Positions 1-64,000 of a DNA stretch of 64,000 bases are shown piece after piece. Both the position numbers and the translations under genes were made by a program. The notes below the pieces were generated by a model, which saw only the letters and a list, made by a program, of their open reading frames with translations, was not told where the DNA came from and did not search any database. Origin of the DNA: Piromyces finnis finn (Eukaryota > Fungi > Neocallimastigomycota); the NCBI GenBank assembly GCA_002104945.1, contig MCFH01000062.1, positions 245,321 through 309,320 of the forward strand, in the 5' to 3' direction. Every line of letters starts with the position of its first letter. Position 1 is the first letter of the stretch.

Positions 1-2749
1 TTAAGTAACCAATCACCAAAATACTATAAATAAATAAAACTTTATATATCGTATAAAAAAATTTTTTATTAATCTAATTGAATTTAAATTGCTTAATTCT
101 TATAATTTACTACAATAAATTACGTAGTATAATTCATGTATAATATATCCCTAACCCTATATATTACAGCCAAATCAATTCAATTAAAAACTATAAATAA
201 AGATAGTTTTATCAGCATAAATATGAAAATTGTCTTTATTTATAGTTTTTAATTGAAGTTAGAAAATATCAATTAATATTTTATATTACCATGATATATT
301 GATTTATATTTATAATTAATATTACTATTTAATAAATCATAAAAAAACGTATAGGATAGTTAAGATATATTAATGATATAAATTAAACTATTTATTAATA
401 AATATATAATTTGTTAAATGACTATTAAACTATTCCATATAGATTAAATTTTAAAAAGTTAATAGTTCTATTTCTAATAATGTATACATTTTATTGATAT
501 TTTTTTATATCGTTTATTATATATATTGCCTTTTTTTGCAATATTTTTTTTTTTTACTTCATTTTATGGAAATACATTATAATATACCTAAAATTAATAA
601 TACAACATAGTACAGTACTTTTATTAATTTTCTAATAAAATATGTATTATTAAGAATATTTAATGTTTTTCCATTTCTTATGAAATAATAGAAGTTTTAT
701 ATAAAAAGATGGTAGTTTTTTTTTGATGATTTAATTAACAAAAAATAAATGATTTAAACCACTTTAAATTAATCAACTATATTAACTCTATATTGATCCA
801 TATATTTATATTGAAATTAATATATTAAATTAATTTAATTCCATTTATTTAATTAATGTCTTACAAAACCATTGGATGGATGATCTTTACCAAAAAAAAA
901 AATTCAATTCAAAGAAATATTTTTACATTAAATTCAATTTAAATTTTATTATTTAATAGAGTTAATTAATTAAATAAAGATAAATGGTAATAATATATTA
1001 CTGTATATTAAAATTTTTTGATTCATATATTAATTCAATATATTATCATTATTTTAAAATATATTTTATATATTTTTTTAACTAAAACCAAGGATAAAAA
1101 AATTAAATTAAATTCAATATATTAAAAAATACACAGTAAAAAGTCTTGTCTTTTCTTTATAAATAAGAAGTATTCAAAAACTTAAAGCCATAATATAATT
1201 ATTAATATTTATTATGTTTATAAGTCATGTTAATGGACTAGTTGTATATTCAGCTAAAATATTATTGTTAATTATCATGAAACTAGACAATGACTGAAAT
1301 TAATGTATTTTACATTTACCATACATTTTAATTTATTTTACATACTTTGTTAATCCAATAAAATAGAGAGTTTGAGTTTATTTTAACCTTAATTTTTATA
1401 TAAAAAATAATATATTAATAAAATCATAATTCATATTATTTATATTATTAATTTATTAATATATTGTATTTAAATATTTTTATTAGTGCATTGATGCTTA
1501 AAATATTAGAAATTATAAGTATTACGTCATTCCTTTTAACTCTTTACTTTTTATATATTTCAAATATATTTTTTTTATTAAACCTTAATCTTTTTCTGAC
1601 AATAAATGCATTCATACATTCATAGTTTATTTCATATATTACTATATATAACTTTTATTTAATGGCTATAGCTTTATTCAATTATTCTTTTTTTTTTTTT
1701 AATAAAACCGGATATTGATAATATTGATTTTATTTTATTTTTAATGAATACCTTCTATTTAATGAAACATGTTATTTTTTTTTTAAATAAAAAAGTCAAT
1801 AGTAAAAAAAATGTTTATGTATACATAATTGTAAAAATACAAAAAAATTGAGAAAAAAAATGAATAAAATGAAGGAAATACTATGAAAACTTAAAACACA
1901 GATTAAATAATTTATTACCAAAATAAATTAATTATTAAATTTAAATACTTTACATAGACAGTAATGGCAATACAGATATTAAGCATTAATACTAATACAA
2001 TCAAACCATTGACAACATAATATTATATTATAAAGATACACTAGTAAAACGGTGAACATAAAAGAAAAAATTTTAGTTGGATCTATAAGTAATTCATATA
2101 CCCATAGATCCAATTGAAAGTTATCAAATGCTTTTATATATTTTTTTAATTATAAATAGATAGATATGAATATAATATATTTTCTAAACTTTGAAAATAT
2201 GAAATATTATACTAATATTATATTTGTTATTAAAAGATAAACTATCTTTGAAAAATGGAATATAGAAATATCCTTTATTCAATTTTATGAATTATTATAT
2301 TATATATAAATATTGAGATGTTGAATTTTTTAATAGACTCCAATTACTTAAAAGTATTTATAATTTGTAAAAAAAATAAAATAGACATTAATATGAAAAT
2401 TGAAAAAAATAATAAATAATTATTATATTGAAACCCTTTTTTCTTTTAATATTGTTTTGTTTATTATGATTAATTTTATACAGATACCAAATTTGAATTG
2501 ATATTTTTCTAATAATTAATATTAGTAGATCTATACTAATAATCCTCTGCAGATATTACTAAACCATTTTTCTTTTCCTTATATCTAAACTTAATGATCC
2601 TAATGTTTCTACAGATGAACTTTCCAAAGAATTTATAATTCAGAAAAATAATTAAAGTTTTTAAAAATTTGATTTTATTACTTTATCCATTGTATTTTCC
2701 TTAAGAATGATATAATAGCTTATTTACATTTTTATACTATTACTCTAAT

Positions 2750-2763
2750 TATTATTATTATTA

Positions 2764-2829
<66 letters not shown>
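2750..2829. repeat. (ATT)n microsatellite
   Basis: Visible ATT run with one GTT interruption. It marks the downstream end of the block duplicated at about 7283. Confidence 0.95.
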
Positions 2830-2832
<3 letters not shown>

Positions 2833-2954
2833 CTATTTATATAATATATTCAATTAAAAATATCTATATCTACAAAGTTTAAACTTTTCTTGTTACTTTT
2901 TTTTTAATAAAAGATTATTAAAATTAATAAACTGTAAGTTTTTTTTTAGCAATA

Positions 2955-4283
2955 TTACATAAACTGTTTTATGAATGGGATTTTTCTTAATAAATGAACT
3001 AAAACAAAACATGTAGCATAAATGATTGAAGAATAGATTGGAACCCAATAAATTGGATTAAACATTTGAGAATGGAAATTCAATTTATAAAAGATATGAT
3101 AGATTGTTAGATGAATTAAATAAACGCCCATGGAATAATCTGAAAACACTTTTAGGATTCTTAAAAAACCTTGTCCTCTTTTGGATACCCAATCATTAAC
3201 AGCATATTTAAAGAAGACAAAAAATCCATAGGCTGCCATGCATACATTAAAATTGTAGTATTTTGAAAGGTTATGAACATTTTTATTATAGTGATAGCAA
3301 GAGATAAATCTAAAGGCTATTGAAAGAACAGAACCTATCAATCCAATAAGATAGGAAAGGTAAATGTATCTCTTTTTTGAAAATTCATGACTAGCAACCA
3401 TATAGCCAATTACATAATAACCTAAATAATTACCGGCAGTATAAAGGACAAGATTTTCAACATATTTTTGAAAAACGTCCAAGTCTATACCGAAAACAAT
3501 AATAAAAAACTGATAAACAGTTGGAACAATTTGTGCAACAATGCAACATAAGGCAACAAGGTACCATCCTAAAGTTCTATCTTTGACAATCGGGCGATAG
3601 AGTGGTGTTGTAAGATATATACCTATTGTAAAATTTAAATACCAAAGATGGCCACCACCTCTTATAATACACACTTTAATTATTTCGATAATCAAGTCCT
3701 TATTAAATGTATAGTGTTTATCGTCATACTTTAAAATATATTTATCAAAAATACCGTAATAGAGAGTCCAAAATAAGTAGCATTTAAAAATTCTTGGAAT
3801 ATACTTTTTAAATATCATTTCGAGAGTCATTTTCTTTTTAGGGTCCAAAAAGAGCATACCACTAATCATAATAAATAATGGAACACATGGTCTTGCAAAA
3901 GCACAGAAAGCTATCAATATTCTACCATTAAAGCTCTTATAGTTTATTTTTGGCTTTAAAAGAATGTTACAACAATGAATAAAAACCACTAAATAACTAG
4001 AAAATACTCTTAAACAATCAACCCAATAGAGTCTTGTTGGCTTTTGACTTTCTTTATTTTTAAAATTTTCAACTTTTAAAGTTTCTACATTAATTATTGG
4101 AAGTTCTTCCTCGACAACAGTTGATTCATTACTACTATCTATGACTTTGTAATTATTATTATCATTATCATTGTTATTAAAAGATATTTCTAAATGTTCT
4201 TTTTCAACTTCCAAATTAAAATTGTCGAATTCGGTTTCTAAATCGTCCTCTTCACTTCTTTCATATTTTTTATTTATGTTCAT
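2955..4283 (-). CDS. Acyltransferase family 3 (OafA/WecH-like) membrane O-acyltransferase, copy 1
   Basis: Intronless 442-aa ORF. Acidic N-terminal extension, then RLYWVDCLRVFSSYLVVFIH (AT3 R..D.LR...H motif), RPCVPLFIMISG, GHLWYL, SDYSMGVYLIH and about 10 hydrophobic segments. Confidence 0.9.
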   Translation of the reverse strand: MNINKKYERSEEDDLETEFDNFNLEVEKEHLEISFNNNDNDNNNYKVIDSSNESTVVEEELPIINVETLKVENFKNKESQKPTRLYWVDCLRVFSSYLVVFIHCCNILLKPKINYKSFNGRILIAFCAFARPCVPLFIMISGMLFLDPKKKMTLEMIFKKYIPRIFKCYLFWTLYYGIFDKYILKYDDKHYTFNKDLIIEIIKVCIIRGGGHLWYLNFTIGIYLTTPLYRPIVKDRTLGWYLVALCCIVAQIVPTVYQFFIIVFGIDLDVFQKYVENLVLYTAGNYLGYYVIGYMVASHEFSKKRYIYLSYLIGLIGSVLSIAFRFISCYHYNKNVHNLSKYYNFNVCMAAYGFFVFFKYAVNDWVSKRGQGFLRILKVFSDYSMGVYLIHLTIYHIFYKLNFHSQMFNPIYWVPIYSSIIYATCFVLVHLLRKIPFIKQFM

Positions 4284-7200
4284 TTTAATTTTCTTTTTGT
4301 TCTGTTTTATAATTAACTTTATTGACTACCTTCAAACTATAGAGTTCCTGACTTTTTTTAAATAATTAAATTTTTAAATGTTATAAAAAATAATGAATAA
4401 TGAGGCATGATGAATTGATATGATAAATAAAAAAAATTAAGCAAATCAATTCATTGGATAATAATAATTATGAAAAAAATGTATTAAAATAATTTGTAAA
4501 TGAATCTTTTGTAGGTAGCTATGATTTTTACTTTTTTTTTAAATACATTCAATTACGTGAAGTGATTCTAATAATTAATCTTATAATGTGTTAATATATT
4601 ATTATTAATTATTAATCATTGCTTATAAATGGCACTATTAAAATTCTAATAACTTTTATTTAAATATTGAAAATGTGGCTAACTTTTAATTAGATGATTC
4701 ATTATCACTTTAAATTTTTAATTGAATATTTTTATTTATTATTTATAATTATATATAAAAACAATTTATTATAATATATATTAATTTATTTACCTTCAAA
4801 AATATATATACCGTACCAAATTAAGTTACCAATCGCCAACAAAAAATATTTATATTCATGGAAAGACACTTTTTTAATTATTAAAGGTTTATTCAGTAAA
4901 TTTAATAACTTCAACAAAAAAAAAAAAAAAAAAGTGAATAGCATTGATGAAATAGAAAAAAAAATCATTTAAATATTTTTATTTTATACTCATTAATTAT
5001 AGGAATCTAGTTAAAATGCTTTTCTATAAAAAAAAAAAAAAAAAAAAACAAAATAAAAGAAAATTTAGAAAAAAAAATATTTTAATTTATCAGTCATCTC
5101 TCAATGTTATTGGTTAAATTATCTGCATTAAAATATTATTATTTAAGAATAGATCTAAATATAAAAGGATTATATTATTTAAAATATTTTATTAATTAAA
5201 AATATATATTAAATATATTAAAAAATTTAATGATTCACAATTTTAAAATTTAGATAAAAAACCTACTTAAATGATTATATGGTATTTAATGAAAGGGTTA
5301 AAAATTTAAATAAAGCAAAGAAGGAAAAGGTGAAAATTAAACTAATAAATCTACATTTCTAAAGAGTCATTCAATGAATATAAATAAATATTAAATTATA
5401 TTTTTATAGTAGTAGTAATAAGAATAATTTAAATTTTTTTTTTTGAAATTCCATAATTCATAATTATTTTTACAGTACTATTTTTATGGAAATTAAAATA
5501 TATTAAAAAAGGTGTTGCATTAATGGTATTTTTATTAAAATGGATGTATAAATGTATTATATAAACCACGCAATATATATTAGAATATAAAAAAATTAAT
5601 TTTAAACTAATTTTATAAAGGTGAAATAAAAAAAAACTTTATATATTATAATAATCAATATATATAAAGAATTTTTAATAATTTAATATACATATTTCTA
5701 ATGATATTAGTATGATACATTTATAATATAGTTTTTTAAAATTTTATAATAACTTTTAATTAATTATAAATTTCTTATTAACCCTATAGGTTTTAGTTAA
5801 TAAGAAAAATAAAAAATTTAAAAAAAAATAAAGATATATTTAATAATATTCAAACGGATTTATGAGTACTTGAGATATCTTATAGATCAAATTAAAAATT
5901 AATTTTATATATTCCCATTCCAACTAATGTGCTATTATCATTAGGGTATTATTTTTCAGGTGAAAGTTATTTAAAATTCGGATCAAACCTTCCTAACTCT
6001 TTTGGGATCACACACCAATTATAAAATGAAAATAAAGACAACCTTCACTTTAATTATATCTATAAATAAAGTGAGAAAAAATCACTCTTTTTTTTAAAAG
6101 ATATAAGTTGATTATAGTTATAGTAGTTATTATCTTATCAATATTATTTTTAAAAAAAAAATCCATTATTGTATTTTTCGTAAATATTATTTAAATCAAT
6201 AATTTGTTTTAAATATTATTTTATTTATATTTGTAATTGTTATTACCATATTTTTAAATAAAAAATACATAAAACGTTACATTAAAAAGAAAATTATCAA
6301 TAAAGATGAAATCAACTTTATCATAAATTTATAACCTAAAGTTTTTCAAACAATAAAATCGTAAACATTCTCTAAAATATAATAAAAGTACTAGATAATA
6401 ATAATCCTATATACTTTTATAACTTGAATTTTTATTCAAAAAATTACAATAATTAATAATTTCATCCTTTTTTTTCTAAAAAATTAATATTTTTATGGAT
6501 GAAAAAGAAAAAAAAAACTTTTAATTATAGTTTTAATTTTTAAATAAAACTTTTTACATATTTAAATTTAGATTGCCTTTAATATTTAATTTTAAATTAA
6601 ATATTAAAGGCAATCTAAATTTTCTGTTATTTAAATATCTTTTACAAAGATTCATGATTTTTTTTTTTAAAAAAAAAAAATAATTAATCATTTATCCATT
6701 GTAATAATATTACTCCATTTGTTAATTATTTAATTATAAATTGTATATTATTATTTATACTATTGACTTTATTAAATATTAATAAGTAATCATGTAAAAT
6801 ATAATTTTATTAAAACTGACTGATTATTTTAATTGTTTAAATTAATAGATTTTGTGTATTGATAAATTACATAATTTGTTGGAATTAAAATGAAATGAAT
6901 GGGAGTTGTAATTATAAACCTGTTGTTTTATTTTATAATAAATTCGTTAAAAACTAAAAAGAAAAATTTAATAAATATTTGATAATATTTTTTTTTAAAA
7001 AAAAAAAAAAAAAGTTTAAAGAATCATTTTTCCAGTATTTAAATAAAATATTTTTTCTTAAAAATATGAATATTAATATGAATTTTAATGCATTGATGCT
7101 AATTGTTAATAATAAAGAAATATCCTATTATTTTATTATGTTATTAATAAAAATCATATATATATAATTAAAATTTTACTAAATTGTCAGAACAGTATTT

Positions 7201-7427
7201 TTAAATTAATTTATAATTATAATTATTGTATAATACTATATATTATATATTATTATCATTATGATGAATTATTATTAAGTATTATTATTATTATTATTAT
7301 TATATCTATTTATATAATATATTCAATTAAAAATATCTATATCTACAAAGTTTAAACTTTTCTTGTTACTTTTTTTTTAATAAAAGATTATTAAAATTAA
7401 TAAACTGTAAGTTTTTTTTTAGCAATA

Positions 7428-8771
7428 TTACATAAACTGTTTTATGAATGGGATTTTTCTTAATAAATGAACTAAAACAAAACATGTAGCATAAATGATT
7501 GAAGAATAGATTGGAACCCAATAAATTGGATTAAACATTTGAGAATGGAAATTCAATTTATAAAAGATATGATAGATTGTTAGATGAATTAAATAAACGC
7601 CCATGGAATAATCTGAAAACACTTTTAGGATTCTTAAAAAACCTTGTCCTCTTTTGGATACCCAATCATTAACAGCATATTTAAAGAAGACAAAAAATCC
7701 ATAGGCTGCCATGCATACATTAAAATTGTAGTATTTTGAAAGGTTATGAACATTTTTATTATAGTGATAGCAAGAGATAAATCTAAAGGCTATTGAAAGA
7801 ACAGAACCTATCAATCCAATAAGATAGGAAAGGTAAATGTATCTCTTTTTTGAAAATTCATGACTAGCAACCATATAGCCAATTACATAATAACCTAAAT
7901 AATTACCGGCAGTATAAAGGACAAGATTTTCAACATATTTTTGAAAAACGTCCAAGTCTATACCGAAAACAATAATAAAAAACTGATAAACAGTTGGAAC
8001 AATTTGTGCAACAATGCAACATAAGGCAACAAGGTACCATCCTAAAGTTCTATCTTTGACAATCGGGCGATAGAGTGGTGTTGTAAGATATATACCTATT
8101 GTAAAATTTAAATACCAAAGATGGCCACCACCTCTTATAATACACACTTTAATTATTTCGATAATCAAGTCCTTATTAAATGTATAGTGTTTATCGTCAT
8201 ACTTTAAAATATATTTATCAAAAATACCGTAATAGAGAGTCCAAAATAAGTAGCATTTAAAAATTCTTGGAATATACTTTTTAAATATCATTTCGAGAGT
8301 CATTTTCTTTTTAGGGTCCAAAAAGAGCATACCACTAATCATAATAAATAATGGAACACATGGTCTTGCAAAAGCACAGAAAGCTATCAATATTCTACCA
8401 TTAAAGCTCTTATAGTTTATTTTTGGCTTTAAAAGAATGTTACAACAATGAATAAAAACCACTAAATAACTAGAAAATACTCTTAAACAATCAACCCAAT
8501 AGAGTCTTGTTGGCTTTTGACTTTCTTTATTTTTAAAATTTTCAACTTTTAAAGTTTCTACATTAATTATTGGAAGTTCTTCCTCGACAACAGTTGATTC
8601 ATTACTACTATCTATGACTTTGTAATTATTATTATCATTATTATTATCATGAATAGATATTTCTAAATGTTCCTTCAAAACAGGATTTAATTCTTTTTCA
8701 ACTTCCAAATTATCGAATTCAGTTTCTAAATCGTCCTCTTTCATTTTTTTATATTTCCTATCCATATTCAT
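7428..8771 (-). CDS. Acyltransferase family 3 membrane O-acyltransferase, copy 2
   Basis: Protein identical to copy 1 from NNNYKVIDSS to the C-terminus. The first ATG is at 8771 (the track extends to a GTG at 8822). Confidence 0.9.
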   Translation of the reverse strand: MNMDRKYKKMKEDDLETEFDNLEVEKELNPVLKEHLEISIHDNNNDNNNYKVIDSSNESTVVEEELPIINVETLKVENFKNKESQKPTRLYWVDCLRVFSSYLVVFIHCCNILLKPKINYKSFNGRILIAFCAFARPCVPLFIMISGMLFLDPKKKMTLEMIFKKYIPRIFKCYLFWTLYYGIFDKYILKYDDKHYTFNKDLIIEIIKVCIIRGGGHLWYLNFTIGIYLTTPLYRPIVKDRTLGWYLVALCCIVAQIVPTVYQFFIIVFGIDLDVFQKYVENLVLYTAGNYLGYYVIGYMVASHEFSKKRYIYLSYLIGLIGSVLSIAFRFISCYHYNKNVHNLSKYYNFNVCMAAYGFFVFFKYAVNDWVSKRGQGFLRILKVFSDYSMGVYLIHLTIYHIFYKLNFHSQMFNPIYWVPIYSSIIYATCFVLVHLLRKIPFIKQFM

Positions 8772-9657
8772 TTTTAATTTTCTTTCGATCTTTTTTTTAT
8801 CTGCTTCTTTTATTCCTAGCACGATTATTGCCTATCTTTTTTTTTTCTTTTACTAAAATTATAACCTTTCAACTTTTTTTTTTTTTTAAATAAATAAAGA
8901 AGAAAGAAGAAAAAAAGGAATTTTTTAGGGAATATATATGAAAAAAATTTTTAATTAAAATTTGATACATTATCATCAATATTATTAATATATGAAAAAA
9001 GTATTAATAAATTTATTTTAATATATTATTAATTTATTATATAATAAATTATAATTTAATTTTTATGGTAAAAAATTCTCTAATTCAATATTAAATATAT
9101 TATGAATATATTGTTAATATATATAATTTTTAAATTGAAAAGAATTCTTTCAACTTTTTACAAAGTGGAAATGGGAAGGGTTCAATGAGGAGAATTAAAA
9201 CAAAAAGAATTAAAGCAAAAGAATTCAAATATAAAATTCAAAAAAATATTGAAATCCTATTCATGACTAATAAAAAAAAAAAAAAAAGAAATAAATTTCA
9301 CGTTCTTTAAATATAAAAACATATATTTATTGTAAAACGTCATAATTTTATGTTTTATTTTAATTTAAATCATGTGCTTAGATGGATTATTCAAGTTTAT
9401 TGCAAAATTGATTTTAATTGGCTACAACAAAAAGATTCTTTTTTGATAAAGTAAATTCTTTCATTTAATTATTTGTATATTAATAATACATTAATAATAT
9501 ATTATGGACTTTATTACATTATAATTATTTCATTTTAAAAATAAATGATGATGCAATGAAAAAGAAATAGGAATAAAAAAAAAATATTTTATGATATAAA
9601 AAAGAAAAAAGAATTTTTTATTTATTTATTTAAAATTTTGACATTGGGACATTGACC

Positions 9658-12408
9658 ATGAAATCGATTTTATTATTTATTTTTATTTTAGCAGTGACTT
9701 ACACTTCATTTGCCAAATCAATTGAAAGCGTATCAAGAGAAGAATCAAAAGAATGTCGATTTATTAATGATTTATGAAAACAAATTGATTCAAATGAAAG
9801 TAATTGTTGCAAAATTTATGGAATTACTTGTGAAGGAGGTCATATAACTGAAATGTAGGCATATTTTTTATTATAATATTACCCTATATATACTTGTAAA
9901 AATTCTGTTTTTTTTTTTTTTTTTTTTTAATTACATTTCATTGATTTATTTGTTTATCAACCATATTGTATTTTCTAATTACTTTACATTGATAAACTAA
10001 TTATACTCTACTTCTTTACACAATAAACCATGTTTTGTCCTACCATTATTTATTTTTATAAATGAATGAATAAAAAAGAGAATTATCAAATATAACTGGG
10101 TCCATTCCTAAATCAATTGAAAATTTAACGAAATTAACTATATTGTAAATAAACATATTTCTATCTAATTATTTATTTATTTATTTTTTTTAAAATAACA
10201 TTTACTTTTATTGGCTTTCTTTTATTTATATATCACATTAATAATAAAATAGAAATTTATCTAATAATAAGTTTAGTGGAACTATTCCAAGTGAAATAGG
10301 AAATCTACCAAATTTAACTCAATTGTAATATATTAAATAATATATAAAATAATAAAAGGAAAAATAAAAGATATTTATAATTTTAGTAGTCCTTTTTATT
10401 TTTTTTTTTAACAAAATATCATTAATTATTTTTAAACTATTCTTAAATAATATAAATATATATAGAAATTTATCTGAAAATAATTTAACTGGAACAATTC
10501 CATCCACTCTCAAAAACCTAACAAAACTAACTATACTGTAAATAAATAAGATTATATAAAGGTATAACCTATATTCATTATTATTTTATTAATTTTAAAT
10601 TGTTACTTAAATTATCTAGAGATTTAGCTTACAATCAATTATCTGGACCTATTCCTGAATTTATTGGAAACTTTACTGAATTGACTATTTTGTAACTATT
10701 AATTATTTTTATTATAATAAATTAGATATAAAATAAATTTTAAAATGGAACAGGGTAGAGTGAAATAAGATAGAGTAGAATAAAGACAAAATAGGACAGA
10801 ATAAAATAGAGTAAAATAAAAACAAAATAGGATAGAATAAAATAAAATGAAATAAAAAATACTTAAATTTCTTTACTAATTAAATCGGAATTAGTAATAT
10901 AGAATTTATACTTTGATTTTTTAACTTTTATTTTTTTAATATATATCATCAATCATTATATCATCATATCATGAATAAATAGACAATTAAGTAGTAATAA
11001 TTTCAGTGGATCCATTCCAAAATCAATTGGAAATTTGACAAAACTATGTAGAATGTAAATATAAATATTTAATTTATACATAAAAATATAATAGGATTCT
11101 AATATTCTCTTATTGTATATACCTTATATACCTATTAATAAATGGAATCCAAAAAAAAATAGTTATTTATCTTATAATAATTTAAGTGGAACTATTCCAG
11201 AATCTATTGGAAATTTATCTAAATTAGTATATTTGTAAGTTGAATTAGTTTATTTACTACTTGATATTATATATCAATTAATAATACTCATTTTTTAAAT
11301 ATTCTTTTTTTTTTTTTTACCTTTATATAAACATTAATAGAGATCTTGAAAATAATAAATTAACTGGATCAATTCCAAAAACATTTGAAAATCTATCTGA
11401 ATTAATACGTTTGTAAATATTTATAAATATTATATATATCAATAATAATATAATAGCTTTAAATTTAGTACATACGGTAATACAATAGATAATAACTTTT
11501 TTATATTCATCAATATTTAGAGCATTATCAGATAATCTTTTAAATGGATCTATCCCTAAAACTGTCGGAGATTTACCTAAATTGAAATATTTGTAAATAT
11601 GAATATTAAATGATAATACTATGAAAATTGGTTTATAAAAAAAATTTTTTTAAAATAATATTTTTTTTTTATTTTTTTTCAATATTAAATTAGCTTTATA
11701 AATAACAATTGTATTCATTGTGAAAATGTCAAAAATATAAGAGTGTAAGATAGTAATATAGATTATATCCATATTGTAATTTATTTAATTTTACTTATAT
11801 TATTATTAAATTTAATATTTGTATTTGTATATAGCACTTGTGTGAATGATTTTGTAAAAAATGAATGTCAATCCAAATTCAGATGTGGTAAAGATATTGG
11901 TTCCTGTCCAAACGGACAATGTTGTAGTAAAAAGGGTTATTGTGGTACTACTTCCAGTTATTGCTCTACCAACCTTGGATGTCAAAGTGAATTTGGAGAT
12001 AAGTGTATCGATGGTAAATGTGGTTCAAAATGGGGTATCTGTCCAAACGGTCAATGTTGTAGTAAAAAGGGCTATTGTGGTACTACTTCCAGTTATTGTT
12101 CCACCAACCTTGGATGTCAAAGTGAATTTGGAGATAAGTGTATCGATGGTAGATGTGGTTCAAAATGGGGTATCTGTCCAAACGGTCAATGTTGCAGTAA
12201 AAAAGGTTAGTGTGGTACTACCTCTAATTATTGTTATTCCAACCTTGGATGTCAAAGTGAATTTGGAGAATGTAAATTCAGATGTGGTAAAGACATTGGT
12301 GCCTGTCCAAATGGTCAATGTTGTAGTTCAAAAGGTTTCTGTGGTACTACTAGTTTTTATTGCTCTAAATCAAAAGGATGCCAAGCTTCTTTTGGTCAAT
12401 GTCTTTAA
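9658..12408 (+). pseudogene. Secreted LRR + 4x chitin-binding hevein (CBM18) protein, 11 exons, with two in-frame stops
   Basis: Exons read by hand: 9658-9854 (signal peptide + Cys cap), 10079-10144, 10253-10324, 10466-10537, 10620-10691, 10983-11054, 11163-11234, 11341-11412, 11521-11592, 11694-11744, 11835-12408. All introns are GT-AG and phase 2; spliced length is 1392 nt. LRR consensus LxxNxLxGxIPxxIGNLxxL; four CCSxxG[YF]CG hevein units. In-frame TGA at 9775-9777 and TAG at 12208-12210. Confidence 0.85.
11884..12402 (+). repeat. Coding tandem repeat of four hevein/CBM18 units (periods 135, 135, 129 nt)
   Basis: The TGT CCA AA(C/T) GG motif recurs at 11905, 12040, 12175 and 12304. Confidence 0.9.
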
Positions 12409-13048
12409 TCATAAATATGAATTATATAGTTCAAACTTCGATCTTTAATATTTATAGTTTTCTTTTTTTCTTTTATATTTCTAAACCTTTAATAGAAAAG
12501 TATTTCATTATCATAAATAATCATATTCTTAATTCCTATTTTATTTCTACTTACAATTTAAATAATAAGTTCAATTATTTTTAATTTTATAATTAAAAAT
12601 TTATAAAAGGATCAATAAAATATTTGAAAAAAAAAAATTAAAAAAGAGGAAATCAATCCACCAATACAATTTAACTTAATTTTTAAAAAAAAAATGAAAA
12701 AAAAAATTATTATAAAAAATTATTATTTATTATAAAAAAAGGACATAAAACAATTCATGATTTTTTTTTTTTTTATTTTTTTATTAGTAATATGGACTTT
12801 AAAATTATTATTAAAATTAATAATGCAAAAAAAAAAAAATATAAATACGTAGTTATTTCACCTTTTTTTTTTTAAAATTTCTATTTACCTACCCAAACTA
12901 AAATTTTATATCATAAATTTATATGAATTTATATAGGTATATTGATTATTATCAAATATTAATTGAATAGAAAAGAAAATACTTTAATTCTTCAGAAATA
13001 AATCATTTATTATTATTATTATTATTATTACTTTTTTATAATAGAAAT

Positions 13049-14413
13049 ATGGATAATAATTATAATAATCAAGATAATAATGAAATTCCTTACTTACATT
13101 ATGCTTATAAAAATAATTATATAAATATCTTAAAACGTCTAATTACAAAAAATAATGAGTCGATAAATGCAAGAGACAATAAAGGTAATACTTTATTACA
13201 TATTGCATGTCAAAAAGGAGACAAAGACATAGTAAAATGTTTGGTTGATAATGGTGCAAATATATTTATTCAAAATAATAATGGAGATATACCAATAACT
13301 TTAGCAAAGAAGAATGATGATAAAGATATTATTAGCCTTTTAAATACAGAAAATGAAAATATACTCTTTTTACGTGAAGCTATCAAGAAAATAGGTATAA
13401 AAGAAAATATTAAATCCATCCAAGTTATATCAATTATTCATCCATTTAAAAATACTTCAAATACTAATGAAAGAAAAATAAATATAAATACCCAAAACAG
13501 TAAAGGATTAACTTTATTACACTATGCTTGTGAGCAAGGAAATGAAAACATAGTTAAATATTTAATTAAAAAAGGAGCTGATACAAATATTAAAAGTAGT
13601 AATGGAGGTATATCATTACACTATGCATGTAAATCAAAAAATGATAATGTTAATCTTGTTAAATATTTAATTGAAGCTATAGGATTAGATATCAATATTA
13701 AAGATAGGCATGAAAAAATACCATTTCATTATGCATGCTATAAAGGAAATGAAAATATAGTTAAATATTTAATTAAAAATGGAGTAGACCCAAGGATTAA
13801 GAATGATTATGGAAGAATGTCATTACATTTTGTATGTGGAGCAGAAAAAGAAAATATTAATCTTGTTAAATATTTAATTGAGGATATAGGATTAGACATC
13901 AACATTCAAAATAAAGATGGTTGTACACCACTGCATTATGCCTGTGAGCAAGGAAATGAAAATATTGTGAAGTATTTAATTGAAAAAGGAGCTGATACAA
14001 GTATTAAGAATAATAATGGAAGGATATCATTACATTGTACATGTAAAGCAAAAAGAGAAAGTGTTAATATTGTTAAATATTTGATTGAAAAGAGAGGACT
14101 AAACATCAATATTAAAGATAATTATAGATTTACACCTATACATTACGCATGTTATAAAGGAAATGAAAATATAGTTAAATATTTAATTAAAAATGGAGTA
14201 GATCCAAAGATTAAGAATGAAGATGGAAGAATATCATTACATTTTGCATGTGGAGCAGAAAAAGAAAATGTTAATCTTGTTAAATATTTAATTGAGGATA
14301 TAGGATTAGACATCAACACTCAAAATAAGGATGGTTGTACACCATTACATTATGCCTGTGAGCAGGGAAATGAAAATATTGTGAAATATTTGATTGAAAA
14401 TAAAATAAAATAG
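13049..14413 (+). CDS. Ankyrin repeat protein (about 12 repeats), C-terminus cut by a frameshift
   Basis: TPLHYAC..GNENIVKYLI..G.D repeats, intronless. One more ankyrin repeat (KIDVNIQDNYRRSLLHYTYIKGNDTLIKYLIKN) continues in another frame to the TAA at 14539-14541. Confidence 0.9.
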   Translation: MDNNYNNQDNNEIPYLHYAYKNNYINILKRLITKNNESINARDNKGNTLLHIACQKGDKDIVKCLVDNGANIFIQNNNGDIPITLAKKNDDKDIISLLNTENENILFLREAIKKIGIKENIKSIQVISIIHPFKNTSNTNERKININTQNSKGLTLLHYACEQGNENIVKYLIKKGADTNIKSSNGGISLHYACKSKNDNVNLVKYLIEAIGLDINIKDRHEKIPFHYACYKGNENIVKYLIKNGVDPRIKNDYGRMSLHFVCGAEKENINLVKYLIEDIGLDINIQNKDGCTPLHYACEQGNENIVKYLIEKGADTSIKNNNGRISLHCTCKAKRESVNIVKYLIEKRGLNINIKDNYRFTPIHYACYKGNENIVKYLIKNGVDPKIKNEDGRISLHFACGAEKENVNLVKYLIEDIGLDINTQNKDGCTPLHYACEQGNENIVKYLIENKIK

Positions 14414-15513
14414 ATGTAAATATTCAAGATAATTATAGAAGGTCACTATTACATTATACATATATTAAAGGAAATGATACCTTAATTAAATACTTGATTA
14501 AAAATAAAAAAATAAATATTAATTTTCAATTATCTAATTAAAAAATATGTACTATTCTAATATTTAGGAACATATAAATAAATTATTAAGTTGAAAAAAT
14601 ATTGCATTATTTTCAAATTACACTATTGATAGAAAATTATTAAAGCATATTCTTTAATATTTATCTAAATTTATAGAAAGTAATATTTTATTAAATATTG
14701 GTCTACTTTTTTAAAAAAAAAAAAAAAAAAAAAAAGAAAAATACTTTAAACATATTAATTAGTATACTATTTACAAATCTACATCTACATATTTACATAT
14801 ATAATAAAATATAATTTTAAATACAAGTTATTGTAAAATATTAAGAGTATTAGATAAAGAAGGTTTATGGGTTTAGAATAATTAATTTGACATTTTGTAA
14901 TATAACTAATTATTTTTTTATTATTCATTTTTTTTATTGTAAAAAAAGTTTTAGAAAATGGACTTCAATTAATCCATTTTACATTAAATCTACTTAATAT
15001 TTTTAGTTTTTTTCATCTAATTTTATTAAAAAAAAAAAAAGAACACATATGAATATTAGTTTCATTATAAAAAGAGGAAAAAAGTAAATGAATATATAAA
15101 TAAATTTTTATTTAAAAAATATATTCTAACTCGTGTCTATAATAATAATATAAATCTAAAATAATAAATAAATAATAATATGGACAATACCTTTATTTTT
15201 TCTTTTCTTAAATAATCATTGACATTTGATTTTTTTTATTTCAATGATCAATTTATTTTATATATTATTAATTTATGTTATTTATTTATATTGTAAAAAA
15301 AAAAAGTATAAATACGTAGTTATTTCACTTTTTTTTATTTAATTCTCTTTAACTACAAAAATTAAAGTTTTATATTATAAATATATATAGGAATACTGGT
15401 TACTATCGAATACTAATTGAACAGAAAAGAAAATACTTTAATTCTTCAGAAATAAATCATTTATTATTATTATTATTACTATTATTATTATTGCTTTTTT
15501 ATAATAAAAATAT

Positions 15514-16077
15514 ATGGATAATAATTACGATAATCAAGATTATAGTGACTACGTTTAAGGTTTTTTCGAATGATGTGTTACACAGCTAAGAGTATGATAA
15601 CATTTTAAAGGTTACTATAAATATACACCATTACATTGTTCATGTGTAATAGGGAATGAAAATATTGCTAAATATTTAATTAAAAAAGGAGCAGACATAA
15701 GTACTAAAAGTTATGATGGAAGCATATCATTACATTGTGCATGTGGTGCAAAAAAAGAAAATGTTAATCTTGTTAAATATTTAATTGCGGATATAGGATT
15801 AAATATCCGTGTTAAGGACAACTATGGAAAAACATCTTTACATTATGTATGTATTTAAGAAAATGAAAACATAGTTAACTATTTGATTGAAAATAAAAAA
15901 ATAGATATCAATATTCAAGATAAGTATGGAAAAGCACCATTACACTATGCATGTTACAAAGAAAATAGAAATATAATTAAATATTTAATTGAAAAAGGTG
16001 CTAATAAAAATTTAATAGATGATAATAGATTTACACCATTATTTTATATTCAAAAGAAAATAAAAGAGTGTATTTAA
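15514..16077 (+). pseudogene. Decayed, internally deleted paralog of the 13049 ankyrin gene
   Basis: Same ATG GAT AAT AAT start context and shared upstream blocks (ataaatacgtagttatttcac; gaaaagaaaatactttaattcttcagaaataaatcattt). Early TAA after 14 codons; ankyrin repeats YTPLHCSCVIGNENIAKYLIKKGAD...; in-frame TAA at 15856-15858. Confidence 0.85.
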
Positions 16078-18282
16078 TATTTAATTAGAAAATTAATAAT
16101 TATAAAACAAAAAAGTCAGATAATGAGATGCATTAATAATAGAATATTGTAATACTTTTTTTAAATTTAATGTATAGTGATTTAAAAAAATATATATATA
16201 ATTATAGACATAAATAGTTATTTCAATAAATATACAAATAAGAAAATTAAATACACTCTGACCCTTTTATTCTATTAAATAAATTATTGTAATTACCATT
16301 TTTATTTATGGTGTACATTGTATTGTTCTAGTTTATTAAATTTATTAAAATTTTAAACATAAATTTTTCTTTTCTATTAAAAAAAAAAAAATTGTATTCT
16401 TCATTTAAAGGATATTTTTATATAAAAAAATGAATATTATGTTAAATATATAAAAAAAATATATATATTATTTGGAATATTAAAAAATTCTTTTTTTTCT
16501 GAAAAAGATGAAATTAAAATTTTATAAATATAAATAATTTAAAATTTATACCAATATTCCATTAACAAAAATACAGAAATTTAAGTATTTTCATCTTTTA
16601 AAAAAGAAAAAAAAATATATAAATACATTATATCATGGAGGTATCAAAGAAAAAAGAAAACATTGTTAAATATTTAATATAATAAAACGATTTATTAATA
16701 ATATACTAATATCTAAGTATTAAACATAAAAAGAAATTATTGATTTTTATAAATATATAATTTAAAGATAGTAATAATAAAGATTGATGTACATATTGTC
16801 TTTGTACAAATAATCAAAAAATATAGATGTTATTTTAAATATAAATAAAAAATAAAAATAACAATTCAACTAATGGTAACACCACTTAATTATAGTATAA
16901 TTATAAATTTAATGAAATCATTTCTTTTTTAAAAAAATAATAAAGAATTAAAATATAAATTAATATTTTTATATTATATTTAAATGAATTTATTAATTTT
17001 ATATTATGCTTAAGATTAAAAAAATAAAAAAAAACATGTTTTATTACCATTAATTTATTATGTATTTAATATGATATATATTATAATTATAATACTTTTT
17101 TTTATGAATGTTAGAATACATGGTTTAAATATAAAATTCAAACACATACACCATCTTTAAGAATTATATTAATTAAAATTTAATAACTCGGTGACACACA
17201 TAATATAATATAAATTATTTATTTTGTTATTTAAATGCCATATAGTTAATCATTCTTTTGTTATTTATAATAAAAACATATAGATATTAATTACAAATAC
17301 TCATTGACATTAATGATAAAAAAAAGGAAATGAATCATTTTTGAATTTTCAATTTAAAGAAATTATTATAAATTATACAGAAAATTAATTAAAAATATTA
17401 ACCTGATTTTAACCAATAAAATAACATTGAATTGGCATGAGGAATTTAACTATTTATAAAAAAGTAGCCAATAAAATGGCATTTAAATAGCACGCAGCAT
17501 TTATTTATTTATTTATTTTTTATTCATTATAATTAATGTTTTTTAATATTTTATTATTATAAATAATAATACTAATACTAACACTAATACTACTAATACC
17601 ATTACTAATAATAGTAATGATTAGAATAATAATAATTTATCTTTTAATAACAATTTTTAATTATTCTATTGTATTTTATATTCTATTATCTTATATTTAA
17701 AATATTCATTTATATTCCTATAGATAATGTATTTCTGATATTTTAAGGTTAATTCTTATTATGAAAATTATAATTATTATACCTTTATAATAATGCTGTC
17801 AAAAACATGAATAGTTTCACAAAAAGTCATTAATTGATATTCACCAATAATAACATATATTCTGAACATCTGAATGAATAAATAAATATTGGCATTTAAC
17901 AAGTATAATTCCATAAATTAAAAAATCATAAACGTACATGCATTCCTCATTTTATATAAATTTTATTAATACTATTAACCAATTATAATATACTATTTTA
18001 ACATTGATTCTTCATTAAATATAATATACACAATAAATGAAATAAATTCTTTATATAAAAAATAAAATTATATAAATACTGAAAATAAGTATCAATTGTA
18101 ATTCATACCTTCATTCAATAAAATATTAATTCATAGATAATTCTATAATATTTTCTATTATTATATTATTAGCTTTATCATTCATAAAATTAAAACAAAA
18201 AAAAATAATTTTTATTAATATCAAAAAAAAAAAAAAAAAAACTAGATTAATATTTTTTTTAATTTAAAAAAAAAAAATCAAT

Positions 18283-19938
18283 ATGGAACCTTTCTCACTT
18301 ACCGCTGTTTTTGTAGTTGGTCTTGCTTTTGCATTTTTAGATGCATTTGGAATTGGCGCAAATGATGTATCAAATTCCTTTTCCACTTCAGTTGCATCAA
18401 AATCTTTAACATTAAAACAAGCATGTATTATTGCAATTTTCACTGAATTCTTCGGTGCCGTTTTACTTGGTTCTCACACAGCTAAAACAATTCGTGATGG
18501 TATTATTAATTTATCAGAATTCAAAGGAGAACAAGATATTCTTATGGTTGGTATGATGTGTGCTTTAATTGGATCTTCTACTTGGGTTTTAACAGCTACA
18601 AAATTTGGTCTTCCTGTCAGTACTACTCATTCAATTATTGGTGCCACTATTGGTATTGGTATTGCTACTCATGGATTTGGTGTTGTTAATTGGGGATGGG
18701 CTGGTAAAGGTGTTCTCCAAATTATTACTTCATGGTTCTTGAGTCCAGTAGCTGCTGGAATTGTTGGTGCAATCATTTATAATTCTGTTAAATATTTGGT
18801 TTTGAAACGTCGAAATCCATTTAAATCAGGTTTAAGAAATATTCCATTTTATTTCTTTATTACCATAGCTATCATTGTCTTTTTCATTATCTATAAAGGT
18901 GCCCCAGGTTTAAATCTTAGTAAATTAGGATTCCCAACTATTGTTGGAATTACTATTGGATTTTCACTTTTAGCTGCTCTTTTCTCTGTTATTTTTTATG
19001 TTCCATGGATTAAAAGAATTATTAAGGGAAATGAAGATTTAAGATTTTACCATATTCCATTTATTCATTTCATAGGTGAACGCAAGAAAACAACGATGTC
19101 ATCTATTGAAGAAGGATTAAATAACACCAAGGATACATACTATGAAAAAAATATAACTAATGAAATGAATCAATCCGTAGGTGATATTAGTGATTATTAT
19201 TTAAATTCAAATAAAACTATCAATAATAATAGCAACTTTAATAATAAAGATGCTGAATTATATAATAACAAACTTAAAAATGAAGAAACCACTGCTTCTA
19301 AGAAAATGAAAATTAGTAAAATTCTTAGTAATGGTATTAATAAAGAAATTGCCGATTATAAGAGTGATGAATTAAAAGGAATGCATGATGCAGCTATACG
19401 ATATGATGATGATACAGAAAAATTATACTCTTTCCTTCAAATATTTACAGCATCTTTTGCTTCCTTTGCTCACGGTTCTAACGATGTTGCCAATGCTGTT
19501 GGACCTTTAACTACCATCTATTATATATGGCACACTGGTTCAGATCCAAGTTCAAGTCTTTCTATTCCTATTTGGATTCTTATTATGTGCGCATTAGCAA
19601 TTAATATTGGTTTAGTTACTTATGGTTATAATGTTATGAGATCACTTGGTAACAAAATTACATTATTAACACCAACTCGTGGATTTTGTGTTGAATTAAG
19701 TGCATGTTTAACTGTTTTATCATGTTCACGTTTATCCCTTCCAGTTTCTACTACTCATTGTATTACAGGTTCTACAACCGCCATTGGATTATGCAATGGT
19801 AATACTAAAAGTGTGAATTGGAAACTTTTAGGCTTTTGCTTTTTCTCATGGTTGCTTACTCTTCCCGTAGCAGGTTTAATTGCTGGTATTATGTTTAAAA
19901 TTATTTATCCAATAGTATATTACTATGGTATTTTATAA
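18283..19938 (+). CDS. PHO89: PiT (PHO4 domain) family Na+/phosphate symporter, Pho89-like
   Basis: N-terminal GIGANDVSNSFSTSV and C-terminal HGSNDVANAVGP PiT signatures, LPVSTTH twice, and a central hydrophilic loop. 551 aa, intronless. Confidence 0.95.
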   Translation: MEPFSLTAVFVVGLAFAFLDAFGIGANDVSNSFSTSVASKSLTLKQACIIAIFTEFFGAVLLGSHTAKTIRDGIINLSEFKGEQDILMVGMMCALIGSSTWVLTATKFGLPVSTTHSIIGATIGIGIATHGFGVVNWGWAGKGVLQIITSWFLSPVAAGIVGAIIYNSVKYLVLKRRNPFKSGLRNIPFYFFITIAIIVFFIIYKGAPGLNLSKLGFPTIVGITIGFSLLAALFSVIFYVPWIKRIIKGNEDLRFYHIPFIHFIGERKKTTMSSIEEGLNNTKDTYYEKNITNEMNQSVGDISDYYLNSNKTINNNSNFNNKDAELYNNKLKNEETTASKKMKISKILSNGINKEIADYKSDELKGMHDAAIRYDDDTEKLYSFLQIFTASFASFAHGSNDVANAVGPLTTIYYIWHTGSDPSSSLSIPIWILIMCALAINIGLVTYGYNVMRSLGNKITLLTPTRGFCVELSACLTVLSCSRLSLPVSTTHCITGSTTAIGLCNGNTKSVNWKLLGFCFFSWLLTLPVAGLIAGIMFKIIYPIVYYYGIL

Positions 19939-19982
19939 AATCATTAAATAAACTATAATCAAAAAAAAAAAAAAAAAAAAAA

Positions 19983-20125
<143 letters not shown>

Positions 20126-20550
20126 CGTATCGACTATCAATATAAAGCTTTTTACTATTACTTTCTTCAAATTTACTTCACACATAAAAATAAATATACC
20201 TAAAAAAAAGATATAAATATATTCTATCTTTAATAATTTAACATTACAATGTTATACATTAGTATTTATTAATTATAGAAAATAATTAATAAATACTAAT
20301 ATATATAATAATTAATAAAAAATTTTTTGTTAAAAACAAAAATAATCTACATTTCCAATTTCTAATATATAAAAATAATAAATATTTTTAAGTTGTAAAT
20401 AAAAAATTATATAAATTCCTATTTTATATTTTATGGTATCTAATAACTGAAATATTTAATAATATTGAAAAATAGTAATATTATAAATCATTATACCATA
20501 ATAAAATTGCTACAAAAAAAAAAAAAAATCCATTATAAAAAAATTTTTTT

Positions 20551-21643
20551 ATTTAAAATTAATTATTATCACTGTTTTTTTTTTTTCAATTTTTTATAAT
20601 TATTATTAAATGTATTTACAGTTAATAAAAAAAAGAAAAAGTAAAATTTAATCATAGTTAAAACATGATTTACATGCTTTATGACTTTATAAAAATAAAA
20701 ATAAAAAACATTAAATTATTATTTAAAAATTAAATAAAAATTGGTCTATTACTTGTAAGTATATAATTAAGAAATATAAAATAATAATAAATAAATAACT
20801 CTATTAATTTATTATCAAGTAAAAGTAGTATTATTTAATAAAACGAAGAAAAAACTATTGTAAAATTGTTGTAAAATTGTAAAGTTAGTATTTAATTGTT
20901 ACTTAAAATATTCATAAATAAATCAAACTTTTCCATTTAATAAAAAAAAAAGAAATAAAATAAAAGAATAAATAAATGTTGATTTTTAAAGACCTAAAAA
21001 AAATATTGCTTTTTATTTTTATTTTTGTTTTTGTTTTTGTTTTTGTTTTTGTTTTTGTTTTTGTTTTTGTTTTTGTTTTTGTTTTTATTTTTGTTTTTGT
21101 TTTTGTTTTTGTTTTTGTTTTTGTTTTTGTTTTTGTTTTTGTTTTTGTTTTTGTTTTGTTTTTGTTTTTGTTTTTGTTTTTGTTTTTGTTTTTGTTTTTG
21201 TTTTTGTTTTTGTTTTTGTTTTTGTTTTTGTTTTTGTTTTTGTTTTTGTTTTTGTTTTTGTTTTTGTTTTTGTTTTTGTTTTTGTTTTTACTTATATATT
21301 CTTGAAATTAAAAAAAGTTTACTAATCATGCACTTTTTATTTCCATTTTTGTGTTATTAAAATTATATATTTTAAATAAAATTGAAAATAATTAAATTTT
21401 ATTCTATACGTCTTATTCTATATATAATCTATATAGAATACAAAAATACTTAATTTTTAAATAATAACTTTTTGTTTATAATTTTTTTTTTTATTTTTTT
21501 TTTTACTTTCTTTTTTAATATTATAAATATACTTTAGTTATGATTACATTTTACTTTTTCTTTTTTTATTTACCATTGTAAATACATTTAATAATTATAA
21601 AAAAATTGAAAAAAAAAACAGTAATAGTAATTAATTTTAAATA
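20551..21643. repeat. Imperfect inverted repeat (arms about 20551-20660 and 21538-21643) enclosing a microsatellite
   Basis: atcactgttttttttttcaattttttataattattattaaatgtatttac...gaaaaagtaaaatttaatcat is matched by the reverse complement of 21538-21643. Confidence 0.75.
21010..21290. repeat. (TTTTTG)n hexanucleotide microsatellite, about 46 units
   Basis: Directly visible, with a few TTTTTA units and one 5-mer variant. Confidence 0.97.
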
Positions 21644-21713
21644 AAATAATTATTGTAAAAATTAAAACTAACAAACGTGATAACATTTATTATTACAATT
21701 ATTACATTGGATT

Positions 21714-22068
21714 TTATAATAAATAAAGATGACAAAAATCGAAATAGTTGATGAATTCATCATTTGTTAATGCATGTTGATTTTTACCTAGTATAATATG
21801 TTGTACAATTGTATATATCATATTTTCTGATTTTGATGCAGGAATTATTGTTTTAATTCTTGATTTTAAATATAATTCATTTTCTTTTAGCAATGAGGAT
21901 AAAACACAACTATCCATAATAACCTCTTTCAAGTGTTCTATTTTCAAAATATCAATTGGAATTGTTTGTAACTTATTATTTTGTAAATTCAATTTTTGCA
22001 ATTCCAAAATGCTAGATATAAATAAAGGTAATTCTGTCAATTGATTATCACTTACATCTATTTCTTTA
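21714..22068 (-). pseudogene. 5'-truncated fragment (C-terminal domain only) of the intronless LRR family
   Basis: 6 differences in 108 aa versus the C-terminus of ORF 46187-46732. Homology stops near 22068 with no upstream LRR array. Confidence 0.85.
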
Positions 22069-23925
22069 TTTTTAATATAATAAAGAAAAAGTATGCGAAT
22101 TTTTAATTTTTTATTATTTATATGATAATTAATTGAATATTTAATTATTGGATAAAAAAAAAAAAAAAAAAAAAGAAAAAGTAGAAAAAGTTAATTCATT
22201 TTAATTTATATATATTTATTAATATACTAATTGTTAATAATAAATTATCTTTGGTATAAATGATCAAATTGGCCAGAAATAAATATTTATAGTACAAAGA
22301 TCTTGTATAGTTTTTTTTATTATTATCATTATTTTAAATTTTTAATTTTATTTAATAAAGATCTATTTAAAATATATTGATAGAAAGGATATATTGATTT
22401 ATTATCAAGTATAAATAAAAATAAAATATTATTTAATTGAAAAAAAAGGATTGTAAAAGTATTCTGAATTAATTTTATAATAGAGTAAAAGAATAAAATA
22501 ATACTTTAAAACGAAAAAGCATTGCTTACAAAATGTTAAACTAATTATAATAATGAAAGGTTATTGAAGAATTAATCATAATTAATTATTATGAAATAAA
22601 TTTATTGTTTAGAAAGCATATTTTAATAAGGTTTTTTAACTACATTAATACATTAAAGATTAAGGCTTGTCTCTAAAACTACGATATTTAATACAAATAC
22701 AATAGATTTGTGTTAGGATTATGTACTATTTTTAAAATATAAAGGTAATTATTTTGATTATTAAAGATATTAATTATATTTAACTAAATAAAATTCATTA
22801 TTTATTTTATTTCATTCATTAATAATACTCTTATTTTTATAGTTATATATATCTATTCATTTCTTCTTTATCGATGGACTGGACATAATCCTTCTAATTA
22901 AAAAAATAAAAGTGGATGCTTAAAAAGAAAAAAAAGAATTCTTTTCTGCATAATTAAAAAGAAATTAAGGAGTAAAAGAACCGAAAGTTTAAATTTATAG
23001 ATTTTTAAAAAATAGATTAAATTTTAATTTCTATTTTTAATTTTTAAATTAAATAATAAATTAAAAAATATTAAATAAACTTTTATCCATGTGGAATTTA
23101 ATTTAAAGAAATTATAAATACAGTTTCATCCAATAATAGTAAGAATAAAATTTTATTAACAACCAAAAAAATTTAATTAATTTGACATTAATTATTCATT
23201 ACATTACATTATTTTATAAATATTCATTTATGTATTTGTATTACATTTTAAGTAATGGAAAAAAAGCCATAAAGAATTTGTTTTGATCATGTTAAAATTT
23301 TCATTCTAAACTTTGTTTAGTTTTCTATTATTTATATAGAAAGCATGGTATATAATATTTCAATAGTAATAATACTCTATAAGAATTAATAAAAGTTTAT
23401 TTAAATTATTAAAGATTTTTTTTTAATATTTCTATAAAATAGTTGAACTTTTTCCTATTTAAATATTTATGCAAGAAGGATGTTCAATCCTTTTTAAAAC
23501 ATTTTAAAACATTTTTTGTTCCATATTCATTTTCAATAGTTTTTAATATTAGAATATATTTTGATTTTATTAATTATATATGTTTATAATATATTATAAA
23601 TATATTTATTCATAGATTAATATATATTAAATTATTTTTTTAAAGGTAAACACAACATTTATTAGTCACAAACTTAAATTATTAATATTTTTTTCTTTTT
23701 CTTTTTTTGTATGATCCTTTTCATAAAATAATTATTATATTGAAATATATTATTACCATTTATTATAATATATTCATTTAATTTATTTTATTAAAAATTT
23801 TTTTCTTATAAATAAACAATTTTTTGACTTTCTTTTTTTTTTTAAATGCTTAAAGATTTTCTATATTAAATAAAAATAGAAAATAAATAAATATTAAGTA
23901 TTAAATAAAAAAAAAGTAAAATAAA

Positions 23926-25110
23926 ATGAAGATTAATACTATATTTTCTTTTATAACTTTAGCTGTTGCTACTAAAGTTTCTGCAGAATGTTTTGCTGAA
24001 AAATTGGGTAAACCATGTTGTACGGAAACTTTAGATGTTGTACGTGTTGATGAAAATGGCCAATGGGGTATGGAAAATGGACAATTCTGTGGTTTACAAT
24101 CATTTAATAATAATTATGATTTAAATCTTGAAAGACGTTCATTAAACAATTATATGAACAAAGTTAAAATTGAAAAATTATGTCCAGAAGATTTACTTGA
24201 AATTAAAAAAGGTGTCAACTATCCAACAGTTGATAGTTTAACTTATTATTCCACTACAACCGAAACTAACCGTACTTTAACTGTTCTTGTTCCACCAAAT
24301 TATTCTCCAAAGAAAAAGTACCCAGTTCTCTATTTGTTACATGGTATTATGACTGATGGAGCTTGGATGATTCAAGATGGATTTGGTACTATTGCCATTC
24401 CAGGAAATTTAGCTCATCAAAAAAAAGCTAAAGAAATGTTCATTGTTCTTCCAGATCAATATGCTCCATCACCAGGTACCGAAGTTGAACCAGCCTTAAA
24501 TCAAGAATTCTTTAATGGTTATGATAACTTTATTAATGATTTAGTCAATGATATTATGCCATTTATGAAAAAACAATATTCTATTAAAACTGATAGAAAA
24601 AATACTGCTATTTCTGGTTATTCCTTTGGTGGACGTAACAGTCTTTACATTGGTATCACTAGATCTGATTTATTTGGTTATGTTGGTTCTTTTTCACCAG
24701 CTCCAGGTCTCGTTCCAGGGGATGATATTTTCACTGGACATTTCGATGGTTTATACCAAGAAAAGGAATTAAAATTTAAGCATCAACCTTACCTCACCAT
24801 GCTTTCTTGCGGTACAAATGATACTGTTGTTTTCGATTTCCCAAAACAATATCATGAAATTCTTAAAACTAATAAACAAGAACATATCTGGTATGAAATT
24901 ACTGGTCATGATCATATGGATAATGAATCTTTTTCTTCTCCATACCATAATTTCCTTACTTCCATTTTTGATCAAGTTAATGAAAAACCAAAAACCACCA
25001 CCACCACAAAAAAAACTACTGGTGTTAAAACTAAAATAACCAAAGTTGTAAAAGTTGTAGTTACTAAATTTATAAAAGTTCCAGCTCAAAAAACAAAAAA
25101 GAATAATTAA
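23926..25110 (+). CDS. Secreted cellulosomal esterase: signal peptide, one fungal dockerin, CE1-type (XynZ-like) alpha/beta-hydrolase domain, T/K/V-rich tail
   Basis: CFAEKLGKPCC...QWGMENGQFCG dockerin; YPVLYLLHG; nucleophile elbow GYSFGG; candidate Asp in GTNDTVV and His in GHDH. Confidence 0.88.
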   Translation: MKINTIFSFITLAVATKVSAECFAEKLGKPCCTETLDVVRVDENGQWGMENGQFCGLQSFNNNYDLNLERRSLNNYMNKVKIEKLCPEDLLEIKKGVNYPTVDSLTYYSTTTETNRTLTVLVPPNYSPKKKYPVLYLLHGIMTDGAWMIQDGFGTIAIPGNLAHQKKAKEMFIVLPDQYAPSPGTEVEPALNQEFFNGYDNFINDLVNDIMPFMKKQYSIKTDRKNTAISGYSFGGRNSLYIGITRSDLFGYVGSFSPAPGLVPGDDIFTGHFDGLYQEKELKFKHQPYLTMLSCGTNDTVVFDFPKQYHEILKTNKQEHIWYEITGHDHMDNESFSSPYHNFLTSIFDQVNEKPKTTTTTKKTTGVKTKITKVVKVVVTKFIKVPAQKTKKNN

Positions 25111-26139
25111 TAATAAGAAGAAAAAAATAGAATAAAAAAAATATTTATTATTATTATATTGTTTTATATAATATATATATAAAAGAAAGGAATAATGATT
25201 ATATATTATACTATTTAATATATATCCTAAAATATAAAAAAATTCTTATTTATTTATTTAAATATAATTTATAAAAAAAAATAGAATATAAAAAAGAAGT
25301 AAATATAGAAAATAACTAAAAAAAATCAATACAACAAATAATATATAAAAAAAAAACTTTAAAATAGAAATACATTATTTAGTTAGTATAATAAAATAAA
25401 ATAAAATAAAATAAAATAATAAAAAAAACAAATAGAAAGAAATAACATTTTTTAAAAATAAAAAATAAAATTTTAATAGTAACAAAATAAAATAAAATAA
25501 AAATATTATATTCAATGTTTATTATTTTATACTTTTATTTTTAATAATCATTGATGTTTGTCAATTAGCAAACATCAAATTTTTATTTATAAATATTGAT
25601 CTATTTTTTATTTTATATTATATTATGTATGGTTAAAGTAATAGTATTACTCACAATCTAAAAATCATCATTATTCAAAGTATCTTCTACGCTATCGATC
25701 AAAGTATTTCTACTCATAATGATATTCATTCATATTATTGTCGATTGTCGTCTTTCTTTTTTTGAATAAAAACTTTTGTTAAAAACACTTTAACATAAAA
25801 TATAATTTTTTATTGCCTAAAAAAAAAAATTAATTAAAATTTTTAATATTCTTTTTTTTTTTTTTTTTTATATTAAAAATTTTCATGTAAAAATAAATTA
25901 AAATCGTAAATTACATTATAAACGAATATATAGAATTTAATTTATTTTTATATGATTTATTCAACTCAATCAAATTAAATTTTTGTATTTAATATCCCCC
26001 ATGTGTAACATGTCTCTCCATATTTTTATGTAAATTTTACATTTATAATATATTTTTCTTAACATCTCATATATATAAAAAGATCATATAAATATATAAA
26101 TATATATATATTTAATATATATTTAATTTATTCTAATTT

Positions 26140-26765
26140 TAACACCTCTTTCTTCAGTAGCTAAATAAAGTTTTTTTACAAAATCTAGTTACAACTTCTT
26201 CATTTATGTTGAATTTTGATGAAGAATCTTTGATTTGATCATTTGAATTAGTAAAAAAACCTTTAATCATGTCTTTTTCATTTTCAGAAAAATCACAAAT
26301 TTCATTTATAATTTCTTCATTCCATAGTGGTTAAACGTAACCTTAAATTCATTTTTAATTTTACCTATTTTCGCCACTTTTAAAACATTTTTCATATTCC
26401 GATGTTAAGTTTATTAAAATAATTCTTTCTTTGTTTATATAAATATACAAAAATCTTTATTATTTTCTAATTTAATTAAACTTTCTCTTGCTTATTTAAA
26501 TTCTATCAGGTGTATCATCATTTCTAAAATATTCATTTATTAGGATCAATAATAAAATAGGTACTAAGAATTTTTAATACTTTTTCTTTAGATATTTTAT
26601 CATTTTCATTATCTACTGTTTTTATTTCCGGAACAATAGGATTGATATACTTTATTATCCCAGGAATTTTTAAAATTCTATTTAAAAAGTGAATCATAAT
26701 ATATAATAATGGATGAAAATTTATTTTAAAATCATTATTTTTTTCAAGGTACTGTCTGTATTTTT
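26140..26765 (-). pseudogene. Decayed Rpn / PD-(D/E)XK nuclease (PDDEXK_2)-like gene, copy 1
   Basis: Minus strand reads IMIHFLNRILKIPGIIKYINPIVPEIKTVDNEND, homologous to the 29.2-29.7 kb copy. Many stops and frameshifts. Confidence 0.55.
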
Positions 26766-26890
26766 TTATATATAAATGTTAATCATTTTTTAGTAAAAAA
26801 AAAAAAAAAAAAAAAAAAAAAGCCTTTGAATAGATAATAATTCCAATTTTATTTTTATCTCATTTGATGAAAATAAGTCTTTTTACTTTT

Positions 26891-26922
<32 letters not shown>

Positions 26923-27394
26923 TATTTAAAGGACTTAAAGTTGTTCACCAATTTTAAAATTAAAAAAGTACATTACAATGCTGTTTAATGTATTGTAATG
27001 TATTAGAAAGTTACATAAATCACTATGTTATTCTGTGTAACATGTCTTTATCCTTTTTTTAAAAAGTATTAATTTTTATAATAATAAAATATAAATATTT
27101 TCAACTTTTACCCTTTACATAATTTCTACCAAAAAAAAAGTAAAGTTTTTTTTTTTATTATTATTATTATTTCTTTCATAGTAAAAAAAGAATTTCAATA
27201 TTTATCTTAACCACTTTCTGGGAAAGTTTTTGGTGATTGGGTGTCTATTTTGTAGCTGAATTTTAAAATTAAATTAAAAATTTTTCAATTTAAATTTTTT
27301 TTTCAATTTTTAAAAAATAAAAAAAAAATTAAAAAATTAAAAAAAAAAAAAAATTACAAAATTTAAAATTAAAAAAAAAAGAAAAAATAATAAA

Positions 27395-28114
27395 ATGAAA
27401 ACAATAAATTTATTTTCAACTTTGATATTTTGTTCATTAACTTGTGCCAATATCATTCATTATCCAGGATTATTATTAAAAAGAAAAGTAAGTTATGATC
27501 ATGAAAGTTGGTTCAATGCTTTAACCGAAGAATGTAAAATAGAATATGAAACAAATGAATATAATAAATGTATTCCTTCAATTAATTTAAAAAATTATAA
27601 AGAATCATGTTCAACCATTAGAACTGAAGAGTGTCATAATTACTATAAAGATCCATTAAAATATCATCCAAAATGTAAAGGTATTCCTGAATTTGATGAA
27701 GTATATCAACCAGATATGATAAAAACAGTGGTTGAAAGTCTTGATATATATTGTCAAACAGATGAAAATGATGAAATATGTCCATTTTCTTTACAAATAA
27801 TGCGTAAAAGTTCTCTTGATTATGTCTTAGATAGTCAATGCAAATCGGAAAAGTGCACTAAATCCTTTTATAATATCTTTAGAAATATGAAAAAGGATCA
27901 GTATGCTTCATATGAAAGCAAAACTTTTACCTCTGGAAGTTATTCTGCTGAAGAAATGGCACATGTAGATTTTATTATATCTTATTTAGAATCCGATGAA
28001 TGTAAATCCTTATATGACAAAAGTAATGTTAAAAGTAATGCCATAATACTCCATAGCAATACTATTTTATTTATTTCATTATCTTTATTATTATCCTTAA
28101 TTTTCTATATTTAA
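27395..28114 (+). CDS. Secreted Cys-rich protein with probable C-terminal GPI-anchor signal, unknown function
   Basis: 239 aa. Hydrophobic N-terminal signal, about 9 Cys in the mature region (CQTDENDEICP, QCKSEKC), small-residue site SN-A followed by a hydrophobic C-terminal tail. Confidence 0.8.
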   Translation: MKTINLFSTLIFCSLTCANIIHYPGLLLKRKVSYDHESWFNALTEECKIEYETNEYNKCIPSINLKNYKESCSTIRTEECHNYYKDPLKYHPKCKGIPEFDEVYQPDMIKTVVESLDIYCQTDENDEICPFSLQIMRKSSLDYVLDSQCKSEKCTKSFYNIFRNMKKDQYASYESKTFTSGSYSAEEMAHVDFIISYLESDECKSLYDKSNVKSNAIILHSNTILFISLSLLLSLIFYI

Positions 28115-28622
28115 TATTGAATAGAATAAAAATGATAATATCGACATTCTTTTATAAGGATAAAAAAAAAAGGTTAATAAATAATTTAATTAGTAATAAA
28201 ATGATTTAAAAAAAAAGTATTTCTATAAATATTATTAATATAAAGTATGAAAATGAAATGATAAATCATTATAAAAACATTGAAATGACATGAAAAAAAA
28301 AAAAAAAAGAAAAAAAAAAAGAAAAGAAAAGATACAATAAAATATATAGTTTTCATTTTAAAAAAAGTATGGAAAAAAAAGGTCTCATAAATTAAATAAA
28401 AATAATTAACCTAACGTAATTTTAACTCAATATAACCATAACAAATATATTCACATAAGAAATATCTTTAAAAAAAAAAAGAGAAATAAAAAAAAAAAAA
28501 AAAGGAACATTTATCAAAAATAAATTAAATTGCAAAATGTATTAAATGTAACATATTAGTCAAAACACTACAAAAAAAAAAAGATTCTGGTAGTGTTTTG
28601 AAAACTACATCAGAATAGTAAT

Positions 28623-28665
<43 letters not shown>

Positions 28666-29174
28666 AGTTATTATTTAGTAAAATATATATATAGTTTTAC
28701 TAAAGGATAGATAATTATAAAATATTATTATTGTAGATACCAAATTATTCTCACTTAATAATAAAAATCGTAATTGATGAAAAGATAAAGAGATGTGTAT
28801 AAAAATATGTGCAGACATTTTACTAAAAAATATAGCCAAGTTGGAATTATCATTATTATTATGATTATTCTTATTTCTTCTATAATTACATCTGTTGGTC
28901 ATTTATTGTAAATACACTATAATTCTTATATCAATAGATATATATTATTATCTTTTTTTAAAAAAACAAAAAACAATTATATCTTATTTTTCTGAAAAAT
29001 AAATAATATATAAAAAACAATAAAATAAACAATGATATTAATATCTTATATATATGTTTTATATCATAAAAAGCATAGATATAAGATAAGAATTAAAAGA
29101 AAAAAAAATAATTAAGATTAATACCTATAACAAAAATAAATTTTATTTCATATAATTTTATTACATATACCCTA

Positions 29175-29748
29175 TTAAATTAAATTAGACATATCAGAGA
29201 AGACACAATCCATCGGTAAAGAGTTGAAAATGATTCCTGAAGCTTGAAATAAATACTTTTTTTTTTTTTTTTTCTTTTTAATAACATTAATTTGAATCAT
29301 AATGTTTAATACTCTATTTTCTGTTTCTGCTTTGAATATAATAATTTCATCATCAATAGCATCACCTTTCATATATTTATTGTGATAAAAAAAAAAATAG
29401 TTGCTTTTAACAATATGAATCCCGTCCAAAAACTTTTTTTTTTTTTTTAGATTTTCTGAAAATTTTAGTACTTTTTCTTTGAATTGTTCATCTTCACTTT
29501 TATTTTCTTTCTTTCTTTCTTTTCAATATTATTTTCATTTTCTACTGTCCTTGTTTCTGTTTTTTTGTTTTCAGAACAACAAGATTGATATAATTTATTC
29601 TTTCTATACAATGAGATAATTTTAAAATTCTATTTAAAAAATGAACCATGATATTTTTTTCATTCCAAATAGATGATTAAAAGTAATATCAATAGATGGA
29701 AAAAAGTTTCACTCTAACATCTTTACTTTTCAAAGAACTACTTTTCAT
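29175..29748 (-). pseudogene. Decayed Rpn / PD-(D/E)XK nuclease (PDDEXK_2)-like gene, copy 2
   Basis: ATG at 29748: MKSSSLKSKDVRVKLF, frameshift, PSIDITFNHLFGMKKNIMVHFLNRILKL...INYIN (matches the P..D..F..LFG....FLN.IL pattern). Later IIIFKAETENRVLNIMIQ...YLFQASGIIFNSLP (degenerate NIE.Q and R.LYY motifs). Confidence 0.6.
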
Positions 29749-30451
29749 ATTTTTTTTAATATCATTTTTATTTAAAAATATTAAAAAGGAAATAAATAAA
29801 ATTAAAAAAGTTTTTATTTTTTTTTGATATCTTTACAGAATAGAAAATTGGGCGTTTTTAAAAGTGATTGTTAATTATAAAATCATCAAAACTTAACTTT
29901 GGTTTAAAAAAAAAAAAAATAGCTTTATTTCATAAAAGTATAAAATATAGACAGGCACTTTTATTATTTTAAAGTATGAAAATCTACTTTAAAATTATAT
30001 TTTTTTTTTTCTTTCAAGATACTATTGTATTTTTTTTATTATTATTATTATTATTTCAAGTGATTTTAAATGTTTTATATATATATATATATATATTTAT
30101 AATAATAGATAGGTATATTCTTTCTACCTCTTTTTAACCAAAAAAATGAAATATCTTTTTTTAAAAAAAAAAAATATAAAATATATTATATATACATACT
30201 CTTATTTTTTTCTTTTCACATTATATATAGACAATATAGATAAGGATGATAAAAATTATTCATTGGTAATGATAAAATTATAAAATGAAATATTATTACC
30301 ACACCACTTTAAGAATACAAATTTAAATCATTACATTATGTATACAGTTTATCTAATGTATATATTATATATTCTGGCTATTTTTTTATAGTAAATAAAA
30401 ACAAAGAAATGGTTGAATTAAAAAAAAATATTAAATTGGTTGAATTAAAAA

Positions 30452-30483
<32 letters not shown>

Positions 30484-31376
30484 GGTTTAAACGAATTAAA
30501 AATAATAATAATAATAAAAGGTTTAAACGAAAAGGGGTCTATAGTTTAAATATAGATGATTATCATTCAAGTTACATTAATTTTAGTAATGAAATTAATC
30601 AGAAAAGAAAAAAAAAATAATTTCAATAATCATTTATTTTGACATTAAACAATAATCCTTTTTAATCTATTAATTAAAAATCTTTATTATCAAATGTTCA
30701 TACAATTCAATTTCTTTTTTTCTCAAAATGAAAATAAAATAATAATGGATGGAATGAAGTCAAGACTAAAGATAAATAACTTTTGAAATTTATATTATAA
30801 GGACTTTTTGACTTTTTATAATAAAATCTATACCTACCCTTATTATAAAATATATTTATATTTTTTTATTTTATTTTTAATGGCATATACTAATTTATAA
30901 TAAAATTAACTCTTATAACTAAATAATTGCAAGTTTTATAATTTTATTATATTATCGCTACCTACATTCCTTGTCCACTTCTTATTAAAAATTATACCTA
31001 ATAATTTGAAATTTTACCTCCCACACATTTAGCATTACTTTAAAAGAAAGAAAATTTACTTTTTTTTTTTCTTTTTTCATTTTTTTTTATTTTTTTTTTT
31101 ATTTATTTTTTGTTTGTTTGTTTTTAAAGAATAATATTTATTCTTTATGATTTTTTTTATATTTTTTTACAATGTTAATTTATACATAAAGGTAAAATAA
31201 TATACAAAAAGATGAAACACTTATTTTTATTATGAAATAAATAAAAAAAATTTTTTTATAGTTTCCTTTTTTAAAGGATGAAATTATTTTTTTTTTTATT
31301 TGATTTATCAAGTTAAAAAAAAACAGTGATCAACTATTATGGGAAATTCTATTAATGAATAATAAAATTATTAAAT

Positions 31377-32540
31377 TTAGAGTGTGAATTGCTTTAAGAA
31401 ATCCCATCCCATCTTACCATCACCTTCACTGTGACCACCACCGTTAATGGTGCAAAGACCGACCTTAACACCACCGTTACAGTTTTCGTACATTTCACAG
31501 TTGTTTCCTGGAGTATTGCTCTTTGGAGAACCGGTACAACCGTTCATTTTAGCCCATTCCTTAAGGTTGTTCTTAGCACCCATGAAAGTAATTGGCTTAC
31601 CTGGAACAACTTGAGAAAGACCACCATTGTACATAACAACGTTATCAGAAGTACCACGGAAGTTAAGGATTGGGAATGGACGAGATGGCTTACACTTACC
31701 AGAGTCAACAATTTCCTTGGCAAGATCGAAAGCAGATGGAGCAGCAGCAGCAATAACATCAGAGAGGTAACAACCAGCATAGTTAGACATACCACCACCC
31801 ATGGAGAAACCAGCAGCGTAGATACGCTTTGGATCAACACAAGCCTTTTGGGTAATTTCCTTAATGAAGTTACGAGTGTAGGTAACATCATCAGCATCAG
31901 TACAACATGGACCGACGTTCCAAGCTTGACCCATTGGACCTTGAGCACCATCCATGAAAGCAACAATGGCACCATCGTTAAGGGCAGCCTTGGCAGTTTG
32001 AGAACCACCTTCCCATTGGGAGGCACTACCCATAATTGGGTGGTAATTGATAAGAAGTGGGACGGCCTTATCACCCTTGTAGCCGTTTGGGAATTTAACA
32101 ATAACCTTACGACCGTTAATAGTAAGGTTAGTGTTGCTCTTAAGGGTCTTACCTGAGCAATCAACAACATTTTGAGTTTGTTGTGGTTTTTGAGTGGTGG
32201 TGGTGGTCTTCTTAATAGTAGTAGTGGTCTTTGAAACTTGTTGACCGTTGTTAGTTAAACCACACCAGTCGTTGTTTTCAACACCCCAGTTACCATCATT
32301 ATCGGTGAAAACAACTTGAGTAGTTGAAGTACAACATGGGTAACCTAAAGCGTTAGCCCAGCAACTGTTTAATCCACACCAGTCGTTGTTTTCAACACCC
32401 CAGTTACCATCATTATCAGTGTAAACAACTTGAGTAGTTGAAGTACAGCATGGGTAACCTAACTTTGTAGAGAAACAATCAGCTAAAACCTTACCAGTTA
32501 AAGCACTAGCAACTAAAGATAATAAAGCGTAGGATCTCAT
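31377..32540 (-). CDS. Secreted cellulosomal esterase: signal peptide, two fungal dockerins, Thr-rich linker, CE1 / PHB-depolymerase(LpqC)-like esterase domain
   Basis: Two C...LGYPCC...[10 protein letters not shown] dockerins (114-nt tandem period); PLLINYH; WNVGPCC; [14 protein letters not shown] nucleophile motif; GTSDNVV; GGGH. Confidence 0.92.
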
Positions 32541-35500
32541 TTTTTTATTTAATTAATATTAAATACAATTTAATATTTTATATAAAGTTGTTTTATTATT
32601 TTTATTTAGATTTGAAATAGTATCAAACTATTTTTTTTTTATTAATTTTATTATTCAATTTTTTTTAATATGTCCCTAATATTAAAAAAGAAAAAAATAA
32701 TTTAGAGGATAAAAGTTGAAACGTTTTTCAAGTCTTTTATACTTTTTTATTTTTAGAAACAATAATAAATAATACATTTATTATTTTATATTGTTTATTA
32801 TATATTACATTTATTATATTTTATTATAATATATAATGAATTATATTATAATTATACTATTTAATTTAATCCCACAAAATTATATTCTATATTAATTTTA
32901 TTAATTATAAAATAGACAATAAACTTTATTGAATATTATTTTAAATAAACTATATATTTTTAATTTATTATTATATTAAAAGAAAAGAATATATCTTTGT
33001 TTCACTTTGATATCTTTTGTTATAAAAAAAAATGAGACACAAAGTAGTAAGTAATAAAATTAATATAAAATTAATAATATATTATTATTATCATCCTTTT
33101 TTTCATTTCCTATTATTCTTTTAATTAAAAAAGTAAAAAATGAGGCTTTATTTAAAATAAATTAAATTAATATTAATGTAGGTTTGTTTTGTATCTTTGT
33201 ACAATTACAAAAAACATTACATCATTATATTATATCAAAATTTTTAATTTAAAATTTAATATTATTTATATTAACCAATATAATTTTAATATATGGTTAT
33301 ATTAAAAGAAAAAACATATTTTTGTTTCATTACAATATTTCTTAATTATTTCTTGTGTAATAATAATGAGACACAAAATAAATAGACTAAATTAATATAC
33401 CATTAATAAATCTTTATTATTATTATTATTATTATCATTATTATTAAAATTAAATTCATTTTTATGTATTTTATTTTGTATCCTTGTACAAATTACATCA
33501 TTTAATTTTTTTTATGATTCAACATTCTTTTATAAAAATTGAGAAAAAATAAACCTTAATTAATAATAAAAATTATCTTTACAAAATTAATATGTATTCT
33601 AAAATGGAAAGATGGTTTATTCTTTTGTTTCTATTTATTCAACACTTATTTATGAAATGTATCTATGGTTAAAATGAATAATTAATAAATAAATAAATAT
33701 ACTTTTAAAAAATACTTTATCTATTGATAATATTCATTCATAAGGTATTTAGATTTATTTGTATATCAATAAAAATAAAAAGTTTTTATTTTTAAAGATT
33801 CTTAACTATTTTAAAAATTTATTTAATTAGGCCATTAATTATAATAACAAATACTCTATTATTTTTATTAAATATTCAATAAAATAATACATAAAATGAA
33901 TCTTAATCCCCATCCTTTCCTTTCATTATTATTAAAAGAAAAAAAAAAAAAGACGTTTTACCAATTTGGGTAAAAATTAAACACAAAATTAAATTAGCTT
34001 TAATAGAAATAGATGGTGAATGTACAATTAATGAACCATTTTCCATTTAGAAATTAATTTAAGTCTTTGGAATTGAATCATTAAAATGGAAAGTGATTTC
34101 AATATATATGAATCATCCTCTTATTAATTAATAAATTATTTGTTTTTTCTATTTTACTCATAAAAAAAAAAGTTTAAACTTTTTATAATTTAATTTATTG
34201 TATAAGAACAATTAAAAAGAGTTTATTGTCTTTTTTCTTCATTTTCTTTTTTCTATAATAAACGCATACATTTTTACTATTCTTTTAACAATAAAACAAT
34301 AGGATGAAGCATATTTCATAATAGGATTATAGAATTGATAATAAAGACATTTGTTTTAATTGATTGACTTTTAATTTTATATACATATGATTTCTTAAAA
34401 AAAAAAAATATTTATGATAATAATAATAATAATTTTTTAATGGTCAACTTTTATGAGTTTTAAAAAATAGACATTGTTATTATTAGTATTATTATTAATT
34501 AATTATTATTTGAATTAAATAAAATCATTTATACTTTATATAGTAAATTGATCGGCAAATAATAAAAAAGATTCATAAATTAAATTTAATTCAGTCAATC
34601 ATTAAAAAGAAATTAAAAAATTATAATTAAAATTTTATTAAAAATGTAAACCGTAAAAAAATTGACAATTTAAAAAATTGATAATTAAAGATTTGACCGT
34701 TAAAAAAGTTAAAACTAGGGTTACACGATAATTTTGAAACAATATAAAAAAGTTGATCCAATTTTATTCATTTAATGGTTTTTTTTATTTTATCTCATAA
34801 ACTTTATTTTAAATGATTCACCAATAAAAATAAATTAAATAAATGAATCATTATAAATATAAATAATTTATAAGATAAAATTTACTAAATATTAAATGAA
34901 TGAATCATTATAAATATAAATAAATTATATAGATTATATCGTCTAAAAAAGAATTATTTAATATATTTTTAATTAAAAATTAAATTTATTAAAAAATAAT
35001 AATTAATTAAAAGTTTAATCTATTTTAGTGATATAAAAAAATTATTATTAAATTTCTACTATCCTTTTTTCTTATATTTAATTTCTCATAGTTATTATGC
35101 TTTTTTTTTAAACTAGGAAAATGTTTACTTTTTTTTTTTCTTTTATGGTTAAATAATTTATTATTGATTTTAATGAAACATTTGTTAATAAAAAATTTTA
35201 TATATACCATTTTTTTTAAATTCATAAAGAATGAATAAAATTCATATTAAGTTAGCAAGAAAAGAATCAAGAATTTATTAAAGAAATGGGATTACTATTG
35301 TTTCATTTATTCTTATTCTATGTTAAAATGGTTATGAAATTAAAATTTGTGGAATAATGATTTTTATAATTTTTCTTATATACATTAATATATATTAATA
35401 ATTTATTATTTAAATTAAAAAATATATTCTTTTTTGTTTATTATTTCTAATGCATTTAATTTATGACAATTAATTAAAAAAAAGACATTGAATAAATGAA

Positions 35501-36848
35501 ATATTAATTTATTAACACAGTTTGTATACATTGTTTATATGTATACATTGATATTAAATGGCAAAAATAAATACATTAGTATTAAATTATATATTGTAAT
35601 GTAGTAATACTAATGTAATATAAAATGGAATATAAATTTTATAGATGATAAAAGTGTGTTTAATTATTAGAATAAATAAAGCAACATAGAATCTATAATA
35701 ATTAAAAAAATGTTATGTATTATTCATTAAATAAATTGAATATTTATTGAAATCTTTTATATTCTTACTATATTTCAAGTGGCATAATTAACTATTTTCA
35801 ATTTTAATCTATTATGTAAAAAAAAAACTAAAAATTTTGAAACTTTAGTAGATGAATAACAATTTTTGATATATTTAATATAAGATTATAATATTATATA
35901 TATTATATCAGTTATTAACTTTAAAATGTTTATTTCATTGCACTCATTAGTCAATCTTTAAAATAGTTATGTATATTAATAAATAATTAGTATGCTTATT
36001 TTAGAACCATTATAAAAGCGTAAATCTTTATATAAATTTCATTATAATTGACAAGTTTATGACAGAGTGTTTTATTCATCTATAAGTTTTTAATCTTTAT
36101 TTCTAATTTTTTGTTTATTTAATCTAACCCATTATTAATTTATAAAGAAATATATATTTTTTTATATTTATATAAGAATAAAAGATGATACACTTTAATT
36201 ATTATACATTGAACTATTTCAAATACTTGGTACTTTAATCGTTTAGATAAATTATTTTTTAAAATGAATAATTATATCATTTTATTATTTATTTAAAATA
36301 AAAACTATTCATCGAACTTTTTTGAAATATCTTAAACGTAATCCTTCATCCCTTTCCTATTACCTCTCCTGTAATATATTTTTTTTAAAGTATTTTTTAA
36401 ATATATTTAATTTAATACAATATAATGTACATAATCATAAAAATTCATACAATTTATGTATTAAAAAAATTTTAATTTTTTTGTTAAAACCCATTTTTTT
36501 TAATATAAAAAGAAAATGTTAAAAATAAAAAGAATAAATATTAAATATAAAGAGATTATAAAATTTAGTAAATGTTTATGGATTGTTGAAAAATAAATAG
36601 AATGAGATGTATTGATAAAATACAAATTTTTTTAAAAAAGTAATTAAAATATAATAAATCATAAATGTGCTAGAAAAAAATTGCTGATGATTAAATAAAC
36701 ATTAGTTTTATATCAATAAATAAATAAAAGTTTCAACTTTTATTTTTTTGGTCAAGTAATTTCATATAATCTTATCCTTTTGATTTTATATAAGGAAATT
36801 TTATTTTATTTTATTTTATTTTTTAAAAAATAGAAAAAGTTAAGCAAA

Positions 36849-37421
36849 ATGGGAAAAGCAAAGGAAAAAGAAAATGAAGATAAAATTTTATTAGATTAAT
36901 TAATTTTTAAATTTAATAAAAGTTTAATTCAGAAATAATATTTGTTATTAAAAAGTTCCCTAAAATACCTTAAGGAAACTTAGGATATAAAAATTTTAAT
37001 AACATAATGCTTAGAATTCTGAGTTGCTATCTTTATATAAAAGAAAGGGAAAAAAAAAAAAAAAATTAAGAAAAGAATTATAATTAATTTTTTTATTAAT
37101 TTTTGGATGAAAATGAATATTTCTTAAAAATCAGGTATTTTGCTTTATTTTTAGAAGATATTGTAATATAGAAAACTTAAATAATCTAAATGTATAAAAC
37201 AGTTTTGTATTAGAATTATTAGAAAAAATAGAAATTTTGAAAGATGTGATATATTTAAACCTAGAATGCAATTTTTTTTTTTTTTTAGAAATAGCAAAAG
37301 AAATGGGAAATTTACTCAATTTAACTACTTTAAATTTAGGTCATAATTTTATTTCGCAAATCTCAAAGAATATGGGAAACCTACACGATTTAATCAGTTT
37401 GAATATTGAAGAAAATTATAT
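36849..37421 (+). pseudogene. Heavily decayed copy of the intronless LRR gene family
   Basis: atgggaaaagcaaaggaaaaagaaaatgaagataaaattttattagatta matches the start of ORF 45627. Two LRRs survive at about 37290-37420 (KEMGNLLNLTTLNLGHNFISQISKNMGNLHDL). Confidence 0.75.
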
Positions 37422-37917
37422 ATGCGAATGCAGAAATAAATAGTGAAACCTTTATTAAAAAATTTTTCTATTTAATAAAGTTATAGCGTAGGAAGAATGT
37501 AATAATTGTTTATTAATTCTTATAAGACTTATAAAGAAAAAGAATCATTTTTAAATAAATAAAAGATGTAATAAAAAAGTTATTAATTATGATAGATTTT
37601 TAAAAGTAATTATTAATAAAATTATTTAATCATTTATATTTGTTATTATTATTATTATTATATATAATACTTATTTTATAATTTTTTTTTTAAAGATAAT
37701 TATAATATTAATTATGGAATAAACAGAAAAAATATAATAATTAATTAATAAATTACATGCTTATTCAACAATGCATGTTAATTATTAAATAAATATAGTC
37801 TTTTCTTCTTTTCTTAATTTTTCAATAAATATTTAAAAAATAAGAATTTATTATGAAAATTTGATTATATATACACAATAAAATTGTTTATTTAAATTGT
37901 AAATAAATAAATTACCG
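37422..37917 (+). repeat. About 500-bp direct repeat R, copy 1
   Basis: Near-identical to 47076-47576, from atgcgaatgcaga to aaattaccg. Confidence 0.93.
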
Positions 37918-38008
37918 CTTTTAAAAATAAATATTTATAATTAATTTGTCGTATATTAAAAATATGTATAAACGAAACCTTTAATAATAATAATAAAAAG
38001 ATATTTTT

Positions 38009-38623
38009 TTACCAATGAATAATGAAACCAAATTTACATCCTAATTCATTAGCTTTACAAAAACATTTTGATACTTTAAATTCGTCATAATTATATATTG
38101 GATGAGGAATTTCTATTACTGAAGATTTAATTTCATTTATCGATTTTCGAACAGATATCGCTTTGGATCCAAATAACATAAAAATAACAGGATGATCATT
38201 GGAAATATATTCTACAAGATTATTAATAAACGGTTCCCATAGTAAATAATGATCATATGAAAAATTATTACTAGTTTGGGTGAAGCAAAAATTACATAAA
38301 AATATTCCATTATTTAACCATTTATCTAGATGATGATTTAATGGTCGTTTAAAAGATTTAACTGTACTTTCTAAATTGGCATAAATACGTTCTAAAAGTA
38401 CAGGAGGTTCATTATTTTTAGTTCCAAATGCAATATCACAAATGTCATATTGTTTTTCGTATGGTTTATCCCCAACCATAACAACTTTAATATCTTCTAA
38501 TTTAATATATTTGAAAACTCCAAATACATTCTCTATTGATGGATAATAATAAGTATTTTTTAATTGATTATAAATATGTGTTACTAATTTTGAATTTTTA
38601 ATAAAGAAATCATCCCAAGTCAT
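38009..38623 (-). CDS. Divergent family-1 uracil-DNA glycosylase-like protein, probably giant-virus derived
   Basis: 204 aa, intronless. YYPSIENVF, DIKVVMVGDKPY (cf. KVVILGQDPY), DIAF, WLNNGIFLCN, WEPF, VIFMLFG.KA, PHP, CFCKAN, terminal IHW. Confidence 0.85.
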   Translation of the reverse strand: MTWDDFFIKNSKLVTHIYNQLKNTYYYPSIENVFGVFKYIKLEDIKVVMVGDKPYEKQYDICDIAFGTKNNEPPVLLERIYANLESTVKSFKRPLNHHLDKWLNNGIFLCNFCFTQTSNNFSYDHYLLWEPFINNLVEYISNDHPVIFMLFGSKAISVRKSINEIKSSVIEIPHPIYNYDEFKVSKCFCKANELGCKFGFIIHW

Positions 38624-39913
38624 TATTATATTAAGATTTTAAAGCATTTAAAAATAAACAGATAAATAAAAAAAAAAAAAAATAAAAATTTTGATGTATA
38701 TTAAAATTGCTGTTTTCCTCCAGTAATTTTTCAGCTAATATAATAATTAAAATTTTATATTTGACCTGAAAATTAATTAATGGTAGTGGTGAAACATTAT
38801 GATAAAGATAAAAATAAATAAATATAAAATGTTGATATTAAAACTAAAACTAAAACTAAAACTAAATATACATAATATATATTTTCCTTTTAGATTTCAT
38901 TTTTTTTTAGAATCTTTATAGTTTATTATATTATAAAATAGTAATTAGAGTAATTAAAAAAAAAAAAAAAAAGGTGGTGTCAATGATTAATAAATTCAAC
39001 TGAAATATTATTTTAATTATTTGCTATTTTTTTTTTGAACTATTATGTTCTATCTTTTTAATATATTATTTTCTACTATTTCTACTATTTAAAAATTACT
39101 ATTTTTCTATTATAATAATACATGACTTTTTTTCTTATAAAATACATCATATTTATAGAAATGTTCTATGGATGAATCATTTTTCTATTTCTATTAAAGT
39201 GTTTCCTACATTTATAATACATTATATAAAAATTAATTACATTACGTATACATTGATTGATCCTATGATTAAATTAATTATATTATTATAATATTTTATT
39301 ACTTTAAATTTTCATATCATGTTTTATAAATATGAGTAACTTTTTAATTCTATACTAATTGTAACAAGCCAAAAAAAACAATCTTTATGTTTTATTTAGA
39401 TTTAACAATAAAACTAATAAAATTGTATTAATAAAAAATAAATTAAAGATATATATCTTATATACTGCATGACCATTTCTCAATTCTGATATTATTAAAT
39501 GATATAAAAAAAAAATTTGACTTTTTTTTTTATATATAATATAGCTTTTGAAGGTTTAATTCATACATTCCTATTTTATTTATAATTTATTTATTTATTA
39601 TTATATATTAGTTTATTTTTTTTCATTTTTTATCTATTATTTTATTTATCTTTTTGTTTAATCTATTTATTTATTAGATATTTATTATTATTTATATTTA
39701 TTATTTAATTGTATAATTTATTTAATAAAAAGAATAATTTCTTTTAAAAAAACTTCTATCTTTCTTTTTTTTTTTTTTTTTATAAAAAATAAAAATAAAA
39801 AAGAAGAAAAACTAATCTTTCTAATAATTTGTACATATATATATATATAAAGGAAAAACTTAATAGTTAATTTATAAAATAACTATTAAATTATATTGGA
39901 ATAAATATTTTTT

Positions 39914-42877
39914 CTATAATTCAATAATTTTTGGTTTTGACATTTGATATAATTCTGGTAATGAAGAAAATAATTTAAACATTAAAAATGTTTGATATGG
40001 CCTTTCATGACAATATTCTTCTAAATTATTATTCGTAACATCGTCAATTACATTCTTCATTATATCCTTAATTTCTTTGGCGTTATTTTTATATAATCCT
40101 GTAATATTTTCTGGTGTAATTATTTTAAAATCTTTTATTGATTTTAATTTATCTTCATTTTCATCAAAACATAATGAATAGAATAATGTTTTTATTAATT
40201 CTTTTTTAACAGAAAAGTTGTAAATATTTCTACCACGATTTATTTTTCGTAGATTCTTTATAGTAGATGAATTTTTATTTTGAATGCATGACTCATTACA
40301 AGAGTTTAGATATCGAATGGCGAAATCTGTACATTGAAAATAAACAAATCTTTTTTTATTATTAATTCGTTTAGAACGTTCATCACTGTAATGTTTTTGA
40401 ATAATCAAAGATATTTTATTTAATTCTGGATTTTTCAACAATGTCCATTTTTTAAATGATGCATCCGTGTGGTAAATGGTATTATTAAAATCATTAATAG
40501 ATTTATCTTTATTACTAAGCATAAGAAGAACTTTCTATAGTTGAAAAATAAGATATATAATATTTACCATCATAGCTTAACCAGTAAGGACTAAAAAAGC
40601 ATTTTATATTTTTTATGTTGTGTTTTAAACTGTATTTTAAAATTTCTAATACCTCTGTGTATGAATATTTAGATAGATATTCGAAAAATTCTTTATTTAA
40701 ATTATTTTCTAATAAATTTTCTAGTGTGTTTATTTTCTTTTCTATTTCGGATTCTTCTTCATCTAAATTATCTGTCTTCGTATTTTCTTTGTCATAGTTT
40801 GAAATTAACGATTTCGATGAAGCGATCATTTGATCAAGGATATTATTTGTTCCGTTTATTTTGGTGGGATCAATAGTATTTATATAAATCCGAGGGTTTA
40901 TAGTCATACTTAAATAAATGAAACCCGCTGAATAATCCAAGATTCTATTGTTTATTATAATGGTATTTGTTTTAATAGTGTTAATTATTTCTTTAATAAT
41001 TGAATTATTTATTATAGGTAGCTTATTTTTTAAATCATTAATATTTATAAAAGTACATGAATTATTGAATATTGTTTTCAGATAGTTACATATTAAAGAA
41101 AGAAATATTGGTATTTTTCTTTTCAAATAAAGGGAAGAATATTCAACAGAATTACTGGTATAGTTTATTGGTAATTTATTAAAAACTAAATTTTCCATTG
41201 AAGCATTTTTTAATGCTTTATAATAACTTAAAGATTGATTATATTTATCTTCACATTTTACATATTTATAATAATCAATACTGTAATTAATTGAATTAGA
41301 ACAAGGTATGGATGGATCATACGCCATATGTAGATAGACATTAACATTTCTGTGTTTTTGAGGCAAAGCACTATGAGAGTTCACTCTACGAATCCTACCA
41401 ACAATTTGATTTAATTTTTCATAGTTCCAATGAGGTGTTAATACATGTAATTGACGTACATTCATAATATCAACACATTCTGATAATACATCACTTCCAA
41501 TAAGTACTTTAATGGTTGAGCCATCTTTATTACTTTTATCATTAAACAGATTTAAACGCTCTATGACATTTGGACATAGTTTTTTATCACCAGTTATAAA
41601 TGTAAAATTCCATTTATTTTTATTTAAATTTCTTCTTATATTTGCTAATTCCGGATAAGCCATTTCTTTTTTCTGAGTCGTTTCTTTTTTAAATCTGGAT
41701 GCAGATGCCTTATCATAAACATAATTGCAACCCATAGCACAAAGTAAAGAAGCGAAATAATATATTCCAACGTCTTCTATAATATTACAATAGATAAAAA
41801 TAAGACCATTTGATAAATCAGAATTATTAATAGTATCTAAACAATGATATAATTTGCAACAATAATCTTTTAAATTAATTGATTGTTCTTTAATAATTTT
41901 TTGAATATTTGGATTTTTATGAATAATTTTGTCATCTTTAAGTATGTAATGATTATTATTTTTGATAGTAGAATTAGTGGACTCGTCTAAACTAAGAACA
42001 CCAAGAGTTGCTTTCATTAAATCCATTCCAATTTCAATGTTACACAATTTTTTTGAATCTTTTGTTAAACTTTGGTATCTTTGAAGCTGAACTCCATTCA
42101 TAGGAACTTTATATATATTATATTTATCAATACCTGGAATGAATGAACCAATAAAATTAACAATTGTATCTTGTGGATTTAACCCATAGTACGATACATG
42201 ACCCTTCATTATTTCTTCTACTTTTTCTGGAGTAAAATTAGTAGTATTATGTAGAGGGTTGGTTCTATTAATTTTATTAAACTTGAAATTTCATTATAGT
42301 TATCGAATATTGGAGTGGCAGACATAAATACTACTCTTGAACTATGAATACAATTTAGAAATTGATAAATTCTTTTGTAGATGAATTTTTCATCTTTAGT
42401 GTTTCGAAAATGATGTATTTCATCGATAATAAAAAGTCTATTTTCATATATCGAAACATCCTTTATATTTTCAACCGATTTACAAAATGAAAAAAAAAGT
42501 ATAAAACTTAATATATTTTTTTATAAATTGTTGATAATTTTTAACATCTGCTGGAGGTTTGTAAAAGTTAAATGTGTAGGAATACAATGATTCCACACGA
42601 CTTGTAAAATTTATTATTGATTATTTAGAATAATTGTTGGCTTTTTATAATAATTAATAAAATTTAATAGTATCCATAGTGCAGTAAATGACTTTCCTGA
42701 ACCTGGTGGATGATAAATTAAAAGTCTTTTAATATTTTCATTATCCGTTGACATATACCTTATTGGCAATATTTGATATCGTTTCATATGAAGCTTTTCT
42801 TCTAATAAATCTTCATTAGAATATATTTCCTTAAATTCACGATAAGTATGTAAACTATCAATATTTGGATATAACAT
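39914..42877 (-). pseudogene. D6/D11-like (VETF small subunit / NPH-I family) SF2 helicase of Nucleocytoviricota type, broken by frameshifts
   Basis: Motif I LLIYHPPGSGKS (ORF 42614-42877). Motif II DEIH at 42413-42424 and motif III MSATPIFDNYNEISSLIKL at about 42314-42325, both found by hand in an untracked frame. Motifs V-VI GSDVLSECVDIMNVRQLHVLTPHWN...QIVGRIRRVNSHSALP (ORF 40515-42209). ORF 39914-40522 is the likely C-terminal part. About 990 codons if joined. Confidence 0.85.
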
Positions 42878-43814
42878 AACCGAAATTTAAATAATTATTA
42901 TAATTTTTTTTATATATATATTTCAAAGGATTTAATTTTATATTATTTTATAAATAATTCATTTACTATTAGACCATTATATTTTTTATTAATAAATAAA
43001 AAAAAACTTTATAACTACAATAAATATTACATGAAATAAAAAACTCTGAAAAATTAAAATTATTATTTAATTTTCTTATTTTTTTTATCAAATACTAATT
43101 TCGTTTTTTATATAAAAAATCTTAAAAATTTTGAATAAATAACAAAAAGTTTGGGATTATAGAAATTTCTAAAAAAAATATAAAAAGGAGAATAATTTTA
43201 ATATTTTTATAATATATAAAAAAATAAAATAAAAAAAAAAAAAAGAATAATAAATAATAAATAATTAAACCTTACAATATTATTCCTTTTTTTATTATAA
43301 TTAAATTTTTAAAAAACTTAATTAATAATAGATTAAAAAAAAAAACATGGTAAATTTGGTCAAAAAAATTTTTTTTTATTATTAAAAATATATGAATAAT
43401 TATTATATATTATTATTATTTTAATGAAAAAATAATTATTATTATGAAAAGTGTTTTTATTTAATAGAATATTATATATATTGTATAAATATATATAATA
43501 TTATTTAGCACTGTTATATAAAAAAAAAAAAAAATTCAATAAATTAGAATATTCTTTTTTCATTAAAAAAGAGGAATAATACCAAATAATCTTTAAAAAT
43601 TTAATTTATTTTTAATTAAAAAAATTTTATTATTTTATTTAGAATATTCTAAGAATAAAATGAATCCTGTCAAAAAAAAGTGTTTTTTTTTTTTTTTTTT
43701 ATGTAGGGTATCTAAGAAAAAGTCATAATTATTATAATTAGAATAATCAATGAAACTATTAATCTACTACACCTTTTATTACTTTGTTATATAAGAGTAA
43801 TGTAGTTTTGTTAA

Positions 43815-44234
43815 ATATAAATTTAATATGTATATATTATATTTTCTCATTTTAATGTAGGAATTATTGTTTTAATTCTTGATTTTAAATATAATTTGAT
43901 TTCTTTTAATAATTAAAATAAAACGCGACTACCCATAATGACCTCTTTCAAGTTTTCTATTTTCAAAATATTAATTGGAATTGTTTGTAACTTATTATTT
44001 TGTAAATTCAACTTTTGCAATTCCAAAAAGCTAGATATAAATAAAGGGAATTCTGTTAATTGATTATCACTTACATCTATTTCTTTAGAACTCTTCCAAT
44101 TTATTATGTCATAAGATAATTCTGTTAATTAACTCTTTTTTTACTTAAATTTATTTTATTATAAAATTCAACAAGCATTAACAAATATTGAATTCATTAG
44201 CCATTTTGATTTTTTCTATCTATATTTAATATAA
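43815..44234. pseudogene. 5'-truncated LRR-family fragment with an inverted 5' part
   Basis: About 43815-44155 is the reverse complement of the equivalent of 46310-46630. About 44170-44234 (QALTNIEFISHFDFFYLYLI*) and the 3' flank are on the plus strand. Confidence 0.75.
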
Positions 44235-44249
44235 AATTCATTGTAATAA

Positions 44250-44955
44250 TTATAATAATAAATGTTATCACGTTTGTTAGTTTTAATTTTTACAATAATT
44301 GTTTTTATTTAAAATTAATTACTATCACTGTTTTTTTTTCAAATTCTTTATAATTAATTGTTATTAAATGTATTAAAAAAAGTATATAAAAAGAAAAAGT
44401 AAAATGTAATAGATGCATTAGTAATTAAAATATGCTTTACATGCTGTATGACTTTATACAAATAAAAACATAAAAATAAAAATAAAAAACAAAAGTTATT
44501 ATTTAAAAACTATATTTTAAAATAATAAATAGGTCTATTATTTGTAAAAATATAATTAAGAAATATAAAATAAAAACTTAGTATTTTTGTATTCTGTGTA
44601 GATTATGTATAGAATAAGACGCATAGAATAAAATCTAATTATTTTCAATTTTATATAATTTAAATATTTAAAATATATAATTTTAACAACACGAAAATGA
44701 AAATAAAAAGTGCATGATTAGTAAACATTTTTTAATTCCAAGAATATATAAGTAAAAACAAAAATAAAAACAAAAACAATATTGTTTTTAAATCTTTAAA
44801 CATCAACTTTTGTTTATTCTTTTATTTTATTTCTTTTTTCTTTTTATTAAATGGAAAAATTTGATTTATTTAAAAATATTTTATTTAAATAACTATTCAA
44901 TATCTCATTTTACAATAGTTCATTAAATAATATTACTTTTACATCTACTTGATAA
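44250..44955 (+). repeat. 3'-flank repeat of the LRR family, homologous to the reverse complement of about 20810-21700
   Basis: Collinear matches such as aaatgttatcacgtttgttagttttaatttttacaataat, agaataagacg, aaaaagtgcatgattagtaaac and ttaaatggaaaa. Confidence 0.8.
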
Positions 44956-45626
44956 ATGAAGTAATATTCAATTTTTATAGATATCTTTTAATATGCCTTT
45001 TTAATACTTTTTATTTAAGAATTAATAAATGAATAAATAAATAAATGAATGAATAAATGGATTGTTCAATAACTAATTATATATTAATATTGTTATAAGA
45101 TATTTATGTAATTAAAATCAATTAATATTAAATTCCACAAGAAGCATTACTTTTTAAAATTCTTTTTATCTTTTTATTTATTACCTAATCCTTGAAAATT
45201 AATTAAATTTACTTTTTTTTTAGTTGTCCAAAAATTTAATAATTTAAATTCTAGGTCAAACTTAAGCCAAAAGCAAAAATTTTTATGGGATTCAGTTGTT
45301 GTTTAAAATAAGAGAATTTTATTAATAAAGTTAATAAAAAATATATATAAATTTAGACATGTTTTTATTTTAAATAAAAAAAACATATAAATTTAGACTT
45401 AAATGTTTTTCTTTATTTTTTAAATAATAAAATTATAAATTTAGACATGCTTTTCTTTATTATTATAATAAAAAAATTGTATAAAAGAAAGGCTAAGGTA
45501 CAGGAAAAAATGATAAAATAAATAAAAAAGAAAAGGAATTGAAATTTAAAGAGTTATGAATGAACCAAATTTTATTATAAAAAGGAGAAAAAAAAAGATA
45601 GAAAAGGTAAAAAATTTAAAAACAAA

Positions 45627-46732
45627 ATGGAAAAAGTAAAGGAAAAAGAAAAAGAAGAAAAGACTTTATTAGATTATTTAAATATAAATTTTGATATTAA
45701 AAAGTTTGATTCGGAAATATTAAGGATTATCAAAGAAATTAGTGAAATTCCCCTAAATAATTATGCATTTAAAAATTTCAAAAATGTAATACCTAGAATT
45801 ATTAGATATTATGCTTTATTGAAAGAGAGTGAAAAGAGTTTTTTACGAACTGGATTAAAAACTTTTTATTGTTTATTTAAAAAAATGTAAATAATGAACA
45901 TTCTGATTTTTTAATAAATAGTTATCCATATATAAATGGAATTTTAAATGACATCGAAATATCATACAATTTAATAAATTTAAATATTGAATACTACTTT
46001 GTATTAGAGTTATCAGAAGAAATAGAAAATTTAAATAATTTGACAGATTTAAACCTTGAATAGAATTATATTTCAGAAATACCAAAAGAAATAAGAAATT
46101 TACATAATTTAATTACTTTAAATCTTGAACATAATTTAATTACTGAATTACCAAAAGAAATAGGAAATTTAACCAATTTAAATGCTTTGAAATTAAGTAG
46201 TAATCATATAAATGAATTACCAAAAGAAATAGGAAATTTAATAAATTTGATCCGTTTTTATGCTGATGAACATTTATCTATTAAAAATTATGAAAATCTT
46301 TATAGCAAAAATAGTATAAACTTGAGTAAAAAAGAATTGACAGAATTACCTTATGATATAATAAATTGGAAGAGTTCTAAAGAAATAGATGTAAGTGATA
46401 ATCAATTAACAGAATTCCCTTTATTTATATCTAGCTTTTTGGAATTGCAAAAATTGAATTTACAAAATAATAAGTTACAAACAATTCCAATTGATATTTT
46501 GAAAATAGAAAATTTGAAAGAGGTTATTATGGATAGTTGTGTTTTATCCTCATTATTAAAAGAAAATGAATTATATTTAAAATCAAGAATTAAAACAATA
46601 ATTCCTGCATCAAAATCAGAAAATATGATATATACTATTATACAACTTATTATACTAGGTAAAAGTCAACATGCATTAACAAATGATGAATTCATCAACT
46701 ATTTCGATTTTTGTCATCTTTATTTATTATAA
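45627..46732 (+). pseudogene. Intronless intracellular LRR gene with a 1-nt frameshift (A7 run, 45879-45885) and an in-frame TAG (46061-46063)
   Basis: ORF 45627-45890 joins the LRR frame if one A is added. About 4 PKEIGNL-type repeats; C-terminal domain homologous to that of 56614-58782. Confidence 0.85.
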
Positions 46733-47075
46733 AATCCATTGTAATAATTGTAATAATAAATGTTATCACGTTTGTTAGTTTTAATTTTTACAATAATCGT
46801 TTTATTAAAAAATGTGTTGAAATATATTTTATATTTTTATTCATTATATTAAAATTTTAATACTACTACTATAATAATTAAATAAAGCTGAATGATGAAT
46901 AAAGAATATTTAATTTTTATATCACTTGAAATTGCATTATATAATACGTACGAAGAAACGAAGAAATAAATATATTATGTATTAATATTAAGACAGCTAT
47001 TTATAATACAATTTAAACAAATTGTATAATATTTTAACTGTTTTTTTGTATAAAAGTTTTCAATATTTTAAAACA

Positions 47076-47576
47076 ATGCGAATGCAGAAGTAAATAGTGA
47101 AACCTTTATTAAAAAATTTTTTCTATTTAGTAAAGTTATAGCGTAGGAAGAATGTAATAATTGTTTATTAATTCTTATAAGACTTATAAAGAAAAAGAAT
47201 CATTTTTAAATAAATAAAAGATGTAATAAAAAAGTTATTAATTATGATAGATTTTTAAAAGTAATTATTAATAAAATTATTTAATCATTTATATTTGTTA
47301 TTATTATTATTATTATTATTATATATAATACTTATTTTATAATTTTTTTTAAAGATAATTATAATATTAATTATGGAATAAACAGAAAAAATATAATAAT
47401 TAATTAATAAATTACATGCTTATTCAACAATGCATGTTAATTATTAAATAAATATAGTCTTTTCTTCTTTTCTTAATTTTTCAATAAATATTTAAAAAAT
47501 AAGAATTTATTATGAAAATTTGATTATATATACACAATAAAATTGTTTACTTAAATTGTAAATAAATAAATTACCG
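47076..47576 (+). repeat. About 500-bp direct repeat R, copy 2
   Basis: Near-identical to 37422-37917. Confidence 0.93.
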
Positions 47577-49174
47577 TCCGGTTTTAAAAATAATTAAATT
47601 CTCATTAACTAGGTCTAGTAAAATTATATTCATTTTAATATGCTTTATAATCAATAATTTTAGACTGGCAAATAATTATTAAACTTAATTATATTTTTCA
47701 ATATATTAAATAAAAAAATTAAAATTAATATTAAAATAAAAGAGCAAAATTACTACATTATAAGAAATAATTATATTTATATTAAAAGTATTTCTTGTAC
47801 TATGATATTCAACTAGACCATATACATAATTATTCAATTAAAAATCTATTCTTAATAATAACATTAATTTCTTGTAAGAGAGTTTTTTTTGTTTTTAAAA
47901 ATATTCTTAATATAATCAAACTTTTTTAAAATTTTGAATTATTAATAGTTTATGAAAGCTGGAATATTAGTAAGTAGAAATAAGAATTATTAATTAATAA
48001 ACTTAATTATATATAATAAGTAATATAGATGTTATTTAAAACTTTTCATTTTGGTAGTATAACGTACTGAAATATTATATCCAGGATTTTGAAAATATTT
48101 AAATTATTATTCTTTTCAGTTTAAATTTCTTAAAATAAATAAAATAATATTAGATATTATAATATAAATTTTCTTAAATTTGTAAAATTACAAAAATAAT
48201 TATATTTTTCAATATTTAATAAAAATAATTGTTAATTGCTAATGATTATAATATTAAAAATCAAGAATTTATTATTATATTTTATATTATTTATAATATA
48301 TATTATATTTTATTAAATACTAATGAATAAAATTACATTTTACTTTTATTTTATCTTAAACAATAAATCAATTTTGATATTTACTTATTGTCAAAAACTG
48401 AATAATACATTTGAATTTTTTAACACTTTATAATAACAATCTAAATATTTATTACAGTAAGATGAGAAAAAATTTTTTTAATAATTAAATTAAAAGAATT
48501 CCACTTTTTTTTTTATAAAATATAAATACTATTATTATCTTAATTATTATAATTATATTTATGAATATTATTATTTATAATATGTTAGCATATTTTTGAA
48601 AAACGTACTATAATATGCTTTATATATATATTTTTCAAAATATTTCAATATATTATAATTTTATGATTTAAATTTGATTAAAATTTTTATTTTTAAATTA
48701 CATTTCATAAATCAATTTAAAAATTTTTTTTTTTTTTAAACTTTTTGTGCTTCTATAAATTATAAGCAAAGTTCTAAATCATTATTATTATTTTAATCTA
48801 AATTTTTTTATTATTTTAAAAGAAATTAATAGAACAGGAATTTTTTTAAAATTTTCTTAATATTATAAAATATTTTTTTTACTCATTAATTTGTTGTAAT
48901 ATTATGAATATTGTGATATGGTTTAATTAATGAAAAGTATTATTTATTAATTTGAAGTTATTTTTTATATTAAATTAATTTCATTTATTGTGTAAAAATG
49001 TATTATTGTATTTGGTTAGAAAAATATATTGATAAAATTTTTGTTTGATTATTATTTCTTTTCTTTGTATTTTTATTTAATTTATTACCTAAATTATTTT
49101 ATATTTTAAATCGTGGAATATCTAAAAAATTTATTTAATATTTTTGTTAAAAAATATATTATTATAACAAAATA

Positions 49175-49205
<31 letters not shown>

Positions 49206-49569
49206 AAAAAGTAAAAATAAAGCATTATTATTATAATTATATATTTTATTAATTTTTTTTTAGGTTGATGAAATATTTAAAAAGTTTACTAATGATTTTT
49301 ATGCATTAATATAACATATATATAAAATATTAAAAATGTATCTATTTAATAGAAATGCTTAAACTTAAAGGAATATTTTTTTCATTCAGAATTATCAAAA
49401 ATTAATACAAATTATAGATATTTTGATTCACATTTATTTAAAATTGATATAGAAAAAAAGATATCCTAAAAAAAATATTAAATATAAAATTGGAATTAGT
49501 TGAATGAAAACATTAATAATTCTAATTTTAAGGTAATAATTACTTTAACCCGTTTCATTTAAAATTTTT

Positions 49570-50655
49570 ATAAAAAAAGAAGAAAAGTTTTTTAAATTTT
49601 TTTGAAATTTTTCTTTCTTTTATATTAAAATATTTTTAATGTGGTTCATTAAACTATTGACCAATAATATTCATTCATTTTAAATTATTTTTAAAAATTA
49701 GAAATTTTTTTAAAAATTTATTCCATTTTTTAATTAAAATTGATCTTAAATTCTTCAATTTAATTTCCAATATTTTATTATGTTATGACATATATTATAA
49801 ATGAATTACATATATTATAATAAACATTATTATATATACGCCATTGATTATTTTAAATTAAAATTAAAAATAAATAAATAAAAAAGAATTTCTCTTTTTT
49901 TTATTTTTTTTTTTTTTAATTTTTTTTAAATATTAAAAAGAAAAGGCTAGTTGTCAGCTTGATAGTCATAAAGGTAAGTATTCTATTATTATTTAATTTT
50001 TTAAAAAAAGAGGAAGGAATATAAAAAAAAGATGATAAAAAAGAAAGTTTTCAGAGTATAAAACCTATTTAATTATGAAATGGATTATAATCTTTGTTAC
50101 TGCTTTTTATTATTTATTATAAACATAGAGGGAAATGAGGGTTTATCATAAACCTTGCTAGGAATATTTAAATAATTATTGCTTAATTGAAATAAAAAAA
50201 CCTATTATTATATAATTTTAAAAAGATGTTGCATTTATACTTTGAAAAGAAAGATTTATAACCAATTGTGAAATTAAAAGAACCAACCACAAAGATGGTT
50301 CAATTAAGTTTCTAATAATAGTTTTTTTTTTTTTTTATTTTTTATAAAAATTGATATCTATATGATAATAATTAAAAGGAATTAAAATAAATAGTGGAAT
50401 ATGAAACTTTTATTTTACTATATTTAAGTAAAAGATAATAAAGTCAGTGTATAATATGAATGATATAAAAAATCAACAAAGTAAAAGTTATTTTATTACA
50501 TATTAAAAAAAGAGTGAATATAAAAAAAAATATTAGTAATAAAAGTAAATAAAAAAGAATTTAGTTTAAAAATATTATAGAAATATCAGTAGAATAGAAA
50601 AAATAAACTAAAATAAAAAGATAATAATAATTATAAAAATATAAATATATATTAA
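49570..50655 (+). repeat. Long inverted repeat arm A (about 1.1 kb)
   Basis: Reverse complement of about 61360-62511, e.g. aaggctagttgtcagcttgatagtc versus gactatcaagctgacaactagcctt. Confidence 0.92.
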
Positions 50656-50755
50656 TGTTAAATGAAATGTTAGCATAATTATATAGTTAACTATTTTTTA
50701 AATTTCATATACTAAGTTTTACCACTTCAAATTAAATAGTATATATATTATTTAA

Positions 50756-51497
50756 ATATAAATGAATTATTATTTTTCTTTCAAATTTTATTTATATTAT
50801 TATTCATATTGTTATATGTTATATTATTGTATAGTTTTATTTCAAATAGAATAATGAATAATCGATATAAAATTTAGTTATATTTAAAAAGTTATACTTT
50901 TTCTCTATTTGCTAAATCCAAAACATATTTCAGTACAAACTTCAAAAATTAAAATAATACAATGATGCATTAAAAAAAATATTAAAAATTATATTGTAGT
51001 AGTTTTTTGGTTTAATAAAACTCTTATAATTTCAATTCATTTTAATAAATATTTAATGCCTGATTATTATTATTATTATTATATCTATCATTATTAGATC
51101 GTATTAACTTGAATATTTATATATTTATACGGTTAAATAAAATGTTATTAATCATTAATCAAGAAATAATAACTATTTTTTAAAATAAAATTTTTGCACT
51201 TTAACAATTAAATATGATAATATGTAATATACCAAATGATTATTTTCAATATAGGATTATTATTTAATATTTATAATTTATCATTTATTTTTTTTATATT
51301 ATTGTAATCAATAGATTTTCTCTTTTTTTATTTTATTATTTTTATTATATATATTTATTATATATATTTACTATATATATTTATAGTATACCTTTTTACG
51401 CTTTTATTAATATAGTTTACTATCCTTATTATATTTACAATATGAACCTATTAAAATTGTATATTCCAAATTTTATTATAGATTCATTTATTAAATT
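50756..51497 (+). repeat. Long inverted repeat arm B (about 740 bp)
   Basis: Near-perfect reverse complement of 54778-55524. Confidence 0.93.
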
Positions 51498-54400
51498 TCT
51501 TTTACATCTACTTTTTTGATATTAATTATAATACAATATATATATAATTATTATTTCATTTTTGAATTTTTTATTTTAAATATTGAATTTCTGACTTTAT
51601 ATTTATATTATGTATATAAAATATGTATAACAAAATAAATAAGTATTAGAAAAAATTAAATATATATGTTATTATATTCATAGTTTATTATTTATTCTGT
51701 TTCATATATTTCATTTATTTCATTTCTATTTAACATTTTTTGGTTTTCTTTTTCAGGTATCTTTATATCTTTAATATACATTTGAAATTATATTTTATGT
51801 ATATATAAGTAATTTAAATTAGTTATATATTCTTATATTTCAATTTTTAAATTCATAAAGTTAAATATAATATAAATCATAAAATTTAAATAATTAATTT
51901 TCGATTTTATTTGGAAATTTCTCTTTAATTGAATATAATTTTTATTTATTTATTTTAAATACCTGATATATATTTAATGATATATAATGAATTCCTATTA
52001 TATCTTTAGTAACTTTATCATTTTTAAGATTATTAAAATAATCAATTTTAACATTTTTATTTTCTTTTTATATTATTACTAATTTTTATTATTGTTTTTA
52101 CTATTTCTTTTTGTATTAAATTATTTTTACTTTTATCTGTTGTCATTTTTTTCTTCTTTTGACTTTAAATCTATTAATATTTTATTAAATGAATTATTTC
52201 TTAGACTAACATAATTATTTTTTATTGATTGATTTTCAATTTCAATTTTTTCTATACAAGAAAATAAATTGATAAGATTTAATAATTTCTTATAATAAAC
52301 AGTCTTTATTTCAACAAACCTAAATGAATTTTATTTTATTAACATAGTAATATTTATATTTTAATATAATTTTGAAATGCTTTAAAGTATTTATACCTTT
52401 ATTCTTGTTTGTTAAATAAATTTTATTCATCAAATCTATCTTTTTCTAATGATGTGTAAAATTTTCAAATGTTACATTAATTTTTTAATATTATTACTGT
52501 CACAATAAATATACAATCCTCATTATATTTTTAATTAACAATATGATATATGTATCTTATATTTTTTTTATTTCTTTTTTTATTAATGGTTATATCACAA
52601 AATATTTTCTTTCTTTTAATTTATTATATATAAACTTTTTAATATAAATATTTGTAATTGAATATATAAATATTCATTTATAAATTGGTATCCATAATGT
52701 TTTTAATTTCAAATATACTCTTCTTTAAATTTTCTTCATTTTTATATCTTGAACCTTTCCATATTATTTTTTTTTCATCGAATTATATTTTTTAAATAAT
52801 ATATTTTGAAATATAAATTCATTACATTTTAACCATTTTTTATAAAGGAAATAGCAATAGAATTGTTTTGTTTTAAAATATTATTTTATTAAATAAATTA
52901 ACATATATTTAGAAATCTTTTATTTATAACTTATTTTGTAAATAACTATATATATGCAAAATTATTTACAATAATTATTCTAATTACATAATTTTATTCT
53001 CCAATTAAGAAAATATCAATGTAAATAATAAATTAATTTATAAAAATAATAATTTCTAAATTTAACTTTTAAAAACTATTTTAAATCATTTTTACTGCTT
53101 TTTCATTAAATTTCAACAATAGTGCAATAGTTATGTAAGAGTTATAACCATTTCAATTATTATATAGAATTATATTTAAGGCTAAAAATAAAATAATATA
53201 TTTTATGTAAATTTATTAAATTTTGAATCTATAATTATATTTATATTTATTACTAATAGTATTGAAGTATTAATAAATTTTATGATTTCCATACAAAATA
53301 AGTATTTATAAAATAAAAAATAAAAATGAATATATTATATTAATTATCATTTTTAAATTTTGAAGTTTCTTCACTTGAATTCTTTTTAAAAGCTAAAAGT
53401 TATTATTTTTTATACTTTAATGTTCACTGTTATCTTTATCTTTAAAATACCTCATAATTACTTATATTCAATATAGTTATTGAAAATATTTAATCATTAA
53501 TATTCATTAATATTATAGTTTAAAAATAAAAACAAATCATTATTTTAGTAAGTATTTATATGTTATAATAAATATTTCGGCTAAATTATTTTAATACTAG
53601 GTAATTTATATTTCTATTGTTACATTATTAATATAACATTTGAACATTAACCGGTTATTTGTATATGATTGATTTTCAATAACATCAAAATTCGAAATCT
53701 TATCAATATTATATTCAATCAATTACCTAAATAAAAAATTATCTATATTAAGTTAATATTTCTATAAAGGTATATAGGTTTGTTTGACTAACAAATATAA
53801 ACCAAGTGATATTAGTTTTTATTATTACTACAAATAATATTTTTTCTTTTTAATTTTTTAAATTATTATACTGTATTATTTATCATTTAAATATTTTCTT
53901 TAAATATTGTATTTATAGTAATGAAATAAAAAAGAATTTTGATACGTTAAAAAAATGAAACCATAAAAGTAACCTACTTTTATTTCTATTTAATAATATA
54001 TTTATTAATAAAATTCATGTTTTTGTTTTGTCTTTCCTTCATTTTTTATTCAGTTGAACTATAGTTATTTATAAATGGTATTCATTTTATTTTTATTTAC
54101 CTTTTACCTTTTAATGAAAAAGTTGCCTTTGTTATTTAAAAAATAAGAAAAAGTCCACTTTTCAACTTTTTTTTTTTTAAAAAAATAAAGTGAATTTCTT
54201 GAAATTTCAAAAAAATTCAAAATTTTTTTATTTTAAAACCATCACATGATCAAAATGTTGAATTAATTTTTTTTAATTATTGCATCATCATTAAAAATTA
54301 ATTTTTTTTTTACTTTTACTTTTAAAAGAGACTTTTTTTTCCTTTTTTTTCTCTTTTAACTTTTAAAAAAGTGGACTTTGATACTTTGAATTTATATTTT

Positions 54401-54777
54401 ATAAAATAAACCTTTTATTCAATTGTATTCATCAAGTAAAAAGTAAAGTATTTTACAATTAATGTACCTGAAAATATTTTATTTCATTTTATTAAATATT
54501 AAATATTATTTTTATTTTTATTTTTAAAAATACTATACAATGTTGATAATACTGAAGATGATGAATTAGCACTGCCGTTATAAACAAACGTATTTTATTA
54601 GCAAAAAATAATATTAAATAAAAGTTTATGAAATAATGAAAATCTAAAAAGTAATCTCTTCAGAATGTGTATGTGTAATGACTTTTTAAAATTTTGAAAT
54701 GCCTTTAATAATATTCATGATTGATGTGAAATACTGTAATAAAACAAAAAATTTATAAAATGATATTTATATATTAT

Positions 54778-55524
54778 AATTTAATAAATGAATCTATAAT
54801 AAAATTTGGAATATACAATTTTAATAGGTTCATATTGTAAATATAATAAGGATAGTAAACTATATTAATAAAAGCGTAAAAAGGTATACTATAAATATAT
54901 ATAGTAAATATATATAATAAATATATATAATAAAAATAATAAAATAAAAAAAGAGAAAATCTATTGATTACAATAATATAAAAAAAATAAATGATAAATT
55001 ATAAATATTAAATAATAATCCTATATTGAAAATAATCATTTGGTATATTACATATTATCATATTTAATTGTTAAAGTGCAAAAATTTTATTTTAAAAAAT
55101 AGTTATTATTTCTTGATTAATGATTAATAACATTTTATTTAACCGTATAAATATATAAATATTCAAGTTAATACGATCTAATAATGATAGATATAATAAT
55201 AATAATAATAATAATCAGGCATTAAATATTTATTAAAATGAATTGAAATTATAAGAGTTTTATTAAACCAAAAAACTACTACAATATAATTTTTAATATT
55301 TTTTTTAATGCATCATTGTATTATTTTAATTTTTGAAGTTTGTACTGAAATTTGTTTTGGATTTAGCAAATAGAGAAAAAGTATAATTTTTTAAATATAA
55401 CTAAATTTTATATCGATTATTCATTATTCTATTTGAAATAAAACTATACAATAATATAACATATAACAATATGAATAGTATTAAATAAAAATTTGAAAGA
55501 AAAAAAATAATAATTCATTTATAT
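54778..55524 (-). repeat. Long inverted repeat arm B'
   Basis: Reverse complement of 50756-51497. Confidence 0.93.
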
Positions 55525-56613
55525 AGGTAAAACAATCAAAGTTTATACTTTATATATTGAAAATTTGATAATAAAATATTTGTAGTTATTATTACACTTT
55601 TTTTTTATTAAAGATATACCATCACTGTTATCATTACTTTTTATTTAAAAATTGTCATGATAAACTATACAAAATAGTTGTTCATTAATTCATTATTATT
55701 TTTAAAGCAACTATTGTATTATTGTATTATATTTATTCAAAATACATGTTATCCTTTTATTATGAAATTTTATGTTTACTATTTAAATTTTTAATTGTAA
55801 TTAAAGTACATTTTTATGTTTTTTTTTCTTTCAATAAACAATCATTTTTTTTATATTTTCTTTGTTTAAATGTTACATTTTATATGACATAAGAAAATTT
55901 AAAAAGAATATTAAAAATATAAAAAGATTTTAAAACAACTACACAATATCAAAATATAATTTTTATACATGTTCTTTTTACTCTATATTGTATATCAGAT
56001 GAAAATATAAATGTACTGAAAAGTATTATAAGTAAAATAAGCATTATAAAATAATTAATTGATTATTCTAAAATGAAAATAAAGCAATTTTAAAATTAAA
56101 TCAAAGAGTAAAGAACTTTAGCTATTTTTATTCTAACATAAAGAAACAATTGGTTATTAAACTACAATTAGTGAATTAAAATATTTTTATAAATATAACT
56201 AGTGGCTTGAATGAAAATAAAATTTAATACAAATCAAATTTGATAAGAGTTTTAGGTAAAATGAATTTTTTTTATATCACTAATTTTTATTATTGTATAT
56301 AAATATAAAATTTAATTGACTCTACAATATATTAAATTTATAAACAACCAACCACTAAAATATAAAATATATGAAGTCAAAAAAAAATAAAAAAGAAAAA
56401 ATAAAGCTAAACAAAAAAAAAATATTATTTTACTTTGGAAAATAATAAAATAGGAAAATAGTAAAAGTAATATTATAATAATAAAGTGTTTAAATAAAAT
56501 ATGAAATATTGAATAAAGTAAAAGATATATTATAGAAAATAATAATATAATAATAGTATTGTAAAAAAAGGACTATGACTATAAATATATAAAAATAGTG
56601 AATAGTTATAATA

Positions 56614-58782
56614 ATGGGAAGTAACACTTTAAATAAACTATTAAAAAGAGAAAATTCAAATATTCAACAAAAAATAATTTCGGATGAAGATATAAAAATA
56701 TATGAATCTGAAATAATAGATATTATGATTGATAAATTAAAAGAAATTCATGTGAGAGAATTCACCTTTCAAAATCTAAAAAAACTAATAATAAATAATG
56801 AGCGATATAAGCATCTTAATGTTGATAATAATAGGAAAGAAAAAATTAAAAATCTTCTTTCTATTTTATTTGGAAAAGCTATTAATATGAATATATTAGA
56901 GATTCATGATATATATACAATAGAATTTCCAAAAGAAATAGGATGTTTAACCAGATTAACTGAGTTGAATCTTAAACACAATAATACATCTGAATTACCA
57001 AAAGAAATAGGAAATTTAACTAATTTAGTGAATTTAATTCTTGAACGTAATAATTTAACAGAACTACCAAGAGAAATAGGAAATTTAACTAAATTAACAA
57101 ATTTAAGTCTTGTTTATAATAAATTAAATAAAATACCAAAAGAAATAGGAAATTTAACACTTTTGACTAGTTTAAATCTTAATGATAATAGAATAAGTAA
57201 ATTACCAAAAGAAATAGGAAATTTAACACTTTTAACCAGTTTAAATCTTTGTCAAAATCAAATAACCGAATTACCAAAAGAAATTGGAAATTTAAAAAAA
57301 TTATCAATTTTAAAGCTTAAACATAACCAAATAATTAAATTGCCAAAAGAAATAGGAAATTTAACTAATCTAGAATGTTTGAAACTTTTTAATAATAAAT
57401 TAATAGAATTGCCAAAAGAAATAGGAAATCTAATAAACTTAACGAACTTGTCCATTGAATATAATAATTTAATCAGATTACCAAAAGAAATTGGAAATTT
57501 AATCAATCTAAGATATTTAGAACTTAATTATAACAATTTAACAGAATTACCAAACGAGATAGGAAATTTAACCAATTTATATAATTTGCTTCTATCGTAT
57601 AATAAATTAACAAAATTACCTAAAGAAATAAAATATTTAACTCGTTTAACTATATTGAATCTTAATGATAATAGAATTAGTAAATTACCAAAAGAGATAG
57701 GCGATTTAACACTTTTAACTAGCTTAAATCTTTGTCAAAATCAAATAACTGAATTACCAAAAGAAATTGGAAATTTAAAAGAATTAACAATTTTAAAACT
57801 TAAACATAACCAAATAATTAAATTGCCAAAAGAAATAGGAAATTTAACTAATTTAAAATGTTTGAAGCTTTTTAATAATAAATTAATAGAATTGCCAAAA
57901 GAAATAGGAAATTTAGTAAACTTAACGAAATTATCTATTAAGTACAATCGTATTATCAAACTACCTAAAGAAATAGGAAATTTAATCAATCTAAGATACT
58001 TTGAACTAAATAATAATAATTTAACAGAATTACCAAAAGAAATAGGAAGTTTAACTAATTTATATAATTTATTATTATCTTATAATAAATTAAGTGAATT
58101 ACCAAAAGAAATAGGAAATTTGACTAAATTAGCCAATTTAGAATTAAATTTTAATAATTTAATAGAGCTACCAATAGAAATAGGAAATTTATCTGATTTA
58201 CGTAGTTTATATCTTACTAATAATAAAATAACAAAATTACCAAAAGAAATTGTAAAACTAGCTGGATTACTTAGGTTAGAGGTTGATGCATCTTTATCCA
58301 TTACACAATATGGATATACTTTAGAAAGTAAAGAAATAAATTTAAGAAAGAGAAAATTAACTGAATTACCCTATGATATAATTAATATGAAATATTCAGA
58401 GAATATGGATATAAGTAATAATCAATTAACAGATTTGCCTCCACTTGGTATTAGTTTAAAAAGACTAGATATGCATAATAATAATTTCCAAACGATATCA
58501 AACAATATATGGAGTTTACATAATTTAGAAGAAGTTATTTTGGATAGTAATATTTTTTCTTCCCAATTAAAAAAAATTAAATTAGATCCAACCGTAAAAA
58601 TTAACAGAATAGAACCTGTCCTAAGATCGGATAATTTTATAACTGTCATCACCATCCTTCTTAATATAAGTAAAATGAAATATCCACTAACAAATAATGA
58701 TTTAATCAAAATATTTGACATCTCTCATGTTTATTTATCGCATAAAATATACATTCCAGAATGTATTAAATCAATCTTATAG
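56614..58782 (+). CDS. Intact intronless intracellular LRR protein: about 100-aa N-terminal domain, about 20 23-aa LRRs, family-specific C-terminal domain
   Basis: 722 aa. Repeated LPKEIGNLxxLxxLxLxxNxLxx, no signal peptide. C-terminus (INL.K..LTELPYDIIN...LTN.D.I..FD..H.YL) is shared with the 21.7, 44 and 46 kb fragments. Confidence 0.93.
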   Translation: MGSNTLNKLLKRENSNIQQKIISDEDIKIYESEIIDIMIDKLKEIHVREFTFQNLKKLIINNERYKHLNVDNNRKEKIKNLLSILFGKAINMNILEIHDIYTIEFPKEIGCLTRLTELNLKHNNTSELPKEIGNLTNLVNLILERNNLTELPREIGNLTKLTNLSLVYNKLNKIPKEIGNLTLLTSLNLNDNRISKLPKEIGNLTLLTSLNLCQNQITELPKEIGNLKKLSILKLKHNQIIKLPKEIGNLTNLECLKLFNNKLIELPKEIGNLINLTNLSIEYNNLIRLPKEIGNLINLRYLELNYNNLTELPNEIGNLTNLYNLLLSYNKLTKLPKEIKYLTRLTILNLNDNRISKLPKEIGDLTLLTSLNLCQNQITELPKEIGNLKELTILKLKHNQIIKLPKEIGNLTNLKCLKLFNNKLIELPKEIGNLVNLTKLSIKYNRIIKLPKEIGNLINLRYFELNNNNLTELPKEIGSLTNLYNLLLSYNKLSELPKEIGNLTKLANLELNFNNLIELPIEIGNLSDLRSLYLTNNKITKLPKEIVKLAGLLRLEVDASLSITQYGYTLESKEINLRKRKLTELPYDIINMKYSENMDISNNQLTDLPPLGISLKRLDMHNNNFQTISNNIWSLHNLEEVILDSNIFSSQLKKIKLDPTVKINRIEPVLRSDNFITVITILLNISKMKYPLTNNDLIKIFDISHVYLSHKIYIPECIKSIL

Positions 58783-61359
58783 TTTTTCAATTTCTTTTTT
58801 CATTTTAAATAATAATTTAAAAAAAAAGTATTTTAATCTCATTATTATTATTAATATATAAATAATAAGTTCAAATAAGTTTAGTTATAATCTTAATCAT
58901 TTGGTATGAATATATAATACTAAATCAATGGGTAGTGCAATGTTCTACCTCAAATATAATCTGTTTATATATATAATGTATTAAATAGAAATGTTTAGAA
59001 AAGGGATTAGAGATTATTTATTTATTAATACCTATAAAAAATAAAATGCCATTATATTATTTAATAGTATCTATTTATAATACATAGGTAGAAATAGTCT
59101 TGACATATATGAATAATAGTTATTATATTATATCATAAATGTCATAAGTCGTAATAGTAAAATAAATTGTTTTATTATGTAGTCAACCTTCAATAGAATA
59201 GATGTAATTACAGATGAAAGATAAATTATATATTAATAATTAAATTTTAAAAAATTAATTATAAAATAATTATAATAAATAAAAAATATATTTTTATATA
59301 TAAAAATTGAATTATAATTAAAACCAAAATTTCATTCATTACACCTTCTTCTTGATTTTATGTATATCTTTTGCAATTTATATATTTAAATATCATATAG
59401 ATTACATATATCAATAATATTATATAAAACACAAATTATATAACCTATAGAATTATTATTTTATTAAATGCTTCTTCTTCTAATTAACACTTTAAGAATG
59501 TTGTTTCCTTTTTTAAATAATATAATTAAGAGAATAGTTATAATAACCTTACAATATGAATTGAAAATGTTTTTTTGGTTTAAAATAAAATTTATATATT
59601 ATTTTTATTCTTATGAATAAAACGAGAACTTTGTAACTAAAAATACAAATTATATTTTCTCCTATAATAATACTGTGGCTAATTTTATTAACTATCAATT
59701 TACAAATAATTTTTATAATATTTAAATAATTTAATTTTATATATATATGATACTAAAAAATTTATGATAAATCAGATGTTTCAGTGTTTCAGTAATAATA
59801 AATAAATAAACTCTATATTTATAAATATTCTTACATTCTTTTTATAATAAATGTAATTATATAAAAATCATTTAACATTATTATTCTTAAATATTTCAAC
59901 TTATTTTCAATTGGAATATTTATATTCAACAATAAAAAAAAATATGAAAATAATTGATTAAAGGTATTGCATATTATTTTACTTAAAAAAAATAGTATTA
60001 CATTCAGTAAATAATATTAAATTAATAAAATATATTTTTGTAATTTAATATAGTTAAATATGTTAAATATATCTTTTCAATTTAATATAGTTAAGTGAGT
60101 TAAATAATCAGTTCCTTTTATTAATTTCAATTTCTTATTAATATTTAAAGCTATCGATTTATATATTCATCTTTCAAAAATTTAAAAAAATGTGTATTAA
60201 TAAACTAATTTTACTATCTTAAAAGTAATTTATTATTACCAATAGTTTCTTTCTCTTTAAACACTGACTTTTCAATTTTTTCATGTTATTTTTTCTTATT
60301 AATTTAATAAGAAACAACTTTTTGTTAAAATTCTCCTTTTAATTATAACTAATTCTACTTTTTATATCATTTTAATAAAAAGTTTCATTAACAACATTTT
60401 CATGATTTATTTTCTTAGTAAATAATATATATAAACATATGAATCATTATAATATAAATTTTATTTAATCATAAAACTGATTATGAGATTGTAATGTGTA
60501 TTTTTTATTACAAATGTTTATATGATCTTTGTTCAAAGAAGTTTTTTCTCATTTTTTAAAATTATGCATTAAATCATTTTTAAAATTAAATATGAAAGAT
60601 AATAATAAAATATCTATTCATAAAATAAATTTTAATAATATATATAGTATATTTTTATTATTCATAATGTTTTTATTGATTTTTCATTAAATATCATTTT
60701 ATTAAAAACAAAGCTGTGTTTATGGTAATGATATTTTGAGTATATAAGATTAAATAATGTTGATATCTTTATATATATAATATCCATATTTATTTATATT
60801 TTATGAATATTTCTGCTTGATAATGTTTTTTTTAAATAAATATACAAATTATGGTTTATATGAATAAAGTCATATTTTCTATCTTCAATTATATACATTT
60901 AAGTTTAATATTAATAGATGTGTTTATAAATATTAGTTTTATATACAAAGCATCTTTTATTCTTTGCTTCCCCCCTTTTTTTTTTTTTTTCATCATCATT
61001 TTTAATAAAATATTAATTATTATTTTAAAAATTCTAACTTTCATTTTTAAAAATAATTAATCAATAATATCCCTTCAACATTTACAATATTAATAAAATA
61101 ATTAATGAATTAGTAATAATTATATATCAAAATTTAAATAAAATACTATCTATTAAAAAAATTAATATCCTTATTTTCTATTTTATATCCTATATAATCT
61201 AATATGAAATTTAGCATAATTTTATTTACCATTTATACTAATAATAAGATATGTAATATTATTATATTTGCTAATTAAATATTATTTGTATTTATTATTA
61301 TTATTATTATTATATAATAAATATATATATATCACAAGTATTTCTTTTTTTTTATTTAT

Positions 61360-62511
61360 ATTAATATATATTTATATTTTTATAATATATTTTTATAATT
61401 ATTATTATCTTTTTATTTTAGTTTATTTTTTCTATTCTACTGATATTTCTATAATATTTTTAAACTAAATTCTTTTTTATTTACTTTTATTACTAATATT
61501 TTTTTTAATATTCACTCTTTTTTTAATATGTAATAAAATAACTTTTACTTTGTTGATTTTTTATATCATTCATATTATACACTGACTTTATTATCTTTTA
61601 CTTAAATATAGTAAAATAAAAGTTTCATATTATACACTGACTTTATTATCTTTTACTTAAATATAGTAAAATAAAAGTTTCATATTCCACTATTTATTTT
61701 AATTCCTTTTAATTATTATCATATAGATATCAATTTTTATAAAAAATAAAAAAAAAAAAAAACTATTATTAGAAACTTAATTGAACCATCTTTGTGGTTG
61801 GTTCTTTTAATTTCACAATTGGTTATAAATCTTTCTTTTCAAAGTATAAATGCAACATCTTTTTAAAATTATATAATAATAGGTTTTTTTATTTCAATTA
61901 AGCAATAATTATTTAAATATTTCTAGCAAGGTTTATGATAAACCCTCATTTCCCTCTATGTTTATAATAAATAATAAAAAGCAGTAACAAAGATTATAAT
62001 CCATTTCCTAATTAAATAGGTTTTATACTCTGAAAACTTTCTTTTTTATCATCTTTTTTTTATATTCCTTCCTCTTTTTTTAAAAAATTAAATAATAATA
62101 GAATACTTACCTTTATGGACTATCAAGCTGACAACTAGCCTTTTCTTTTTAATATTTAAAAAAAAATTAAAAAAAAAAAATAAAAAAAAGAGAAATTCTT
62201 TTTTATTTATTTATTTTTAATTTTAATTTAAAATAATCAATGGCGTATATATAATAATGTTTATTATAATATATGTAATTCATTTATAATATATGTCATA
62301 ATATAATAAAATATTGGAAATTAAATTGAAGAATTTAAGATCAATTTTAATTAAAAAATGGAATAAATTTTTAAAAAAATTTCTAATTTTTAAAAATAAT
62401 TTAAAATGAATGAATATTATTGGTCAATAGTTTAATGAACCACATTAAAATATTTTAATATAAAAGAAAGAAAATTTCAAAAAAATTAAAAAACTTTTCT
62501 TCTTTTTTTAT
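61360..62511 (-). repeat. Long inverted repeat arm A', carrying a private 55-bp tandem duplication (61571-61680)
   Basis: Reverse complement of 49570-50655. catattatacactgactttattatcttttacttaaatatagtaaaataaaagttt occurs twice here and once in arm A. Confidence 0.92.
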
Positions 62512-64000
62512 TATTAAAAAAGGAAGGGTTAAAAGTTGATACTAATAAAAATACTTTAAATATGAATTTTGCAAATTCACAAAAAAAAAAAAAATAATTC
62601 AACGTTCATTGCTGGTGATGGAAAATTTTCATTTTCATTGTAGGGAATGAAGGAAAAAAAATAAAATTAAACAAATGCTTCTTTTTGAAATTGTACTTTT
62701 ACTTTTTAAAAACTTATTTATCATAAATGATTAAACTAATGGAATCTATTTTGTTGATAATATTTATAATACTATGTAGGCTAATTTACATATGTAAATA
62801 TTATTAAATTACTAATCGTGATAAATATTTTAATGGATTTAAAGATATAAATATATTGAATAGTCTTCAATTAAAAAAAATGGTAATGTTAAGTAAAAGA
62901 TTATTTACATTTATAGTTCGTTGTTATTACTTTAAATTTTTAAAAAATATGAATTTATTTGATATAATGTTATTTAATAAATTATAATATTTATTTATTA
63001 TACATATTTACTAACTATTTATTTCGATTAAATTGAACTTTACTACCTTAAATAGCAAAGTATAATTTTAAATACATAATTTATTTATATTATTTTTATT
63101 ATTTACTTTAATATTAACGACCAATATCTTAAACAATTTTAAACTGTGCATTTGAGTATCATTAATAGTTATATTATTAATATAATAATAAGGTATTAAT
63201 ATATTAATGCTTAATATGATAATTGCTATAATATTCAACTTAGTAACACTAAGTTTGATTAAGATTATCTATTGAATGATAATAATAAAAAATAGTAATA
63301 TAAATATATATATATAATTTCCTCTGTTTAATAAATAGGTAAATGTTTAATTTTTAATAATTCTATAATAATTCTATACTTAAGTTTTATTTTATTCAAA
63401 TTCAAAATAATAAAATACACAATAAATAATTTAATAAATAAATACCAAATAAACAAATAGGTAAATCAATAGAGAATATGTTTCATTTTTATCTTTTAAA
63501 TAAATCAATTAATAGTTAAACTTTGTTCAATTTAAATTATACTTAAACTTTTACCTTTTTTTTTTTTTTTAAATTTTAAATTCACTAAAAGATTTAACAG
63601 TTAAAAATAAAAAATTTTTTTAATTATTAATAAAAAATTTATTGGTGGCTAAGTTAAAAAAAAATTAAAATTCAATTTTTAATATTTTCAAAGATTAGTA
63701 GGATTACATTTATAAATATATTTCTTCAACCAATAACATTTTTAATTTTATTTTTATTATCGACATTAGTAGCATTAATTATTTAGGGAAAATAGGATAA
63801 AAATTTTTAAAATTAATTTACACTTATTCTAAAAAAGAAAAAAGGTGTAAGAGCTATATTTTTTCAATTTCAATTAAAAAATACTATTTTATTCAATTTT
63901 GTACTAAAAATTAAATAAAATATTATTTTTTTTTATTTTTTGTTGAAAATACATTATATAAGATAGTGCTTAAAATATTTAAAAAATAAAAGTAATATAG

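Follow-up and report, generated by a model that had tools for sequence, protein, structure and literature searches.

A decayed UDG-helicase fragment, very probably derived from a fundsalphavirus element, in an LRR-gene cluster of the anaerobic gut fungus Piromyces finnis

In a 64-kb (64,000-nucleotide) stretch of Piromyces finnis DNA, hereafter the window, a uracil-DNA glycosylase (UDG) gene and a broken D6/D11-type helicase gene lie next to each other on the minus strand. Since no relic of a polymerase, RNA polymerase or primase turned up in the window, the locus is a decayed two-gene fragment, situated within a host LRR-gene cluster. It is a new, decayed member of an already known, virus-derived family, and very probably a chromosomal insertion that came from the fundsalphaviruses, a family of Nucleocytoviricota-related elements of gut fungi. 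Both genes were located where a preliminary description of the sequence had put them, co-oriented, with the helicase 1.25 kb upstream of the UDG. The locus is made up as follows.

37345..37965, plus strand: left host flank, consisting of an LRR-gene relic and duplicated host DNA
38009..38623, minus strand: intact open reading frame with a family-1 uracil-DNA glycosylase fold, reading GDKPY where the canonical motif is GQDPY
38624..39874, no strand: spacer between UDG and helicase, very AT-rich (7-18% GC), in which no relic of other element genes was detected
39875..42877, minus strand: pseudogene of a D6/D11-type (long, Pimascovirales-like) superfamily-2 helicase, with four frameshifts and one in-frame stop
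43824..44160, minus strand: right host flank, an LRR-gene relic 91% like the LRR copies at 46310-46640 and 21810-22068

The helicase is a single gene of about 1000 codons, running from 42877 to about 39875, in which the superfamily-2 motifs can be read directly (LLIYHPPGSGKS, DEIHH, SATP, NVRQLHVLTPHWN and QIVGRIRRVNSH). Repair of the reading frame, a step already envisaged in the preliminary description, yielded one gene: a frameshift-aware alignment places frameshifts near 42621, 42491, 42243-42255 and 40517 and an in-frame stop at 39914, and all four intact reference proteins used place the same five lesions. Intact relatives are 1004-1040 aa long and agree with the window helicase in 538-571 of 983-991 aligned codons (55-58%). 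One of the breaks falls at a 9-base run and might reflect a sequencing error; the first frameshift is spanned by a contig of 312 bp (depth 2.5) that comes from a second study and equals 42530-42841 without a difference, making one of five breaks bridged by an independent contig among the matches listed. A second, diverged copy of the helicase stretch 41193-42411 is present in a separate run filed under the same organism code (X4, record 27).

The sole PDB match of the main helicase piece is vaccinia NPH-I (E 1.7e-9), and a profile built from 28 sequences scores vaccinia NPH-I (E 1.6e-30) and VETF-S (E 2.8e-16) much better than cellular SNF2 (E 5e-4). In this profile search, 74 of the 7,991 proteins scored passed; the top 31 are of the gut-fungal type, with all 18 that carry a species name belonging to Neocallimastigomycota, and the sole taxon-named row below them is a megavirus. 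The predicted model of an intact relative (pLDDT 70) is closest in fold to long helicases of the D6-like type from Marseillevirus, Pithovirus, Solivirus and an ascovirus, next to a few from other giant viruses, and eight of nine Atlas neighbours are 100% viral, mostly Nucleocytoviricota. By profile, fold and Atlas neighbours, the window helicase is D6/D11-type and Nucleocytoviricota-like, as had been proposed. In trees (FastTree and IQ-TREE LG+G4, no bootstrap), it groups together with the relatives P0035 and P0090 inside a gut-fungal clade that has full support (99-100), and the helicases of two contigs from a viral collection, L080 and L081, join that clade with support 96-97; 16 of 80 viral loci had passed the motif filter for this tree. 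A further gut-fungal-type helicase, slightly short, adjoins a bacterial-looking open reading frame at L001:2186-2824, possibly on a chimeric metagenome contig.

The UDG frame comprises 204 codons, with its ATG at 38623 and its stop ending at 38009, and is open throughout. It matches E. coli UNG (E 4e-20) and is modelled with the family-1 UNG fold at modest confidence (pLDDT 62), with the pocket residues Tyr, Phe, Asn and His present in the window copy; Pfam makes no call on it. The catalytic Asp of GQDPY, whose position we take from the alignment with E. coli UNG and from established knowledge, is missing from its GDKPY motif. Across 56 rows, the window copy and 55 relatives of at least 150 aa, GDxPY occurs in 52 and GQDPY in none, and the UDG of a 35-kb sister record described below, which shares the MSWxxFF start, reads GQSPY. 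Because the family is without the catalytic aspartate, its UDG would more likely be a replication accessory than a normal repair enzyme, by analogy with vaccinia D4, for which an essential role independent of glycosylase activity is reported (PMC2630940). Scores do not part a viral from a bacterial origin, as E. coli UNG reaches 104 bits, the sister-element UDG 103 bits, and vaccinia D4 only a weak match (E 9e-4); the viral origin claimed for this gene in the preliminary description thus finds no backing in score and stands through linkage, by which the window UDG is assigned to the element. The protein is 65-75% identical to the relatives P0012, P0044 and P0045. A UDG scan of viral contigs returned five Bacteroidetes-phage-like loci, an outgroup chosen by the search motif; the UDGs of these contigs (L002-L006) read GDxP at the catalytic loop, by which they were selected.

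Host DNA borders the two genes on both sides. On the left, 37422-37965 is 94.8% like 47076-47627, and this duplication ends about 45-75 bp from the UDG stop. Elsewhere, the window encodes dockerin-bearing (dockerin CBM10) esterases, a phosphate transporter, and ankyrin and LRR proteins, and the species-named close relatives of the two genes are all from Neocallimastigomycota, which supports the proposed gut-fungal host. With host genes and LRR duplications on either side and five lesions within, the fragment is very probably endogenous in fungal chromosomal DNA, as had been suggested. A supposed difference in character between the two genes and their neighbours is not supported: their third-position GC is 0.12-0.16, versus 0.12-0.35 in seven host ORFs, and the neighbouring host genes are likewise single long ORFs, so that being intronless is not distinctive here. 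Nor did other genes of the element appear in the 64 kb, where only two of 18 proteins of the sister record, the UDG and the helicase, found a match by tblastn. No convincing terminal or target-site repeat was seen around the cassette amid AT-rich noise.

Several other features of the window were recorded. The LRR cluster contains intact and decayed genes in both orientations with inverted duplications (20500-22100, 37345-37965, 43800-47630 and 56602-58782), and long inverted repeats lie at 49544-50643/61386-62533 and 50756-51497/54778-55524. An acyltransferase-3 gene, of a family usual in bacteria, is tandemly duplicated (95.7%) at 2728-8799. A chitin-binding-like repeat ORF, recognised by eye, lies beside ankyrin genes at 11749-16100, about 22 kb from the cassette; ChtBD1 and ankyrin labels also adjoin published fundsalphavirus loci on their maps (PMC7017919).

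Fundsalphaviruses were named and mapped in five gut-fungal genomes by Gong, Zhang and Han in 2020, who counted 26 polymerase copies in N. californiae alone and interpreted the elements as viral fossils (PMC7017919); the term was found in this one paper only among the literature searched. Their example map shows UDG, RP1n, methyltransferase, RPB2, D5, POL, RP1c and helicase, and the Piromyces maps keep UDG and helicase apart, one at each end of the core (PMC7017919). By species and exact agreement in bp, rather than by accession, we placed P0035 and P0090 on the mapped loci of 168,386 bp (MCFH01000083.1) and 119,790 bp (MCFG01000208.1; Supp. Figs S2 and S8), and P0012, P0044 and P0045 fit the loci of 64,180, 168,386 and 127,315 bp, which are drawn with a UDG. 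Four loci (64,180, 119,790, 127,315 and 168,386 bp) thereby agree with the contigs of our relatives and show the same gene; a fifth, of 857,073 bp, also agrees in size, but its map is without a UDG (PMC7017919). The window helicase falls inside the fundsalphavirus helicase clade and the window UDG is of the type that the locus maps show. The locus and the published elements have in common the host phylum, this helicase clade, a UDG and the presence of stops and frameshifts, but the locus has only two genes, adjacent, and no DNA polymerase (PMC7017919). As the Pithovirus-related DNA polymerase, RPB1, RPB2 and D5 are missing, we file it as a derived fragment and not as an element; with the group-defining DNA polymerase absent from the window, this filing rests on two genes, and the polymerase-based screen of Gong et al. 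would not list the locus. Since the group had been described in 2020 with UDG and helicase on its maps, the earlier suggestion of a fossil of an undescribed virus is not supported.

In gut fungi both genes occur in multiple, frequently intact copies, with named relatives from five species and two further isolates. In one helicase cluster (51 members, 40 read), 10 of the 15 listed members are on contigs of 30-71 kb, and for one UDG (44 contigs) and one helicase (27 contigs) the longest contig has the same length, 42,490 bp, and apparently holds both genes; some gut-fungal copies are on megabase contigs. A single metagenome scan returned one 3-kb contig, and viral-contig scans with P0029, A1 and P0111 gave no matches.

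The sister-clade record L081, of 35,106 bp, could be covered end to end via four loci (L081, L088, L090 and L092). It encodes split RPB1, RPB2, RPB5, TFIIS, an RNA-primed-type PolB (PF00136), D5, UDG and the helicase, together with a DUF5757 protein, a secreted lectin-domain protein and repeated intergenic DNA; a capping enzyme and an XPG-like nuclease are weak calls. Among the 22 ORFs scanned, nine are without a convincing Pfam family, and none has a Pfam match to capsid, A32 or VLTF3, although a divergent capsid could escape Pfam. The record begins and ends with the same 116 nt, which hints at a circle and no more, since that sequence also recurs as a dispersed repeat. Assemblies of close relatives come as halves of about 17.9 kb, and the contigs listed for the four sister-element clusters consulted do not exceed 35,106 bp. 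'Inverted terminal repeats' of L080 (exact match 127 nt) were considered as evidence of a linear genome and rejected, as L081, 86% identical to L080, carries inverted repeats between genes at both of these positions, with its sequence running on past them.

In an intact element, the helicase may act in the transcription apparatus that the element itself encodes (split RPB1, RPB2, RPB5 and capping enzyme), by analogy with D6/D11 in poxviruses, while the UDG would work with the RNA-primed PolB and the D5 primase. A piece of element DNA probably landed, without its polymerases, in the duplicating LRR-gene cluster, where the helicase presumably decayed after insertion. The 30-70 kb contigs on which intact copies often lie and the 35-kb record without a capsid match hint at a small plasmid-like element, likely capsid-less, that may still multiply, more than at a large-virus fossil. 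A broader reading, which we hold to be nearly as likely as not, is that fundsalphaviruses are not giant-virus fossils but living, capsid-less replicons of 35-50 kb, descended from Pimascovirales-like viruses, with RNA-primed replication (PolB, D5, a non-catalytic UDG and a flap nuclease), transcription of their own, secreted lectin or chitin-binding cargo like that of killer plasmids and many intact gut-fungal copies, of which the window would hold a stranded piece. Against this, assemblies also fragment into short contigs at integrated repeats, megabase contigs hold some of the copies, and the capsid may have diverged beyond the reach of Pfam.

The competing view that the fragment stems from a virion-forming, Pithovirus-like large DNA virus of gut fungi, its capsid genes lost or too divergent, strikes us as unlikely, though it deserves weight: Pimascovirales helicases are the best fold matches, Gong et al. 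took the elements for viral fossils (PMC7017919), and the unassigned nine of 22 ORFs in the sister record leave room for it. However, capsid, A32 and VLTF3 are without a match in that record, the capsid and A32 trees of Gong et al., which may show only some hits, carry no gut-fungal label (PMC7017919), nothing above 35,106 bp is listed in the sister-element clusters, and copies are many and often intact. Of the 'large DNA virus' put forward in the preliminary description, viral ancestry is upheld, whereas the size is doubtful, the nearest fully read relative having 35 kb and no capsid match.

Domestication of the UDG by the host while the helicase decayed would fit an intact frame set against five helicase lesions; at the helicase lesion rate, however, a gene of such short length would escape lesions in 36% of cases, so the open frame is no evidence of domestication, and the odd motif is family-wide rather than particular to the window copy, making this improbable. 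We give very little credence to an origin from a yeast-type linear killer/helper plasmid (virus-like element) with a D6/D11-like helicase. Such plasmids do occur outside yeasts with Nucleocytoviricota-derived helicase, RNA polymerase and capping genes (PMC13348850), and chitin-binding and lectin cargo is drawn on fundsalphavirus maps (PMC7017919), but their polymerase is protein-primed, whereas the sister record has a PF00136 PolB with D5 and UDG. That the locus is a chimeric contig or contaminant is highly unlikely: no contig among the matches listed spans the whole helicase, yet codon GC is host-like, duplicated host DNA ends at most 75 bp from the UDG stop, relatives come from five gut-fungal species and two further isolates, and exact pieces recur in a second study.

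As one more decayed copy of a published family, the window locus has its value as a pointer to intact relatives. If these are capsid-less, they would represent a second giant-virus-to-plasmid route in fungi, independent of the yeast killer plasmids, and a multicopy DNA element native to anaerobic gut fungi, which to our knowledge lack good genetic tools; assemblies and reads already available allow a test of this. A description of gut-fungal elements as capsid-less replicons was not met in titles or abstract starts among the matches listed, subscription papers and bioRxiv supplements lying outside that search. Gut fungi are unnamed in the main text of PMC13348850 and PMC13533422, and the three fungi covered in PMC5294986 include no gut fungus.

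Compared with known systems, the helicase shares Walker A, DExH, SAT and motif VI with vaccinia D11 (NPH-I), D6 (VETF small subunit) and the D6-like helicases of Pithovirus, Marseillevirus and ascovirus, its best sequence and fold matches, but identity is 14-18% in the top ten fold alignments, the window copy is broken, and its length is about 1000 aa against 631-637 aa in vaccinia. The UDG has the fold and pocket residues of family-1 UNG, with vaccinia D4 as functional analogue, and differs in the GDxPY that replaces GQDPY in 52 of the 56 family rows. Mycodnaviridae are likewise Nucleocytoviricota integrated in the chromosomes of zoosporic fungi, but they encode a capsid, exceed 200 kb and lie near Imitervirales, and the paper describing them calls earlier fungal elements distant (PMC13533422). 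The cytoplasmic virus-like elements of yeasts and non-Dikarya are similarly capsid-less, with their own RNA polymerase, capping enzyme, helicase and secreted cargo, at 9-13 kb and with a protein-primed polymerase (PMC13348850), whereas the sister record, of about 35 kb, combines an RNA-primed-type PolB with D5, a UDG and a flap-nuclease-like gene.
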